Source of the DNA: a virus
Reading direction: 5' to 3' (one strand)
IMG/VR virus record: IMGVR_UViG_3300028393_004717
Span: 2,971 to 66,970 of that record
Length of the DNA: 64,000 nt
The notes under the pieces are model-generated. The model was given only the letters and a program-made list of their open reading frames with translations, was not told the origin of the DNA and searched no databases. Below, piece by piece: positions 1-64,000 of this stretch. How positions within the stretch are numbered: the first letter of the stretch is position 1; every line of letters starts with the position of its first letter. A program made the translations under genes and the position numbers.

Positions 1-2
1 TG

Positions 3-500
3 CAATATTATAATTATTTTAGCGACTCTGAAATTCAATTCACTGTAAATCATAGTCCAAATATAACAACATGGGCAACAAACTTACAAAATTCTATGAG
101 ATCAATAAGTGGACTTGAGGAAATTACTGTGCTTGGATCGTATATTGGATCTACAGCATATTTTCAAATCACATTTGGAGGAACTGCTCGTTATAGATAT
201 TATGAATCAATTCAGTTAGTTTCATCTTCCCAATCATTTTTAGATGTTAATTCATCATTTGCAATTCAAAAAATTATTGATGGTGGACCAAAATTAAAAA
301 CAGCAATTGAAATAAACGATGAGACAACATTTCCAAACAATGTAATTTTTGTACCAACATCAATAAATTATCCTATAGAAATTGGGGATTTAAAACCTTT
401 GGAATTTTACTCAATTTGGATAAAAAGAACAGTCGCTTCCAAAACTAGCTCGATGGAAAACGATGGTTTTTCTCTAAGGATGAAAGGGGAAATTGTTTGA
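3..500 (+). CDS. Partial ORF entering from the window edge, putative virion structural protein
   Basis: Frame is open from position 3 to the stop at 500. The beta-rich C-terminus (YSIWIKRTV) resembles tail/baseplate proteins, which is weak evidence. Confidence 0.4.
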   Translation, partial: QYYNYFSDSEIQFTVNHSPNITTWATNLQNSMRSISGLEEITVLGSYIGSTAYFQITFGGTARYRYYESIQLVSSSQSFLDVNSSFAIQKIIDGGPKLKTAIEINDETTFPNNVIFVPTSINYPIEIGDLKPLEFYSIWIKRTVASKTSSMENDGFSLRMKGEIV

Positions 501-1021
501 AATACATTATTATTTTTTATCTATTTTTTTCATTAAATATTTATGGTCAAAACCACAAAGAACATTCTCCTACTGTTGCACAATTTGAAGAAAAAATAGA
601 ATACTTTAGTTCTATAACTAAAAATATATTTCAAGAAAAAACATGGGAAAAGATAATTCTTCAAAATAAAATTACAAAAAAAGAAAATCCATGGACAGAT
701 CTTGATAATTTTCAAAAACAAATGTTCTGTTTTTCTATGGGCAATAGAACATTAAGTGCTTTTTTAAAAATGGAAGATCATTGGACTGAAGAATTAAAAA
801 AATTTGATAATTTAAATTATAAATTAGTTAATTCTTCAGAATCAAGACCAGCAACAAAAACAGAAGTTAAAAATTATTTAGAAAAAATTAAACAAATGAA
901 AAATGAATTTGCCAAAGAGTTTGAAATTTTTAATTATGATTTTTTTAAAAATTACAAAAATAAACTTACATTAGAAGAAATAGAAAGTTATAATAAAAAA
1001 ATACAGGATGCGAAGAAGTAA
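497..1021 (+). CDS. Hypothetical exported protein
   Basis: TTG start overlapping the upstream stop; signal-peptide-like N-terminus MKYIIIFYLFFSLNIYG. Confidence 0.55.
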   Translation: MKYIIIFYLFFSLNIYGQNHKEHSPTVAQFEEKIEYFSSITKNIFQEKTWEKIILQNKITKKENPWTDLDNFQKQMFCFSMGNRTLSAFLKMEDHWTEELKKFDNLNYKLVNSSESRPATKTEVKNYLEKIKQMKNEFAKEFEIFNYDFFKNYKNKLTLEEIESYNKKIQDAKK

Positions 1022-1025
1022 ATCT

Positions 1026-1454
1026 ATGGATTGCCCCTTACACAATAAACCTTGTTCTGCTGTAAAAAATTTACAGTTTATGATTTCTTCAGATGAAATC
1101 ATAAAAATATTTAATATATGCCAAATTTGCATGTCTGATTATGAAATAAAAGATCAAATCTTTAACTCTTGTACTTCTTGTGAAACCTCTCTTTTTGAAA
1201 TAAAAAAACATAAAAAATTTGGATGTGCAAATTGCTATGTTCATTTTAAGGATTATGCCGAAAGGTATTTTTCTGTTTGTCAGGTAGGAACTAAACATAT
1301 TGGAAAAGTTCCATCTTTATTAAACAGTCTTACAATAGATCAGCTTGGAAAAAAAATGAACGAAGCTATTATTGAAGAAAATTATGAACTAGCTAATGAA
1401 TACAAAAAAATTATTTCTCAGAAATCCAATCAGCCAAATCTTGAGGATTTATAA
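1026..1454 (+). CDS. mcsA: McsA-like protein (CxxC motifs + UVR domain)
   Basis: CQIC, CTSC, FGCANCYxxF, HIGKVP and a C-terminal UVR motif AIIEENYELA. Start moved to MDCPLH at 1026. Confidence 0.8.
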   Translation: MDCPLHNKPCSAVKNLQFMISSDEIIKIFNICQICMSDYEIKDQIFNSCTSCETSLFEIKKHKKFGCANCYVHFKDYAERYFSVCQVGTKHIGKVPSLLNSLTIDQLGKKMNEAIIEENYELANEYKKIISQKSNQPNLEDL

Positions 1455-2358
1455 TTCCAAATCCTTCAAAAAACTTTTGTTTTGCGAATTCTTTATTTTT
1501 TACATCTATACAATGTTTTTTAAGCTCATCTCTGTAATCTTGACTTGATATTAACTTTATCCTATTTCCATTTTCTCTATTATAAGACAATAAAAGACAA
1601 GCAATTCCAACTGCAAAAGGATTTGCCATACTTGTTCCAGATAGAATAGCATACCAAGATTCTGGAACTGTACTAAAAATTTCATTTCCTGGTGCTAAAA
1701 AATCTAAATCTGTTCCAGTACAACTAAAATTAGATCTGTCAAAGTCTTTGTTTATAGAGCCTATACCTATGGTCTCTGGATAATTAGCTGGATAAAATAT
1801 TTCACGAGTCTTCCCAGCATTTCCAGCAGCACAAAAACATACAACCCCTTTTGATTCTGCATATTGAATTGCTTTTCTTACTTGCTGAACCGGATTGGGG
1901 GAACCAAGACTAAGTGTAATAAAATCAACTTTTTGATCTACTGCCCAACGAATTCCATTTGCTACATCAATTAGATTTCCAGATCCATTTTTGTCCAATA
2001 CCTTTACTGGTATTACTTTAGTTTTAGGGGCAACTCCAACCATCCCAATTAGATTGTTTTCAGCACAAATAATTCCAGTGCAATGAGTTCCATGACCATT
2101 TTCGTCTATAGGTTCTTTTTTTGGATCTATAAAGTTTTTACCTTTCAACAAATTGTTTTTTAAATCTGGGTGATTTAAATCGCAACCACTATCCAAAACA
2201 GCAACAACCACTCCTTCGCCTTGATTTTTTTTCCAAACTTTAGGAAGATCAAAAGCTGTAATACCCCATCCAAGTTGTTGCTTGGATTCTTGTATTGATA
2301 ATACTTCTCTTCTTAAAAATGGAAGAAGCTTACACTTGTGCTGGATCTTTTTTGTCAT
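1411..2358 (-). CDS. Subtilisin family S8 protease, intracellular (ISP) type
   Basis: Catalytic triad motifs VLDSG, GHGTH and GTSMA; no signal or prodomain; N-terminal LLPF resembles the ISP LIPY/F motif. Confidence 0.92.
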   Translation of the reverse strand: MTKKIQHKCKLLPFLRREVLSIQESKQQLGWGITAFDLPKVWKKNQGEGVVVAVLDSGCDLNHPDLKNNLLKGKNFIDPKKEPIDENGHGTHCTGIICAENNLIGMVGVAPKTKVIPVKVLDKNGSGNLIDVANGIRWAVDQKVDFITLSLGSPNPVQQVRKAIQYAESKGVVCFCAAGNAGKTREIFYPANYPETIGIGSINKDFDRSNFSCTGTDLDFLAPGNEIFSTVPESWYAILSGTSMANPFAVGIACLLLSYNRENGNRIKLISSQDYRDELKKHCIDVKNKEFAKQKFFEGFGIINPQDLADWISEK

Positions 2359-2764
2359 TTTTCTCCATGTTCCATAATCCATTGCGGTATTTACTTACTA
2401 TAAAATCTATAAGTTCACTTACAACAATACTAATTAAAATCTTTTTTATAGTTGAAGACATTGGTTTTAGCCATAATGGAAAAATAGAAATAACTATGTA
2501 GTCATATAATTGCCCTGCGACTAACATAACCACAGCTTTTTTATCTTCTCCTTTTGGTATTATTGGCTCAACAAATTGAATCATATCATCTATGGATTTT
2601 ATGATAAATATTGTTCCACTTAAAAGATAATCAGTTGGAATACTAACCCAACCACTTTTTTTGGGCTTTTCTTCATCCCATTTTTTCTTCAAATCAAAAA
2701 GACACTGTTCGCATTGAATTATTGCTGATTTTATTTCTTCTGTTGTCATTATTGTTTTTTTCAT
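2330..2764 (-). CDS. Hypothetical membrane-associated protein, possibly holin-like
   Basis: Amphipathic and hydrophobic helices and a GEDKKAVV motif; function is a guess. Confidence 0.4.
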   Translation of the reverse strand: MKKTIMTTEEIKSAIIQCEQCLFDLKKKWDEEKPKKSGWVSIPTDYLLSGTIFIIKSIDDMIQFVEPIIPKGEDKKAVVMLVAGQLYDYIVISIFPLWLKPMSSTIKKILISIVVSELIDFIVSKYRNGLWNMEKNDKKDPAQV

Positions 2765-2799
2765 TTTTTCTCCTGATGTTAAAGATATATATCATTAAT

Positions 2800-3666
2800 A
2801 TGAATATAATTGTAACTGGCGGTGCTGGTTTTGTTGGTAGCAATTTAGTCGATAGACTTATCGATCAAAATTATAATGTTTTAGTTTTAGACAATTTTGC
2901 TACTGGTTTTAAAGAAAATTTAAATAAAAAATCTGTTTTTTCAATGTTTGACATAAGGAACAATTGGAATGATTTACCCTTATTGCAAGGATTTAAGCCA
3001 GATATCATATATCATATAGCTGCTCTTGCTCGCATACAACCAAGCTTTAATAGACCTTATGAAACTTTAGATGTAAATGCTCAAGGAACTGTAAGAGCTT
3101 TGGAGTATGCAAAAAACAAAAATTGTAAACTTGTTTATTCGGGATCTTCTTCATTTTATTTTGATCCTCATGTGAATCCATATGCTCATTCGAAATGGAT
3201 TGGAGAAGAACATTGCAAGATGTACAACAAAACATACGGAGTTCCAATAGCCATAGCCAGATTTTTTAATGTTTATGGAAAAAGACATGTTCAACAAGGA
3301 GATAATGCTAATGTATTGGGAATATTTGAATACCAAAGATCTAATGGCCTTCCAATAACTATAACTGGTAATGGGGAACAAAGACGAGATTTTACAAATA
3401 TTGAAGATATATGTGATGGACTTATTTCTATGGGTAAAGAAAGTTGGAATGCAGATATTTTTAATTTAGGAAGAAGTTATAATTATTCGATAAATGAAGT
3501 TGCTAAAATGTTTAACCCAAAAGAAATAATTTATGTTCCATCAAGAATTGGAGAAGCAATATACACTCTTGCCGATATAAGTTTCTCAAAAGAAAAATTA
3601 AATTGGGAACCAAAACACAATTTGCCAGATTATATTGAAGGGTTTTTAAGAAATATTAAAAACTAA
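2800..3666 (+). CDS. NAD-dependent nucleotide-sugar epimerase/dehydratase (extended SDR)
   Basis: IIVTGGAGFVGS, YxxxK (PYAHSK), RFFNVYG, GEQRRDF. Start at MNIIVTG (2800). Confidence 0.93.
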   Translation: MNIIVTGGAGFVGSNLVDRLIDQNYNVLVLDNFATGFKENLNKKSVFSMFDIRNNWNDLPLLQGFKPDIIYHIAALARIQPSFNRPYETLDVNAQGTVRALEYAKNKNCKLVYSGSSSFYFDPHVNPYAHSKWIGEEHCKMYNKTYGVPIAIARFFNVYGKRHVQQGDNANVLGIFEYQRSNGLPITITGNGEQRRDFTNIEDICDGLISMGKESWNADIFNLGRSYNYSINEVAKMFNPKEIIYVPSRIGEAIYTLADISFSKEKLNWEPKHNLPDYIEGFLRNIKN

Positions 3667-4361
3667 TAAAGATATTTTCTCAATAAAAGCTTATCAAGCA
3701 ATGAATTCATAGCGGTTATTTGTTCTGGTTTTTTATCCCATCCACCGCTTTTACAAACTTGTTTAGCTTTAGCTTCTGGTATGTATTTAAATATAAATCC
3801 TTGACTAGAAAATCTAGTATGCAATTCTCTAGTCATTCCTCCATATTGATCAATCCTTTCGCAAAACATACCAGCACTAACCATGTTGCTTCTTCTAATG
3901 GCAGAAAAGTTTTCTACAAAACTTGTTTTTTGTGATCCTTTATCGCCAAACACCCATAGCTTATCATTTTTTGATCTTAAAGGTTTTATAAGATTGATCA
4001 AAGACAATTCTCCATCTGGTGTGAGCCTATCATCTAAAAATACTAAAAATTCACCTTTAGATTCTATGACTCCAAAATTTCTTGCTCTTGCCAACCCATA
4101 ATCTTTATTACCTTTATTATCAAATCTTGCACAATAAATATATTTCACATCCAACTCTTTTAAATTATTTTCAAATTTTGTTCCATTTGAATTATAATAT
4201 TTCTGATCACTATCATCACAAATGATTATTTCTTTTTTTTCATATTTTTGATTTTTAATATTATTGATATTTTCTAATGCAACCTCATATCTGTTATGAG
4301 TTGGAATTATAATTGATATCAAATCTTTATTTACAATTGTATTACTTCTTGGGGTTCTCAT
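3663..4361 (-). CDS. Glycosyltransferase family 2
   Basis: ISIIIPTHNR, IIICDDS, ARARNFG, FLVFLDD. Confidence 0.88.
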   Translation of the reverse strand: MRTPRSNTIVNKDLISIIIPTHNRYEVALENINNIKNQKYEKKEIIICDDSDQKYYNSNGTKFENNLKELDVKYIYCARFDNKGNKDYGLARARNFGVIESKGEFLVFLDDRLTPDGELSLINLIKPLRSKNDKLWVFGDKGSQKTSFVENFSAIRRSNMVSAGMFCERIDQYGGMTRELHTRFSSQGFIFKYIPEAKAKQVCKSGGWDKKPEQITAMNSLLDKLLLRKYLY

Positions 4362-5304
4362 AAATTTCCTTATATTTTAATCCAACATTTATAATTGATA
4401 TTTGAGGTTTTAATTTTTTAGAAAATTCTGATGTTTCCAACCAATATTCATGGGAAAAAAGTTTATCTGTGTCAAAAGGTTCCGCCAAGGTCAGTCCTCT
4501 TTTCATAAAATATTCATAGCTATAACTTTCTTTATTTATTGCAAAAGGTATACCAGAAGAAACATATTTTTGAGCTTTTGTCGGTGGCTTATGGCATTGA
4601 CTAAAATGAGTTATTGATTTTATATCTATCGCTGCTTTTGCTTGTTCCAGAAGTTCTTTTTGAACTTCTTCAGACCACACATATGATTTTATTCCATTTA
4701 TCGTATTGTAATCATCAGAAATTTGCATGGACAATCTTAATTCTCGACATAATTTTCCAGCCCCATTTTTTGCCCTTTCATTTTTTAAATCTGAGCATAT
4801 TCTTAATTCATAATTTATTGTATTCTTTTTAATGTAATCTAATAAAAATGGAATATATTGAAAGCTTCCTATCCACAATACAAAGCCATCTTTTTTATAA
4901 GAATTTGTTTCTTGAAGTGAAAATTTACTATGATGTTCAACAAAATGAACATTATTGTTTATTTTTTCAAAATATGGAATCCATCTTTCGCAATGCAATC
5001 CAATAGCATCACACTTTGAAAGAAAATTTAAATCTTCTTTTAGCTGATTTTCACTATGGTAAAAATCTATAGGACAATATAAAACTTTTGTTCCTTTGCT
5101 TTTAATTGTTTGTATATTGATTTTTTTTAAAGGATGTTTCACTAACATTAAAAAATCACAATTTGGTATTTTTTCAAGTGATCTAAAAGTTATCACATTG
5201 TAATACTTTGAAAGTTCTTTTGCCGTATCTTTTCCAACCCAATTCCATGAAGGCATATTAGATATTTCAGGACCAACAGCTAATGTCTTTTTTATTGTTT
5301 TCAT
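4342..5304 (-). CDS. Putative GT-B glycosyltransferase-like protein
   Basis: VLWIGS and KPPTKAQKYVSSGIP resemble the GT4 signature region; lies in a glycosylation gene cluster. Confidence 0.55.
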   Translation of the reverse strand: MKTIKKTLAVGPEISNMPSWNWVGKDTAKELSKYYNVITFRSLEKIPNCDFLMLVKHPLKKINIQTIKSKGTKVLYCPIDFYHSENQLKEDLNFLSKCDAIGLHCERWIPYFEKINNNVHFVEHHSKFSLQETNSYKKDGFVLWIGSFQYIPFLLDYIKKNTINYELRICSDLKNERAKNGAGKLCRELRLSMQISDDYNTINGIKSYVWSEEVQKELLEQAKAAIDIKSITHFSQCHKPPTKAQKYVSSGIPFAINKESYSYEYFMKRGLTLAEPFDTDKLFSHEYWLETSEFSKKLKPQISIINVGLKYKEIYENPKK

Positions 5305-5306
5305 AA

Positions 5307-7091
5307 CTAACGACTATTGTGAGAGAATCTTGTAAATAAATAATTTTCTTTTTTTATATCACCAGGGAAATTATTTATTTTTATATTTAATTTTCTAGCC
5401 ACATAATCAAAACTTATTTGATCTCTTTTTGATCCATTTGATATTTCTTCCCACCACATTTCGTTGAATTTTTTTATTTCATTTGAATGTCTTCTTAACA
5501 AAACAGTACATTCGCTTAATCCATTATTTTTAGGATATCCATCACGGATATATTTTTGAATCTGCTTTGTTATTGTAAAAGCATCATCTAGTTTTCGAGC
5601 AATACAAGTTTTTGCTTCATCGTAAACGCAATTTCTTTCATGATGCTTAAAAAGAGCTATGTCGCAATTAGAAAGATATATTTCGGCCAATCTGCTTATA
5701 TTGAAGGGAAATTTAATTCTTATAGATCCATCAATCCAAAGACTATATTCTTTGTCTGGAAAATAAATGTGTGATAATATCTTGTGAATTTTTGCATTTC
5801 TATTTGGATCTGAAAATGTTGTATGTATCTGCTTTGAATTCCATGTTTTTGAATCAATTGGATTTTCTAGAAACGCAACAAACTCAGTTCCATCATTGTG
5901 GTTTTTTTGATCTTTTAATTTGTCGTAATTATTGGATGCATTCGTAATTGCAGTGTATACAACAATATTTTTTGGATCTACTTCAATATTATTTTTTGAT
6001 ATATTTCTTTCCAAAAACGCCTTAAGCATATTTGTTTTTATCCACTTTTGATGAAATATATTTCTATTTTGTTTCACAAATTGATGTGAAGCTGAATTCG
6101 TGTGTCCTCCTTTGTGATATATGATGGAATCAGGAGTAAAAAGTATTTTGTATCCATGAGCATGTGTTTTCATGCATAAGTCGGAATCTTCCCAATATCC
6201 GATCCTATATTGTGTGTCAAATTCTCCAATCAATTTAAAAAAATCTGACGGAATCATAAAACAAGCACCAGTAACCATTTCTACTTCTCTAATTTCCATT
6301 AGATCTTTTGGTACATTATCCAAAGTAAAAGAATGATTGATATATTTCTTTTTGTATATGTGTTTTCCTATATGTAAAAAAGCACAAATACCTTCATCCC
6401 ATTCAGAGCCAAGTGAATCAATAATTATTCCTTCTTTAAGATGTAAATTTCCAACTATTCCAATGTTATTTTGTTTTTGAAAACAATCATACATTGGCTT
6501 TATCCAGTTCGGAGTAGTAATTGTATCTGCGTTTAAAAATATAAGATATTTTCCTTTTGCAAATTTTGCACCTAAATTACAAGCATTTGCGAAACCACCA
6601 TTTGTTCTTTCTACATGAATTATTTTCCCTATTCCTTTTTCTGGTTTTGGTTTGTTTGACCAAGATTTAAGAATTTCAATGTGACTTTTTTCTGGACAAC
6701 AATCATCCACATAAATTATTTCTTTTTTAAGATTGTCATGTTCATCGAAATTCCATGATTCGATTTGCTTTTTGATAAAATCTCTGCTTTTGTAACATGG
6801 TATTATTATGGATACATCAATTTCATTTTCTGATGATACAAACCAATGTGGGGTTTCTAATTCTTTGAAAGAAGGAGGAACATATGGAGATATATGAGGA
6901 GCAACACTTATCGTAACTGGAAAATTGTTTTTTTGTAATTTTTTATTTCTTACATTATTGTGAATTTCTATTTTTTTATTTTTCTGAAATAATTCTGCAT
7001 TTTCTGGGGTTATACGAAGATATGGATTGTTAGCTTTTTTGGCCAATGCTTCTTGTATCTTTATTTTATTTGATAATTTTTTATCATCCAT
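5307..7091 (-). CDS. GT2 glycosyltransferase fused to a C-terminal DUF616/TOD1-like glycosyltransferase domain
   Basis: VSIIIPCY, YVDDC, NGGFANACNLG, FLNAD, EDSDLC; then VYTAI...YD, SLWIDGS, HHERNCVYDEA, RDQISF. Start at MDDKK (7091). Confidence 0.88.
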   Translation of the reverse strand: MDDKKLSNKIKIQEALAKKANNPYLRITPENAELFQKNKKIEIHNNVRNKKLQKNNFPVTISVAPHISPYVPPSFKELETPHWFVSSENEIDVSIIIPCYKSRDFIKKQIESWNFDEHDNLKKEIIYVDDCCPEKSHIEILKSWSNKPKPEKGIGKIIHVERTNGGFANACNLGAKFAKGKYLIFLNADTITTPNWIKPMYDCFQKQNNIGIVGNLHLKEGIIIDSLGSEWDEGICAFLHIGKHIYKKKYINHSFTLDNVPKDLMEIREVEMVTGACFMIPSDFFKLIGEFDTQYRIGYWEDSDLCMKTHAHGYKILFTPDSIIYHKGGHTNSASHQFVKQNRNIFHQKWIKTNMLKAFLERNISKNNIEVDPKNIVVYTAITNASNNYDKLKDQKNHNDGTEFVAFLENPIDSKTWNSKQIHTTFSDPNRNAKIHKILSHIYFPDKEYSLWIDGSIRIKFPFNISRLAEIYLSNCDIALFKHHERNCVYDEAKTCIARKLDDAFTITKQIQKYIRDGYPKNNGLSECTVLLRRHSNEIKKFNEMWWEEISNGSKRDQISFDYVARKLNIKINNFPGDIKKENYLFTRFSHNSR

Positions 7092-7092
7092 T

Positions 7093-7452
7093 TTATTTAC
7101 CAGCGTTATTGGCACCGCCCATAGTTGGCACATTCATTTGTTGTTTATCTAATTTATTTTGAGCAGCCTGTATATTTGAAGAAGTTCCCTTAGCAATTGC
7201 TGCAACTGCTGAAAAATTCTTTTTAAACTTTGTTTCATAAGTTTTAACAAGTTGATTGATATAAAATTCCCATTGTGGTGCAGGTAAGTTTACTGCTTGT
7301 GCCATGAATTTATCAAACATGGATTTTGCTTGGTTTTGTTTAGCAGCATCTGTGATTTGTTGTGAGGGATTTGGATAAGTCGGTGGCATCTCGCCAGCAG
7401 GAGGAACTTCAACTTCATTTAACGACCAATCAGAAAATTTTTTCAATGCCAT
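7093..7452 (-). CDS. Hypothetical protein with capsid-targeting-like N-terminus
   Basis: SD GAGGTG precedes MALKKFSDWSLNE; Gln/Ala/Pro rich. Confidence 0.6.
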   Translation of the reverse strand: MALKKFSDWSLNEVEVPPAGEMPPTYPNPSQQITDAAKQNQAKSMFDKFMAQAVNLPAPQWEFYINQLVKTYETKFKKNFSAVAAIAKGTSSNIQAAQNKLDKQQMNVPTMGGANNAGK

Positions 7453-7460
7453 TTTACACC

Positions 7461-7739
7461 TCAAATTAGTTTTTTGTTTTTACCAACATCATCACTTTCA
7501 TCATTTATTTTTTTTAAAGCATCCTTAATACGAGAATGCCATTTTGCTATTTTTTCACTAGGAACATCAAGAAGTTCGGACAAACCTGAAGAATTGTTCA
7601 TAACTCTTAAAAAGTTATCCCAAAAATCCTCATCTACTTGCAATCCTGTTTTTACAACTGAAATAGATTTTTCAGATATATCACTTTTAGATATGGAATT
7701 ATTTTCCATGTTTTCCCATAATGTGCAAAATGATACCAT
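7461..7739 (-). CDS. Hypothetical protein
   Basis: Co-directional and tightly packed with neighbours; N-terminus MVSFCTLWE. Confidence 0.6.
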   Translation of the reverse strand: MVSFCTLWENMENNSISKSDISEKSISVVKTGLQVDEDFWDNFLRVMNNSSGLSELLDVPSEKIAKWHSRIKDALKKINDESDDVGKNKKLI

Positions 7740-7742
7740 AAT

Positions 7743-7955
7743 CTATTTTCCAATTTTCTTTTTTGATTTTTTCTTTTTAGGGCAAAAATAAAGCTCATCA
7801 GGATCAAAATCGCTTTGTCCAGTCTTGTTATTTACTAAGGAATATTTACTTTTCAAATTAGTGAAATACTGTAGGTCAGCATTGTTATCGTAAGTCCAAA
7901 TATTAGGACTTGGCGGGGATTCTTTGTCCAACCATTCCTTAAATGAAATAAGCAT
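7743..7955 (-). CDS. Small hypothetical protein with capsid-targeting-like N-terminus
   Basis: MLISFKEWLDKE, preceded by TATAAATA 4 nt upstream of the ATG. Confidence 0.6.
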   Translation of the reverse strand: MLISFKEWLDKESPPSPNIWTYDNNADLQYFTNLKSKYSLVNNKTGQSDFDPDELYFCPKKKKSKKKIGK

Positions 7956-7959
7956 ACTT

Positions 7960-7967
7960 TATTTATA
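7960..7967 (-). promoter_or_regulatory. T4-type late promoter TATAAATA
   Basis: Exact T4 late consensus 4 nt before the ATG at 7955. Confidence 0.55.
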
Positions 7968-7973
7968 TGATTT

Positions 7974-8180
7974 TTAGTTTTTTTTAATTAAATTCTTCAT
8001 ATCACAGAATGGATTTTTCATTTGTACAGACAAACACTCAGACTCAATTTCTTGATTTATTTCATCTTCTGAGTGTTTATCGCAATGCCAAAATGATTTT
8101 TTTGTAACAGAACCCTTTATTATTTTTCTTTTTACGCACTTACTTGCTTCATTATCGCAATTTTCAAAATAACATTTCAT
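7974..8180 (-). CDS. Small Cys/His-rich hypothetical protein
   Basis: SD GAGGTG before MKCYFENC...WHCDKH. Confidence 0.5.
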   Translation of the reverse strand: MKCYFENCDNEASKCVKRKIIKGSVTKKSFWHCDKHSEDEINQEIESECLSVQMKNPFCDMKNLIKKN

Positions 8181-8187
8181 ATTCACC

Positions 8188-8910
8188 TCAATAATTTTTC
8201 CAAATACACTCAAGCTTTTTTTTCGTGTTTTTTTGTAACATCTTTCTTTTACACGCCCAAGAAACAAAATACTTTTTACAAATCTTTTGATCTTTGCTAG
8301 TAATTAGTACCTTACCAGAAAAATTGTTGAGTAAATTGGTAATTTTTGTGTATTGTTGCTCTCGCAAATTAATTGGTAGATCACAATAAATAAAACTTTC
8401 ATGATTGTTAAACTTCTGAATAACCTCAATAGCTTCTTTATTCATAATAAATGTTTCTTGCAAACGATTTCTTATGGCTAAAGATTCATCGATAATTTCA
8501 TCCCATTTTATTTTCTTGTCTATAAATGACTTTTTACCTTCTGCTTTACTTAATTTACGCAAAACAAATTCATTTACAGCCTTTTCGATATAATCTTCAT
8601 ATTTTTGACCTTCATTTGCAATAAATTTTTCAAATGTTTCACTATTGCATTTAACGGCATTTATTTTTTTAACAAAATGCTTATATTCATCTTTAATAGC
8701 TCGATAAATCTGTATTATTCCTTCGTGAGAATCATTTATAATTTCTATCTTGGATTTAGACTTTTGTAAATAAATCCCAATGTTATCACAGAATAGATCG
8801 ATATAAATAAGATCTGTGTAATTTTCTGGGAATTCTTCAATAATCCAACTGATTAAGTTTTGATTATATGTGGTTGATTTAAAAATTGGTTTTATTTTTT
8901 TATTTTTCAT
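8188..8910 (-). CDS. Dam/D12-class DNA adenine methyltransferase homolog with degenerate catalytic motifs
   Basis: Dam-like layout (WIIEEFP...YIDLFC, EIIND...IYRAIKD, FIYCD.P), but the motif I glycines are lost and DPPY reads DLPI. Confidence 0.75.
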   Translation of the reverse strand: MKNKKIKPIFKSTTYNQNLISWIIEEFPENYTDLIYIDLFCDNIGIYLQKSKSKIEIINDSHEGIIQIYRAIKDEYKHFVKKINAVKCNSETFEKFIANEGQKYEDYIEKAVNEFVLRKLSKAEGKKSFIDKKIKWDEIIDESLAIRNRLQETFIMNKEAIEVIQKFNNHESFIYCDLPINLREQQYTKITNLLNNFSGKVLITSKDQKICKKYFVSWACKRKMLQKNTKKKLECIWKNY

Positions 8911-9121
8911 CTTTGTAACTCGGTGATTGATAGATCGTATTCTGGCACTTGCTGCAAATGTATTTGAAAGGTCCATATCCTTTCTCTTGAGCATTCCAAA
9001 ACCAACCTACCTTGGGGTATTTTTCGTCATGACATTTAATGCACATCACAGAAATTTTTTGTTGCTCTTCTGGTAATGAACTATCTACATAAAAATAACA
9101 ATTTTGAATTTCTTGGCTCAT
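8900..9121 (-). CDS. Small zinc-ribbon protein
   Basis: CIKC...CSKC. Confidence 0.55.
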   Translation of the reverse strand: MSQEIQNCYFYVDSSLPEEQQKISVMCIKCHDEKYPKVGWFWNAQEKGYGPFKYICSKCQNTIYQSPSYKDEK

Positions 9122-9211
9122 AATGCATCCTCTTCATTAAAAGAGAATGTATGCGTAAAAAAAGCCCACCAAACTGGTAGGCTTCTGCAAATTGCATATA
9201 TTTTATTCGCC

Positions 9212-9514
9212 TCAAGGCCTACATCTGAAGAATTTGAAGAAATGACTACGCTCATTTTTAGGAGACTCTTTTTCATCAGAATCGGGTTTAACTTCAGATT
9301 TTTTATCAGAATCTGACTTAATCTCAGGTTTTTCTTCTTTCTTTTCAATATTAGGCTTAGATTTCCAATTTGGATCTTTATTTTGCCAATTCTCACTAGA
9401 ATTAGAAAGAGGCATAAATTTATCGAATAAATTAGGATCTGTTTTCTTTATATAAATAAAGCAAACAGTTAAAGACAATAACAATATTATACCATACAGG
9501 AAGTTTCTGTCCAT
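9212..9514 (-). CDS. Membrane-anchored hypothetical protein
   Basis: SD GGAGG, N-terminal TM helix, charged low-complexity linker. Confidence 0.55.
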   Translation of the reverse strand: MDRNFLYGIILLLSLTVCFIYIKKTDPNLFDKFMPLSNSSENWQNKDPNWKSKPNIEKKEEKPEIKSDSDKKSEVKPDSDEKESPKNERSHFFKFFRCRP

Positions 9515-9536
9515 ATGACCTCCAAAAAGGATTAAA

Positions 9537-10364
9537 ATGAAATATATTCTGTATCTTATATTCCCTATGATTGTATTTAGTGCAGATCCTGATAAAAAAT
9601 TACATCAGAATAGTTTGTGTCCAACCGTAAAAATAAGCTATAACAAAAACAATTGTGATTGCGAAGATTGTAAGAAAAATCAACCTCAAGCAATTGCCAC
9701 AGGATTTATAGTAAAATCTATAAAAATAAAAGAAAAAACACTTGAAAATAAGTTTTTAAATGTGGTTGTTACGGCAGCACATACAGTTGAAAACACACCA
9801 AATAATTTGACAACTCATGTCGGCAATTATTTAAATTGGTCATCACTTGAAAAATTTGATTCATATCCAACTATGATTTATGGAATTAATCAAAATAAAG
9901 ATCTTGCTGTTATTGTTTTTATATCAGATAAAATGCTACCAATTGTGGAAATTGATTTTGATAGTAAATTGTATTTTGGTAATGATATTTTTAAAATTGG
10001 ATATGGCTTAGGAGATGATGTTAGATTAGATTTCGGACAAATTACAGCCATAGAAACCAAATCTCCAATTAAGCTTAAAGGATATCTAAGAACTAATGCT
10101 TATACTATATTTGGAGACTCCGGTGGCCCTTTATTCTCTAAAGAAAATTATAAGGTCATTGGAGTAACAAGCTCTATCCGTGGATCAGATAGTATATTTC
10201 TTCATAAGCAATCTTACTTTAGTCCAATTATTTGGTTAAAAAATTGGGATGATGAATCAAAAGGATCTTTGTCCTTTATATATAAGGAAGATAAAAAAAT
10301 ACCAGAAACTTTGATATTTCAATTATGGTTAAGAGAATTTGACATTAAAGGAACTAGACAATGA
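9537..10364 (+). CDS. Exported trypsin-like serine protease (S1)
   Basis: Signal-like N-terminus; TAAH, DLA and GDSGGP triad motifs. Confidence 0.9.
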   Translation: MKYILYLIFPMIVFSADPDKKLHQNSLCPTVKISYNKNNCDCEDCKKNQPQAIATGFIVKSIKIKEKTLENKFLNVVVTAAHTVENTPNNLTTHVGNYLNWSSLEKFDSYPTMIYGINQNKDLAVIVFISDKMLPIVEIDFDSKLYFGNDIFKIGYGLGDDVRLDFGQITAIETKSPIKLKGYLRTNAYTIFGDSGGPLFSKENYKVIGVTSSIRGSDSIFLHKQSYFSPIIWLKNWDDESKGSLSFIYKEDKKIPETLIFQLWLREFDIKGTRQ

Positions 10365-11887
10365 TTACATTTAAAGAATCTATCGAAATTAAAAACACTA
10401 TAAAATTGGCAGAAAAGTGCTTCTATATGATGGAATCATATAAAATTAGTTCTATCAATTTCGTTGATTGGATTGAATCTTCTTTTGATGACAACCAAGA
10501 TATCAATGAAAATCTTAGACTTTGGCTACAAACAGAAATCAATTTTCTTGAAAATTACGATAGTGAAGTTTTTGAAGAAGAAGATATTACATTCGGACAA
10601 TCATTGGCAAAAGATTTTGATGCTGTAAAAAATTCAACTATTGGAAAAAAAATTGGACAGTTGGGTTCTGCTGCTTTTCAAGGTGTAAAAAAAGGAATGC
10701 AACAATATTCTGCATATAGCGATGTTCAAAGTATGGCTAAAAATGTTGGAACTGCTAAACAAAAATTAATCGATCTTTTTAAAAGAGGAGAAAGACAAGG
10801 TTCTATTCTTAGTAACGACAAAATAAAAACAGCTTTAAGTAACATAATCAATATGTTGCAAAAAATCGACCCATCAACAATTGGAAGAACACCACAACCA
10901 GATATGGCTAATGTAACTTTTAATGGTCAGCCTTCAGGCGGGGATGCTAAACAGATCACTCCATTTGATCCGACAACCTCAATAACTCCAAATTTACAAA
11001 CAAATTCATTTTCTCCAATTGGACAAAAATTATTTGAGACAAGAATTAAATCTATTTGTTATAAATTAGATGAATTAAAAATTAATCCATATCACTTCGC
11101 TACTTGTTTTGTAGATGAATTTTGCGAAGACAATAATATCAATGAATCTGGATTTATTGGTGGTGCTTGGTCTGGACTTAAAGGTGCTGTAAAAGGTGGT
11201 TGGGATAGATTGATGGGTGGTGGCGAAGGTTCAATTTGGGATTCTATACAAGGTGGTTATAGATCTGGAAGAGATTCTAAATATGATGACTACGATAGAC
11301 AAGCAATAGCAGATGCGATTAAACATTTAGGAAATTTTTCGAAGCAAATAGAAGGTAGCACACTGCAAAATTTCCAACAACAAATCAATGGCCTTATAAC
11401 AAATTTAAATAAAACATTAACTTATAAGCCACAACAAAATGTAGCACCTAAAAAAGCTAGTGCAATGGATATGGACAAATTAAGTGCATCTAGCATTGTT
11501 CCTCCAACCGATCAAGAAAAAAGAGCAGCAGCAGAAGAAGCCGAAAAAATTAGTAATGCGGCCATCGTAGTTAAAAATGCATCTGATAAATCTCTAGAAG
11601 AAAAAATTGACGCATCAAATAAATTCTGGAAAATTAAAACCAAGACCCAATCAAGACTTCAAATACAAGAAAAATGGGCAAAATTACCAAATGAAATTAA
11701 AGCTAAAGTTATAGATTTAGATGCTTACAAAAAAATAATTGCTGATGAAGATAAAAGTAAATCCACTCATATTCCCACAATGGAAAAAGGAAAATTATAC
11801 AAAAAAATACTTAAATTTATAGATGATGAACTAGCCTTACTACCTCAACCTACAGCAGATATGAAACCAGCAGCAGCAGCAAAATAA
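10361..11887 (+). CDS. Large hypothetical protein, putative internal virion/ejection protein
   Basis: MITFKES N-terminus, internal duplicated module ending in INE, Gly-rich amphipathic segment. Confidence 0.5.
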   Translation: MITFKESIEIKNTIKLAEKCFYMMESYKISSINFVDWIESSFDDNQDINENLRLWLQTEINFLENYDSEVFEEEDITFGQSLAKDFDAVKNSTIGKKIGQLGSAAFQGVKKGMQQYSAYSDVQSMAKNVGTAKQKLIDLFKRGERQGSILSNDKIKTALSNIINMLQKIDPSTIGRTPQPDMANVTFNGQPSGGDAKQITPFDPTTSITPNLQTNSFSPIGQKLFETRIKSICYKLDELKINPYHFATCFVDEFCEDNNINESGFIGGAWSGLKGAVKGGWDRLMGGGEGSIWDSIQGGYRSGRDSKYDDYDRQAIADAIKHLGNFSKQIEGSTLQNFQQQINGLITNLNKTLTYKPQQNVAPKKASAMDMDKLSASSIVPPTDQEKRAAAEEAEKISNAAIVVKNASDKSLEEKIDASNKFWKIKTKTQSRLQIQEKWAKLPNEIKAKVIDLDAYKKIIADEDKSKSTHIPTMEKGKLYKKILKFIDDELALLPQPTADMKPAAAAK

Positions 11888-11890
11888 TAA

Positions 11891-11977
11891 TTAAGCAGTA
11901 AGATAAGCTTATGTTCGCAAAAGTGAAGTTCACCCCCTTGTAACGCAGAACAAATAAAGGCTTATCTCACTACTTAA
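11891..11977 (-). ncRNA. Long bulged hairpin RNA element between convergent genes
   Basis: On the minus strand TTAAGTAGTGAGATAAGC pairs with GCTTATCTTACTGCTTAA (18 bp, two G-U pairs); inner stems TGTTC/GAACA and GTGA/TCAC. Confidence 0.45.
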
Positions 11978-12279
11978 ATGTATCCATTCTTTCTGGCATC
12001 ATCGATCTCTTTCGCAGTGACCTTTCTACCAAGAAATTCAGAGCATGATTGAGTAAAATGTCTAACAATATCAGTCTTTAACATTTCCATGTATTGCGGA
12101 CCCATCTTTTTTGCTTCAAATAAATCACCAACATCTATAGACCAGTCTAAAAGCTCGTTATTTATGAATACCCCTTGCTTTAGCACTCCTTGGCCATCAG
12201 TATACATTTTTGTCTCAAACTTATTTTTACCTTCTGGGATTGGATTATTTGTTTCCATATTCAAAAAATTTTCTTGCAT
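11974..12279 (-). CDS. Hypothetical protein
   Basis: SD AGGGGAG; 101-aa globular-looking ORF. Confidence 0.65.
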   Translation of the reverse strand: MQENFLNMETNNPIPEGKNKFETKMYTDGQGVLKQGVFINNELLDWSIDVGDLFEAKKMGPQYMEMLKTDIVRHFTQSCSEFLGRKVTAKEIDDARKNGYI

Positions 12280-12306
12280 ACTGCTCCCCTACACCATAAA
12301 TATAAT

Positions 12307-12843
12307 ATGAACTTTAACGAATTTTTAAATTTAAAAGAATCTACACTACTCGATCTTTATAAGAGTACAGTCGATGCATTTCCTAAGACTACCAAAAGAC
12401 AAAATTCTATCGATATGATAAAAATTATAGAAATGAATTATACGCCATATATAGGTATGAAGACTTTGTTTGTCAAGGGAATGGCAAAAAACATAGATAA
12501 CCAAAAAGAATATGATTCTATTATTTTATTTAAAAATATAAATTATGCAAAAGCAAAGAATGAAAGCATAGTAGAACTAATCGCAAGCAATAATAAAAAG
12601 TATTATATAGAAAGAATAAACCCTTATTTAAACGAAGTGGCAGTAAAATGCAGTTGTCCAGATTTTAACTGGCGATTCAATTACTACAACTCTTTGGATA
12701 AGAGCCTGTATGGAAGAAAAAGAAAGAAATATGAGTCAAGAACTAATGCAAAGAAAGCAAATGTTAATGAAGCAGAAGGAATGTGCAAGCATTTGATCAA
12801 ATTGGTCAAAGCTATAAAAGACTCAAAACTCATGGAGGACTAA
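12307..12843 (+). CDS. SWIM zinc-finger protein
   Basis: CSCPDF...CKHL SWIM motif; start MNFNEFLNLKE at 12307 after CATAAATA. Confidence 0.8.
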   Translation: MNFNEFLNLKESTLLDLYKSTVDAFPKTTKRQNSIDMIKIIEMNYTPYIGMKTLFVKGMAKNIDNQKEYDSIILFKNINYAKAKNESIVELIASNNKKYYIERINPYLNEVAVKCSCPDFNWRFNYYNSLDKSLYGRKRKKYESRTNAKKANVNEAEGMCKHLIKLVKAIKDSKLMED

Positions 12844-13394
12844 TGAAAAATGATTATCAAACTTTTTACAAAATGTTTTCAAAATTGGAAGGAATTAAAA
12901 TATTTCAAAGCGAAGAAGATCCTAGTACTTGGTTTTTCTTTTCTTGTAATTCTGAATACTCTTTTGCATTTGTTACCGCAATTGTAGAAGAAATAGGAGA
13001 TGATAATATTTGTAAAATGGTTTCTCTTGGACACCCAATAAGCACAGAAGATACGGCTTACCAACTTGTTTTTCATGCGGATAAAGAACAATTGTATAAA
13101 ACATTCATAGCTAAAATTAATGCTTATTTGGAAAATTCAAAAAATCTTAAACACGATGAATTTGGTAATCCAGATTTATCACTTGTGACAATTAAGCAAA
13201 TTGCAAAAGAACTTAAAAAAAGAAAGAATTTGTCGTTTGCCGTTGTTTGGATGGAAGATACAAATAAAGAAAATATCGCAATAGAAGGTAATGGAAATCC
13301 AACTCAAATAGTTGGACTATTAGCTAGAGGACTACACATGGCAATAGAATGGTCAGATAAATTTTTGAAGATAAGTAAACCAGAAAAAGATTAA
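12843..13394 (+). CDS. Hypothetical protein
   Basis: TAATG coupling to the upstream gene and SD GGAGG. Confidence 0.65.
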   Translation: MKNDYQTFYKMFSKLEGIKIFQSEEDPSTWFFFSCNSEYSFAFVTAIVEEIGDDNICKMVSLGHPISTEDTAYQLVFHADKEQLYKTFIAKINAYLENSKNLKHDEFGNPDLSLVTIKQIAKELKKRKNLSFAVVWMEDTNKENIAIEGNGNPTQIVGLLARGLHMAIEWSDKFLKISKPEKD

Positions 13395-13726
13395 GCAATA
13401 CCAATCTTTACTATCATCCAGTTGACAACAGAATTGTTGCTGGATGATATTGTAAATGTCCAATCATGACTTTGTGGAACTGGACTTATTTCTTTTGAAA
13501 TGTAAGGACAACCCTTATCGTTTGATGTGAGAAATATGGCGTAATCGGTAAAATCACCAGAGGGTGATGGAAATTTTATCGTGGCACTTGTGCCATTCAT
13601 TTTTTCTATCCCAGCAGCAACTATTTTTGGGCCAACAAGATTTGTTATACTCAATGAAGCTCTAGATAAATCATTCGATTTATAAGCCGAACCAATTCCT
13701 GTTCCTGTTACGCTTGAAGCACCCAT
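13391..13726 (-). CDS. N-tag array member 6, small beta domain (paralog of 16573-16974)
   Basis: MGASSVTGTGIGS N-terminus; C-terminus WMIVKIG matches YMVVKSG of the 16573 ORF. Confidence 0.7.
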   Translation of the reverse strand: MGASSVTGTGIGSAYKSNDLSRASLSITNLVGPKIVAAGIEKMNGTSATIKFPSPSGDFTDYAIFLTSNDKGCPYISKEISPVPQSHDWTFTISSSNNSVVNWMIVKIGIA

Positions 13727-13817
13727 TTATACTCCTTAATATATGTAAGCTTCAAAAAATAAAAAAGTAATGTGGTTTTTACACATCACCTTTTTATTTT
13801 TTAAAATTAATTTAAAA

Positions 13818-14399
13818 TTATGTATTGGTACCAAAAGGATTACTTACAGTTTGACCACCATCCGTAATGACATCACCTTGTATCCAGTAACTGGTTCCCA
13901 AACTAATCGCCACCACATAACTTCCTATGATACCACCAGTCTTATTGTTGGTTCCATATTCTATTTTGTTACTCGTAGCACTGGCAGCAAAAGTTCTAGT
14001 TTCAGCTACGCCATTTTTGTGTAGCGTTAAACTACCAGTCATTAGATCAGAAAAAGGATAACATTGAATAAAGAATTGATCTGGTCGAACCGTGGTCAAA
14101 AAGCGGAATGTCTGACCAATCGTAGTAGTGCTTAATTCTGGTAATGTTATGAATCCATTTGGCCCGTGATCTAACAAAAAAAGTTTCCCATCATCAGATG
14201 CAGATATCTGATGAACAGGAAGTGATACAACAGATTCGGTGTACGACACTATAGTCGAAATTTCAGAGGAAGATGATGCATTAGCAATTGCAGAGGTCAC
14301 ATCTACTGCTAGATTTAGTAGTTTTACATTATTTTGAATTCTTGGTAATGATCTCTCTACTGCTCCATTTCCTGTTCCTTCATTGGTTTTAGCTCCCAT
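13818..14399 (-). CDS. N-tag array member 5, putative head decoration/fibre protein (C-domain paralog of 15125-15706)
   Basis: MGAKTNEGTGNGA; ITLP...FRF...TGG..G...PF domain. Confidence 0.7.
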   Translation of the reverse strand: MGAKTNEGTGNGAVERSLPRIQNNVKLLNLAVDVTSAIANASSSSEISTIVSYTESVVSLPVHQISASDDGKLFLLDHGPNGFITLPELSTTTIGQTFRFLTTVRPDQFFIQCYPFSDLMTGSLTLHKNGVAETRTFAASATSNKIEYGTNNKTGGIIGSYVVAISLGTSYWIQGDVITDGGQTVSNPFGTNT

Positions 14400-14445
14400 A
14401 ATAATCTCCTTTTTGTTATGTTAAATGAATATATTTGCATCTTGG
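14331..14445. repeat. Direct repeat copy A (5' end of gene + RBS + half hairpin), similar to 14981-15095
   Basis: About 115 bp colinear with 14981-15095, including ccataataatctcctttttgttatgt and tgcatcttgg. Confidence 0.85.
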
Positions 14446-14489
14446 AAAAAACAAAGTGATATATCAAAAAATAAATCACTTTGTTTTTT
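14446..14489. terminator. Inverted repeat / terminator between array members
   Basis: aaaaaacaaagtgat ... atcactttgtttttt. Confidence 0.6.
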
Positions 14490-14521
14490 TAAATTATCAA
14501 CTTTGTTTTAATGATGCTATA

Positions 14522-15049
14522 TTAAAGTGCAGCAATTGCAGTTTTAAAAGCATCAAAATCAGCAGCAGCAGCAGTCAAGGTCTTTAAATCAGATATTTTA
14601 ATCCAAATAGCATTGCCGTTAAAATCTTTAATGTTTCCACCATCTGGTAATGTCATAATACCATCATTGTGAAATCTCCAGTTGTTATCGTCAACATCAA
14701 TGTTCACTTGATGTTGGTGATTGAGGCTGTTTCCACCATCAAGATTATCATCAAGGTTATGATTGCCTACTGTAATGCTTACATCAGGACCATAACTAGG
14801 CATCATGTCTCTTTGACCGCCCCACCATAATCCTAAATATTCTGTGTTACTTGAAGCCCAAATTACTGATTCTTGATCATTCTGTCTTGATGCCCCTAGT
14901 GTTCCAACTAAAAGACCACCAGTAAAAGCAGTAAGATCAGTTATGTTTGATAGATTTCTTACATTTTCTGGTTTGATATTATTTTGAATTCTCGGAAAAG
15001 AATTCTCTACTGCTCCATTGCCTCTTCCTTCTGTTGTTGTAGCTGCCAT
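14522..15049 (-). CDS. N-tag array member 4, fibre-like protein
   Basis: MAATTTEGRGNGA; C-terminal helix LKTLTAAAADFDAFKTAIAAL resembles phage fibre ends. Confidence 0.7.
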   Translation of the reverse strand: MAATTTEGRGNGAVENSFPRIQNNIKPENVRNLSNITDLTAFTGGLLVGTLGASRQNDQESVIWASSNTEYLGLWWGGQRDMMPSYGPDVSITVGNHNLDDNLDGGNSLNHQHQVNIDVDDNNWRFHNDGIMTLPDGGNIKDFNGNAIWIKISDLKTLTAAAADFDAFKTAIAAL

Positions 15050-15095
15050 AATAATCTCCTTTTTGTTATGTGGAATGAATAAATCTGCATCTTGG
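14981..15095. repeat. Direct repeat copy B, similar to 14331-14445
   Basis: See copy A. Also 15025-15063 matches 15682-15720 at 38 of 39 nt. Confidence 0.85.
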
Positions 15096-15114
15096 TTTTT
15101 GCCAAGATGCAGAT
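15083..15114. terminator. Perfect 13-bp hairpin between array members
   Basis: atctgcatcttgg-tttttg-ccaagatgcagat. Confidence 0.65.
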
Positions 15115-15124
15115 CAAATTAAAC

Positions 15125-15706
15125 TTAGGAAACTGCGTTACTGAAAGGGGTTACTTCAGTAGCTGTCTGAGTAAGAACTGCTCTTACATGGAATATGCCA
15201 GCAGCCATATCGAGTATTTCGACATGATTACCTTTTTTACCACCTTTGGTAGAGCCATCCATAGTAATCGTATCATCACTAGCACCTGCAATCCACATAT
15301 CGATTGCGGTAGGTGTGCCAGACAATGGTGTTTCGTCATCAGAACCAAAAGCAACGCCACTCATGATGTCAGTTCCATTGGCTACCTGAATCTTGTAAAC
15401 ATTGCTAGTTACAGTAGTTTTAACATAAAACTTGTAGGTGTCACCAGTTCCAGTAGCTGCTGGAAGAGTAACGACAACACCTGCTAATCTATCTAAAATT
15501 AAAGGTATGTTAGCCTTGCTAGAATCAAGAGTTATTGTCGCAGTATCAAGAACAAATGGTGTTTTTGATAATGCGTTATTATCGAGTTTTGCTGCGGTCA
15601 CAGCGTTTGGTTCAATGTTTACTGTTTTAACAGAACCATTGAGAATCAATGGTTTGATGTTTGATGCAGAACCATTTCCTGTTCCTTCTGTTGTTGTAGC
15701 TGCCAT
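15125..15706 (-). CDS. N-tag array member 3, putative head decoration/fibre protein
   Basis: MAATTTEGTGNGS; NAVTAAKL repeat; VTLPAATGTG...KGG..G...TPFS domain resembling phage head-associated proteins. Confidence 0.72.
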   Translation of the reverse strand: MAATTTEGTGNGSASNIKPLILNGSVKTVNIEPNAVTAAKLDNNALSKTPFVLDTATITLDSSKANIPLILDRLAGVVVTLPAATGTGDTYKFYVKTTVTSNVYKIQVANGTDIMSGVAFGSDDETPLSGTPTAIDMWIAGASDDTITMDGSTKGGKKGNHVEILDMAAGIFHVRAVLTQTATEVTPFSNAVS

Positions 15707-15774
15707 AGTAATCTCCTTTTATATATATAAAAACCAATCAAACACAATAAACTTAGCTTAACATAAAGACTAAG

Positions 15775-16491
15775 TTACCTTGCGTATTCAGAAACTTTCA
15801 ACACCGCACTGTTGGTGTTCAATGTAAGGATGTCATCTGCTCCATCCCTCTTTGCTTGAATTTTAATGGTCAACGCACTCGTGACAGAATTTGAAAAAAC
15901 CATGGCGATGGGAAACAGCACCGCACTTCTAGTGCCACCACCTGCACTATTCAACCATGTTTGGTTTCTCCATGTTATCTCAACATCGTTGACCGTTATT
16001 CTGGATCTGAAATTATCTGCCAAGCCTCCACCGACAGCATAAGTTGAGTTGTACTCGATATACAAGGAACTGCTGCCAGAAACTGGCGTGTACGAAACCG
16101 ATGCAAAATCAACATAATTGTTATTATCACCATTACTTACTTCGCCAGCGGTGAATGTATAGAAACTCGTATTTAAATGTTGTCCATTTAATCCCCCTCT
16201 GATGTAACCATCTGCGGTTATATTGTTGCCAGACGAAATGTCACCATCAGCGGATATAGAGCCACCAGACAAAATGTCGCCATCAGCGGATATGTTGTTA
16301 TTAGAGGTTATATTTCCCTCTGCACTGACATTTGATTCGGTTGTCATATCGCCAGTTGCGTTGATGTCGTATTTCCAATTATGGAGAATGTCAACGCCAA
16401 GATTTTCAGCTTTCACTACACCATTGATGATAAGTGGCTTTTGTTTGCTTACAGATCCTATTCCCACACCCTCTTGACTTGTAGCTCCCAT
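15775..16491 (-). CDS. N-tag array member 2, beta-helix repeat fibre-like protein
   Basis: MGATSQEGVGIGS; tandem 12-aa repeats around (I/V)(S/T)A(D/E)G(D/N/Y)I; C-terminal beta-sandwich-like domain. Confidence 0.72.
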   Translation of the reverse strand: MGATSQEGVGIGSVSKQKPLIINGVVKAENLGVDILHNWKYDINATGDMTTESNVSAEGNITSNNNISADGDILSGGSISADGDISSGNNITADGYIRGGLNGQHLNTSFYTFTAGEVSNGDNNNYVDFASVSYTPVSGSSSLYIEYNSTYAVGGGLADNFRSRITVNDVEITWRNQTWLNSAGGGTRSAVLFPIAMVFSNSVTSALTIKIQAKRDGADDILTLNTNSAVLKVSEYAR

Positions 16492-16532
16492 AATAATCTC
16501 CTTTTTAAAAAAAATTTATACGGACATGGAAA

Positions 16533-16562
16533 TTTCCAGCGTGAAGAAATCCACGCTGGAAA
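16533..16562. terminator. 11-bp hairpin between array members
   Basis: tttccagcgtg-aagaaatc-cacgctggaaa. Confidence 0.6.
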
Positions 16563-16572
16563 AAAAGTTAAA

Positions 16573-16974
16573 TTACTTTCTTACATTGATGCCGCTTTTA
16601 ACGACCATGTACATGAAGGTTTGCGTATTGTTATCCCCAGTATGAAGGATAAAACCAGCAAATCCGCTATCGAATCCATCATTGCTGTAGTTTTCGTTAG
16701 CATCGAACTTAGCAATGTGTGGTGGTTTGTTGTTCGCCAAATATAAAGAATCATCAAGATCTGATTGCATTGCAAATACTGAGTAATTATCAGGATTTAA
16801 TGGAAGTTCTGGAAATCTGACAATCACTTGCCAGTTTCCATGTTCGGCTGAAATAACCGTAGTCGCAATACCAGTCAAAACGATATGTGGATCGTTAATG
16901 GTAATGTTCTTGATTGCTGGTCCAACCTTGCTGGCTGAACCTTGACCTACGCCCGTTACGCTAGTAGCACCCAT
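16573..16974 (-). CDS. N-tag array member 1
   Basis: SD AAGGAGG; MGATSVTGVGQGS; domain paralogous to 13391-13726. Confidence 0.7.
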   Translation of the reverse strand: MGATSVTGVGQGSASKVGPAIKNITINDPHIVLTGIATTVISAEHGNWQVIVRFPELPLNPDNYSVFAMQSDLDDSLYLANNKPPHIAKFDANENYSNDGFDSGFAGFILHTGDNNTQTFMYMVVKSGINVRK

Positions 16975-17083
16975 AATAGCCTCCTTGAAATTAAGGTATA
17001 GAAACTACTATAGATATAACTATAGGTTATTTTTAATATAATCTATTGGATAAAAAATTGCGAAAATAATATATACATTTATC

Positions 17084-17650
17084 ATGACTTATGAAAACAG
17101 TCCGATTATAAAATCATATCAAAAACAAATCCTTTATGGAACCATATTGGGAGGATCTTCAATTGTAAATCCAACTTATGGAAGAAATTGTTATTTGGCC
17201 ATGAGAGATAATAATTTGAATTGGCTTTCATATAAAATAGATGAACTTAAAGAATTTTTTAAAATAGATAGTAGTACAATTAAAAAAGATAAAAACACTT
17301 ATCGATGCTATTCGGTTGCTTATCCTTGTTTTAATGATTTGTATAGAACATTTTACAAAGAAGGTAAAAAGGTCGTAACTAAGGAGATATTAGAATCACT
17401 CAACGACCTAGCTTGGATGATTTGGTATATCGATTCTGGTAGGAAAAGCAAAAGAAAGGTTTATCTTAGAACACAAAAATTTGGAGAAGAGGGAACTGTG
17501 ATAATAGCAGATTATTTTAATTCTCTTGATTGTTTTTGTGAAATTAAAAAACAAAAAGATAGATTCGAAATTGTATTTGACAATAAAGGCTCACAAGAGT
17601 ATCTTAAAACATTCGCACACAGAATACCAAATTTTCTCACAAAAGAGTAG
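17084..17650 (+). CDS. LAGLIDADG (two-motif) homing-endonuclease homolog, probably inactive
   Basis: ILYGTILGGSS (GxxLGDG with D changed to G) and AWMIWYIDSG (WxMDDG with D changed to S); LRTQKF. Confidence 0.8.
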   Translation: MTYENSPIIKSYQKQILYGTILGGSSIVNPTYGRNCYLAMRDNNLNWLSYKIDELKEFFKIDSSTIKKDKNTYRCYSVAYPCFNDLYRTFYKEGKKVVTKEILESLNDLAWMIWYIDSGRKSKRKVYLRTQKFGEEGTVIIADYFNSLDCFCEIKKQKDRFEIVFDNKGSQEYLKTFAHRIPNFLTKE

Positions 17651-17653
17651 CTG

Positions 17654-18085
17654 ATGAGTACAAAAGTAAGTTTGTATTATGATCCAAAAATACATCTTTA
17701 TCAAGAATCCTTTAGAGACGATTCTATTCACCTAAATGTTAATGAAAAAGGAATCGATCTTAAAATTGAATTTTCACTTGTTGATTTTATAAAAATGATC
17801 CAATCAATTGATTTAAATTCACTGAGAAAACAAGCCAACATTACAGATGAACAAATAAAATCTTATTGTGAAAAACAAGTTGAAAAAAGAATCGGTTTAA
17901 ATAATGACATTTGTCAAATGTTTGGATATATGATTTATGGGGATTGCAAAGAATCAAAAGAAAAGCAAATAACAAATGGCATTCAATATCATGAAAATTT
18001 AAGAGAAAAATTGAAAAAAATAATTGAAGAATTAGGTTGTAATAAAAATACTTATTATTTTGGGCTTGAAGATATTTTGCATTAA
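17654..18085 (+). CDS. Hypothetical protein
   Basis: Tight operon packing; MSTKVSLYY..IHLYQE N-terminus. Confidence 0.6.
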   Translation: MSTKVSLYYDPKIHLYQESFRDDSIHLNVNEKGIDLKIEFSLVDFIKMIQSIDLNSLRKQANITDEQIKSYCEKQVEKRIGLNNDICQMFGYMIYGDCKESKEKQITNGIQYHENLREKLKKIIEELGCNKNTYYFGLEDILH

Positions 18086-18100
18086 TAGCATAATATTCAA

Positions 18101-18319
18101 ATGACTGTAATTGAAAAAACAATATTTGATATTCTTGTTCAATATTCAAAAAATAATGACTGGATTTTATTTGATGGCAACTACTTTCAAATCGATTCAA
18201 GTAAAACCAATGGTATAAATATGCACAAATTAAAAAACTTGTCATCTTCTGATGCTTTTTTGTGCCTTAAAAAATACCTCAAAAGACAATTTAAAAAAGT
18301 GAATAATTCATGCTCATAA
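18101..18319 (+). CDS. Small hypothetical protein
   Basis: Co-directional ORF filling the gap. Confidence 0.4.
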   Translation: MTVIEKTIFDILVQYSKNNDWILFDGNYFQIDSSKTNGINMHKLKNLSSSDAFLCLKKYLKRQFKKVNNSCS

Positions 18320-18425
18320 ATATTGGAATAATTTTTGTAATTATTTTAATATTTTGCAGACTCGTTCTTTTGCACAACCAAATACATGAATATTATGAAG
18401 ATCAATAGTATTTAGTGATTGAAAT

Positions 18426-19241
18426 ATGATAAAAACAACAAAAGATGCAGAGCAAGAAGGTGTGTTGGAAAATTGTATTTACAATGCAAATTGTCTTGAT
18501 TTAATGAAACATATTAAAAGCAATAATATTGATATGGTTCTAACATCTCCTCCTTACGATAATCTTCGAACATATAGTGGAAGTTTAGATTGGGGCGAAC
18601 ACATTTGGAAACCAGCAATTCAAGAATTGTTTAGAGTAATAAAGGAAGGTGGGGTAGTAGTTTGGGTAGTCGGAGATGCTACCATCAAGGGCAATGAGAC
18701 AGGAACTTCATTTAAACAAGCACTTCACTTTAAAGATGTAGGATTTAATCTTCATGATACGATGATATGGCATAAGACCGCCATTTTTCCTCACCACTTG
18801 AACGCACAACGATACAAACAACAGTTCGATTACATGTTCGTGTTCACAAAGGGAAGCGTAAATACATACAATCCTATTCACGATATACCAAATGAATCTG
18901 CTGGTAAAACTTTTCAAATTAAAAAAAAGATTAAGACATCAGACAATGGACGATATAATGGGCGAACCAAAAACCTAAAAATATCTGATTTTCGTATGCG
19001 TGACAATGTTTGGCGTGAAGGTCGTTCTGGCTATAAAGGACATCCAGCCCCTTTCCCAGAGAAACTTGCCTATGACCATATTTTATCATGGTCAAATGAA
19101 GGTGACATAATACTAGACCCATTTGCTGGTAGTGGAACAGTAGGTAAAATTGCAAAACAAATAAATCGTAAATATATCCTTATAGAAAAAGAATCAAAAT
19201 ATACAGATATAATCAATAAAAGAATAAATGAAAATCAATAA
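18426..19241 (+). CDS. Beta-class N4/N6 DNA methyltransferase
   Basis: Motif IV TSPPY precedes HPAPFP and motif I DPFAGSGT. Confidence 0.93.
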   Translation: MIKTTKDAEQEGVLENCIYNANCLDLMKHIKSNNIDMVLTSPPYDNLRTYSGSLDWGEHIWKPAIQELFRVIKEGGVVVWVVGDATIKGNETGTSFKQALHFKDVGFNLHDTMIWHKTAIFPHHLNAQRYKQQFDYMFVFTKGSVNTYNPIHDIPNESAGKTFQIKKKIKTSDNGRYNGRTKNLKISDFRMRDNVWREGRSGYKGHPAPFPEKLAYDHILSWSNEGDIILDPFAGSGTVGKIAKQINRKYILIEKESKYTDIINKRINENQ

Positions 19242-19275
19242 AATTATATTATCGGTCAATATATACAAATAGACC

Positions 19276-19644
19276 ATGAATATTTCGGGTCTAAAAGAGA
19301 GGAGAATGCACTTAGTAAAAAATGATGACATCTGGTCTTTTCTTGAGAGTCTAAACATATCAAAAGTTTTTATTTTATATCAAGGCAAATGCAAAGAAAA
19401 AGAATTGCCATCTATAAAAATCGATAGCGTAATTGTTACAACAAAATGTGGCAAGAATGAAATAAAATGGGATAACGAGCTTTATAATAACAAATCTTTT
19501 TTGACAAAACCAATTTATGATTTACATATTGATTTTACTGGTAAAATTGATGGCATGCTAACTTATGACAATGTGAAAAAAAAAGCAACTATTACTGGAA
19601 AACATAAATATAAAATCACCGAAAAGTTCAACAAAGAAATATGA
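19276..19644 (+). CDS. Hypothetical protein
   Basis: ORF track; the true start may be the internal ATG after AGAGGAG. Confidence 0.55.
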   Translation: MNISGLKERRMHLVKNDDIWSFLESLNISKVFILYQGKCKEKELPSIKIDSVIVTTKCGKNEIKWDNELYNNKSFLTKPIYDLHIDFTGKIDGMLTYDNVKKKATITGKHKYKITEKFNKEI

Positions 19645-19748
19645 TTTATATTATCTTTATTTTTGAATATATTGTCTTTACTTTAATCTATAATTTATTT
19701 ATCATTGTGTTTAATGAGATGTTAACAGATTTAGATTAAGGCGATTAC

Positions 19749-20765
19749 ATGCAAATTATCAATGAAATAAAACTTGGATTTAATGATGTCCTCATAAAGC
19801 CAAAACGATCTAAAACAGCCAGTAGAAAAGATGTAGTCCTATCAAGAAGCTTTAAAGGACTAAATAGCAATTCAATAATAAAAGGAGTGCCAATCATTGT
19901 TGCCAACATGGATACTGTTGGAACTTTGAAAATGGCAGAATCATTAGGTAAATTAAATATTTTTACTTGTCTTCATAAATTCTATGAATTGCCTGTACTA
20001 CAGAAATTCTTTGATTCTAATGAATACTCAGAATTCGCATTTTACACAACTGGAATTACCGATGACGATTTTATCAAACTGAAAGAAATGAAATCTACAA
20101 ATCGAAAAATAAACATCTCAATTGATGTCGCTAATGGCTATACAGAACACTTTCAAAACAAAGTCAAAGAAATTAGATCTATATTCCCAGATTCATTTAT
20201 CATGGCTGGAAATGTATGTACCCCAGAAATGGTTCAAGAACTCTTATTGTCAGGTGCAGCAGATTGTATAAAAGTCGGAATAGGAGGTGGTAGCGTATGT
20301 AAAACTCGGATGGTTACAGGAGTAGGATATCCCCAACTTAGTGCCGTAATTGAATGTGCAGAAGCAGCACATGGATTAAATGGACTTATATGTTCAGATG
20401 GTGGATGCAAAGAATCTGGTGATGTGGCAAAAGCTTTCGGAGCAGGATCAGACTTTGTAATGCTTGGAGGAATGTTTGCTGGTACAGATGAATGTGAAGG
20501 AGAATGGATATTTGAAGATGATACGAAATATTTGAAGTTTTATGGAATGTCTAGTGAAGAGGCAAATAACAAATATTGTGGCGGAATGAAGGATTATAGG
20601 GCTTCAGAAGGCGAAGTTAAATTTGTTGGCTATAAAGGTAGTGCCGAAACTGTAGTAAATCAAATTCTTGGAGGACTAAGATCTGCATGTGCTTATGTTG
20701 GAGCTAATCAATTGAAAGATTTAAGCAAATGCACCACTTTTGTAAGATGTAATTCTATAAAGTGA
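19749..20765 (+). CDS. guaC: GMP reductase
   Basis: MQIINEIKLGFNDVLIKPKRS, IDVANGY, KVGIGGGSVCKTR, YRASEG, GGLRSAC. Confidence 0.95.
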   Translation: MQIINEIKLGFNDVLIKPKRSKTASRKDVVLSRSFKGLNSNSIIKGVPIIVANMDTVGTLKMAESLGKLNIFTCLHKFYELPVLQKFFDSNEYSEFAFYTTGITDDDFIKLKEMKSTNRKINISIDVANGYTEHFQNKVKEIRSIFPDSFIMAGNVCTPEMVQELLLSGAADCIKVGIGGGSVCKTRMVTGVGYPQLSAVIECAEAAHGLNGLICSDGGCKESGDVAKAFGAGSDFVMLGGMFAGTDECEGEWIFEDDTKYLKFYGMSSEEANNKYCGGMKDYRASEGEVKFVGYKGSAETVVNQILGGLRSACAYVGANQLKDLSKCTTFVRCNSIK

Positions 20766-20768
20766 AAT

Positions 20769-22037
20769 TTAAATATGAATTTTATAAAAAATGGACTTTA
20801 AATAACTTTTTGTTATTCCATCATTTGATTTTTCTGCATAATCTTTCATCAAATGCATCATTTTAAGCTTACCTTTTTTGTCTTTTGATGCAATGTTTGT
20901 TTTTGCAAATGGATCATTTTTTATATTGTATAATTCTTCTGGTTCCCTAAATCTAATTTTGTTATGCATCTTTATATCAGTTCTAGTTATTCCACACATA
21001 CTCAAAGATTCACTGTTGCAACCACATTCAATAAATTCATTTTTTCCATTAGACCAAAAATTAACAATATAACAATAATCTTCATTGTGTATTGCCCTAG
21101 TTTGAAAATTTCTGTTTCCCCATAATTGGCATAAACAAGTGTAAGCATTATTTTTAAATGAAGATCCTTTTTTAATCGTATTAAAATAAGATGTTCCATC
21201 CATATCTTTTTTTTGCAATCCTAGTAATTCAAGAATGGTTGGCATTATATCCACACTAGAAACATAAGTATCGCTTATCTTAGGCTTTAAAACTTCTGGA
21301 CAATGCCATATCAAAGGAATCCTACTGCTAAAATGATAACAATTAGCCTTAACAAATGGAAATGACATACCATGGTCACTAGTGAAAATTATAAGAGTGT
21401 TATCTGTTTTGCCACTTTCTTTTAAAGCACGAATAATCTCGCCAACAGTCAAATCACACCTTTTGACCCCTTCATAATATTGTGCTAATTCAGTTCTAAC
21501 TTCTGGAATATCAGGAAGGAAACCAGGCACTTTCACACTGCTAGGATCATATCTTGTTTTTTTCTCAAATGGCCTATGTGGATAATGAGAATTTACCATG
21601 AGAAAAAAAGGATCTGGAACCGATGAAAAAAAAGACTTACAAAAGTTGTAATAAGCATTTATATTTTTACCATGACCAGTTATTTTATCGTAACCTAATA
21701 TCTTCTGACTCCATTTGAATTTATGGTCTGGACATAAATGCTCCGCTTTTCCAATTATCCCAGTTGTATATCCTCTATTTTTTAAAATGTCTGGAAGTGT
21801 AGTTATATGTTCATTTATACAATTGAATCCAACAGCACCATTATTCCAAGGGTAAAGACCTGTCATCCATACTGATCTAGATGGCTGACAAAGACCTACT
21901 GTGGTGTGTGCATTTTCAAAAAATACACCTTCTTGTCCTAATTTGTCTAAATTTGGTGTTATGTCTGGAATTTCACATCCAGACATACCAGTAGAATTGT
22001 AACTCATGTCATCGGCAGATATAAATACTATATTCAT
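20769..22037 (-). CDS. Sulfatase (N-sulfoglucosamine sulfohydrolase-like)
   Basis: NIVFISADD, CQPSR (CxPxR), GIIGK.H, PHRPF, FTSDHG, EELYN...DP. Confidence 0.93.
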   Translation of the reverse strand: MNIVFISADDMSYNSTGMSGCEIPDITPNLDKLGQEGVFFENAHTTVGLCQPSRSVWMTGLYPWNNGAVGFNCINEHITTLPDILKNRGYTTGIIGKAEHLCPDHKFKWSQKILGYDKITGHGKNINAYYNFCKSFFSSVPDPFFLMVNSHYPHRPFEKKTRYDPSSVKVPGFLPDIPEVRTELAQYYEGVKRCDLTVGEIIRALKESGKTDNTLIIFTSDHGMSFPFVKANCYHFSSRIPLIWHCPEVLKPKISDTYVSSVDIMPTILELLGLQKKDMDGTSYFNTIKKGSSFKNNAYTCLCQLWGNRNFQTRAIHNEDYCYIVNFWSNGKNEFIECGCNSESLSMCGITRTDIKMHNKIRFREPEELYNIKNDPFAKTNIASKDKKGKLKMMHLMKDYAEKSNDGITKSYLKSIFYKIHI

Positions 22038-22039
22038 CA

Positions 22040-22444
22040 CTACCGCATAGCTTGATACAAACTTGTAATTGGAGTTAAATCCATAGACTTTGCACCCATA
22101 CTAGCAACTGGAATGCCACCACACCCACCCTCTTCTTCATCTTCATCTTTGTCGTTTTTAAATGCATGGCCAACATCAGACATGTACGCTCTGCAAACCG
22201 AAATTTTATTTTCCATCCACTCATCAAGCTGGTCATGATCTTCTAGCATAGAAAGAATGAGGTCAGCGTATTCCTTTATATCTTTTAGGTTATTCATCAA
22301 CATTCTGTTTCCATCGTTTGAGGCTTCAAGTTTGTTACTATCATCCGTAGCTATACTATGGTTTTCGCATCGATCATAGTACTCACTTTCAGAAATGATA
22401 CCAGCTAAATAAAACTTGTAGTTTTCATTTTTTTTATCAAACAT
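22040..22444 (-). CDS. Hypothetical protein, possibly virion-internal
   Basis: LAGIISESEY motif and a QLDEWMENKIS helix. Confidence 0.6.
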   Translation of the reverse strand: MFDKKNENYKFYLAGIISESEYYDRCENHSIATDDSNKLEASNDGNRMLMNNLKDIKEYADLILSMLEDHDQLDEWMENKISVCRAYMSDVGHAFKNDKDEDEEEGGCGGIPVASMGAKSMDLTPITSLYQAMR

Positions 22445-22482
22445 TTTAATTTTCCTTTTTCCAAAATATTAGTTTACTAATT

Positions 22483-22842
22483 TTATTTTCTTACATCAAA
22501 TTTACGAGAAATATTATCTTTTTTATCATTCAATCCAAGATCATGTCCAGTCTGGTAATCATCATTCTTGCCAAATAATTTTATCTTCTTGCTAATCATC
22601 ACATCGTTGTATCCACGCATAAAGTCTTCACTTACTATTGTACGAATCGCACATGGCTTACAATATAAAACATCATCAGTCGTCTTGCATAAACTCGTAT
22701 TCTTGAAAGACGCTTTTTCTTGATGATATAAGGGAAAACCACTGTAATTGTTTTCTATATCCCTATGTCTAATTCTCCCACAACCAGAAACAAATAAAAA
22801 TAAAATTAAAAAACATGTAATTCTCATTTTATCTCCATACAT
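22483..22842 (-). CDS. Putative lipoprotein
   Basis: Hydrophobic N-terminus with lipobox-like FVSGC. Confidence 0.55.
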   Translation of the reverse strand: MYGDKMRITCFLILFLFVSGCGRIRHRDIENNYSGFPLYHQEKASFKNTSLCKTTDDVLYCKPCAIRTIVSEDFMRGYNDVMISKKIKLFGKNDDYQTGHDLGLNDKKDNISRKFDVRK

Positions 22843-22892
22843 TTAAATGATTACTCTTATATCATATATATGTTTTTAAGTGAGATAAATTT

Positions 22893-23252
22893 ATGGATGA
22901 GAAAAATTTTATAAGTAAAGAACAATTTAAAAAAGAAATTAATGATTATAAAAAATTTCTATTTTCAAGTAACTTGTTTTCTATGGCCATAACCTTAATA
23001 TCAGCACAAACAGTTCAAAAATTTGTTTCAATTATATCAGAAACAATATTTATGCCTTTTATAAATTATATAATAAACTCAACTGGAGGAAATTGGAGAA
23101 ATCTAATATTCATACCAGTCACAGGAATGGAAATAGAACTTGGTAAGCTTTTAGGTGGAATCTTAGAATTCACAATTACCATCACATTCATTTATATAGT
23201 TTTTTCTAAAATTATAAAAAAGTTCGACCCCAATAGCGAAATTAAACATTAA
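22893..23252 (+). CDS. mscL: MscL-family mechanosensitive channel homolog
   Basis: YKKFLFSSNLFSMAI...IFMPFI...IELGKLLGGILEF; two TM segments in the MscL arrangement. Confidence 0.75.
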   Translation: MDEKNFISKEQFKKEINDYKKFLFSSNLFSMAITLISAQTVQKFVSIISETIFMPFINYIINSTGGNWRNLIFIPVTGMEIELGKLLGGILEFTITITFIYIVFSKIIKKFDPNSEIKH

Positions 23253-23862
23253 TGTCTTTCTTGGGAATGCTTGCAATCTGAGGAATTCTGGTCGTTATTG
23301 TTTTCCAATTTCTTTTTACCCATTGCATGAATATACCTTCTGCCTTTACTGGGCCAACCTCACTGGTAGTACCTGTTTTTTGCCTTTCTAATTCATGAGT
23401 ACATTCGTGAACAATCGTACTGGCAAGCTCCAAAACGCATTCCAGCGTGTCTCCATGTGACTGTAAATGTTTTTGTACATTTATATGAATGACATCAGAT
23501 GATTTTATCTGATTTAAATCAACATCTGGTATGTATTTCTTTATTACTGCCGATGGAAGAGTATTGATTTTTTGACTTGATATAAAATCATCTCCAAATT
23601 TCATTCTTATTTTACCAACAACATTTGCTCCAATTACCTTCTTATCTTCGGCAGAACTATACATCCCATAAACACCTTTGTTTAATGTGGCTATAGTACT
23701 TATATTTAAAAGTAATTTCTGATCTCTTGGCAAAGTCTCATCATACATTTGAACTAATTTTACAGCAAATTTTGCCTTGTCGTATGCTGAATCTATTTGT
23801 CTCTCATCAACCATCTCAGTTCCAAGAGTAGATTGTTCTAACCATTGTATAAAACTTTTCAA
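23242..23862 (-). CDS. HExxH zinc metallopeptidase-like protein with capsid-targeting-like N-terminus
   Basis: LASTIVHECTHE...SE..P..AE; likely TTG start (MKSFIQWLE) after TAAATA and GAGG. Confidence 0.65.
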   Translation of the reverse strand: MKSFIQWLEQSTLGTEMVDERQIDSAYDKAKFAVKLVQMYDETLPRDQKLLLNISTIATLNKGVYGMYSSAEDKKVIGANVVGKIRMKFGDDFISSQKINTLPSAVIKKYIPDVDLNQIKSSDVIHINVQKHLQSHGDTLECVLELASTIVHECTHELERQKTGTTSEVGPVKAEGIFMQWVKRNWKTITTRIPQIASIPKKDINV

Positions 23863-23940
23863 GTTAGCCTCATTATTTAAAAATAAACTTATTATATTAT
23901 TTATCAATAATTCTGTAATTTAAAATGTAAATAATTCAAC

Positions 23941-24525
23941 ATGAATAACATTACATTAAATTATTTGATCAAAAAAAATAAACTAAATGCAAATAGATCT
24001 TCTGGAACTGATAAAGTTAGAAGACATAGCTACATTGATGTTTACGAATCTTTGTTTGCATCAAAAAGAAATGAAAATTTGACAATTCTTGAAATTGGAA
24101 CACATTTTGGTGGTTCTGCTCTTTTATGGCATGATTATTTTCCAAAATCAAATCTTGTTCTTATTGATATAATGGATAGAACTTTGGATCAACATATGAA
24201 ACAAATGAATCCAAATAGATATAAAAAAATAATTTCAAATGCTTATTCTCAAGAAGTTGTAAGCCAAATTAAAATTGATTACCCAAATGGATTAGATATA
24301 GCCATAGATGATGGGCCACACACTCCACAAAGCCAAAAAGATTTTATACAACTTTATTTGCCCATGATGCGTAAAAATGGAATCCTTGTCATTGAAGATA
24401 TAAGTAAAATTGAATATGCACATGAACTAAAAAAAATAACATCAGAAAATTACATTTCAGAAATAATAGATCTTAGACATGTAAAAAATAGATATGATGA
24501 TATTATGTTAATTGTCAAAAGTTGA
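23941..24525 (+). CDS. Class I SAM-dependent methyltransferase (CmcI/Methyltransf_24-like)
   Basis: GTDK...HSY, ILEIGTHFGGS, IAIDDGPH, GILVIED. Confidence 0.85.
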   Translation: MNNITLNYLIKKNKLNANRSSGTDKVRRHSYIDVYESLFASKRNENLTILEIGTHFGGSALLWHDYFPKSNLVLIDIMDRTLDQHMKQMNPNRYKKIISNAYSQEVVSQIKIDYPNGLDIAIDDGPHTPQSQKDFIQLYLPMMRKNGILVIEDISKIEYAHELKKITSENYISEIIDLRHVKNRYDDIMLIVKS

Positions 24526-24575
24526 TGAGCCATTTTCACAAACACGATTAAATAAAAAACATAATAATTTTATAA

Positions 24576-24615
24576 AAAAAGCGAGATCTATATAATTTGA
24601 TAGATCTCGCTTTTT
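24576..24615. terminator. Bidirectional intrinsic terminator
   Basis: aaaaa-gcgagatcta...tagatctcgc-ttttt between convergent genes. Confidence 0.85.
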
Positions 24616-24623
24616 GTGTTTAT

Positions 24624-26747
24624 TTAGAACAATCTTTGATTACAAACAGTAATTGCAGCGACATAAGCTCCTGCTTTGCCATTGCAAGTTCCTGCTGCAA
24701 TATTAGCTCTTGTGCATTGTGGATAAAGTAATTTCCACCCCGCACAAGTACAACCAGATGGAGTTGATGTGGTTGAAAAATGACAAGGAAAACCAATTGT
24801 GGTTGTGCAAACAGTTTTTGCACAAGATCTTATTTCCTTTACTTCTTTTACTACTAAACCTAAAAATGTTTGAGCAATCAAAGTTATATCTTCTTCACTT
24901 GTTGCAGTTTGATCCATTCTGCCAAAAGTTAAAACATATAGTTCTTTTCTTCCAGTCAAACCAGTCAAAATTTGATCAGAACTGTTTTCTATATCCTCAA
25001 AACTCTGTGTTATTCCAGATACAACACCATCAACAATAATGATTTGATTTATAGCGGGTTCATTAGAATCATTATCATAAGAAGTTTTGTAAAATACAGC
25101 ATAGTTGCTTCCATTTACACTTATATCAATAGTACCAGTATTTGCGTATCCTTGCCCATCCTGCCCTGTTCCGCCTGTAATGCTGAATTCTTCGATACTG
25201 ATATTGTTTGCACCAAGAACTAAAAGACCGGGGTACATATTAGTAAAATAAGTACTTCCAGAACCAAAATAACTTGAGCCATCTTCTATAGTTCCATCAA
25301 GTGAAGGTAAATCGTAATTTACATCATCTATGGCTATATCATAGTTGGTTTCATTTTCATCACTCCATCCATAAAAGAAAGAATGAGTGAAAGGTATAGA
25401 TTGATCATCTTGAATGCTTTCGTATGTGTTGGTTAGATTTGTATTAAAAAAGGAACCTCCATCATACATGTCATCTCCACCATCATTTATACCCATAGCT
25501 CTCATTGTTGACTTTAAAGGAGTTCCAACCAAAGCACCTACAGAGTTTAGTTTTGCACAACCACCAGCCATATCAGCATTTAGATAATTGAACTGAACTG
25601 TACAAAGGCTATCTTTATATCTGTAGAAAAATCCTGCACAAAATATATTTCCGCTATTATCTAAGCGAATTTTTTGCACACGATCATTGAAACCTTCTCC
25701 AACCAAAAAAGTATCATCTTTTGTTCCATTAGAATTAAATCTAATAATTCGACCCAATCTTGCGTTATTGTATGCGTAGAACCAACCGCCAGCTAAAATT
25801 TTACCATCAGATTGAATGGCTAAATTTTGAACATTTTGATCGTTTGGAAAAGCTAAACCGGGAGATGATGTTTGAAAAGTACTATCTAAATCACCATTTG
25901 TTTCTAATCTAACTATGCCAATGTTACAAGATGATCTTTTATATGAAGTAAACCAACCTCCAACTATAACTTTACCATTAGATTGTACTTGAATATCATT
26001 AACACGATTATCGAATCCAGAACCTACATCAAAAGTTACATCTGTTGTTCCATCAGATGACAACTTAACAATTCTATTTGAAAATTGTCCACCTACATAG
26101 ATATCACCACCAGAGTTGATGGCGATTGCGTATACAAAATTATTGAATGATGGCATATTTGATGTGAAAGTAGAATCAAAAGCTCCATTTACACCAAGTT
26201 TAGCCAAACGATTTGAACTATTTCCATCATAAGTAGAAAAAATACCACCTACTAAAAGACTATCATCAGACAACACTTTACATACAAATGCGTGATTATT
26301 GAAACCATCTCCAACAACAAAAGTATTATCAATACTTCCGTTTGTATTTAATCTTACAATTTTGCTATAATAATCACCATTGACGGTTTCAAAGTGACCA
26401 ATCACTATAAGTTTTCCACTTGATTGTTGTACTATTTCACGAATATGTCCATCATATGAGTAAAATTTTGGAGATGTAAATGTTTCATCTAAAGAACCAT
26501 TAGCATTAAATCTTTTTAAAACAGTGTAATTATCACCATCGTACAAACCACTCATACCGCCAACTACAATTTTTCCATCAGATTGGATGCAAAGAGCATT
26601 TCCCATTCCAATGTAGTCATAATCTGTAACATCTGATAAAAAAGCATCTGGTTGATCAGCAAAATTGAATTTGTTTGGTATCAAATTAGTTACTGAAACA
26701 TAACTCGTATTCATCCCTGTCAATAAATTTGGTAAAGAAATAGACAT
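24624..26747 (-). CDS. Delta-60-repeat beta-propeller protein with Cys-rich C-terminus, putative virion adhesin
   Basis: About seven repeats of QSDGKI..GG.F......I.RL..NG.LD.TF. Confidence 0.8.
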   Translation of the reverse strand: MSISLPNLLTGMNTSYVSVTNLIPNKFNFADQPDAFLSDVTDYDYIGMGNALCIQSDGKIVVGGMSGLYDGDNYTVLKRFNANGSLDETFTSPKFYSYDGHIREIVQQSSGKLIVIGHFETVNGDYYSKIVRLNTNGSIDNTFVVGDGFNNHAFVCKVLSDDSLLVGGIFSTYDGNSSNRLAKLGVNGAFDSTFTSNMPSFNNFVYAIAINSGGDIYVGGQFSNRIVKLSSDGTTDVTFDVGSGFDNRVNDIQVQSNGKVIVGGWFTSYKRSSCNIGIVRLETNGDLDSTFQTSSPGLAFPNDQNVQNLAIQSDGKILAGGWFYAYNNARLGRIIRFNSNGTKDDTFLVGEGFNDRVQKIRLDNSGNIFCAGFFYRYKDSLCTVQFNYLNADMAGGCAKLNSVGALVGTPLKSTMRAMGINDGGDDMYDGGSFFNTNLTNTYESIQDDQSIPFTHSFFYGWSDENETNYDIAIDDVNYDLPSLDGTIEDGSSYFGSGSTYFTNMYPGLLVLGANNISIEEFSITGGTGQDGQGYANTGTIDISVNGSNYAVFYKTSYDNDSNEPAINQIIIVDGVVSGITQSFEDIENSSDQILTGLTGRKELYVLTFGRMDQTATSEEDITLIAQTFLGLVVKEVKEIRSCAKTVCTTTIGFPCHFSTTSTPSGCTCAGWKLLYPQCTRANIAAGTCNGKAGAYVAAITVCNQRLF

Positions 26748-26761
26748 TTATACTCCTATAT

Positions 26762-26998
26762 TTAGAAATAAAGTTCGTTGTTGCAGAAAGGACATGATTT
26801 GTTCTTTTTTGCATCTTCTACATCAAATGCAAAACGACTTTTACAAAATAAACAAATAATTTTTTCTCGACCAGACATCCAGCCTTTTGCTATCTGTTGC
26901 TTGACCATATCATCAGTTACTGTTTGTTTTTCAAACATTTCTTTGATAATTTTATTTTTCATTTCTTTGAAAATTTCATCTATTTGAGTTGCATCCAT
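26762..26998 (-). CDS. Small zinc-ribbon protein
   Basis: SD AAGGAG; CLFC...CPFC. Confidence 0.65.
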   Translation of the reverse strand: MDATQIDEIFKEMKNKIIKEMFEKQTVTDDMVKQQIAKGWMSGREKIICLFCKSRFAFDVEDAKKNKSCPFCNNELYF

Positions 26999-27178
26999 AA
27001 AAATCTCCTTATAGTATTTTTACACTACATTTATATAATGTTATATTTTTTTTTAAAGAAATAAATTAATTTTTTTTTATATTTTAAACATTATTTTTGT
27101 ATATTTTTTTGAGAAAAGATCTTATATTTTTTTCAATATTAATTGTCAAAAGTTGACAAGATAAACATTTAAAATTAA

Positions 27179-28798
27179 TCATTTATTTTTTTTATTGTAT
27201 TTTTCTTTTGCTTTTTTAGATCTGCAAATTTTACACGATCTGCATAATCCGTCTGATTTTGAATTGTCTGGAGAGAAAAGTTTAAATTCCAATATTTGCA
27301 AACAGTTAACGCATTCTTTCTTTCCGTAAGCTACATGAGGATTGTTTTTTTGCAAATGTGGCTTCGCTCTACTTCCTGTTATATGACCTCCCTCACGCTC
27401 ACATATGTAGCGACCATTTCTGGCTATATTCTTATCGTGCGTAAGTCTTAGCGGAGTATGTTCCTCGTTGCAGAAGGAGCAAAATAAGGTAATTTTGTCG
27501 TTGGCAATATGGGTGTGGTAATATCTTTTTGATTTTTTATTGGCATTTTTCTTTGACTGCTCTTGAAATGTTTTGTCTCCTTGAGTTTCAGCAAGGTATT
27601 TCTTGGCCCAAGAAACTATATCCTTATCCGATACAAGTTGGCTATCATCTTCAGTCCATAATTTAAATTTTAATCCTTTTTTTGCTGCGAAATCCTTCGA
27701 ATCATTGATTTGATCGATCACAGTTTGATGTTTTAACCATAGTTTTGGCTTTATTTCCCATATTTCTGTTCCACTATTTAATTCTACATAGAGGTCTGGA
27801 TTTCTCCATGATTTCTCTCCACGGAAAACTTCACAACGACAAAAAGATTTAACTGAAGGATTTGATTCTAAAAGAAATAGGCATCTTAGTTCATATGATG
27901 AAGAAAAATAAATAGGTGAATTGTTTTTTTCGGATTGAAAGTAACCTCTAATGTGCGAATGTTTGAAGTCTCCACTAGCGTGTTGACTGGCACATTTTTT
28001 CGAGATGTTTTCCTTCCATGTCATTCGAACCTCTGGCTTTAAATTCATAACCCAACGATTTTTTCCATAATCATAAATTCGTACAAGACCACGACTAAAG
28101 GCCCATTCGGATTCGGTCATACCATCTGGACATTTGCTACTAGATTTCTTCTGGCTTTGTTTGCTTAATCGTCTTTGCAATATGGTGTTTAAGTACGAAT
28201 AATCAGACTTGTGTTTCTTTTCAAGGGTAAATCCAATAGATTCATAGACTTTTCCAATACTCATACGATTGTCGCTGAAACTTATGATTTCATCATAGTC
28301 CATTTTCTTTGCCCAATCTACGGCTTTTTTTAGTAACTTCCCAGCACCACCAATCACTTGTGTTTTGGTTCGGAAACATAGTCGATCTAAAACAATTTTG
28401 TTTTCAGATATCTGTCGGCTATGTCTTCCAAGTGACATGACACCAACTAATTCTTCTTTGTGCCAAAGACCAAAATATACTATTCCAAGATTGTTTGATC
28501 CTTGAATGTGAAATTCTTCTAAAAATGATTTTGAATCTAATTTTGAAAGTTCTTTTACCTCACAATTTCTAGCTGACAATCTTTTCGAGTAACAACCAGC
28601 CTTGGACAACAAAAGTCCTTCCCATTGTTTTCTTCTAGAAGACCATTCGTCTGAAAAAACGACTATATTTGTTCCCGAAGAAGGCGTTTTAAACTTTGAA
28701 AACGATTTTGAATCGGACAAATCGACAAAGTCAATTGCGAGTTCAATACCAATACTTTGCAGCCATTCTTGTGGTGTTGTTTGTTTCATTTTAGCCAT
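27179..28798 (-). CDS. Hef/Mom-like domain fused to a TnsA-type PD-(D/E)XK endonuclease and zinc fingers; putative homing element
   Basis: ARNCEVKE..FLEEFHIQG, LVGVMS, VIGGAGKLLK, SFSDNR, RIYDYG; then SSYEL...NPDLYV...EIKP...KLWTE; then CVNC/CRSCKIC. Confidence 0.7.
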   Translation of the reverse strand: MAKMKQTTPQEWLQSIGIELAIDFVDLSDSKSFSKFKTPSSGTNIVVFSDEWSSRRKQWEGLLLSKAGCYSKRLSARNCEVKELSKLDSKSFLEEFHIQGSNNLGIVYFGLWHKEELVGVMSLGRHSRQISENKIVLDRLCFRTKTQVIGGAGKLLKKAVDWAKKMDYDEIISFSDNRMSIGKVYESIGFTLEKKHKSDYSYLNTILQRRLSKQSQKKSSSKCPDGMTESEWAFSRGLVRIYDYGKNRWVMNLKPEVRMTWKENISKKCASQHASGDFKHSHIRGYFQSEKNNSPIYFSSSYELRCLFLLESNPSVKSFCRCEVFRGEKSWRNPDLYVELNSGTEIWEIKPKLWLKHQTVIDQINDSKDFAAKKGLKFKLWTEDDSQLVSDKDIVSWAKKYLAETQGDKTFQEQSKKNANKKSKRYYHTHIANDKITLFCSFCNEEHTPLRLTHDKNIARNGRYICEREGGHITGSRAKPHLQKNNPHVAYGKKECVNCLQILEFKLFSPDNSKSDGLCRSCKICRSKKAKEKYNKKNK

Positions 28799-28918
28799 TG
28801 TTTAAGTGTAAAGTCAAATGCCCTACTCCTAAAGAGGACTTTGCTTTTATTGTATCATTTTTATTTAATTTTTTATGCTTATATTATTACACTTTTTAAA
28901 TAGTAAGCACCATTAAAT

Positions 28919-28959
28919 AAAAAAACCCACTCAGCTTAACACTAAGTGGGGTTTTTTTT
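28919..28959 (-). terminator. Intrinsic terminator after the major capsid gene
   Basis: aaaaaaa-cccact...agtggg-g-tttttttt, 45 nt downstream of the MCP stop. Confidence 0.8.
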
Positions 28960-29003
28960 ATTATTCTAAAACTTTATGTTAGTTTAAGAATAGAGTGTAA
29001 AAA

Positions 29004-30449
29004 TCAAATAATAAAATTAGCAATCGACATTCTTGCGTAGAACTTCGCACCTTCACGAAGCAATTTCTTGCCGTATCGTGTTAAAATTCCCTTACGAGGA
29101 CAGAAGCTCTCTGGATCGAGAACAACAGGAGTCTGAGTAAGAGGAACATAAGGGCAATAGAAATATCCTGAGTCAAGATATGAATCGCCTTTATAGCCCA
29201 TAAGGATTTGGTTAGATGGGAACAATGGATCTTTATATAGTCTCCAACGATTGTTCACAGTACCAACATACTGGATACCCAAGCTGCTGCTGAAAGTTTC
29301 AGAAGGTGCAGGAGCAAAACCAGCGGTTGCGGTTTCAAAGATCGAAGCAACTTCAGGAGATGTAACGATGAAGTTAGCACCACCACGAAGGGTCTTACGA
29401 TGAATAACGGAGGAAATTTCAACGATCTTCACATAAAGAGATTCGTATTTTTCTTTGATAGTATCACCCAAGGAGGTGTTGAAATCCCAAGCGGTTACAG
29501 TACCAGCATTTTGACGGAGGTCGGTGAGGACTTCACGATCAATTTCAAGATTAATTTCTTGAGCAAGAACTGCGGTCAATTCGGCTTCAGCATCCAAGTT
29601 GTGTTGTGAGCGAAGATCTTGTTGAGCTTCATAAGACCATACAGCCTTCAACTTACGGGTTTTGGCAGTAATATCTTCAGATTCAACAACGAGGTTGATT
29701 TCTGGAAGATCTTGTGAGCATTCAAGATTAGCTTCGTAACTTGCAACGATATGGTTATCACCAGGGTTGCCACCAGTCCAAGCAAGGGTAACCACGCCAG
29801 TAGTAGCATTTAAGCTTGATCCTGCGGAGGTTGCTTTTGGGCTAGGAGTTCCGATATCGGTAAAGTTAAATACACCAGCGGAACTTACGCTGAATGTTTG
29901 AATAGCTACAGCACCTTTATAAACGGTACCAGTAACGGTTCCGGTTAAGATAGGGGTGTGTTCAAAAGGACTATATACAGATGTTGAGGTTACACCAGCA
30001 TCGGTAGCTCCCACTTCATTTTGAACGAACTGATGGGAATAGAAGATATCGAGATTAGCAGTACCATCTGCTCTCTGCATCAATGAATTTGCATCATCGC
30101 CAGGGAAACCGCTATTATTATCAGCACCACGAGTAGCACCCTTGTTGGAAGAGTATCTAAAGCGGAGATAATAAACAAGACCAGTAGGTCCGAGCAAAGG
30201 CTGGACTGATACGATCTTATTAGCGATCAATTGTGGGTAGATCCTACGAACCAATGGGATTGAGATTCGTTTGAACTGTGCGATGTCAGCGGTGTCGGTA
30301 GACACTTCGTTGATAAGGCGTTGGTTTTCGAGAAGAACTGCTGTGGCTGCACGAGTATTACGGTCTTCGATGCCTTCGAGGAGACCAGTCTTAGCCCAGC
30401 GTCCTTCTAACTCTTTAGCTTCATTTAAAAATCTAGCATTAGCGTTCAT
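29004..30449 (-). CDS. gp23: Major capsid protein, T4 gp23-like
   Basis: AVLLENQ, PLVRR, VSVQPL.GPTGL, AKTRKLKA.WS.E.QQDL, EI.LEIDRE, FYCPYVPL, TRYG; Ser/Thr-rich insertion of about 100 aa. Confidence 0.97.
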   Translation of the reverse strand: MNANARFLNEAKELEGRWAKTGLLEGIEDRNTRAATAVLLENQRLINEVSTDTADIAQFKRISIPLVRRIYPQLIANKIVSVQPLLGPTGLVYYLRFRYSSNKGATRGADNNSGFPGDDANSLMQRADGTANLDIFYSHQFVQNEVGATDAGVTSTSVYSPFEHTPILTGTVTGTVYKGAVAIQTFSVSSAGVFNFTDIGTPSPKATSAGSSLNATTGVVTLAWTGGNPGDNHIVASYEANLECSQDLPEINLVVESEDITAKTRKLKAVWSYEAQQDLRSQHNLDAEAELTAVLAQEINLEIDREVLTDLRQNAGTVTAWDFNTSLGDTIKEKYESLYVKIVEISSVIHRKTLRGGANFIVTSPEVASIFETATAGFAPAPSETFSSSLGIQYVGTVNNRWRLYKDPLFPSNQILMGYKGDSYLDSGYFYCPYVPLTQTPVVLDPESFCPRKGILTRYGKKLLREGAKFYARMSIANFII

Positions 30450-30486
30450 ATTAAAATTTCCTTTATAACTTGTTAGAATTTAGCTT

Positions 30487-31386
30487 TTACTTTGGTTTCT
30501 TTATACCTGAAAGAACCAAAATTTGGTCTATTTCACTGCTGTTGTTGCCGACATTTTCCGCAATGACGACTTCTTGATCAACAACTTTTTGTCCTCTCCC
30601 CGTTACATTCTTTGCTTTTTCAAATCTTTCTTTCTGTTCTGTGATTACTTCAGATCTCTTCTGTGAAGATGTCGCTTGTTTTTGCTCTGTAATCAAATTT
30701 TTAGCATAGCGTACATTTTCATTAAGTTTGGTATTTTCGGTAGACAAGCGAATATTGCGAGCTTCCATAATACGGAGTTGGCCTCTAGACTCTTCCAATT
30801 GTTTTTGGAATTCTTCAACTTTAGCTGAAGAGAAGTTTTGAGATTCATCATCAGACAAATAGTTACTTGCGATATCAACGATTTTATCCAATGCAACTTT
30901 ATGTTCTGCGATACGAGGATCGCTAACAACATCTTTGCGAGCTTGTTCGTAAATTTCTTGACCTTTTGCTTGCAAGAATTGATCTACTTTGTCTACGATA
31001 TATTCTTTCATTTCTTGAAGTTTCTTGTCGTATTCTTCATACAACTCAACTTCGATGTTGCCGTTTTTGGATCGTTCCGACTTCAACATTTGATAAGCTT
31101 CTTCGTATCCTTCTTCAAGAGCGTTTTTGTATTCTTCGCCTTGAATATCTAGACGATTCCGCAAATCGGCAATGATAGCATATGCTTCTTCATAGCCTTG
31201 TTCTGCGGTTTTTTCAGAGTTTGACAATTCCCCAGAAAGTTCAGTATAGGCTTCTTCAAGTTTCTCGTTATATTCTTTTTCGAGATCTAGCTTTGCCTGA
31301 TTCAGCATTTCATTGATAGCTGAACTTACTTCCTTTACATCGGATTCTGGTAAAAGTTTTTTGATTGCTTCGATTATCTTTTCCAT
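30487..31386 (-). CDS. gp22: Prohead core scaffolding protein, gp22-like
   Basis: Acidic coiled coil with IVDKVDQFL, located between the protease and MCP genes. Confidence 0.85.
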   Translation of the reverse strand: MEKIIEAIKKLLPESDVKEVSSAINEMLNQAKLDLEKEYNEKLEEAYTELSGELSNSEKTAEQGYEEAYAIIADLRNRLDIQGEEYKNALEEGYEEAYQMLKSERSKNGNIEVELYEEYDKKLQEMKEYIVDKVDQFLQAKGQEIYEQARKDVVSDPRIAEHKVALDKIVDIASNYLSDDESQNFSSAKVEEFQKQLEESRGQLRIMEARNIRLSTENTKLNENVRYAKNLITEQKQATSSQKRSEVITEQKERFEKAKNVTGRGQKVVDQEVVIAENVGNNSSEIDQILVLSGIKKPK

Positions 31387-31432
31387 TAGCCTAACCTCAC
31401 TTTGCTAGTATTTCGTTTTTAAAAAAATTAAA

Positions 31433-32113
31433 TCAAACAATTTTAGATTTTATATTCTTTGTTTGATCTTCAATTATTCCACCTAAGCAAGCTATTAATG
31501 CTTCTTTGCTAATTTTATGTATGCTTCTGCTTTCGTTTTTAACTGAAGAATCAGAAGATTCCACTGAATTATTTGATGGAATGTAACTTTCACGCTTGCT
31601 TACAACTTTTTCTTGGAAAGCAGAATGTGTAGATGGATCAGCCACTGCATCGAATGTTAATAGTTTATAACTTTCGCCAATGACAAGAATTCCACTTTCA
31701 TCTACTCGTCCATTACCAACACCTCTGCTGCTGATTCCAACACGCACACCATCATTGATGAGTGCTTTTAGAATACGGCCATGAGGAGTGTTTAATATCT
31801 CGCCTTCACCCATAAGATTATTTCCTTCCCACCATAACTTAGTAATTACATGGGAAGCTTTTTCGAAATGTATGATACTATCTGTAGGATGATCTAATTC
31901 GCCAATCAATCCTCTTGCTTCAATTATTGGAGTCAGAGCCTTAACATTGTCGTTTAAGACGCTGTAAGGATATTTCCTTTTATTTTTATTGACAGCTTCT
32001 GCTTCTTGGAATTTCCCTCTAAAGCTAGTTAATCCTTTATTAGTGGATTCATTTAGACTTAGAACGAAACCGCCAGAATTGCAGGAGTCAACAAGTAGCA
32101 TTTTATCACTCAT
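31433..32113 (-). CDS. gp21: Prohead maturation protease, gp21-like
   Basis: NKNKRKY, GELDHP, ASH, ILNTPHG, GISSRG.G, FDAVADPS. Confidence 0.96.
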   Translation of the reverse strand: MSDKMLLVDSCNSGGFVLSLNESTNKGLTSFRGKFQEAEAVNKNKRKYPYSVLNDNVKALTPIIEARGLIGELDHPTDSIIHFEKASHVITKLWWEGNNLMGEGEILNTPHGRILKALINDGVRVGISSRGVGNGRVDESGILVIGESYKLLTFDAVADPSTHSAFQEKVVSKRESYIPSNNSVESSDSSVKNESRSIHKISKEALIACLGGIIEDQTKNIKSKIV

Positions 32114-32122
32114 TACTCTCCT

Positions 32123-33961
32123 TTATTGGTTGATTACTGGTCTTTTGCTTTCTGGGGATAAAGTATTTTTAAGATTAGGCCAAGTATCACTATCTTGGTA
32201 TGTTCCTAATTCATCATTATCTTTATCTGCACCTTTTTCGCCCTTCATTGTAAATTCAAAAGCATCAGGAATGTAGGGATTGTTTAGGGAAGGCCAAGTA
32301 TTATCTCCGCTATCGTTTCCTAAAGCATCACCCATCATTTCTTCTTCGCCACCGAAGGACTTTCCATCGCTTACTGGACTGTGATTAAGACCATATTCAT
32401 CCCCACCATTAAATTTGGAAGGAACAGCATCGGTTTGTTTTGCAGCCCAAGCATTCATGGGGTGATCTCCACCTACCGAGGTATGAACATCCATGTCTTT
32501 CCATTCGCCAGAGTGATCCAAGTTTGCTTCAACCAATTCACTGATATAATCAGCGATATTTTCTGCTAATTCCAAACTAGGAGCAGAATTTCTATTGAGT
32601 ACAGATTCACATTCAGACATGAAACTAGCGGTTTCTACCTTAGCAACTTCATCTCCGATTTGAATTGCTGCTTTATTCATTTCGTGAAGTGCTTTGTATA
32701 AATCGGAAAATACTTTTAAATCAATGCTATCGCTTTCGTCTATTTTGTCAAAGAAATCAACAGCTATGTTTTGGAATTCAACATATGAATCTTTGCATGT
32801 TTTGCATTCGGAAGTTACATCATTAGAGTAACCAGCCAACTTAGCGATTTTGCTAACACGACCAGTATAAGCATGATGTGCGGTTCTTAGAATTGCTTCT
32901 GCCATAAAGTTACAAACGCTATCATCATAATTATTTACATTTGCGATTTCAAGAGCTTCAGCGATGTTTGCTGATAGTTCATCTTGAGTCAAATAAAGAA
33001 CTGATGGCCATTTTGCGACAATGTTTTCCAAGCATTCTTCAAGATTAGCATTGTCAGATATATTGTTATATCTTTTAAGTTCAGCAATAGCCTTTACGAA
33101 TGATTGGTCTTCATTTACTCTTTTTGCTTTGCCACGAAGAACTTTAACTTCGGTATCTAAAGTCTTCCAATTAAATGCAAGAACTTTACCTTCGTTACGC
33201 TTTTGTATGTTTGGAATTGCCAAAGCAACTACATTGCCGTTGTTGTCATTTTTGACTACAGATTCAGAAATAACATGACCATAATTTTTATAATCGACAT
33301 ATCCAAATACATTTTCAGCTAATTTTGACCATTCTTTCATAGTCTTTTTAATACGAGTATGAACTCCCCATCGTTTATTGGATGTTTTTCCCAATTTTTT
33401 CTTTGCTTGTGCAGCTTTTCTTTTCAGTTCTCTTTTTATAGAATCTGGGATCATCGCTGCTCGTTTAGCCCTAGTGCGAACACCAGCCATAACTTCAGCA
33501 TGATTCCTTTTCTTGTGATATTTTTTTGATCGTTTTCCAGTTGGCTTGCTAGTAGTAACCACAGCCTTATATCCTTCAGTTAGTTCTCTTCGAACATTTG
33601 GCATTAGGAAATATTCTTCAAATTTAGTATTTGCTTTTTCTTTGTTATTATCAAGCAATGCATCAACCATTTCTGAAATGGTATTACGAGAATTTGCTTT
33701 TGCTGATTCATTATCGATTACAAGTTCTTGAATGTTTTCAAGAATAACTTGATCATCTTCTAATTTATAAATTGCATGAATATATGTGTCATCAGATGTT
33801 TTATATGTAACATCTGATTCTCCGTAGCAATGCAATTCAACATCAACGCCAAGGGTTTTACCCAAAACATCTTGTGCATTGATTAATTCTTGTTCTGATC
33901 TTGTCAAAGATCCTTCTTCTAAATTTCTAAACGCTTCAAAACTGATAAGTTTTCTTTTCAT
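32123..33961 (-). CDS. Putative prohead core protein (gp67/gp68 position)
   Basis: Lies between portal and protease; very basic internal segment, acidic tail with two TWPxLxN repeats. Confidence 0.55.
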   Translation of the reverse strand: MKRKLISFEAFRNLEEGSLTRSEQELINAQDVLGKTLGVDVELHCYGESDVTYKTSDDTYIHAIYKLEDDQVILENIQELVIDNESAKANSRNTISEMVDALLDNNKEKANTKFEEYFLMPNVRRELTEGYKAVVTTSKPTGKRSKKYHKKRNHAEVMAGVRTRAKRAAMIPDSIKRELKRKAAQAKKKLGKTSNKRWGVHTRIKKTMKEWSKLAENVFGYVDYKNYGHVISESVVKNDNNGNVVALAIPNIQKRNEGKVLAFNWKTLDTEVKVLRGKAKRVNEDQSFVKAIAELKRYNNISDNANLEECLENIVAKWPSVLYLTQDELSANIAEALEIANVNNYDDSVCNFMAEAILRTAHHAYTGRVSKIAKLAGYSNDVTSECKTCKDSYVEFQNIAVDFFDKIDESDSIDLKVFSDLYKALHEMNKAAIQIGDEVAKVETASFMSECESVLNRNSAPSLELAENIADYISELVEANLDHSGEWKDMDVHTSVGGDHPMNAWAAKQTDAVPSKFNGGDEYGLNHSPVSDGKSFGGEEEMMGDALGNDSGDNTWPSLNNPYIPDAFEFTMKGEKGADKDNDELGTYQDSDTWPNLKNTLSPESKRPVINQ

Positions 33962-34149
33962 GTGTAATCAACTCCCTGTGCTGTAGGTTACAAATATATT
34001 TTTATTAGCACGATTTTGGATGCCGTGTCATTATCGTATATATTGCATTATAACAATATTTTTACTTTTATTTTTCAATATTTGTTTGTGTCAAAAACAA
34101 ATGTCACAACTATATAAGTATGCTTATCAATATAAAAATGAGGTAAAAA

Positions 34150-34464
34150 ATGAAAACATTTTATGAATTTATGGAAAGTGTGGGAACTGAGTTGGCCAAT
34201 GAAATTGGTCCAATGGGATTAACAAAAGAAAGAATGGAAGTTTTAGCACCAATGTTTGTCTTCGTTGACAAATCAATTAGTAATGATCCTAGCTTCATGA
34301 GCAGACTATATAATTTGTTCAAAACAGAAGTTTCAAATTTTCCTCAACTTCAAGAGGATTTTGACAAATTGGATATTGCAAAAATCAAAAGGGTTGCTGG
34401 TAGCGTTGAAAAAAATCGCACTACCGACATGGTTGTTTTGCCTAATTCAGATAGCCCAATGTAA
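34150..34464 (+). CDS. Putative internal head protein
   Basis: MKTFYEFMES closely matches the T4 capsid targeting sequence MKTYQEFIAE; SD GAGGT. Confidence 0.6.
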   Translation: MKTFYEFMESVGTELANEIGPMGLTKERMEVLAPMFVFVDKSISNDPSFMSRLYNLFKTEVSNFPQLQEDFDKLDIAKIKRVAGSVEKNRTTDMVVLPNSDSPM

Positions 34465-34465
34465 T

Positions 34466-34708
34466 TTATTTTGAAAACCAATACTTAAAAGATTTTTGCA
34501 AATTACTTTCAGTAAGTTCATATCCGATGCAATCAAATATTATTGCATCAACTTTACAAATTGGACAAAGTGCAGTTTCCCCTGCATCTGTAAATTCTTT
34601 TACTTCATCTGCTTTAAAAATTTTACAACAATGATAACATCCTGCATTTCTGGAAATAGAAATTAAGGATTTATTTTTAAACACAAATGATGGTAATTGT
34701 CTTTCCAT
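34466..34708 (-). CDS. Small zinc-binding protein
   Basis: GCYHC...TALCPICKVDAII. Confidence 0.7.
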   Translation of the reverse strand: MERQLPSFVFKNKSLISISRNAGCYHCCKIFKADEVKEFTDAGETALCPICKVDAIIFDCIGYELTESNLQKSFKYWFSK

Positions 34709-34715
34709 TGTAATA

Positions 34716-37244
34716 TTAACTCAAATAACTAGTGTCTTTATCTTCGTAATCTTGTTCTGTGCCATAGCTATAGATTTCAAGGTTATATTTCTTCAAATCT
34801 TCCTCATCTGCTTCTGGTATTTCAGAGGCGGACGAACCAGCTTCTTCCTTTGATTCACTTTCTTCTGGAGGAGTACCATCTGGCGGTGGCGTTCCTTCTG
34901 GTGGTGGCGTTCCTTCTGGTGGTGGATTTCCTTCTGCACCCAATTCTGGAGTAGGTCCACCAGCTTCAGCACCAATTTCTGGAGCAGCTTTTTCTTCGCT
35001 TGGAACACCGACTCCAAGCAATTGTGGATTTTGCCCCATGATAGCAATTTTTAAATCTTCAAGTTTTTGTAATTTCAAACGACTCAACATCATCGATGCA
35101 TCTTCTTCGCTATGCATAAGTATTTTTGTTAATATGTCGAAATCTGACATAAGCAAACTTCCCTTAAGCGATGCAGCATTACCGAATCTTGCAGTCTTAA
35201 CTTCATTTCTTGACAATTCACGCCAATCAGAAGGTGATGTCATTTTTATTTTAAGATCTTGATACATTTCGCTTGGATAGCCACGAAGCTCTAAATGTCT
35301 TTCGCAAAGATCAAGAATACCATCTTCAAAATTTGATTGTAATCTTTCAATCATGCGAGCAAATTTTACATCTTGTGCAGACAATGTAATTCTTGTTGCA
35401 TTTACATCTTCGCTTGAGAAATAATTTTTGGGGAAGTTTAGAGATACAAATAATTTATTTCTGAAGTACAAAGCATCATCTACTTCTCCAAGATTTTGCG
35501 CACCAGGCAAAGTTTCAATTCTTGTATTTGCATTAGGTCGAATTGGAATCCAAAAGTCTTCATCTTGTGCAGGTGGTTGCCATCTTTCTTCAACCATATT
35601 GGCTCCGCTATTGCCACGATTGCCAGCAATTTTTCTCTTTCTGAATTGATCTTTCATTCTTTCCAAAAATGCTTCTGCTTTAAATGGAGGAAGCTGACCA
35701 ACATCAATATAGAATACTCTACGCTCTGGCGCCCGGGTTAGCCTATACACCACCATTGCATCTTCCATGAGTCTTAATTGATGTGCTGGCCCTCTGGCTG
35801 GCTCAATAAGAGACTGTCCATAAGGATAGAAGTTTCTTCTATCATCTCCTATTCTAATATGTAAAACTTGTAATGGATTAAATCTAATTGCTGTAGATTG
35901 ATTGAGTTCCGCATCACTAAGTTGTGATATGTCTCCTCTTCCCAACGATTGATAATCTGGGCCTTCTTTAGATTGTTGGAATTCGATTAATCTTCCTTTG
36001 ATGGTTTCAATCCTATACATGGTTTCTGGTGGTAGTGTTGTAAGTTTATATATTCCATCAGAAGGCTTGTCTGGATTTATAACTATTTCAAAAAATTTAT
36101 CACCATGGACAATTAAATCTTTGAAATAGGCAAATGCGTGACGATTCAAATTTAACATTTTTCTATGTAACAATAAAAATTCAAGTTCTTTTTTCACTTC
36201 ATCATTTTTGCAATCAATTCTAAAAACATTACCAGTATCATCTTTTTGGCAATTGTGAAGTATAACAGAATCAGTTGCGAAGCATTTGTGTTTTTCAACA
36301 GAGATGTCATACACATCAATTTCTTTTCCTTCTGTGACTCCAACTACTTTGCGACAAGTTTTACTTTTACTTAAATATTTTAATTCTTTAAGTGAGAATC
36401 CATTTTTGTGAATACAATTTTCTACTGTGTGCCAATCTAAATTCATGATTTTGGCAATTTGTCGAACAGGAATATCTCCACAAATCAATCTTGTTGCTCT
36501 ATTTAATTTTTCATATTCTGGATTTGTTTTTCCATATCTCCAATCATCGATAAATTGTCTTTCATGTACCCATCCTTTTTCAAAGCTCATGATTCTTGGA
36601 AATTGATTTGTTTTGATTTTTGTAAGGTCTTGATTTGCTGGGGTTCGATAAAACGGCATTAGTTCATCGCCAAATTCTAATTCGCCACAGGCTATCCATT
36701 CTCCATTTCTTTTAAGAACTCTATGATCTGGTGTTGCGATAATTGACTTTCCATTGTCCAAAAGTATTTCAATTGTTTTTGCTTTTTTTACAATTCTTGG
36801 AGCAAATGCCCATCCTAAACTGTAATCATTTTTTTCAAAATCATAACAATATACTAGAAATCTTTCATCTGCTTTATTGTTTGTTAGCCATTCAATTGTT
36901 TGATAGCCGAATGGAGTTGCAATTTTAGTATCACCAGAAACACAAGCTTCATCAGCAAATACGGTCATAGCCATTTCGATTTCTGGAACATTTCTTAATC
37001 TTTCGTATTCCTTGTACCTCATACTCCTATTGCCAAGAGTAGTAGTATCAATCATGTCATAGGTTTGACGAAGATTTACATAATTACTTGGGCCTTGGCC
37101 TGTTACTAGCTCTCCGCCAGTTTGAAGGGCATCGGTTTGTGCTATACCTGCACCCGTAAATTTTGAAGTATCCTTTATTTTGCTTAAAGGATCTTTTTCG
37201 GTTGCGTATGTAAACAATTTAAAAAAATCTGACCAAACTGTCAT
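34716..37244 (-). CDS. gp20: Portal vertex protein, T4 gp20-like, intein-containing
   Basis: QLRLMEDAMVVYRLTRAPERRVFYIDVG.LP..KAE, EDFW.P.R, IETLPG..NL, KFARMIERLQ. Confidence 0.96.
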   Translation of the reverse strand: MTVWSDFFKLFTYATEKDPLSKIKDTSKFTGAGIAQTDALQTGGELVTGQGPSNYVNLRQTYDMIDTTTLGNRSMRYKEYERLRNVPEIEMAMTVFADEACVSGDTKIATPFGYQTIEWLTNNKADERFLVYCYDFEKNDYSLGWAFAPRIVKKAKTIEILLDNGKSIIATPDHRVLKRNGEWIACGELEFGDELMPFYRTPANQDLTKIKTNQFPRIMSFEKGWVHERQFIDDWRYGKTNPEYEKLNRATRLICGDIPVRQIAKIMNLDWHTVENCIHKNGFSLKELKYLSKSKTCRKVVGVTEGKEIDVYDISVEKHKCFATDSVILHNCQKDDTGNVFRIDCKNDEVKKELEFLLLHRKMLNLNRHAFAYFKDLIVHGDKFFEIVINPDKPSDGIYKLTTLPPETMYRIETIKGRLIEFQQSKEGPDYQSLGRGDISQLSDAELNQSTAIRFNPLQVLHIRIGDDRRNFYPYGQSLIEPARGPAHQLRLMEDAMVVYRLTRAPERRVFYIDVGQLPPFKAEAFLERMKDQFRKRKIAGNRGNSGANMVEERWQPPAQDEDFWIPIRPNANTRIETLPGAQNLGEVDDALYFRNKLFVSLNFPKNYFSSEDVNATRITLSAQDVKFARMIERLQSNFEDGILDLCERHLELRGYPSEMYQDLKIKMTSPSDWRELSRNEVKTARFGNAASLKGSLLMSDFDILTKILMHSEEDASMMLSRLKLQKLEDLKIAIMGQNPQLLGVGVPSEEKAAPEIGAEAGGPTPELGAEGNPPPEGTPPPEGTPPPDGTPPEESESKEEAGSSASEIPEADEEDLKKYNLEIYSYGTEQDYEDKDTSYLS
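34862..34936 (-). repeat. 18-bp tandem repeat encoding (EGTPPP)n in the portal C-terminal tail
   Basis: EGNPPP-EGTPPP-EGTPPP-DGTPPE. Confidence 0.8.
36252..36944 (-). mobile_element. Intein (231 aa) in the portal protein
   Basis: Block A CVSGDTKI, block B ATPDHRVL, block F VYDISVE.H.CF, C-terminal ILHN followed by +1 Cys. Confidence 0.95.
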
Positions 37245-37313
37245 AATATTCCTCTAATTAACTTAGTATGGATTATTTAGTTATTATAAGGCTAATTGTT
37301 TTTAAGGTTATAG

Positions 37314-37907
37314 ATGAAAAAAGTTTTATTTTTATCAAGTCATTTAGGATCTGGGTCTGATCAATTATATGTCGCTTTTTGCGATTTATTATCAATTCAG
37401 GGATACAAAAAAGAAAATATCTACAGAAGCATGCAAGATATATTTTTTTTAACGGAACAAAAGCATAAACTCAAAACATCGGCAAGAGTTTACATGGATC
37501 ATTTGCTTTTTAATTATCAATTTTCATGCAAACAAGCATATGAAAATTGTAAATTTATATTCATTGTACGAGAGCCAGAGGAGACAATTGAATTCTTAGT
37601 TTCAAATAAATTTTATAATAAAAAAGATGCAATTTCATATTATCTTTACAGAATCAGAAGAATATGTGAAATGGCAAAGAATTCAAAAGATGGATTATTT
37701 TTAACACATGCAAATTTGAAAAATGGCAAAGGAATACAGGAAATTAAAGATTATCTTAACATAAAAGAAAGATTTAATTTTGTTTTTGAAAATATTGAAA
37801 ATAAAAATAAAAATATTTTGACATATAAAGAAATTGAAAATTTAAATCAGGTTTATGAAAAATATCTTTATTTTGTTCATAATATTAATTGCACTAGTAT
37901 TAAATAA
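37314..37907 (+). CDS. Sulfotransferase-fold protein (divergent)
   Basis: FLSSHLGSGSDQL (5'-PSB-like) and KFIFIVREP (3'-PB-like). Confidence 0.6.
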   Translation: MKKVLFLSSHLGSGSDQLYVAFCDLLSIQGYKKENIYRSMQDIFFLTEQKHKLKTSARVYMDHLLFNYQFSCKQAYENCKFIFIVREPEETIEFLVSNKFYNKKDAISYYLYRIRRICEMAKNSKDGLFLTHANLKNGKGIQEIKDYLNIKERFNFVFENIENKNKNILTYKEIENLNQVYEKYLYFVHNINCTSIK

Positions 37908-37910
37908 TGT

Positions 37911-38129
37911 ATGAAATTTTTAAATTGGATTATGAAAAGAGATGAGAACTTCAATGCTACCATGCCTTCTGATGTTGGAGATGCAGGTGGAAAAGACACT
38001 GATACTCCTCCATTAGAAACTAGAGGGGCTTTTCCATTCTATTCAGATGAGGAAAAGCCGCCTGTTCCGCCTAGACCCAAAAAAGAAAAATGTAGTAAAA
38101 AGAAAAATCAATTTGGGAATAAAATATAA
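37911..38129 (+). CDS. Small protein with capsid-targeting-like N-terminus
   Basis: TAAATA-N4-ATG, then MKFLNWIMKRDE. Confidence 0.55.
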   Translation: MKFLNWIMKRDENFNATMPSDVGDAGGKDTDTPPLETRGAFPFYSDEEKPPVPPRPKKEKCSKKKNQFGNKI

Positions 38130-38815
38130 TTATTCGGAACAACAAAATGATTATAATAATCAACAATTTTTATTTGAGAAGCAATTGTTTTCATGTGAAT
38201 AATATCATTGTCAGCATAAATTGCACAAATCCATCCATCCCATCTTTGATCAAACTCAGACATTTTCCATGTTCTAATTTTTAGTTCTTTATCACTATTA
38301 TTGATATATTTTATTATTTTCTTATCTTCATCATAGTGAACCATCACCATAGCATGGCCAGGTATTCCAAATAAAACTCCTCTTTTTTCAATTACTATGG
38401 CCTTTTTTATAAGACTTCTATCTTTTATGCTATTTGTTTGTTCAAATTTTACACCTAGTTTTTTTAATTTCCAAGATGCATTTGACGGACTGCTATAACT
38501 TTGGCAATCACGGTCTTTAGTAAGATCAAACAATTTAATTTCATTGGCATATCTTCCTATGCATTCCAATGATGCCCACACACATTGGATGCCAGTTTTG
38601 TTGAAAACTCTATCCTTCATGGGGATTGGAATCATAACATCAGACAAATTTTCATCCGCTTCACCTTCATAAAGTGAAACTGGATTGCGTCTTGTGTCAT
38701 TTGGATTTGGATATAAGCTTTTATCGGATTGCTTAAAAGCAAATATGATAAAAGACGAAAAAAGCAAAAAAGTACAGACATGGACTAAGAAAAAGCTAGT
38801 TTTTTTTAAACGCAT
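38108..38815 (-). CDS. Membrane-anchored papain-fold (C39-like) cysteine peptidase
   Basis: N-terminal TM; GIQCVWASL, GHAMVMV, YINNS catalytic pattern; SD AAGGAGG. Confidence 0.7.
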   Translation of the reverse strand: MRLKKTSFFLVHVCTFLLFSSFIIFAFKQSDKSLYPNPNDTRRNPVSLYEGEADENLSDVMIPIPMKDRVFNKTGIQCVWASLECIGRYANEIKLFDLTKDRDCQSYSSPSNASWKLKKLGVKFEQTNSIKDRSLIKKAIVIEKRGVLFGIPGHAMVMVHYDEDKKIIKYINNSDKELKIRTWKMSEFDQRWDGWICAIYADNDIIHMKTIASQIKIVDYYNHFVVPNNYILFPN

Positions 38816-38917
38816 ATTCCTCCTTGAAATGTCTATAAATATATAGAATTGCGATTAATTTAAGATTAGTCTTTTGATAAGATTATTGATTATTTACCTA
38901 TTTTTGGGTTTAATTGA

Positions 38918-38953
38918 AAAATGCCCTCAATATCTAAATATTGAAGGCATTTT
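38918..38953 (-). terminator. Intrinsic terminator after the poly-Asp gene
   Basis: aaaatgcc(c)tcaatat...atattga(a)ggcatttt. Confidence 0.65.
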
Positions 38954-38971
38954 GGTTTAATTATTTAAAAA

Positions 38972-39361
<390 letters not shown>

Positions 39362-39412
39362 GTTTTGTTTCCTTTTATGTAAGACCTTAATACATAATAT
39401 AAGGAGATAGTA

Positions 39413-39841
39413 ATGAAAAATACATCGATTTTTTTAATTTTTATGATTTTTTTTTCAGGTTGTCAATTTATTCCACTATTTAGCCCTATTATTACAGGAA
39501 TAATCATTTGGAAAGAAGGTCAAGCACAAAAATATTATGAAATAAATACTTCAATAATGTACAGGTGCGTAAAGAATTCTCTTCGTGATTTAAATATAAA
39601 AATAACAAAAGATCAAAAAAATAAAAATGGCTATTATTTACAGGCAGAAAACAAAGACACTTTTTATATTCATATATATTATGTTAAAAAAGATGTTAGC
39701 AATGTAGCGATAAGAATAAACACATTTGGAAATAAATCCTACACAGAACTTATATATCAAAAAATTGATTCCAATATGGATATCATAAATTATGACAATA
39801 AAGGATTACCAGTAAAAATAGAAAGCTCTTATTTGGATTAA
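39413..39841 (+). CDS. DUF3568-like lipoprotein
   Basis: Lipobox FSGC; V.IRINTFGN....ELIY.KI C-terminus; SD AAGGAG. Confidence 0.65.
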   Translation: MKNTSIFLIFMIFFSGCQFIPLFSPIITGIIIWKEGQAQKYYEINTSIMYRCVKNSLRDLNIKITKDQKNKNGYYLQAENKDTFYIHIYYVKKDVSNVAIRINTFGNKSYTELIYQKIDSNMDIINYDNKGLPVKIESSYLD

Positions 39842-39844
39842 ATA

Positions 39845-40447
39845 ATGTTAAAAAATAATAATATAATAACTCGTGACAATCTTGTTGATCACACTCAAAA
39901 TTATAGTCTTGATAAAAATGAAGTTCATTTGGGTTCTATTCCACAAGATTCAATTGAAAAAATAATTGAACTAATAAATGAAAATGATTTAAAAAATGGA
40001 TTACAAATTGGTGGATTTGTCGGAATAACTCATTGCTGTCTTGCTTATGCCCTTAAAGACAAGGGAACCATGTGTACAATAGATCCAAATATTGAACATC
40101 GTAAAATAAAAAGACCAATGGATATAGCAATAATAATGGCTACAGAATATAAATTAATGAAAAACTCTATGTTTATTTGTGGTTATGCCCAACAACAAAT
40201 GGAAATATTTTATTCTTTGGGATTAAAATTCGATTTTATTTTGATTGATGGTGATCATCAAGAAAATATTTATAGCGAGATTGAACAAGCGGATAGAATC
40301 TTGAAAACTAATGGGTTGTTAATCATTGATGATATCGATCATTGGGATTTCCCTAAAAAATCATATGAAAACTTCCCATTAGAATCTCGCTATAAAAAAA
40401 TACCAGTAAACAAAAGAATAGGCGTTCTTAGCAAACTTTCCTGCTAA
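39845..40447 (+). CDS. Class I SAM methyltransferase (Methyltransf_24-like)
   Basis: LQIGGFVG, TIDP, FDFILIDGDH, GLLIIDD. Confidence 0.8.
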   Translation: MLKNNNIITRDNLVDHTQNYSLDKNEVHLGSIPQDSIEKIIELINENDLKNGLQIGGFVGITHCCLAYALKDKGTMCTIDPNIEHRKIKRPMDIAIIMATEYKLMKNSMFICGYAQQQMEIFYSLGLKFDFILIDGDHQENIYSEIEQADRILKTNGLLIIDDIDHWDFPKKSYENFPLESRYKKIPVNKRIGVLSKLSC

Positions 40448-42086
40448 TCAACGATCCTATTGTTCTACAAATTTTAGAACAAATTGTACTTGATGTATAA
40501 CATCCTCTTTTTACAGCAACTGGCTCTTCTTGTGGAGAGCAACTGCAATCTACAGTAACGCCTTTAGAGCCACAGCCAGCGTTATTCTGTCCTTTCCATG
40601 GCTTGCCGTACTCTGGAGCATTTGGATCACAAGCATTATTTGGATTGCATTTACAAACAATTTTCTTTCTTAAAAGTTTATTGTTTATAACTTCAAACAT
40701 GTGAGAATCATCTTCTCCAATAAGATTATTTTCACTCAATGAATTAACACAAGAATTTGCCATTTCATTAACTTCTTCTTCGGTAGTTTCAATCGAATGA
40801 ACTAAATTCTTATTTTTATCAAACATATACATATTTCTGCAAGGAACTTCTACAGTCATATCTTTTTTGTTTGATAAGATTGAAACTTCTTTTTTGATTT
40901 TAACTTGTGATGCTGATTGTGTTTTTAAAACAAATCCATCATCACAAATGATTTTCTTTACTTCTAGTTTATTTTCCTTTATGATACTTTCATAACTTTT
41001 ATTAGAAAGTACTTGAAGAGTTACTGAAATTATATTCCTTTTAATAAAAACTTTTCTTAAAACACTTGCATATTTTGAATTATTTTTCGAACTATCATAA
41101 TTCAACATTTGCAAAGCGGCAGAATTATAAAACTTGATGGTATCTGCAAATTGACAAGCATACAAAATATATGTTACTGCTGTATCTCTAGCAGATTTAA
41201 GTGCTGGCAAGGGTTGCATGCCACTAGACATATTTTGTTTGAATATTTCAATCATACATTCATACCAAGTTCCAGTCCACACTCTGCTAAAGCTATGTGG
41301 TTCATTAGATAGTTGATCATTAGGGCTATCTGCTGGTAATTTTTTAGGATCAGCATAAATGAAATCGTTAACTGCATCACGAAGAAAATATTGATATGTA
41401 TTATCCCCAGTCACATCAAATATTGCCTTGCCCAATTCTTCGGCCAATCTTGATATGATATTGGATTTAGAAAGATCGTTATTTGTTTGCGTTAAAGCTT
41501 TTTGAAGTATTTGGTCATATTGCATAATATTTGAAATAGCTGAAATATCACCAAAAGATTCATGAAAAGCCCAAGCCTCATATGATTGTGCATTCCAAAG
41601 ATCTGGTCTGAGTATGTCTAAGAAAGCATGTCCGAATTCGTGAGACACAATATCTGCTGATTCTGCTGTATATACCGTTTTCTTAGTTACAGTATCAATA
41701 TCGTAAAAGAATTTAAGATTAGATCTATCATAATATGCATTAAAATCTTTACCTGCTCTTGGCAACACATTTAAAGTATTTGTAGCTGCCCATTTTGTAA
41801 ATGTCTTTTTTGTTTTGTTTTGCGAGATTAAATATTTCGCAGTATTTTGAATAGTCACATAGCAACTTGCTGCTTGGCCTTGCAGTGAGTGCATATCATA
41901 TCCAGCACCAACATATCCTTGTACATTCAATTTAAGCGAACATGCAGTTGGTGGAACAATTTTAACACCTTGTTCTGGTGTAGTCGGGTCATTCAAAAGA
42001 TAATCTATTGTTTTTACGGGTGTAGCAGCAATTTTGTTTTTCGCTGTACATACAGATTTAAAAATGTTTTTTATCCAGTTTAACAT
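40428..42086 (-). CDS. Thermolysin/fungalysin-type (M4/M36) zinc metalloprotease with Cys-rich tail
   Basis: NAYY, DIVSHEFGH, AFHESFGD, EPH; start MLNWIK after GGAGG. Confidence 0.85.
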   Translation of the reverse strand: MLNWIKNIFKSVCTAKNKIAATPVKTIDYLLNDPTTPEQGVKIVPPTACSLKLNVQGYVGAGYDMHSLQGQAASCYVTIQNTAKYLISQNKTKKTFTKWAATNTLNVLPRAGKDFNAYYDRSNLKFFYDIDTVTKKTVYTAESADIVSHEFGHAFLDILRPDLWNAQSYEAWAFHESFGDISAISNIMQYDQILQKALTQTNNDLSKSNIISRLAEELGKAIFDVTGDNTYQYFLRDAVNDFIYADPKKLPADSPNDQLSNEPHSFSRVWTGTWYECMIEIFKQNMSSGMQPLPALKSARDTAVTYILYACQFADTIKFYNSAALQMLNYDSSKNNSKYASVLRKVFIKRNIISVTLQVLSNKSYESIIKENKLEVKKIICDDGFVLKTQSASQVKIKKEVSILSNKKDMTVEVPCRNMYMFDKNKNLVHSIETTEEEVNEMANSCVNSLSENNLIGEDDSHMFEVINNKLLRKKIVCKCNPNNACDPNAPEYGKPWKGQNNAGCGSKGVTVDCSCSPQEEPVAVKRGCYTSSTICSKICRTIGSLISRKVC

Positions 42087-42171
42087 GATTGCCTCCTTGG
42101 AATAATGTGATATAATATATAATAATGTAAGATTATATATAAATTTAATATTTACATAATATGGAAACAAT

Positions 42172-42705
42172 ATGCACAATAGAGAGAAGTTAATACAAGA
42201 GCAAAGAACAATAGAGGCCATGAAAAAAGGATATATTGGATATGAAGGAAAGTTTGCCTACATAGCTAAAAAATTAGGATACCCAATTATATCACAGGGT
42301 GGAGGCAATTATAACCAAACATTTCTAGATGATTTTTATGACTTTAATGATATTGATGATGGTAAAAACGAATTGCCAATAATGGATGAAAATGAATCTA
42401 TAAGTGAAATTGGAATGTCTTATGAGGGATTGCAATTTGGAAAAAATTTAACCATTATTTTGCTATACGGAAATGCAGATATAACAGTTAGACATGAGAG
42501 CAACCTTGTTTATAAGGAGGTTGCTGGAGAACTTGAAGGATTTGTTCCTAATGAAATATGGGAAAATCATATTGACCAAATGTACGAATATGCAAAAAAA
42601 ATAGAAAAGAAAAAAAGACCTTTAGAAAATGAGGATTTGGAAAAAAAAGCAAATAAAAAGAAAAAAGAAATATTAGATGATCTTAAGAAAAAATGGGGAA
42701 TATGA
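42172..42705 (+). CDS. Hypothetical protein
   Basis: 177-aa ORF that begins a plus-strand unit. Confidence 0.65.
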   Translation: MHNREKLIQEQRTIEAMKKGYIGYEGKFAYIAKKLGYPIISQGGGNYNQTFLDDFYDFNDIDDGKNELPIMDENESISEIGMSYEGLQFGKNLTIILLYGNADITVRHESNLVYKEVAGELEGFVPNEIWENHIDQMYEYAKKIEKKKRPLENEDLEKKANKKKKEILDDLKKKWGI

Positions 42706-43061
42706 TGGAAAATATATATAAATCACTTTTGAACCTTGGTTTTATCATATATGAGGATAAAAATGAATTTTTTTTACAAAAAGTTTCTTTGCCACATAGT
42801 CCTAAAATGATATCTCAAATTAGTTTTGCAACATATGATGAAGCGTTAAATTTTGCAAAATCTGTTGTAGATATTGAAAAAAAAACGAATTACAAAGCTC
42901 TAATTAGATATAGACAAGGATTAGGCGTAGAATATGTTACTGTGCCTAGTATTGTTGCCAAGGATGAGAAGGAAGCCGAAATAATTGCTTTAGAAAAAAG
43001 CGGATTACTTAAAAATTTGAAAGCTAAGATAATAGAAATAAAAATAAGGTTTCAAAATTAA
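42702..43061 (+). CDS. Hypothetical protein
   Basis: ATGA overlap with the upstream stop. Confidence 0.6.
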   Translation: MMENIYKSLLNLGFIIYEDKNEFFLQKVSLPHSPKMISQISFATYDEALNFAKSVVDIEKKTNYKALIRYRQGLGVEYVTVPSIVAKDEKEAEIIALEKSGLLKNLKAKIIEIKIRFQN

Positions 43062-43076
43062 AATCCATGGCATAAA

Positions 43077-43084
43077 TATAAATA
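43077..43084 (+). promoter_or_regulatory. T4-type late promoter TATAAATA
   Basis: Exact consensus in the intergenic region, about 30 nt before the ATG at 43114. Confidence 0.5.
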
Positions 43085-43113
43085 GATGTCACTTTATATA
43101 ATCAAGGGGAACT

Positions 43114-43659
43114 ATGAATAATCAAAATGTAGAAAAATGGACTTTAGAAGACGGAAGAAAAGCAGAAAAAAGAATTTCTGAGAGCGTCAATCATTCTGAT
43201 TTGACCAGTGAAAAAATTGTAGAACTTCACATGGAAGATGAAAGACCTTTGAAGCTTAAACAAAGAATAGTCGAAAAGACTAAGCCTGTACTTTATGAAC
43301 GCAAGATTGAAACCTTGGATGCACAAGGCAATGTTGTCGATGTCAAAGTAGAATCGGCAGAACCAAAAATTCCAATGCAACTTGTTGAACATATTGCGTT
43401 GGCCAACAATCATGTTGCTGCCCAAGGGTGCAAAGCTGCTTGCAAAAAAGGCTTAACGAAAGAAGATTTGGCAGAAGCATTTGCAACAGCACTAAAATCA
43501 GTAAAGTCTGAAAATTGCAACTTAAATAGCCTTGGAATCGCAGATCAAATTGCTGAAAGAGTTAATGGAGATTCCGATAATAATCTTACAAACAAGATTT
43601 TAATTGGAATTATTGTTCTTTTAGTTGTTGGTTTGGGATACATGTTATTTGCAATGTAA
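43114..43659 (+). CDS. C-terminally membrane-anchored hypothetical protein
   Basis: SD AAGGGG; terminal TM ILIGIIVLLVVGLGYMLFAM. Confidence 0.7.
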   Translation: MNNQNVEKWTLEDGRKAEKRISESVNHSDLTSEKIVELHMEDERPLKLKQRIVEKTKPVLYERKIETLDAQGNVVDVKVESAEPKIPMQLVEHIALANNHVAAQGCKAACKKGLTKEDLAEAFATALKSVKSENCNLNSLGIADQIAERVNGDSDNNLTNKILIGIIVLLVVGLGYMLFAM

Positions 43660-43685
43660 TGAATCTAAAGAGATAAAATCAAATT

Positions 43686-43715
43686 GGGGGAAGCTTCACA
43701 ACTTCCCCTTTTTTT
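43686..43715 (+). terminator. Intrinsic terminator
   Basis: ggggaag-cttcacaa-cttcccc-ttttttt. Confidence 0.85.
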
Positions 43716-43819
43716 CTATTCATATTTTCAAAAACAAAGAAATTTTATCAATTCATAAAAAAGTTTCTATCGCAGAATTGGAAGATAGTGCAGAAAATTG
43801 GTCTCTAAGAGAATTTTCT

Positions 43820-45751
43820 TTACGCCTTCCTGATTCCAAAGGTAGTCTCATATCCAGCGGAAACATATAACCAGTTGGTGTCTGCCATAATTGTTTGAAC
43901 TGGGGATGATCTATCAACATTTGTGTTGTCTCCCAATCGACCACTGCCATTGTCGCCCCAAACCCAACATGTTCCATCATTCTTAATCGCAGCGGAATGA
44001 TCCTGTCCTCCGTCAACCTGTTTCCAATCAGTTCCATATGTAACCGTTTGAACTGGTGAAGATCTATTAGTTGTTGTTTCGTCACCTAATTGACCATTAC
44101 CGTTACTTCCCCAAGTCCAGCATGTTCCATTATTCTTGATAGCAAGCATGTGATTGTCGCCACAAGAAATTTGTTTCCAATCGGTTCCTCCAGCTATGGT
44201 TTGAACTGGTGAAGATTTATTGCCTGTTGTTTCATCGCCCAATTGACCATCATTATTCTCGCCCCAAGTCCAACATGTTCCATTGTTCTTTATTGCTGCG
44301 GTAAATTTTTCTCCACAAGAAACGGATTTCCAGTCAGTTCCGCCACATATCGTCTGTATTGGCGATGATTTATCATCAGTTGTATTGTCGCCTAATTGAC
44401 CATCTTCATTATAACCCCACATCCAAAGAGTTCCATTGTTTTTTATTGCTGCCGTGTGGTTGCCACCAGAAGCAACTTGTTTCCAATCAGTTCCACCGCA
44501 TACTGTTTGAACTGGTGATGATTTATCAACAGTTGTTTCATCACCGATTTCTCCACTATTATTGTAACCCCAAAGCCATAATGTTCCATCAGTCTTTATT
44601 GCAGCACAATGTTCATAGTAAGTTCCGACCACCATTGTTTTCCAATCAGTTCCGCCACAAATGGTTTGTACTGGTGATGATTTCTGAATAGTTGTATTAT
44701 CTCCCAAACCGCCATCGTTATTCTGACCCCAAGTCCAAAGTGTTCCATCATCTTTCAAACCAGCGATGTTATAGTAGCCACAATTGATTTCAACCCAATT
44801 GCTGCCACCACAAATAGTCTGCACTGGAGATGACCTGTCATCTGTTGTATTGTCGCCAAGTTCACCATCATTATTGTAACCAACACCCCATACTGTTCCA
44901 ATGATTGGTGTGACAGGAGTTACAGGAGGTGTGATCAAGTCATCAGATGTGAGAACATGTGGTATCTGAAAAACTTCATCAGGTTGGGTGTTTGTGTCGG
45001 TAAAAGTGTAGATGGTCTTTCTTGCTAGATCGCCAACCAATGCACCTGCTGGATATTCGATTATCTCGACAATTCTTCCTTCGTAATCTACGGTTTGTTT
45101 CTTGAATGTGTATATGCCAGAAGCACGACCACGCAACAGTTCCCAATCTGCTTTTGGGCTGGCTGGATTGAAACCACCTTCTGAAATAATTTGAGCATCG
45201 AATTCGTTTTCTGGATCAAGTTCTATTAAATGGGCAAGGCTTAAAGGAAATGTAAATCTATTGTCTATGGTATCTCTTGAGAAAAAAGACATTATTTCGC
45301 CAACAGGTGCTTTCTTATTGAATCTTAAAATTCTTTCAGCAGATGTGTTTGAGATATACATTTTGACAATACGCTTTGGGCGATTTTGCTTTGCAACAAT
45401 CAAAACATGATTTTTTATTCCATTTTTTGATACTCTGGCTTCAAACATGCTTGCAAAATTTGCATCTGCATTTAAAGAACTAACAACTTCGTATGCAGTC
45501 ACTTGATTGGAGTTTAGGCCACTAATATTTATCTCTACAGAAGACCAATTCCTAAATTCTTCATCCCAAGCATAATTTATCTTTATCGTATTATAAACGG
45601 AGAAATCAAATGGGTCATGATTCCAACTATAGGTAAAATCTTGTGTATTTTGATTTGCAGCAATTTTAAATGTCAGCGAATATTGACGATCATTGCCCGT
45701 ATTGAGATATCCCTGATATTCTTGTGCGAAAACATTTTGAAAAAATGACAT
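43820..45751 (-). CDS. RCC1-repeat beta-propeller protein with unknown N-terminal domain, putative virion protein
   Basis: Seven repeats of WG.N..GQLGD.TT..KSSPVQT..GGTDWKQV..G..H..AIK.DGT after a TPPVTPVTP linker. Confidence 0.9.
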   Translation of the reverse strand: MSFFQNVFAQEYQGYLNTGNDRQYSLTFKIAANQNTQDFTYSWNHDPFDFSVYNTIKINYAWDEEFRNWSSVEINISGLNSNQVTAYEVVSSLNADANFASMFEARVSKNGIKNHVLIVAKQNRPKRIVKMYISNTSAERILRFNKKAPVGEIMSFFSRDTIDNRFTFPLSLAHLIELDPENEFDAQIISEGGFNPASPKADWELLRGRASGIYTFKKQTVDYEGRIVEIIEYPAGALVGDLARKTIYTFTDTNTQPDEVFQIPHVLTSDDLITPPVTPVTPIIGTVWGVGYNNDGELGDNTTDDRSSPVQTICGGSNWVEINCGYYNIAGLKDDGTLWTWGQNNDGGLGDNTTIQKSSPVQTICGGTDWKTMVVGTYYEHCAAIKTDGTLWLWGYNNSGEIGDETTVDKSSPVQTVCGGTDWKQVASGGNHTAAIKNNGTLWMWGYNEDGQLGDNTTDDKSSPIQTICGGTDWKSVSCGEKFTAAIKNNGTCWTWGENNDGQLGDETTGNKSSPVQTIAGGTDWKQISCGDNHMLAIKNNGTCWTWGSNGNGQLGDETTTNRSSPVQTVTYGTDWKQVDGGQDHSAAIKNDGTCWVWGDNGSGRLGDNTNVDRSSPVQTIMADTNWLYVSAGYETTFGIRKA

Positions 45752-45845
45752 TTTTAACCTCTTTTTTTAAAAACTCTACAAATTTATGTAGTAATTATCT
45801 ATGAAAATATTTTGATCTATTAGATATTAGAGAAAGATCAAAAAA

Positions 45846-45873
45846 ATAAGACAGGATATTATTCCTGTCTTAT
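45846..45873 (-). terminator. Intrinsic terminator
   Basis: ataagacagga...tcctgtcttat with a T-run on the minus strand. Confidence 0.75.
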
Positions 45874-45891
45874 GAAAATTATAAAAATAGT

Positions 45892-46338
45892 TTATTGTGC
45901 AAATGTTGTATAAACTGGTTGTTCGTAAACTTTATAAGGTATTCCGCATCTAATGATTTTATCAGTATATCCAATTATTGTTGGTTGATTAACGATAATT
46001 TGTTCCTGTACATTAGTAGGAACCATTATATTATATCCATTAACACATTGTGGCATAAGAACACACTTGTTTAAAACTACTACTTTGGCAAAATTTTGGG
46101 TAATTGGCACTTTTTCGACCCATACTCTTTTGCGGTATGTAACAGCATAATCTCGAAATTCAAATTTCAAAAAACAACCATTGCAAACATGAACTAACTT
46201 TTTTTCAATTTTAGTTTCTTCTACAAATGATATTTGTACATCATTTGTAGTCATATTAAAAATTCTACTTATAATACCATCATCGGCATAAGATAATGAT
46301 GGAACAAAACACATTACAATTACAAAAAAATACTTCAT
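45892..46338 (-). CDS. Exported Val/Cys-rich protein
   Basis: Signal peptide ending SYA-D; V/T/P/C-rich strands. Confidence 0.55.
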   Translation of the reverse strand: MKYFFVIVMCFVPSLSYADDGIISRIFNMTTNDVQISFVEETKIEKKLVHVCNGCFLKFEFRDYAVTYRKRVWVEKVPITQNFAKVVVLNKCVLMPQCVNGYNIMVPTNVQEQIIVNQPTIIGYTDKIIRCGIPYKVYEQPVYTTFAQ

Positions 46339-46453
46339 ATTTTACTTCTTTCTACAAAAAATTAAATCCACAAAAATAAATTACCACAAAAAAAACAATA
46401 CTACAATATTTTTTGTATATTTTATAAAATATTTCAATACTCATACAAATTAT

Positions 46454-46636
46454 CTATTTTGACTTTGATAAATTAAAACAAACTTTGCAAGGAAGATTTT
46501 TAATTTTTTCATATCTGCTTTTAGAAATTGGAAATGGTGTTAATTTTTCATCAAAAACAAAATTATGACCACATTCCAAACAAATACGATATTTGTTGAA
46601 TTGTAAAAATTGAGTCTTTATAATTTTTTTCAACAT
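46454..46636 (-). CDS. Small zinc-ribbon protein
   Basis: CLECG...CKVC. Confidence 0.5.
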   Translation of the reverse strand: MLKKIIKTQFLQFNKYRICLECGHNFVFDEKLTPFPISKSRYEKIKNLPCKVCFNLSKSK

Positions 46637-46638
46637 AA

Positions 46639-47100
46639 TTAAAATCCAGAATTAATGCCACGAATAATTTGTTTTAATTCGTCAACATCTAATCTGCTTT
46701 CTTCTATTTGTTTTTCAAGAAATATATGAATCCAGTCACCATCAACTGTCTTCAAATCTTCAGCTTGGTGCATTCTTGTTGAGTAATTAGAAACTACTTC
46801 CTCTTCAAGTGTCAAGGCTTGTTTCAATATATCTGCTGGATTCTTTAATTTTGGTAATTTTTCATAATAGGGTATATTGGTTATTTCAATACCAAGCCCA
46901 ATTAGAAGATCACTAAATTGACTTACATGCCTTAATTCTTTGCCGGATTCCTCTAAAAAATGTTCTTTATATTCTTTTGAGTGTAATCCTTGAACTAAAG
47001 CAGCACTTTGCAGATAAAAATGCAAGTGAGTTAGTTCATTGCGAAGATCGCTTGCCAACAAGGTGTAAAGTTCTTCTTTGGTTATCATTTTTTTCTCCAT
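46639..47100 (-). CDS. Ferritin-like (bacterioferritin-family) protein
   Basis: DLRNEL....Y, EESGKELRH, L.LEEE...Y, IEES four-helix di-iron pattern. Confidence 0.85.
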   Translation of the reverse strand: MEKKMITKEELYTLLASDLRNELTHLHFYLQSAALVQGLHSKEYKEHFLEESGKELRHVSQFSDLLIGLGIEITNIPYYEKLPKLKNPADILKQALTLEEEVVSNYSTRMHQAEDLKTVDGDWIHIFLEKQIEESRLDVDELKQIIRGINSGF

Positions 47101-48191
47101 TCGTTAAAGTTTTTAATTCCATGATCGTGATCGTAATTCATTTCTTTAAAGTCACTATGATTGAATACTGGTTTCTTTTCTTCCTGTGATATCTTCCAAA
47201 TTAATTCTAGTGCATATTTTGAAATATTTTCTATACCATTGTAATTTAATTTATCTGCCGTGTCTTGTGGTGTGTGATAATAATCATGTCCTCCAGTATG
47301 GAGAAATGCTATTGGTATTTTTTTATTATAAAAGCTTGCATGATCGCTTCCGCTAGTTCCTCTAGTAGTTATACTTTTTGCAAAGTTATATTTATCACTA
47401 AGCTCACCGATATATTTTGTAATATCTACAGAGCTATTTAAATCAGAGAAACCTGCAAGCTGCTTTCCTTTTTTAAGGTATCCAATCATATCCATATTAA
47501 GCATAAATGTATGATTTTTTATATTAGGATTATCTTGTGGGAATAATGGGTTGTTTACATAATATAGGCTACCAAGCAATCCCATTTCTTCTGCTGAAAA
47601 AGCTATAAACAAAATTGTTCTTTTGTTTTTAAGCTTTGACATACCTTTAGCGATTTCAAGTAAGGCAGCAGTACCAGATGCATTATCGTCAGCACCAGGG
47701 TGTATTTTTATTTTTGATTGCATGCTCATTTGAGGCCCATAACCGATATGATCCATATGTGCGCCAACAACTATAATTTCATCTTTTAAATTTTCTTCTT
47801 TGCCTTCTGACCATGCTAAAATATTATTTGTAAAATCATCTCCAGATTCTTTATTTGGCCCATAATTTAATTTTTTGATTGGGAATTTTTGATATTTTGA
47901 TTTATAGCCATAAGACTCAAATTTGTTTTTAATAAATTCTGCTGCTAAAATGTTTCCCTTTTTACCAGACATTCTTCCTTCAAGCTCTTGAGATGCTAAA
48001 TATTCAACAGTTTTTTGGGAAGAATCGCTTGTTATTTTAGATAAACCTTCATTTAAAGATTCAAATTTTTGAGGTTCATTATCAAGTTTTTCATTATTTT
48101 CTTGAAATTCTTTTATATTTGTCGTTTTAGAAATGTAAACAATTAAAAGCATAAATCCTAATGCTAATATTGTAATTTGTAATTTTTTCAT
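47085..48191 (-). CDS. Membrane-anchored/exported M28 family peptidase
   Basis: LASQELEGR, GAHMDHIG, GADDNASG, FSAEEMGLLGS, NMDMIG, SDH, YHTP.D. Confidence 0.93.
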   Translation of the reverse strand: MKKLQITILALGFMLLIVYISKTTNIKEFQENNEKLDNEPQKFESLNEGLSKITSDSSQKTVEYLASQELEGRMSGKKGNILAAEFIKNKFESYGYKSKYQKFPIKKLNYGPNKESGDDFTNNILAWSEGKEENLKDEIIVVGAHMDHIGYGPQMSMQSKIKIHPGADDNASGTAALLEIAKGMSKLKNKRTILFIAFSAEEMGLLGSLYYVNNPLFPQDNPNIKNHTFMLNMDMIGYLKKGKQLAGFSDLNSSVDITKYIGELSDKYNFAKSITTRGTSGSDHASFYNKKIPIAFLHTGGHDYYHTPQDTADKLNYNGIENISKYALELIWKISQEEKKPVFNHSDFKEMNYDHDHGIKNFNEWRKK

Positions 48192-48267
48192 GATATCTCC
48201 CAAATAAAATTTCATTTTCCTATATATTTTAAAGTAGTTTCACAAAAAAAGAAAGTCATTTAAAATA

Positions 48268-50082
48268 ATGAGTTTACCAGAATTTTTAAAAAATCAATCT
48301 GATTCCGTTTGGAGATTGAAATATAAATCCTTAAAGCAATATTACGCAAGTGAATATAATTCTAAATATTATTCATTTGACAAATATCAATTGGAAATAG
48401 ATCCAGATGAAACCATGGAATATGTTGAAAAATATGATGCAAATAGAAGGCAATTAGAAATCATAAAGTGTTGTCATAGTTTTTCTTATTTTTGTCACAA
48501 ATATGTAAAGATTCTACATCCAACAAAAGGACTTGTTCCTTTTATAATGTTTAAATACCAGCACAAAGTAATAAGTGACTATGTGAATCATAGATTCAAT
48601 ATTATTTCAAAGTTTCGTCAAGGTGGTTTAACAACAGTTACTCTTTTGTGGGGCATGTGGAAATGCATGTTTCAAACCGATCAACAAATTATGCTATTAT
48701 CAAAAACAGATAGAGAAGCTACAGATATTGGAATGATGATTGATCGTGCTTCTGAAAATATACCAGATTGGCTCAGGCCGAAAAAAGATGGAAAATGGAA
48801 TGACCATTTGAAAATGTTTACCGAAACTGGAAGTTCTTTGAAGTTTTATTCTCCTCAAGCAGCCCGTGGAAAATCAGTTACATTTTTAATTATTGACGAA
48901 GTTGCGTTTATCGAAGATATGGACAAGCATTGGAAAGCTATGTGGCCTGTGCTTTCTACTGGTGGTAGTTGTGCCTTGGTATCCACTGTAAATGGTATCG
49001 GCAATTGGTATCATCAGACATATATTGAAGCCAGAGAGAAAAGAAATTTATTTCATATTATAGATTTAGATTATTGGGAACATCCAGATTACAACAATCC
49101 TAAGTGGGCATCGGAACAAAAAGCTCAGTTGGGAGAAAAAGGTTTTTTACAAGAAGTTTTGAGAGAGTTTTTGGGAACTGGTGAGACTTATTTTTCATCC
49201 AAGATAGTTCGAGAGCTTACAGAACAAACCATAAACAACAATCCAAATAGAAAATTATTTGCAAAGTGGTGCAATCTTATGGGATTTGCAGCAATTTGTG
49301 AATCAGAAGAGAATAAAGGTGCTTTGTGGGTATGGAAAGAGCCAGTTGAAGGTCACGAATATATTATTGGTGCAGATTGTGCAGAAGGTCAGGGGGAAAA
49401 CAATGATAATAGTTGTTTTCAAGTAATTGACATGTTGACTTTAGAACAAGTTGCAGAATTTTATTCAAATACCATACCTCCACATCTATTTGCACAAACA
49501 TTAAAAGAAGTTGGAATTTACTATAATAATTCACTTATGGTTGTTGAAAATATGGGGCCTGGTATAGCTGTTTTAAATAATTTACAAAATCAATTGTATT
49601 ATGACAATTTGTATTTTGATTCGACCAAGTCTAATTCTAGGGCTGGTATAAAAATGGGTCAGGTGAATCGCCCATTGTTTCTTGAAACTTTACAAAATAA
49701 ATTAATGAATCAACAAATAAGAATAAATAGTATTAGATTTACAAATGAACTTGGTACATTTGAATATAATTCAACGACTAAAAAAGCACAAGCTCAAAAA
49801 GGAAAGCACGATGACGCTATCATGTCAATGTGCATGGCATTATATGTTAGAGATTCCATGATGCAAGATATTCCATTAGGGGCTTCTATTGATACGAACA
49901 GAATTGACAAAATAAATAATGAAGTTTACGAAGAAATAAAAAGAGAACTAGAAGAGGGCAAACCAGAGGACATTCTTAAAATTACAAAATCTAGTTTATT
50001 TGATGAAGATGATATCTATAATTCTGATGGCGTTTCCTTCAGAAGAAAAAATGAAAGTTTGCTAAGAGAGTTCGGATGGTAA
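48268..50082 (+). CDS. gp17: Terminase large subunit, T4 gp17-like
   Basis: YFCHKYVKI.HP..G, KFRQGG.TT, IIDEVAF, VSTVNG.GN, GADCAEG, VVEN.G.G, HDDAIMS. Confidence 0.95.
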   Translation: MSLPEFLKNQSDSVWRLKYKSLKQYYASEYNSKYYSFDKYQLEIDPDETMEYVEKYDANRRQLEIIKCCHSFSYFCHKYVKILHPTKGLVPFIMFKYQHKVISDYVNHRFNIISKFRQGGLTTVTLLWGMWKCMFQTDQQIMLLSKTDREATDIGMMIDRASENIPDWLRPKKDGKWNDHLKMFTETGSSLKFYSPQAARGKSVTFLIIDEVAFIEDMDKHWKAMWPVLSTGGSCALVSTVNGIGNWYHQTYIEAREKRNLFHIIDLDYWEHPDYNNPKWASEQKAQLGEKGFLQEVLREFLGTGETYFSSKIVRELTEQTINNNPNRKLFAKWCNLMGFAAICESEENKGALWVWKEPVEGHEYIIGADCAEGQGENNDNSCFQVIDMLTLEQVAEFYSNTIPPHLFAQTLKEVGIYYNNSLMVVENMGPGIAVLNNLQNQLYYDNLYFDSTKSNSRAGIKMGQVNRPLFLETLQNKLMNQQIRINSIRFTNELGTFEYNSTTKKAQAQKGKHDDAIMSMCMALYVRDSMMQDIPLGASIDTNRIDKINNEVYEEIKRELEEGKPEDILKITKSSLFDEDDIYNSDGVSFRRKNESLLREFGW

Positions 50083-50085
50083 ATT

Positions 50086-50979
50086 ATGTCGCTACAAAAA
50101 TATATTGAAAAAAAATATCATAAATCAAAAGTGAATTATGATATTTCTGAATATAAAAAAAATGTGCAAGACATATGTTTTGTTTTTAAGAACAAGCGTG
50201 AATTGCGTGAGTATTATATTGATTTGTCAGAATTATCTAAAGATTTAGATTTTATAAATTATCCAAAAAAATTTAAATTACTTTTAAATATATGTTCGCC
50301 TAACGAATCTGAATATCTAAAAGAATTTGAACATTTCTTTGAATGGGCATCTGTAAGAGAAAATTATAAAATTAGAAGAATAGAAGAAAATATTACAAAC
50401 ATTAAATCATTTTATTTTTTAAAAGAGGATGTTAATTTGGATGACATCTCATTTGTATTAGAATCAAAGTGTTTAAAGGCATTAAATAAATTTAAAATTT
50501 TAGATATTTATATAAATGAAGCGATTCAAGAAACAAATTGGAATGGAACTGATGTTATTGTTCATATTTTAACCGATGATTCTGCAAAAATTCAAGTTGG
50601 CGATGGAAATATATTTTTATTAATGGATGATAATGGTATTAAGTATGTGTCTGAAGATATATCTAATTGCAATCAAGATTTTGAAATATTAAGAGACAGG
50701 TTGTTTAATCCAATTAAACATTATTTTGATTTCTATATTCAAGAAACAACTGATAATAAAAAAAAGATAAACAATTTTAAAAGAAACTTTTATTTAAATA
50801 AAATAAATGAATATTTTTATTTTCCTCTGGATTTAAAAAGACCAGAACCAAAAAATGAAATGGATATTTGGAAGATTAAATTAAAATTAAATCAAATAAT
50901 TTTTGAAGAAGGTTTTTTTAGAGTTAAAGACTGTTTGCAAAAAATAAGATATCTGGAATTGGAGTCACATGAAAGTTAA
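50086..50979 (+). CDS. Hypothetical protein
   Basis: 297-aa ORF operonic with the terminase. Confidence 0.6.
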   Translation: MSLQKYIEKKYHKSKVNYDISEYKKNVQDICFVFKNKRELREYYIDLSELSKDLDFINYPKKFKLLLNICSPNESEYLKEFEHFFEWASVRENYKIRRIEENITNIKSFYFLKEDVNLDDISFVLESKCLKALNKFKILDIYINEAIQETNWNGTDVIVHILTDDSAKIQVGDGNIFLLMDDNGIKYVSEDISNCNQDFEILRDRLFNPIKHYFDFYIQETTDNKKKINNFKRNFYLNKINEYFYFPLDLKRPEPKNEMDIWKIKLKLNQIIFEEGFFRVKDCLQKIRYLELESHES

Positions 50980-51283
50980 TTTAAATGAAATTAAAAATTA
51001 TATTTCCATGGCCTTGTCTGGAACATCTGGAGATTTTCAAATGGCAGAAATAAACTTCCATTTGAAAACAGCTTTGCAAAAAATTGAACAAAAACAAATC
51101 AAAGAAAACAAAAAGTCTGAATTTGTATCTTCTAATATGGTTCTAAAAAATGGCACACTAATAAACCCAATAGATGCAAAAAAGGCTATTTCTAAAATTG
51201 ACGAGTTAATCAACTTTGAGCAAAATAAGATTAATTCGTCATTTATAAAACAAGACAAAGAAATAAAAACTATTATAGATTAG
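50969..51283 (+). CDS. Hypothetical protein
   Basis: SD GGAG; overlaps the upstream stop. Confidence 0.6.
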   Translation: MKVNLNEIKNYISMALSGTSGDFQMAEINFHLKTALQKIEQKQIKENKKSEFVSSNMVLKNGTLINPIDAKKAISKIDELINFEQNKINSSFIKQDKEIKTIID

Positions 51284-51291
51284 GTGAAAAT

Positions 51292-51813
51292 ATGAAAACA
51301 AATTGGAATGGAATTTTAAAAATAACTCATGCACAACACATAAGAAACAATGAAGTTATTTGGGAAGATAAAAATCTTTATAATATTCTTCATTCTCAAG
51401 GAGAAGAATTATTTTTAAAAACTTTATTTTATAATGATGGCACACTGCCAACACCAATATATTATCTTGGCTTAGACTCAAGAGCAGCAATAGCTTATGC
51501 TGACAGTATGACAAGCTTAGTTGGCGAACCTACTGGAAGTGGATACACAAGACAACCATTGAATTCAACATCTACAGGTAATACAGGATGGACTATTTCT
51601 GCGGAAACTAGTATTCATAAAGCTTTATCTAATGTGGTTTCATTTGTTGCTAGTGGTGGTTCTTATGGCCCTATGTATAATTTGTTTTTGACAAATAAAT
51701 CAGATAATACAGGTAGTCTTATTTCAAGCGTTTCATTGTCAACCCCATCAACATTGATAAGTGGAGATGTGCTTAATTTGAGAATGACCTTATCTCTTAG
51801 AGATGTGCCTTAA
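51292..51813 (+). CDS. Putative tail/baseplate structural protein
   Basis: YYLGL...EP.GSGY.RQ...V.F.ASGG..GP....F......G.LI...SGD.L pattern typical of tail-associated beta proteins. Confidence 0.6.
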   Translation: MKTNWNGILKITHAQHIRNNEVIWEDKNLYNILHSQGEELFLKTLFYNDGTLPTPIYYLGLDSRAAIAYADSMTSLVGEPTGSGYTRQPLNSTSTGNTGWTISAETSIHKALSNVVSFVASGGSYGPMYNLFLTNKSDNTGSLISSVSLSTPSTLISGDVLNLRMTLSLRDVP

Positions 51814-52238
51814 ACTATAGTTGATATTAATCTTTGATCGTCATATATTTCAATAATGTGAATTATACTGTAATTTATAGTTTTCTTTTTTATACGACTA
51901 TATTCTTTGTATTGTAGACTTTCTTTTCCACCATCTTTTGAATCTCTAAGCATAATACCTATTGGCAAAGTGCTATTGTCTAAGAATGGTGGTAAAAATA
52001 TATTATAACCTTCATCAAACTTTGTGACTGCCTTTTTACCATCATCTATTTTGAGCTTATATTTACAAAAAACCTCAATTGCAGGTTCTGATGTTTTTCC
52101 ATTTAAATACCATACCGGAATTGATACACCTATAGCTTCTATTTCTGCATCTGGTTCTGCAAATAAATATCTCTGCTCTTTTGTAAGAAAGATATTATGA
52201 GATACCGTTAGAGTTAGAACATTTTGGTCTATATACAT
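51810..52238 (-). CDS. Hypothetical protein
   Basis: 142-aa ORF filling the gap. Confidence 0.55.
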   Translation of the reverse strand: MYIDQNVLTLTVSHNIFLTKEQRYLFAEPDAEIEAIGVSIPVWYLNGKTSEPAIEVFCKYKLKIDDGKKAVTKFDEGYNIFLPPFLDNSTLPIGIMLRDSKDGGKESLQYKEYSRIKKKTINYSIIHIIEIYDDQRLISTIV

Positions 52239-52263
52239 AAAGGATTACTCTAAAAGAGGAAAT

Positions 52264-53142
52264 ATGAAAAAATTTATTATAAACCTTTTCTGTTTATTTA
52301 CCATTTTATCTACAAATTTGGCATTTGGTCAAGAAATAAAAGTACATCCTCTTGACAAAATGCCATTATTGCCATCAAAAATTGGCTATTATGGCGAAGC
52401 ACCTGTTGAGCAAAGAGGGATTGAATTTAGAAAATGGTTGTCACCATCGGTTAAAATAGCTGTGTCAGATGGTTCTGGTTCTGGAACTATAGTTTATTAC
52501 GATTCTTTAAAAAACATAGCTTATGTGGCGACATGTGGTCATCTTTGGAATAACGGAGCCATGAGTACTCAAGAAGGATTAAAAAGAAATATAACATGTA
52601 AGATTATCACATGGTTTCATAATGAAAAAAAATTAGCAGAACCAAAAACATATACTGCAAAAGTCCTTTTTTACAATCATATTACCAATGCGGATACAGC
52701 ACTTGTTTCATTTGAACCAGATTGGGTGCCAAATTATTTTCCAATTGCACCTAAAGATTACCAGTATAAAAAAGGTAGTATTATGCATAGTTGTGGATGT
52801 GATGGTGGTGACGAAGTGGCTCATTATGAGGTCGAAGTGGTTGGTGTAATTAGTGAAAGTCTCACAACAATAAGAAACAGCCCAAGACCAGGCCGTTCTG
52901 GTGGTGGTTTAATGGATGATAAATATTACATTGCAACTTGTTGGGCAACATCAATGTACAAAGGAACGAGTGAAGGCTATTTTACGCCACTACCAGTAAT
53001 TCATGACATATGGACAAAAAATGGATATGAATTTTTACTCAAGATCAGACCAGATTTTGATTTAGCTAAAAAATTAAAAATTATTGATAGAACTATTAGG
53101 CAGCATAAGTATGATGAAGAATATATTTTGATTCCAAATTAA
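52264..53142 (+). CDS. Exported trypsin-like serine protease (S1)
   Basis: Signal peptide; GSGSGT, ATCGH, ADTAL, PGRSGGGL. Confidence 0.85.
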   Translation: MKKFIINLFCLFTILSTNLAFGQEIKVHPLDKMPLLPSKIGYYGEAPVEQRGIEFRKWLSPSVKIAVSDGSGSGTIVYYDSLKNIAYVATCGHLWNNGAMSTQEGLKRNITCKIITWFHNEKKLAEPKTYTAKVLFYNHITNADTALVSFEPDWVPNYFPIAPKDYQYKKGSIMHSCGCDGGDEVAHYEVEVVGVISESLTTIRNSPRPGRSGGGLMDDKYYIATCWATSMYKGTSEGYFTPLPVIHDIWTKNGYEFLLKIRPDFDLAKKLKIIDRTIRQHKYDEEYILIPN

Positions 53143-53151
53143 GGTTTTTAT

Positions 53152-53997
53152 ATGATAACATTTTTAGAATTTTTAGATTATAAAGAAAATAACAATTTAT
53201 CTTCTGATGAATATACCGAACTTCAATCAACATTAAGAAAAATGATGTCTGATAATCTTGATCTTGGAAATTTCGTATCAAACCTTAAGCAATTTATTTC
53301 TAATCCTAATTTTGTTGATTTTTTAAAATCTGGCGATGAGAATGATGCTTTGAAAATCACAAGAAAAGATATATCTGTAATGGATTTAATTCCAACCCAA
53401 GATGAAATCTTTCTTGAATCATCTTTAGACAATGGACTAACTGATAGATTTGGCAACCTTGCACAATTCCTTGATGGTAATGCACAAGTAAAGGGCTATG
53501 TGGTCACTTGTATGGTGAATGGTAGTGTTTTCATTCTTGATGGTCATCATAGATGGTCACAATATTTTCTATTCAATCCACAATCAGAAGTTCCTTGTTT
53601 GATAATTGAAAATTTAAATTCATATTTACGAGGATTAAAAATAGCACATTTAGCTGTTGCTGCAAAATTAAGTCGTGTTCCTTTAGCTTCTGGAGATGAG
53701 ACTAATCTATTCACCATAGATTACGAATCATTTGAAAACCATATTAAAAATATAATTACAGAAAAATCCTTACAAATATTTATTGATAAGAATTTGGCCA
53801 AAAATGTTGATGATGTGGTTGATTTTCTTTGGAATAATGTATTGAAAATAAGAAAATACAATTTAGGAAAAGAATCAAGAGGTTTAATGCCTCAAACTGG
53901 TGGTGCTGCCAAAGGATTTGAAAAAGACTTAGAACAAGGAAAAATAAATGTCATCCCAGATTGGTTAACTTTATCTGGATTATTAGCAGAAAATTAA
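53152..53997 (+). CDS. ParB/Srx-like domain protein (paralog 1)
   Basis: LIPTQ.EI, FILDGHHRWSQ. Confidence 0.8.
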   Translation: MITFLEFLDYKENNNLSSDEYTELQSTLRKMMSDNLDLGNFVSNLKQFISNPNFVDFLKSGDENDALKITRKDISVMDLIPTQDEIFLESSLDNGLTDRFGNLAQFLDGNAQVKGYVVTCMVNGSVFILDGHHRWSQYFLFNPQSEVPCLIIENLNSYLRGLKIAHLAVAAKLSRVPLASGDETNLFTIDYESFENHIKNIITEKSLQIFIDKNLAKNVDDVVDFLWNNVLKIRKYNLGKESRGLMPQTGGAAKGFEKDLEQGKINVIPDWLTLSGLLAEN

Positions 53998-54038
53998 AAA
54001 TTTATATTATATATAATAAATCAATAACAGGAGTCATT

Positions 54039-55055
54039 ATGAAATCATTTTTAGAGTTTTGGAGCCAAATAAAAGAAGAAGCACCAGTAGCACCACAAGC
54101 ACCAGTAGTGGGGCAACAACAAGTGGCTAAACAACAACCAGCAGCAGGACAACAACCAGCAGCAGGACAACAACCAGCAGCAGGACAACAACCAGCAGCA
54201 GGACAACAACAAGTTACAGGACAACAACCAGCAGCAGGACAACAACAAGTTACAGAAGTATTAAAATCTATATTGGATGCTCCAAATATGGAAAATTTTA
54301 TAAGTCAATTGAAAACTGCAATAAGTAACCCAGAATTTTTAAAATTATTGAAAAGTGGTGATGGACAAAAAGATAAAATAAGTGTTTCTGAAAATGTTCC
54401 ACTTGATGTGACCGCACTTATTCCAACTCAAGCTGAAATTTATCTAAGTAAATCAGTCAAAAATGGATTAGAAAACTTTAAAGGTTCTTTGGCAAAACTT
54501 TTATCTGGCGATATAGGTGCTATTCCTGGAAGTGTTATTGTTGGAGCTACAAAAGATGGAAAATATGCAATTATTGATGGTCATCATAGATGGTCACAAT
54601 ATTTTGTTTTTAATCCTCAATCAAAAATTAATTGTAGGGTTTTATCAGGAATTAATTCTTCTCTTGATGCATTAAAAAAAACTCAATTGGCATTAACTGC
54701 AAAAAGTGGCACAGTAATATTAGAGCCTGATAGTGGAGTGGATTTAATGACTACATCTGAGCAAGTTTTTAAAGATTATTCATTGGGAATTTTAAAGGCT
54801 AAACCAGAACATATATCTATTTTTACACAAGTAATACCAGAAATAAAAGATGAAAATCAAGCAGTTGATTATTTGTGGAAAAATGTATTGCGATTACAAG
54901 CCGTAAAAGAAAAACAAGATCAAGCAAACGCAAGGCCTTTAATGCCTCAAACTGACAAGGATGCTCATAAAGGCTGGGAAAAAAGCTTGGCTGCTGGGGA
55001 AATTAATATTGTTCCTGATTGGCTAGTACTTTCTGGCGTAGTCCTTCGTGACTAA
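54039..55055 (+). CDS. ParB/Srx-like domain protein (paralog 2) with QQPAAG repeats
   Basis: SD AGGAG, MKSFLEFW; LIPTQ.EI, IIDGHHRWSQ. Confidence 0.8.
   Translation: MKSFLEFWSQIKEEAPVAPQAPVVGQQQVAKQQPAAGQQPAAGQQPAAGQQPAAGQQQVTGQQPAAGQQQVTEVLKSILDAPNMENFISQLKTAISNPEFLKLLKSGDGQKDKISVSENVPLDVTALIPTQAEIYLSKSVKNGLENFKGSLAKLLSGDIGAIPGSVIVGATKDGKYAIIDGHHRWSQYFVFNPQSKINCRVLSGINSSLDALKKTQLALTAKSGTVILEPDSGVDLMTTSEQVFKDYSLGILKAKPEHISIFTQVIPEIKDENQAVDYLWKNVLRLQAVKEKQDQANARPLMPQTDKDAHKGWEKSLAAGEINIVPDWLVLSGVVLRD
54132..54257 (+). repeat. 18-bp tandem repeat, seven units (QQPAAG/QQQVTG)
   Basis: caacaaccagcagcagga x5 and caacaacaagttacag(g/a)a x2. Confidence 0.95.
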
Positions 55056-55810
55056 TTTTTATAAAAAGTACAAACCTTTCTATAATCACAAAATCTACAA
55101 TGGTTTCCTACTGATCCAACAACTAAAGATGGATCAGAGGAAACTATGCGATCATAAGTTTCTATAAGTTCTTGTTGTGCCGAATCAAGACTTTCTTGTG
55201 TGAATCCAGTCGATACTATTTCAGATCCTTCTAGATAAAACAAAGCTGCTTTGATGTTTTCTGCTTTTGCACCAAAGTGATTTTGAATTATTTTTCCATA
55301 TGTTCTTAATTGTAGGTCTTTTCCTATATTACTTTTATTTTTTCGCCACATTCCTTGTTTCGTAGTTTTGTAATCAAGAATAAAGAATTTATCTCCACGA
55401 ATTATAAGTCGATCAATAAATCCTTTTATTTTTTTATTATTTGGCGGATCAATATCATAATTAAATTCCCACTCTAATTCGCCATCAAACCCAATTTTGT
55501 CGGTAATTGTTTTGACATTTGCCAAATGAATTGGTAATTTTTTCTTGTATTGGGAAGGCAATGGTGGTGAAGGATTGTCCTGTTCCAACATGATTTTGCC
55601 AGTCAAAATTTCTGAGGCAATTTCTTCTATTGGTTTTTTACCTTTTTCCATCACATAATGTTCTGCAACTTTATGAACAATTTTTCCATATGTGAAGTGG
55701 TCAGCAACTGGTTCATTTGATATAATTTTCAAATGATACCTGTATTTGTATTGGGCATGACAAGTATCGAAGCACTGTTTTCTAGATACCGAGATATGTT
55801 CAATGTTCAT
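55052..55810 (-). CDS. PD-(D/E)XK RecB/Cas4-like exonuclease
   Basis: HISVSR...C..QY, G..VH...E, GFIDRL...ILDYKT, QL..Y, CRFCDYRKVC Fe-S staple. Confidence 0.9.
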   Translation of the reverse strand: MNIEHISVSRKQCFDTCHAQYKYRYHLKIISNEPVADHFTYGKIVHKVAEHYVMEKGKKPIEEIASEILTGKIMLEQDNPSPPLPSQYKKKLPIHLANVKTITDKIGFDGELEWEFNYDIDPPNNKKIKGFIDRLIIRGDKFFILDYKTTKQGMWRKNKSNIGKDLQLRTYGKIIQNHFGAKAENIKAALFYLEGSEIVSTGFTQESLDSAQQELIETYDRIVSSDPSLVVGSVGNHCRFCDYRKVCTFYKN

Positions 55811-55849
55811 TTTTGTTTCTCCGCTTAATTGTAAAGAGAAAGAATTAAA

Positions 55850-56890
55850 ATGGCAATAAATTTTGACAAATTTGTTGAATGGGCAGAATCTAGATTTAGC
55901 GATGTGATTGTTAAAGGTAACGAGATTCATTTAAATAGTATATTTTCAGATGATACAAAACATCATTTGTGGTGCAATCCGACTGGTGGCAAAAAATCTA
56001 GAGATTTTGGTGTTTATCATTGTTGGAAGACTGATCAAAAGGGTTCTTTGGTAAAACTTGTTCAATTAGTTGATAAGTGTTCTCGTGAAGAAGCTTTATC
56101 TACTTTGCTTGGATATCAGACAATAGCACAATTAGAAAAGAAATTGGATGAATTTTTTAATGATCAATCTGAAGTTATAGAAGAGCCTAAGCAAAAATCT
56201 GGTTTACAATTACCTTATGGTTCTAATTTGATATCTGAGCTTGGAACAAATAATTGGTTCAGAAAGCATGCAGAAGATTATTTGTCTCGTAGGAAAATAC
56301 CAATAGATGGTCTTTATGTTTGTATGGAACAGCCATATAAGTTTAGGATTGTCATTCCCTATTATGGTCGTGATGGAAGATTGATTTATTGGAACTCAAG
56401 GCATATTAGTCCTAAAGCAAAACTTAGATATTTAGGGCCACCAAAAGAATGTGGTGTTGGAAAAGAAGATGTGATTTATATGGCTGGGAATTGGCCACAA
56501 AAAGGAAAAACATTACACCTTTGCGAAGGCGAATTTAATGCAATAAGCTTGAAATTATGCGAATTGAGTGCTGCTGCGTGTGGTGGCAAGAATATGAGCG
56601 AAAAACAAGCAATTATGCTGTCTGATTATAAGATTGTTATTTGTTTAGATAGAGACAAGGCAGGTTCTCAGGGTAGTGCTAAAATGATGAATATGTTATC
56701 TTTAAGTAAGAACATAAATTCTAATGACAAGCTAATGTTTGTAAGACCACCAGAACAGTACAATGATTGGAATGAGATGTATATTGAAGTTGGGGCAGTA
56801 ATTTTAAATGCTTGGATAAAACAAAAACAAAAAGCTGTTGATTTTTTGGCACCACATGGAATGTCTGGTGATATTCTTGGTTTTTTATAA
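55850..56890 (+). CDS. DNA primase (DnaG/gp61-like, TOPRIM)
   Basis: YHCWK...G, YLSRRKI, RIVIPYY, RYL.P, CEGEFNA, LDRDKAG, DWNE. Confidence 0.88.
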   Translation: MAINFDKFVEWAESRFSDVIVKGNEIHLNSIFSDDTKHHLWCNPTGGKKSRDFGVYHCWKTDQKGSLVKLVQLVDKCSREEALSTLLGYQTIAQLEKKLDEFFNDQSEVIEEPKQKSGLQLPYGSNLISELGTNNWFRKHAEDYLSRRKIPIDGLYVCMEQPYKFRIVIPYYGRDGRLIYWNSRHISPKAKLRYLGPPKECGVGKEDVIYMAGNWPQKGKTLHLCEGEFNAISLKLCELSAAACGGKNMSEKQAIMLSDYKIVICLDRDKAGSQGSAKMMNMLSLSKNINSNDKLMFVRPPEQYNDWNEMYIEVGAVILNAWIKQKQKAVDFLAPHGMSGDILGFL

Positions 56891-56912
56891 ACATTAACTC
56901 AATTAAATTACA

Positions 56913-57299
56913 ATGAAAATAACAACAGTAAAAAACCTAAAGCAAACATTTCAAGGGAAAATTTGCACAATTCTGACTCATCCTATAGCAAAGAGAGACT
57001 TTAATGATGCTCAATTTGCAGATTTTTTCACTGGTGTTGTCGATGAAATTGATGATGATGGGATATTTACCACTCATGCATTGACAGCTTGTAAAAACTT
57101 CTATTTTTTTTCTCAGGTTATTGGCATTATCGAGGAACAAGTTCTCGATCAGCAAAATCCAGAACACATTAAGATCATTGAAGAAGTTAAAGAGAATATG
57201 AAAAATCCTAAAAAAACAAGTGAAACAAATGAAGATCAATTCATAAATATAGAGGATTTAGCGGAGCTAACTGCGAAACTACAAAAAGGAAAAACATGA
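56913..57299 (+). CDS. Hypothetical protein, possibly Sm/SH3-like fold
   Basis: GKICTILT...FTGVV..ID..GI pattern. Confidence 0.55.
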   Translation: MKITTVKNLKQTFQGKICTILTHPIAKRDFNDAQFADFFTGVVDEIDDDGIFTTHALTACKNFYFFSQVIGIIEEQVLDQQNPEHIKIIEEVKENMKNPKKTSETNEDQFINIEDLAELTAKLQKGKT

Positions 57300-57814
57300 A
57301 ATATATTTTATTCTTACAGTGGTGGTTGATCTTTACTATAATATGCGTTTTATCAATATTCACATCATATACTGGTTTTGCAAAAGAAATTTGGGTTAAG
57401 GACAGTAGCTTTATAAGTTATTTTACTTATATTGTATTTTTAATATGCACTATATTTTGCGGAAACATTTCTTATCTTATTTGTAAAAATGGTAAAAAAT
57501 TTGGAGAATTGGCCTTAAATGATTATGCAAACAAGGCTGAAATAGGATGGTTTACAAGTGAATTGTGCCTGACTCTTGGAATGATAGGAACTATAGTTGG
57601 ATTTATAATGATGTTATCTGGTTTTAATACATTGGATATACAAAACATACAAACAGTACAACAATTATTATCACAATTAGGTCAAAGCATGGCAACAGCA
57701 TTGTATACAACAATAGTTGGTTTAGTTTGTGGTTCTTTTTTAAAATTACAATTTTTTTTGGTTTCTATAGAACTTGATAAACTTGAAAATGCTCTTAAAC
57801 ATAAAAAAGATTAA
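57296..57814 (+). CDS. MotA/TolQ/ExbB-family proton channel subunit
   Basis: LGMIGTIVGF...MATALYTTIVGL; four TM segments. Confidence 0.9.
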   Translation: MKYILFLQWWLIFTIICVLSIFTSYTGFAKEIWVKDSSFISYFTYIVFLICTIFCGNISYLICKNGKKFGELALNDYANKAEIGWFTSELCLTLGMIGTIVGFIMMLSGFNTLDIQNIQTVQQLLSQLGQSMATALYTTIVGLVCGSFLKLQFFLVSIELDKLENALKHKKD

Positions 57815-57816
57815 AT

Positions 57817-58461
57817 ATGAAAATAAGAAAAAACTATAGCTGCAATACATCTTTTTTAGATTTGCTATTTAATATGCTTTTAGCTTTTGCTTGTCTTTTT
57901 GTTTTGGCTTTCGCACTTATAAATCAAAATAAAAAAACACCAGATGTTAAAGCTTCATATCTCATAACCTTTACATGGCCAAAAGAATTAGACAATGATG
58001 TTGATGCATATGTAGAAGATCCAGAAGGAAATTTGGTATGTTTTGTGCGTAGAGAAGATGGATTGATGCATCTGGATAGAGATGATTTGGGTCATAAGAA
58101 TGACACTATAAACACTCGTTTTGGGAAAATAACATATAACGAAAACAAAGAAATTATAACCTTGCGTGGCACTACTGTTGGGGAATATTGTGTGAATATT
58201 CACGCATATAACTTTAATCATCAAGTTCCAACTGAGGTTACAGTTCAGCTTGAAAAAGTAAGTCCTACTTATTCCGTTTTGGTACAAAGAAAGATAACAT
58301 TAAATAAAGCTGGCGATGAAAAAACAGCATTTAGATTTAAAATAAATTCTAAAGGTGATCTTGAAAGTGTTTCTGATTTAGAAAAGAAGCTTTTGGGAAC
58401 AAGAAACAAACAAGGCCAACAGCCAGCAAATGTTCCAACAATACCACCAGAAACACCTTAA
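57817..58461 (+). CDS. MotB/ExbD-like single-pass partner with periplasmic domain
   Basis: SFLDLLFNMLLAF TM with conserved Asp; W....DVDAYV.DP.G, LDRDD.G, NKEII (YfaP-like). Confidence 0.75.
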   Translation: MKIRKNYSCNTSFLDLLFNMLLAFACLFVLAFALINQNKKTPDVKASYLITFTWPKELDNDVDAYVEDPEGNLVCFVRREDGLMHLDRDDLGHKNDTINTRFGKITYNENKEIITLRGTTVGEYCVNIHAYNFNHQVPTEVTVQLEKVSPTYSVLVQRKITLNKAGDEKTAFRFKINSKGDLESVSDLEKKLLGTRNKQGQQPANVPTIPPETP

Positions 58462-58468
58462 GGAAAAA

Positions 58469-59080
58469 ATGAACATAAATGCAATTGGAATTCCTTTAAC
58501 ATTCATTATCTTAGCATCTATAGGCTTATGGATTATATTGTATTCTAGGGGAGCTTGGTATTTTAAGCTTGTGTTTGTATTTTTGTCTTTATATTTTAGT
58601 TTTCTCATGTGGTTTTCACTTAGTGATTTAAGTGGTTGGGCAACAGAATCTAAATTTCCAAATAAAACAGTGATTCATTGGCTTTTGGTGCAAGAACCAT
58701 CTAAAACTAATTCTAAACATCTTGGCAATATTTTCATTTGGGCCACTGAAGTCGATGATGATAATAATGTCAAGGAGATTGACACCAATCTATTTTTAAA
58801 GCCATTTTCTTCAAAGAAAAATAATTCAGAGCCTAGAGCTTATAGATTGCCATATACAGAAGAATTACACAAACAGGCAGCTAAGGCCATGCAATTGATT
58901 ATGTCTGGAAAAACCCTTGTTGGAGAAGCGAATTCTGATGGTGGAGAATCTGAAAATTCTGCACAAAATAAGTCAAATAAAAAAAATGGGAATGGTAGTT
59001 TGAGTCAAGAACAGATTTTTAGATTTTACGAATTACCACCAACTAAACTTCCATCAAAAATTACTGGCTTTGATAATTGA
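58469..59080 (+). CDS. Two-TM membrane protein, third gene of the MotA/ExbB module
   Basis: Two N-terminal TMs, GW, IFIW, EPRAYRLPY...LH. Confidence 0.65.
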   Translation: MNINAIGIPLTFIILASIGLWIILYSRGAWYFKLVFVFLSLYFSFLMWFSLSDLSGWATESKFPNKTVIHWLLVQEPSKTNSKHLGNIFIWATEVDDDNNVKEIDTNLFLKPFSSKKNNSEPRAYRLPYTEELHKQAAKAMQLIMSGKTLVGEANSDGGESENSAQNKSNKKNGNGSLSQEQIFRFYELPPTKLPSKITGFDN

Positions 59081-59082
59081 AT

Positions 59083-59271
59083 TTATCTTTTTTCTTTTAA
59101 TTCAAGCCATTCTTTAAATGACTTTCTTTTAATTTTAGATTTTTTTATTTTATCTGGAATGCTTTTATAGTCGGTTTTTCTAGCCCATTCTTCGCAATCC
59201 ACTTTTCCTCCAAATCCTTTTGTAACAAAACATTTTTTAGATTGTGCTTTACTTAAAAATGGCATAATCAT
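59083..59271 (-). CDS. Small basic protein
   Basis: MPF.SKAQ N-terminus; C-terminal KSFKEWLELKE. Confidence 0.55.
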   Translation of the reverse strand: MIMPFLSKAQSKKCFVTKGFGGKVDCEEWARKTDYKSIPDKIKKSKIKRKSFKEWLELKEKR

Positions 59272-59273
59272 CT

Positions 59274-60491
59274 CTATCTTTCAGAAATTAATTCTTTTAT
59301 ATAAATTGTTTTTTCTTTTAAGCTTAAAGAATACAAAGGACTAATGCGAGATTCAAATTTTATTGTTTCGTCATTTTTTTCTTGGCTTTTAATTACATGA
59401 CTTACAAAAACTTTATATTTTTTTATGATTTTTTCTTGAATATCTAAAGAAATATCTTCTCTTCCAACTAATATTTTGTCTACTTTTTCATCTAATTGAT
59501 TGAAAATTTCTATATCTTCTTCTGACGCTATTTTTCCCCAATTTTTAAAAGCATTTTTATACTCTTTATTGGTTCTGATTTTTCTTCTAATTTTTTCAAG
59601 TCCTTCTTTAGTATCTGGAACATCAAAAGGAAATTCCTCTTCAGTACCATCTTTAAGTTCATCTTTATCCCTATAAAAAGTTGGTTCGACTTTCATAGTT
59701 GACACACCACTTATTTTGTTTTCCAAATCTGTCAATTCATCTTCAACATCTGGTTGCCAACCATTCCATAGAGAGTGATCTCCTATTTCTATAAGATTCT
59801 TTTTTATTGAATTATATATTTCTTCTGGCATACCTTTATTTTTAAATGCATCTTCAAGATCTTCTAAAGCTTTGTTTATTCTAACTCCATAATCCCGTTT
59901 AATATCATGACGAACTACTGGCTCTGAATCTTTTGTATTTTCTGGTTCTTCTGTTGGCTCTGGTTCTTCTGTTGTTTTTTCTACTGGTGCTGTTACTCCT
60001 TTTGTCGCCATAATAGCCATATGATCAGATACAATTTTTGAAATAGCTTTTTTTAAATTTTGGGCAAGATCATCTAACATTCTTATAATTTGTAAATTTT
60101 CTGCACCTTTAGGCATACTTACTTCTAAAATATTTGATAATTTATTTTCAAATATTTCAAATTCTTTTCCCAATATTCTATACTCTTCAATAGTTAATCT
60201 TTTTTTAAATATTGGATTGTAGTTTTCTTTTTTGGGTATGGGAATTTCACTAGATGCAGGTTTATTTTTTTCGGGAAGTGGAACACCACCCATATCGCCT
60301 AAACGATTTACGAAATAATAAGGATTAGTTTTTCCATATCTTCCATATACAACATTAGACATCCAATTTTTAAATCTATCCCATATGCCTCTTTTGGGAG
60401 ATGATGGTGATAATAAATCTCTTTTTAATATGTTTACAAGATTATCTACCGTTGTATCGATTTTTGTTTTTAAGTCGTGATCTAATTCCAT
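59274..60491 (-). CDS. Hypothetical protein, possible internal virion protein
   Basis: SD GGAG; helical; RGIWDRFKNW; several possible xxE cleavage sites. Confidence 0.6.
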   Translation of the reverse strand: MELDHDLKTKIDTTVDNLVNILKRDLLSPSSPKRGIWDRFKNWMSNVVYGRYGKTNPYYFVNRLGDMGGVPLPEKNKPASSEIPIPKKENYNPIFKKRLTIEEYRILGKEFEIFENKLSNILEVSMPKGAENLQIIRMLDDLAQNLKKAISKIVSDHMAIMATKGVTAPVEKTTEEPEPTEEPENTKDSEPVVRHDIKRDYGVRINKALEDLEDAFKNKGMPEEIYNSIKKNLIEIGDHSLWNGWQPDVEDELTDLENKISGVSTMKVEPTFYRDKDELKDGTEEEFPFDVPDTKEGLEKIRRKIRTNKEYKNAFKNWGKIASEEDIEIFNQLDEKVDKILVGREDISLDIQEKIIKKYKVFVSHVIKSQEKNDETIKFESRISPLYSLSLKEKTIYIKELISER

Positions 60492-60554
60492 AATTTCTCC
60501 ATTATTACTAAATGTATATAGTTGGAGATATGATGATTTAGATAATTGCTATTA

Positions 60555-61013
60555 TCAATTTATTTGATTGCTCATGTATTCATTGATTTTTTTCAAAGAC
60601 ATAAGACAAGAATCAAATCTATGGAAGTCGCTTGATAGGTATTCCAAACTAAGTTCATCAAATTTATCGCAACCGTCTTCTTCTATTTCGAAATAGATAG
60701 CTTTGCCTTTTTTGCCAAGAACTTTGTATTTATGCATTAAAATATATGCTGCTGCACCAAGGTCTGTTACAAATCTTTGATTTTTTGACTGAAAGTGATA
60801 ATCTCCAATTTTTTTAAGAGACATGATACAGGCATCAAATCTGTGAAATTCACTAGAGAGATAATCTAATGTGATTTGATCAAATTTATCAGGATTTTCT
60901 TCATCTGTGGTTAAGAAGTAAATATCCTTTGCTTTTCTTCCTATGACCTTATAATCATGCATAAGTAAATATGCGGCACTTCCCAAATCACTTACATTTT
61001 TTTGCTTACTCAT
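60555..61013 (-). CDS. Tandem duplicated small-domain protein (DUF5659-like)
   Basis: Two roughly 74-aa copies of DLG.AAY.LMH.YKV.G.K.K.IYF...DKFD...L.YLSS.FHRFD.C.MSLKKI. Confidence 0.75.
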   Translation of the reverse strand: MSKQKNVSDLGSAAYLLMHDYKVIGRKAKDIYFLTTDEENPDKFDQITLDYLSSEFHRFDACIMSLKKIGDYHFQSKNQRFVTDLGAAAYILMHKYKVLGKKGKAIYFEIEEDGCDKFDELSLEYLSSDFHRFDSCLMSLKKINEYMSNQIN

Positions 61014-61036
61014 TTCTTTCTTTCTTTCTTTCTTTC
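61013..61036 (-). repeat. (GAAA)6 microsatellite abutting the start codon
   Basis: Six TTTC units on the plus strand, immediately upstream of (and sharing the A of) the ATG at 61013. Confidence 0.9.
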
Positions 61037-61049
61037 TTTATTTTAAAAA

Positions 61050-62057
61050 TTATCTAGCGGATTCGGCAGCAATTAAACAGCCTCTGGCAACACTAAATAA
61101 AGGATCTTCTGGTCTAATAACTTCGCCAATCTTAATGTTAAGTTTTGCTTGCATTAAAGTTTCTCTGAACAATTTATCAAAGCCAGGTGGGGATGAAGTT
61201 CCACCAGCAATAACAATATCAACTGGTGTGTCAGTGTGAATTGCTTTATTCGCAGTAGATAATCCTTTTTTAATTTCATTTATCGTATGTTCAATCATAA
61301 TTCTATATTGTGTCTGAATTGCTCTTTCGACTAAATTAGTGGGAATCGCACTTAGATCGACTTTGGTCTTTTCTTTATTGATGAATGTCGGACTTTCGCC
61401 AGTTGCCTTTGCTGCTTGCTTATCAATCCAATCTCCACTATTCACAATTGCAAATTTGAAAATAGGATTCCCATACATTGAATAGCATAGATTCACCATC
61501 CCTGCACCAAATGAGATTCCAATGCCAGTATAAGCTTTTTTCCCTAATTCTGCATAAACCAAAGCAAGAGCTTCGTTAATTGGGTATGCATTAACTGTAT
61601 ATCCTTCTTCGGATCTATATGCTTTGAATATTGCTTCTAAAACCTTTTGGTGATAATCGGCATCTGTGTCTTCATTAATGGCATTTGCTGGAACACAATA
61701 ATATACTGTTTCATTATTTTCTTTTACTCCATCTAAAAGACCATGAATCATGATGGAAAGAATTTGAAAAGCATCTCTTTCTTTTGGGTTCACACAGCCA
61801 CCAGACATAGGCCTTTTAAGCTCAATTTGGCTCATGGTGTAGGCCATATTTACAGCAGCCTCACCAAGAGCGTATGCTACATTTTCTCTTTCTATAAGAG
61901 GAACACCAGCTTGTTTCATCATGTCGAAAACAAACCTATTTTCTAATGGTAATTCTAAAAATGCATTAACTTCTCTTTTATTTACAAAGTTACCATTTCC
62001 ATCTCTTCTACAAGAAACCAGATTATAAGTACCTACATCAAAGCCACAACTTGCCAT
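61050..62057 (-). CDS. Actin-like ATPase (MreB/MamK/ParM superfamily)
   Basis: GFDVGT (phosphate 1), PINEALA (connect 1), ISFGAG (phosphate 2), VIAGGTS (adenosine), PLFSVARG (connect 2). Confidence 0.9.
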   Translation of the reverse strand: MASCGFDVGTYNLVSCRRDGNGNFVNKREVNAFLELPLENRFVFDMMKQAGVPLIERENVAYALGEAAVNMAYTMSQIELKRPMSGGCVNPKERDAFQILSIMIHGLLDGVKENNETVYYCVPANAINEDTDADYHQKVLEAIFKAYRSEEGYTVNAYPINEALALVYAELGKKAYTGIGISFGAGMVNLCYSMYGNPIFKFAIVNSGDWIDKQAAKATGESPTFINKEKTKVDLSAIPTNLVERAIQTQYRIMIEHTINEIKKGLSTANKAIHTDTPVDIVIAGGTSSPPGFDKLFRETLMQAKLNIKIGEVIRPEDPLFSVARGCLIAAESAR

Positions 62058-62082
62058 TTTATTCACCTTTCCTTTTATTTTT

Positions 62083-62301
62083 CTATGCTTTTTTTCCAAA
62101 ATTTAATTTTGGTATTTGTGCAAAATCTGGAACTTCCCACATTGCACTTTCTTCTTTTTTTTGCTCAACTTTTGCGTTTTGAACACCAACAGTTATGCCA
62201 GAAGTGTTTAGATTTATATTTAAATCTATACTTATAGACAGCTTACATTCGCCATCTTTTGTAATAACCTTAATATCACTAGCTTTTATAAGTTGTGCCA
62301 C
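62083..62301 (-). CDS. Small hypothetical protein
   Basis: SD GAGG with GTG start, directly upstream of the actin-like gene. Confidence 0.6.
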   Translation of the reverse strand: MAQLIKASDIKVITKDGECKLSISIDLNINLNTSGITVGVQNAKVEQKKEESAMWEVPDFAQIPKLNFGKKA

Positions 62302-62316
62302 ATTAACCTCTTAAAT

Positions 62317-63282
62317 TTAATATAGTGTGCATTTAGGCCATTTTTCAAACATCTTTTTAATTCCTTCTATAATTTCAAGTTCAGTAAGTTCTGACAAACA
62401 TGGCTTAATTGTTTTTTTTGATTTGTGGCAATTGCCAAATACAAAACATGGCCCACAATCCCAATTTCCATTGTCTCTATGCTTTTGAACAAGTATGAAG
62501 TCATAATATTTACCATAAGTTTTACCATTTGCAAAAGTAAAAATACCAACCAGTGGTTTTTTTAAACCTCCAGCAGCATGAAAAGCAGCCGTATCAACAG
62601 TTATCATATAATCCATGCAACTAATGTAACAAATCCAATCTTTTAAATTTTGAGGGCATATTGTTGGCAATTGCAATTTTTCACAATCTAATATTGGAGA
62701 TTTATGAAGTGCTATCAAATTGTGGTCTTTGCAATAATCGGCAATGCATTTTATTTGATTTGGCAGTAGTGTTTTATTTGCCATTTTTGATACAGGAGAA
62801 AATCCAATTAATGCCCCATTATTTTTTCTATATTTTTCTAATTCTTTTTTTATTCTATTTTTTCTTTCTTCGTCAATAACAAAACACATATCATGACTTG
62901 TTAATTCAAGTCCACAATAGTTTGCCCAAATATCACTCCGATGAATAGTGTAATGTGGAGCATTTCTATTTTCATATCTATCTGCTATACTTACACAGGT
63001 ATTAAAACACACAATGTAATCATTTGGATTAACAATTCTAGAATCTACAACATTTTTAACATAAGGATGATCAGTAGTTGCTTCGGCATATTCTGGTAGA
63101 CAAGCGACTGTAAATTCTGCATTTGGCAAGTGATTATGCATATCTGTCAATAACATTCGATGCATAAGAACATCGCCCAAACCACCTTTGTCATGATGTA
63201 ACAAAACTTGATTTCTTCTTTGAAAAAAATCTTTAATTGACAATGTTGATTGTATGTATTCTGATTTCTTTAATTCGGCCAT
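62317..63282 (-). CDS. Glycosyltransferase family 9 (heptosyltransferase-like)
   Basis: GGLGDVLM, ITVDTAAFHAAGGLKKPLVGIF, C.PC...C...C tail; start MAELKK at 63282 downstream of the terminator. Confidence 0.88.
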   Translation of the reverse strand: MAELKKSEYIQSTLSIKDFFQRRNQVLLHHDKGGLGDVLMHRMLLTDMHNHLPNAEFTVACLPEYAEATTDHPYVKNVVDSRIVNPNDYIVCFNTCVSIADRYENRNAPHYTIHRSDIWANYCGLELTSHDMCFVIDEERKNRIKKELEKYRKNNGALIGFSPVSKMANKTLLPNQIKCIADYCKDHNLIALHKSPILDCEKLQLPTICPQNLKDWICYISCMDYMITVDTAAFHAAGGLKKPLVGIFTFANGKTYGKYYDFILVQKHRDNGNWDCGPCFVFGNCHKSKKTIKPCLSELTELEIIEGIKKMFEKWPKCTLY

Positions 63283-63295
63283 TGCTTCTCTTAAA

Positions 63296-63329
63296 AAAAA
63301 TACCACTATTTTAAGATAGTGGTATTTTT
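63296..63329 (-). terminator. Intrinsic terminator
   Basis: aaaaataccactat...atagtggtattttt with a T8 run on the minus strand. Confidence 0.8.
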
Positions 63330-63367
63330 GATTTATTTTACTTTCACCGTTGCCTAACAATATAAGT

Positions 63368-63946
63368 TTAACTTAAACAAGATGTTCTTACGGAACAAAG
63401 AACTTGAACATCTGCATCAACTGCACCAGAAATGGTATTTGTGAACTCTAATTTTGTAACCAATAGATCACCACTATTGAAAACTTGAGTTTCTGCCTGT
63501 CCAAGTGTGAATATTGCACTTTCCAAACCATTAAGCCTAACATTTATTTGATTTGATCCCAAATTACTAATTTGTACAAAATTAGAGAATGAATCAGTAT
63601 CACCAGCTATATCGACAATATTGTCTTCAAATGCTGTTCCTGGATTTACTGTCAAGGTGTAAACTGAAGGAAAATTATTTTCTGCTGGGTTTTCACTATA
63701 AATAGAACCATCATCAGAAACGACTTCGATGAAAGCCTGTTCTTGTTCTATTTGAGGATATGCGAATTTTTTCCAGTAATTGCAATCAATAAATGTTTGA
63801 CCATCAAATAATTTTCGATATTTTCTCCCCGGCCCTTGAACAAAGATAGTTCTTTGAACAGAAGTAGAGAATTGAGCCTGTGTTGCTGGATTAACATCCA
63901 TCATTCCTTGCTTGCTATTGTTCAACTTAACTTTAAATTCGCTCAT
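63368..63946 (-). CDS. Hypothetical beta-rich protein, possibly structural
   Basis: SD AGGAG before MSEFKVKL; own terminator. Confidence 0.6.
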   Translation of the reverse strand: MSEFKVKLNNSKQGMMDVNPATQAQFSTSVQRTIFVQGPGRKYRKLFDGQTFIDCNYWKKFAYPQIEQEQAFIEVVSDDGSIYSENPAENNFPSVYTLTVNPGTAFEDNIVDIAGDTDSFSNFVQISNLGSNQINVRLNGLESAIFTLGQAETQVFNSGDLLVTKLEFTNTISGAVDADVQVLCSVRTSCLS

Positions 63947-64000
63947 ATTGCTCCTATTATGAAAAAATAAATTCTCAGTTATATAGCTTTTTGAAGTCAT

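Follow-up and report, generated by a model that had tools for sequence, protein, structure and literature searches.

Co-directional phage genes for small proteins with a common N-terminal tag and differing C-terminal domains, from the genome of a phage with a T4-type head

In branched tailspike systems such as CBA120 TSP1 to TSP4, and in T4 gp9 and gp10, several receptor-binding proteins with different distal domains attach by conserved N-terminal modules (adaptors). Those modules fold into domains of some 100 residues or more and belong to large proteins, whereas the element in the array described here is an apparently flexible peptide of about 13 to 30 residues on proteins of 111 to 238 aa; the likeness extends to the knob of array gene 4, which is predicted to have a gp10-like fold (Z, 8.8 to 9.5). 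The internal proteins of T4-type phages also carry a short conserved leader on unrelated small proteins, encoded at a hypervariable locus in phages with a gp21-type protease, as in the array phage.

A capsid-borne parallel is gp52 of Pseudomonas phage Pa223 (PDB 9ny6), described in 10.1101/2025.06.11.659172 as a trimer held on the capsid solely by N-terminal residues 2 to 41, more variable than the tail fibre and with a suggested role in host adsorption. As described there, it is a homotrimer in which a short attachment segment at the N-terminus precedes a stalk and a C-terminal knob, like gene 4, for which a trimer is predicted. However, it shares 14% sequence identity with gene 4, which lacks the triple beta-helix middle domain; it is a single gene rather than a family of different domains on one arm, and its capsid is T=7 and HK97-like, whereas that of the array phage is of the huge T4 type. 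In the account of PMC12796354, the adenovirus fibre and a model of the capsid fibre of phage 7-7-1 are likewise trimers of N-terminal tail, shaft and knob, in which the conserved tail inserts into a capsid vertex protein, the attachment in 7-7-1 being a model only; unlike the array, they have one fibre type per site as described there, and they show no sequence relation to it. At the DNA level, the promoter-early stem-loop (PeSL) cassettes of T4-type phages, as set out in PMC2839356, are variable genes between conserved stem-loop and Shine-Dalgarno elements; what distinguishes close relatives is single cassettes that have been inserted, deleted or replaced, with recombination inside the conserved element. 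The array element differs from the PeSL described there in extending 40 to 90 nt into the coding sequence and encoding a peptide, proposed to be functional; no sigma-70-type promoter consensus is evident at the array, and its genes look late and structural rather than like early ORFans.

The array, its 5′ elements and the tag

The window (the whole 64-kb stretch of DNA analysed) is part of an uncultured phage genome of ~0.5 Mb with a T4-type head, and encodes a head maturation protease of the gp21 type (phrog_207; E value, 2e-49) and a gp23-type MCP. The array comprises six neighbouring ORFs at 13391 to 16974, which encode small proteins opening with one peptide tag; the coordinates and N-termini given for six co-directional genes in a sequence-only reading of this DNA were confirmed, with all six on the minus strand. 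The capsid gene lies 12 kb from the array, the surroundings of which are non-structural (a LAGLIDADG endonuclease and methyltransferases flank it). None of the isolates searched carried the array proteins.

Features of the array and its spacers
Feature	Position	Strand	Description
Gene 1	13391..13726	-	111 aa: tag, linker, L-x-G-P-x-I-V-x-A-G, small beta domain; gene 6 family
Stem-loop, genes 2/1	13750..13806	-	Long, AT-rich; inverted repeat I1; z -6.48
Gene 2	13818..14399	-	193 aa: tag, AVERSLPRIQNNVK segment, distant relative of the gene 4 knob domain
Gene 2 5′ cassette	14310..14445	-	Other copy of direct repeat D3
Stem-loop, genes 3/2	14446..14489	-	Inverted repeat I3, 19 nt, 95% complementary; z -4.27
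Gene 3	14522..15049	-	175 aa: tag, AVENSFPRIQNNIK segment, unique C-domain
Gene 3 5′ cassette	14960..15095	-	Part of stem-loop, UTR, RBS, first ~90 coding nt; repeat D3
Stem-loop, genes 4/3	15082..15115	-	Terminator-like; 14-bp stem, then T-rich tail; z -5.33
Gene 4	15125..15706	-	193 aa: tag (1-13), stalk segment (~18-50), knob domain (~50-193)
Gene 5	15775..16491	-	238 aa: tag, KPLIxNGxVK segment, three 12-residue repeats, C-domain
Stem-loop, genes 6/5	16533..16562	-	13-bp stem; RNA fold -23.4 kcal/mol, z -4.95, 0/200 shuffles as good
Gene 6	16573..16974	-	133 aa: tag, Gly/basic linker, small beta-sandwich (residues ~30-126); small tagged family

Each gene has the strong RBS that had been noted, with AAAGGAGATTA(T/C)TATG in four genes and AAGGAGG and AAGGAG in the other two, and these SD sites were the strongest in the window. 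Inverted repeats of uneven quality had also been noted between the genes; strong stem-loops were found in four of the five spacers (z, -4.3 to -6.5; 0/200 shuffles as good), the spacer between genes 5 and 4 having none by RNA fold (z, -0.11). DNA repeats in the array include a 41-nt repeat over the tag (six copies), a 22-nt repeat of RBS and ATG (five copies) and D3, with 136 nt at 84% identity between the 5′ ends of genes 2 and 3.

The degenerate DNA pattern ATGGSNGCN(13)GGN(4)GGN(4)GGNKC matched six times in the 64 kb, both strands included, only at the six array genes, and matched in none of 100 shuffles (mean, 0.00). Scanning all frames of the window with a relaxed form of the octapeptide returned six sites and no others. 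M1, A3, G8, G10, G12 and N29 are invariant in the six-protein alignment. The reading of a shared GxGxG tag held for the sharing and failed for GxGxG as the conserved core, because across relatives the most conserved part was the first eight residues, M-(G/A/S)-A-(T/S)-(S/T)-x-(T/E/Q)-G. Among 144 members of the small (gene 1/6) family with this octapeptide at residue 1, 94 have GxGxG(S/A), 20 have GxSGxG(S/A), in 22 the third Gly is followed by a different residue and 8 have other arrangements. Codons for the conserved Gly residues vary (GGA, GGT, GGC and GGG), which points to selection on the peptide. The tag had no match among solved proteins (best E value, 0.86).

Homologues of gene 4, collected by whole-protein similarity without use of the tag, carried it in 59 of 120 cases, at residue 1 in 56 and behind an upstream start call in 3; the other 61 were mainly bare domains of 141 to 145 aa or had other N-termini. 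In the small family the octapeptide was present in 147/150 representatives. The 80 unique tagged proteins, taken together, fell into five groups by the sequence downstream of the tag. Thus, as had been proposed, the tag behaves as a separate module, placed at the N-terminus of proteins with unrelated C-domains.

Segments, domains and predicted folds

Sharing of parts among the six proteins is mosaic, as the sequence-only reading had described. Genes 2 and 3 have a common extended N-segment, AVExS(L/F)PRIQNNxK, and genes 4 and 5 both carry KPLIxNGxVK. The C-domains of genes 2 and 4 are distantly related (BLASTP, 30% identity; E value, 8e-9), and hhalign of gene 2 residues 40 to 193, with tag and linker removed, against the gene 4 family gave a probability of 86.6% (E value, 4.5e-6; 112 columns). 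Genes 1 and 6 share another domain (BLASTP, 26% identity; E value, 4e-6) and belong to one profile family. At identities of 24 to 30%, however, domain sharing inside the array is old, so that the proposed combinatorial shuffling stands as mosaicism and falls as a recent event within the array.

In the AlphaFold2 model of gene 4 (pLDDT, 82.9; 272 homologues at E ≤ 0.001), the knob is mainly above 90 and residues 1 to 50 lie at 44 to 64. The best single match of its C-domain was the Pa223 capsid spike knob (Z, 10.7; rmsd, 2.1; 99 residues; Foldseek E value, 1.1e-4), followed by baseplate proteins of Klebsiella phage KP1 (Z, 9.2 to 10.5), the N-terminal domains of CBA120 TSP4 (Z, 9.3 to 9.5), T4 gp9 (Z, 8.9) and the T4 baseplate protein gp10 (Z, 8.8). 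Since this fold is common to all of these, it cannot separate capsid from tail. Gene 6 (365 family representatives at E ≤ 0.001) was modelled with a mean pLDDT of 74.9, residues 1 to 22 being below 50; its top matches were distal domains of tailspikes and fibres (Z, 5.7 to 7.7), headed by the C-terminal domain of the Pam1 tailspike (Z, 7.7), all below Z 8 and in the range that the tool calls common. For gene 3, with no match among GenBank phages, Atlas leads were phage fibre families (0.88 to 0.92), the T4 gp36, gp37 and gp9/10 families among them. The three 12-residue repeats of gene 5 are encoded by 36-nt tandem repeats at 16202 to 16309 (repeat family D5); the Atlas lead for this gene was C1q-type knobs (0.89), and its Pfam matches to beta-solenoids were weak and sub-threshold. 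Gene 1 had a sub-threshold Pfam match to K1-lyase_C (E value, 0.0027; 18.6 bits, the cut-off being 27). The structure matches of genes 4 and 6 and the leads for gene 3 bear out the fibre kind of C-domain that had been suggested, and the knob folds are thus predicted to be of the fibre or spike-tip kind.

Gene 4 is predicted to form a trimer, with a score of 0.94 against 0.00 for the best control. In calibration, the mark was reached by 20/30 solved pairs and 1/23 single chains, using two copies rather than three and the analyst's own alignment. At least 83% of contacts were common to the runs, with partner pLDDT of at least 86, although resemblance to solved trimeric knobs may account for the pass. 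The confident interface consists of residues 18 to 50 and the knob, and tag residues 1 to 17 lie outside it. Together with the low pLDDT in genes 4 and 6, this suggests that the tag is free or disordered in the models, but the low values could merely reflect poor prediction.

Cassette turnover among relatives

In a close relative (G004) whose flanks are 94 to 96% identical to those of the window, five tagged genes form a different set of cassettes. Gene 1 has a near-identical copy there, gene 3 has no counterpart beyond its 5′ end, and the place of gene 5 is taken by a tagged protein of 320 aa with Gly/Asp repeats. The gene 2 orthologue is 92% identical after nt 40 and only 64% identical in the tag and 53% upstream; the upstream 45 nt of gene 2 are instead 91% identical to those of gene 3, the gene that the relative lacks. 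The tag has thus been exchanged while the rest of the gene has stayed 92% identical, and the recombination through conserved 5′ ends that had been postulated is visible here. Relatives carry 6, 5, 3, 2 or 1 tagged genes with differing cassette content, so the family as a whole is not a single invariant gene.

An MCP 77 to 99% identical to that of the window was encoded in 13/21 larger tag-bearing contigs and in 3/4 others, and with the window's MCP as query no other MCP type was found in tag-bearing contigs. On these sequences the tag appears to be confined to one capsid lineage. In one complete genome (G001), the MCP gene is followed after about 2 kb by a tagged gene of the same strand, whereas the tagged gene and the MCP gene are about 100 kb apart in G003 and about 270 kb apart in LR756511.1.

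Possible roles of the tagged proteins

From this evidence we infer virion location, docking and a site: the array may represent cassettes of virion-surface knob proteins with a common N-terminal docking arm and the capsid as the favoured site, a tentative reading that we hold with a little less than even confidence. The six genes would give small, abundantly translated late proteins, each starting with a flexible arm, in some cases followed by a short trimeric stalk, and ending in a beta-sandwich knob or lectin-like domain such as phage spikes and fibres have at their tips. The arm, with the first eight residues as its core and then a Gly-rich stretch, would be a lineage-specific adaptor that most likely docks trimers on one common outer virion site, and analogy with the Pa223 capsid spike would favour the T4-type capsid. 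In Rhizobium phages, an untagged homologue lies within the structural module, adjoining the capsid gene and upstream of tail genes; in RHph_Y25 the untagged gene 4 homologue directly follows the major head protein gene. This placement, the tagged gene near the MCP gene in G001 and the single MCP lineage favour a link with the head, against which stand the longer distances from the capsid gene in the window, G003 and LR756511.1. The bare knob of the Rhizobium phages has only about 10 N-terminal residues, and thus the domain may bind the virion without an arm.

The common site could instead be on the tail, neck or baseplate, where the array proteins would be minor accessory fibres or whiskers that share one adaptor socket, as in branched tailspike systems. 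This is the rival we take most seriously, though we consider it unlikely: the gene 4 knob matches the T4, CBA120 and KP1 proteins nearly as well as the capsid spike, tailspike and tail-fibre tips head the matches of gene 6 and the gene 3 leads include T4 tail families, but the best single match of gene 4 is a capsid spike, the Rhizobium homologue adjoins a capsid gene upstream of tail genes, proteins of 111 to 238 aa are very small for tail fibres and no tail gene was recognised close to the array. Alternatively, the tag may act in folding or trimer nucleation, as a target for a modifying enzyme or chaperone, or in efficient translation initiation, with any attachment made through the domains, as the bare Rhizobium knob would allow. 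The conserved DNA does cover the RBS, ATG and first codons, a region affecting translation, and a Gly or Ala in second place implies that Met is removed, leaving a defined new N-terminus. We find this improbable, given the synonymous Gly codon variation, the position of the tag outside the predicted interface and the consideration that a translation element would need no eight conserved residues across five domain families and MCPs down to 77% identity.

Still less probable is that these are non-virion products, soluble or host-acting lectin-like late proteins with a common N-terminal sorting signal. Non-structural flanking genes fit such a role, whereas the great majority of fold relatives belong to virion fibres or spikes, a homologue sits within the structural module of small phages and, by reading of the sequences, the tag has no hydrophobic signal-peptide core or lipobox. 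The most doubtful proposal is that the tag is a capsid-targeting sequence as in T4 internal proteins, directing prohead-core cargo that would be cleaved by the gp21-like protease and injected with the DNA, for example for anti-defence. The protease and gp23-type MCP encoded in the window, the hypervariable locus among close relatives and a Glu at position 7 in 4/6 array tags agree with it. Sites of T4-type proteases follow the motif (L/I)-x-E, and such sites (LNE, LLE twice and INE) occur in the propeptide of the window's MCP, whereas the tags have T/S-x-E or no Glu, with Glu at position 7 in only 3/94 small-family and 24/74 IMG/VR tags. The cargo, moreover, is predicted to consist of trimeric fibre-tip-like beta-sandwiches rather than small charged globules, and an untagged knob gene adjoins the capsid gene in small phages.

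If the proteins are virion-surface knobs on a common arm, a single particle could bear binding knobs of several kinds at once. Each gene would be an insulated cassette of stem-loop, strong RBS and tag-coding DNA, and its conserved 5′ element may serve as a recombination site at which related phages acquire, lose and re-head cassettes.

Organization and recombination of the tagged array

All six co-directional ORFs proposed by the sequence-only reading (genes 1 to 6) were found where it had placed them, on the minus strand, and their common N-terminal tag does not occur by chance. When both strands of the 64-kb window were searched with a degenerate DNA pattern encoding M-(G/A)-A-x4-G-x-G-x-G-(S/A), only the six array sites matched, and none of 100 dinucleotide-preserving shuffles of the window contained a match. 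A looser scan for the first eight residues (the octapeptide) in all six frames returned the same six sites. At the DNA level, a 41-nt repeat over the tag-coding DNA was present in six copies and a 22-nt repeat spanning the RBS and ATG in five, while a 136-nt repeat (84% identity) linked genes 2 and 3 across their 5′ ends and leaders. The strong RBS ascribed to four array genes, AAAGGAGATTA(T/C)TATG, was recovered in each, and no other Shine-Dalgarno site in the 83 upstream regions of the window compared was as strong. Inverted repeats had also been proposed to separate the genes. Stem-loop folding was significant against 200 shuffles in four of the five spacers (z, −4.3 to −6.5; 0/200 shuffles equal), and the proposal did not hold for the gene-5/gene-4 spacer (z, −0.11). 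No convincing promoter motif shared upstream of the array genes was identified by eye or by consensus scan; the array region held 24 promoter-like sites (14.8 ± 4.2 expected), none consistently positioned upstream of genes.

The mosaic sharing of segments between array genes was borne out, with the qualification that the common C-terminal domains are those of old relatives. Genes 2 and 4 shared 30% identity, and gene 2 without its tag and linker aligned to the gene-4 family profile (hhalign probability, 86.6%; E value, 4.5e-6). Genes 1 and 6 shared 26% identity.

The array varied by whole cassettes and was mosaic at the 5′ ends of its genes. As anticipated from the sequence alone, copy number differed among relatives, with six tagged genes in the window, five in the close relative G004, three in the complete 527-kb genome G001, two in G002, and one in G003. 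The strict tag pattern had no match in LR756511.1, an uncultured 595-kb phage, where a profile found one variant-tag gene (363 aa). The array flanks of G004 and the window were 94 to 96% identical; G004 lacked gene 3 and carried a 320-aa Gly/Asp-repeat tagged protein in place of gene 5. Between the two, gene 4 was 75% identical at the DNA level, and gene 6 diverged after the first ∼31 residues. Gene 2 was 92% identical across nt 40 to 105, falling to 64% in the tag (nt 1 to 39) and 53% in the 45 nt upstream; within the window, the upstream 45 nt of genes 2 and 3 were 91% identical. Because identity in gene 2 falls at the tag and upstream, and this upstream sequence resembles that of gene 3, the breakpoints lie inside the tag-coding DNA. 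Recombination through the conserved 5′ ends, as had been suggested, was therefore seen in gene 2, whose tag and upstream region were swapped between the window and G004.

The array is similar to PeSL cassettes in having a stem-loop and Shine-Dalgarno element between variable genes (four of five spacers; five to six RBS copies), and in the way close relatives, here G004 and the window, are set apart by entire cassettes whose breakpoints fall in the conserved element. PeSL elements also contain a strong sigma-70-like early promoter; the promoter-like sites of the array region are those given above. Its recombination resembles the PeSL-mediated modular shuffling described for T4-type phages in PMC2839356. 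Unlike in PeSL, the conserved element of the array reaches into coding sequence.

A LAGLIDADG homing endonuclease gene lies directly upstream of the array. It is equally placed in G004 and adjoins two small tagged genes in G001, and is divergent each time (L144, 9919 to 10485; L145, 9804 to 10385). Beyond it, ∼800 bp of the window have no counterpart in G004, which is otherwise 90 to 95% identical (the BLASTN alignment stops at 18409 and starts again at 19211). A DNA methyltransferase gene falls within this stretch, apparently a one-gene insertion or deletion.

Distribution of the tag and the phages that carry it

The tag behaves as a separable module. A whole-protein search with gene 4 identified 272 homologues (E value, ≤0.001). 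Among the 120 listed, the tag was carried by 59, in 56 of them at residue 1 and in 3 after a start called further upstream, and a further one (P0047) was recognized by eye; the remaining 60 were mostly bare domains of 141 to 145 aa, including those of Rhizobium phages, or had other N-terminal extensions. An exhaustive profile search with the small family (that of genes 1 and 6) returned 365 representatives of clusters at 50% identity (E value, ≤0.001; 226 at ≤1e-10). The octapeptide was present in 147 of the 150 representatives listed, at residue 1 in 144 and behind an upstream start in 3. In these 144 members it was followed by GxGxG(S/A) in 94, GxSGxG(S/A) in 20, a different residue after the third Gly in 22, and other sequences in 8. 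Since the residues after the octapeptide vary, it is the octapeptide itself that forms the conserved core; the description of a shared N-terminal tag stands, and its naming after GxGxG does not.

Scanning IMG/VR with the pattern plus an RBS identified at least 126 loci, with 147 matches among the loci listed. By filter, 88 of these matches were real tags, representing 74 unique proteins; the others were low-complexity sequence or members of a MGAPVLIGAGIGA family that is unrelated. Together with the six window proteins, these gave 80 unique tagged proteins, which single-linkage clustering of the sequence beyond the tag divided into five groups: the small family (40 proteins), the gene-4 family (18), a 314- to 345-aa Gly/Asp-repeat family (9), a gene-2/3 group linked only via its shared N-segment (8), and the gene-5 family (5). 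Invariance of M1, G/A2, A3, G8, G10, and G12 in the IMG/VR set is circular, being imposed by pattern and filter; third-base variation at the tag Gly codons is not, and the gene-4 homologues and small-family representatives are checks independent of the pattern. "SVTG" tags, typical of the small family, also occurred on gene-4-type proteins, and "TTQG" tags on small-family proteins.

Six homologues of the gene-4 knob (C-terminal domain) of ∼160 aa (P0076, P0080, P0091 to P0093, and P0099) had a different common N terminus (MASTTFSGPV...), which suggests that other phage lineages may use their own N-terminal adaptor on a gene-4-type knob. Among the pattern matches listed, 24 of 147 (L008, L016, L017, L019, and others) were Gly-rich proteins of 209 to 272 aa that start with MGAPVL(I/A/V)G and are unrelated to the tag; this family has the appearance of a glycine-zipper membrane protein encoded on small viral contigs.

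PHROG scans of 70 other window ORFs identified a T4-type major head protein, a gp21-type head maturation protease, a portal protein, and a large terminase. The major capsid protein (MCP) aligned with T4 gp23, and its closest relative in GenBank phages was that of LR756511.1 (78% identity; all others, <60%). An MCP 77 to 99% identical to that of the window was present in 13 of the 21 larger tag-bearing contigs and in three of four others; tag-bearing contigs in which none was found are fragments, and no other capsid type appeared among these 21 and 4 contigs with the window MCP as query. CheckV completeness values gave genomes of ∼0.5 Mb. Overall, the tagged family seems restricted to a single lineage of ∼0.5-Mb phages. 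Tagged genes were usually 2 to 22 kb from the MCP gene, with one in G001 ∼2 kb downstream on the same strand. From coordinates, the distance was ∼40 kb in one contig, ∼100 kb in G003, and ∼270 kb in LR756511.1.

The source record, a 66,970-base fragment estimated to be 14% complete, is labeled a provirus, a label at odds with its T4-type head module and its MCP. No tRNA genes were found in the window. The record is probably a fragment of a huge virulent-type phage, and the label wrong. A second, shorter MCP-like ORF was present in several relatives (G001:C1:289607-290413, G003:C1:98769-99122, and in G011 and G019); it matched the C-terminal half of the MCP at 45 to 49% identity and may be a paralogue or, as with T4 gp24, a vertex protein. 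Just downstream of the window MCP gene, the head module contains an ORF of 539 aa that is an unusual fusion. Two large beta-propeller proteins could be structural or adhesin-like.

Coordinates of features in the window
Feature	Coordinates (strand)	Matches or details
Auxiliary enzymes: sulfatase, dehydrogenase, nucleotide-sugar epimerase, 608-aa glycosyltransferase	20769-22040 (-), 19749-20765 (+), 2722-7133	Sulfatase, Pfam E 1e-47; dehydrogenase, phrog_9582, E 1e-108
Tagged array, genes 1 to 6	13391-16974 (-)	Gene 1, 13391-13726; gene 6, 16573-16974
LAGLIDADG homing endonuclease	17084-17650 (+)	Pfam LAGLIDADG_2, E 1e-28
Stretch missing from G004	18410-19210	
DNA methyltransferase	18426-19241 (+)	phrog_67, E 1e-57
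Large beta-propeller proteins (two)	24624-26747 (-), 43820-45751 (-)	DUF5122 repeats, E 6e-60; RCC1-like, phrog_7220, E 3e-45
539-aa ORF	27179-28798 (-)	Homing/HNH endonuclease PHROGs, E 7e-45; Mom-like and GNAT acetyltransferase Pfam matches; weak head-closure match
T4-type major head protein (MCP)	29004-30449	PHROG E 5e-84
gp21-type head maturation protease	31433-32113	phrog_207, E 2e-49
Portal protein	34716-37244	PHROG scan
Large terminase	48268-50082	PHROG scan
152-aa ORF	60555-61013 (-)	AAAG/AAGA repeats, ∼six units, immediately 5′ of start codon

Predicted folds of the array proteins

Family libraries gave no name to the array proteins. No Pfam match to the six proteins reached the cutoff, no PHROG family matched at an E value of ≤0.1, and the Pfam and PHROG models of head decoration/cement proteins, Hoc, and Soc were not matched. 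Six gene-4 relatives, fused or untagged, also had no Pfam match. Searches of GenBank phages using BLASTN with the whole array and TBLASTN with genes 6 and 3 returned no match. Against PDB sequences, the best E value of the tag profile was 0.86, and the gene-4 family profile gave only chance matches (E value, ≥0.07), with no phage chain. A literature search for tag strings returned nothing relevant among the papers listed; on the basis of that search, the family libraries, and the unnamed matches, we regard the tag family as not described.

The AlphaFold2 model of gene 4 (193 aa; 81 sequences) had a mean pLDDT of 82.9 and predicted an all-beta domain from ∼50 to 193, mostly above 90. Residues 1 to 50 were at 44 to 64, and the ∼35 residues between tag and knob were modeled as short helices and coil. 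Its best solved match was gp52, the capsid spike of Pseudomonas phage Pa223 (Foldseek E value, 1.1e-4); VIA-align superimposed residues 46 to 180 on residues 196 to 294 of the gp52 chain, the C-terminal knob (Z, 10.7; root mean square deviation, 2.1 Å over 99 residues; 14% identity in the structural alignment). The next matches (Z, 8.8 to 10.5) were KP1 baseplate proteins, the N-terminal domains of CBA120 TSP4, and T4 gp9/gp10. The model is thus like the T4 gp9/gp10 attachment domain in its predicted gp10-like beta-sandwich fold (1qex_A, Z 8.9; 5iv5_AC, Z 8.8; 7rfo_C, Z 9.5), but the array proteins do not belong to that family by sequence, since Pfam T4_gp9_10_N did not match them. An untagged gene-4 homologue lies directly after the major head protein gene in Rhizobium phage RHph_Y25.

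Gene 4 is predicted to form a homotrimer with a free tag. Three copies run with its alignment scored 0.94, against 0.00 for the best control, with at least 83% of contacts common to the runs and partner pLDDT of at least 86. In the calibration, which used two copies rather than three, 20 of 30 solved pairs and 1 of 23 single chains attained the score mark, and the alignment was our own; likeness to solved trimeric knobs may account for part of the score. The confident interface comprised residues 18 to 50 (the KPLIxNGxVK segment and what follows) plus the knob; residues 1 to 17, the tag, were not named in it.

For gene 6 (26 sequences; pLDDT, 74.9), a small beta-sandwich was predicted at residues 30 to 126, with residues 1 to 22 below 50. 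Foldseek found no match to this model at an E value of ≤0.001. In a wide VIA search, the best match was the C-terminal domain of the cyanophage Pam1 tailspike (Z, 7.7), followed by R2 pyocin fiber tips, LKA1 gp49, K64-1 depolymerase, and the C terminus of K1 lyase (Z, 5.7 to 6.5), the last echoing a subthreshold Pfam K1-lyase_C match of gene 1. As all Z scores were below 8, a range the tool calls common, these matches are a lead, as are the Atlas look-ups that placed gene 3 near phage fiber families (0.88 to 0.92) and gene 5 near viral clusters including C1q-type knobs (0.89).

A candidate docking peptide

Pa223 gp52 is described in a preprint (10.1101/2025.06.11.659172) as a homotrimer sited on the 3-fold axes of the capsid and built of an attachment segment, a triple beta-helix, and a knob; its N-terminal residues 2 to 41 are termed "solely responsible" for anchoring, and its authors suggest a role in adsorption. 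In the gene-4 model, the knob fold and, by prediction, the homotrimeric state are the same. Gene 4 differs in lacking the triple beta-helix middle domain (∼160 residues in gp52) and any detectable sequence homology. The tag, a candidate counterpart of the N-terminal ∼40 residues by which gp52 contacts the capsid, was modeled at low confidence in monomers and outside the confident trimer interface, which is indirect evidence. We infer that the array proteins are located on the virion, that the tag docks them there, and that the capsid is the site.

Extended to the whole clade of ∼0.5-Mb phages, this becomes a natural plug-and-display system with a docking peptide, a mixed coat, and recombining tag DNA, a joint reading that we put forward tentatively, as possible rather than probable. 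One universal N-terminal peptide of ∼8 to 13 residues would dock trimers, drawn from five or more mutually unrelated families of knobs or lectins, at one site repeated over a giant T4-type capsid. Any one particle would then bear a mixed, strain-specific coat with up to six binding specificities, and the tag-coding DNA would double as the recombination site at which knob cassettes are swapped between phages. Because the gene-4 knob fold is common to gp9/gp10-type domains, some weight, if a low one, must go to a common docking site on the tail, neck, or baseplate instead of the capsid, which we consider unlikely.

The tag could also be a capsid targeting sequence of the kind described for T4 internal proteins (PMC3012670), with which it shares the arrangement of a short conserved N-terminal leader on otherwise unrelated proteins. 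As in T4-type internal-protein systems, a gp21-type prohead protease is encoded in the window, and the propeptide region of the window MCP has T4-type LNE, LLE, and INE sites. However, the T4 prohead-protease site motif, (L/I)-x-E, is absent from all six tags, which have T/S-x-E or no Glu. Glu is at position 7 in 4 of 6 window tags, 24 of the 74 IMG/VR tags listed, and 3 of 94 small-family tags, and the cargo resembles trimeric fiber tips; we regard targeting as very improbable. The bare knobs of small phages speak for some role of the tag other than docking, which seems to us improbable. N-myristoylation (MG...) was rejected given the bacterial Shine-Dalgarno sites, position 6 being mostly Val or Thr-x, and two of six tags beginning MA; a Sec or lipoprotein signal was rejected for want of a hydrophobic core and Cys. 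Covalent ligation via a new N-terminal Gly was considered and set aside.

Almost all that is known of huge phages comes from metagenomes, and no role has been assigned to most of their genes; the tagged family is large (365 small-subfamily clusters and 272 gene-4 homologues) and has no Pfam or PHROG annotation. Here coding sequence serves as the linker for recombination, which broadens the PeSL concept of modular shuffling. Should the tag prove to be a docking peptide, the hypervariable locus would be explained as a surface-display system tuning adsorption. It would then be a second, much more modular case of the recently described capsid-spike principle, and the tag itself a natural peptide, very short, by which cargo could be attached to large capsids.
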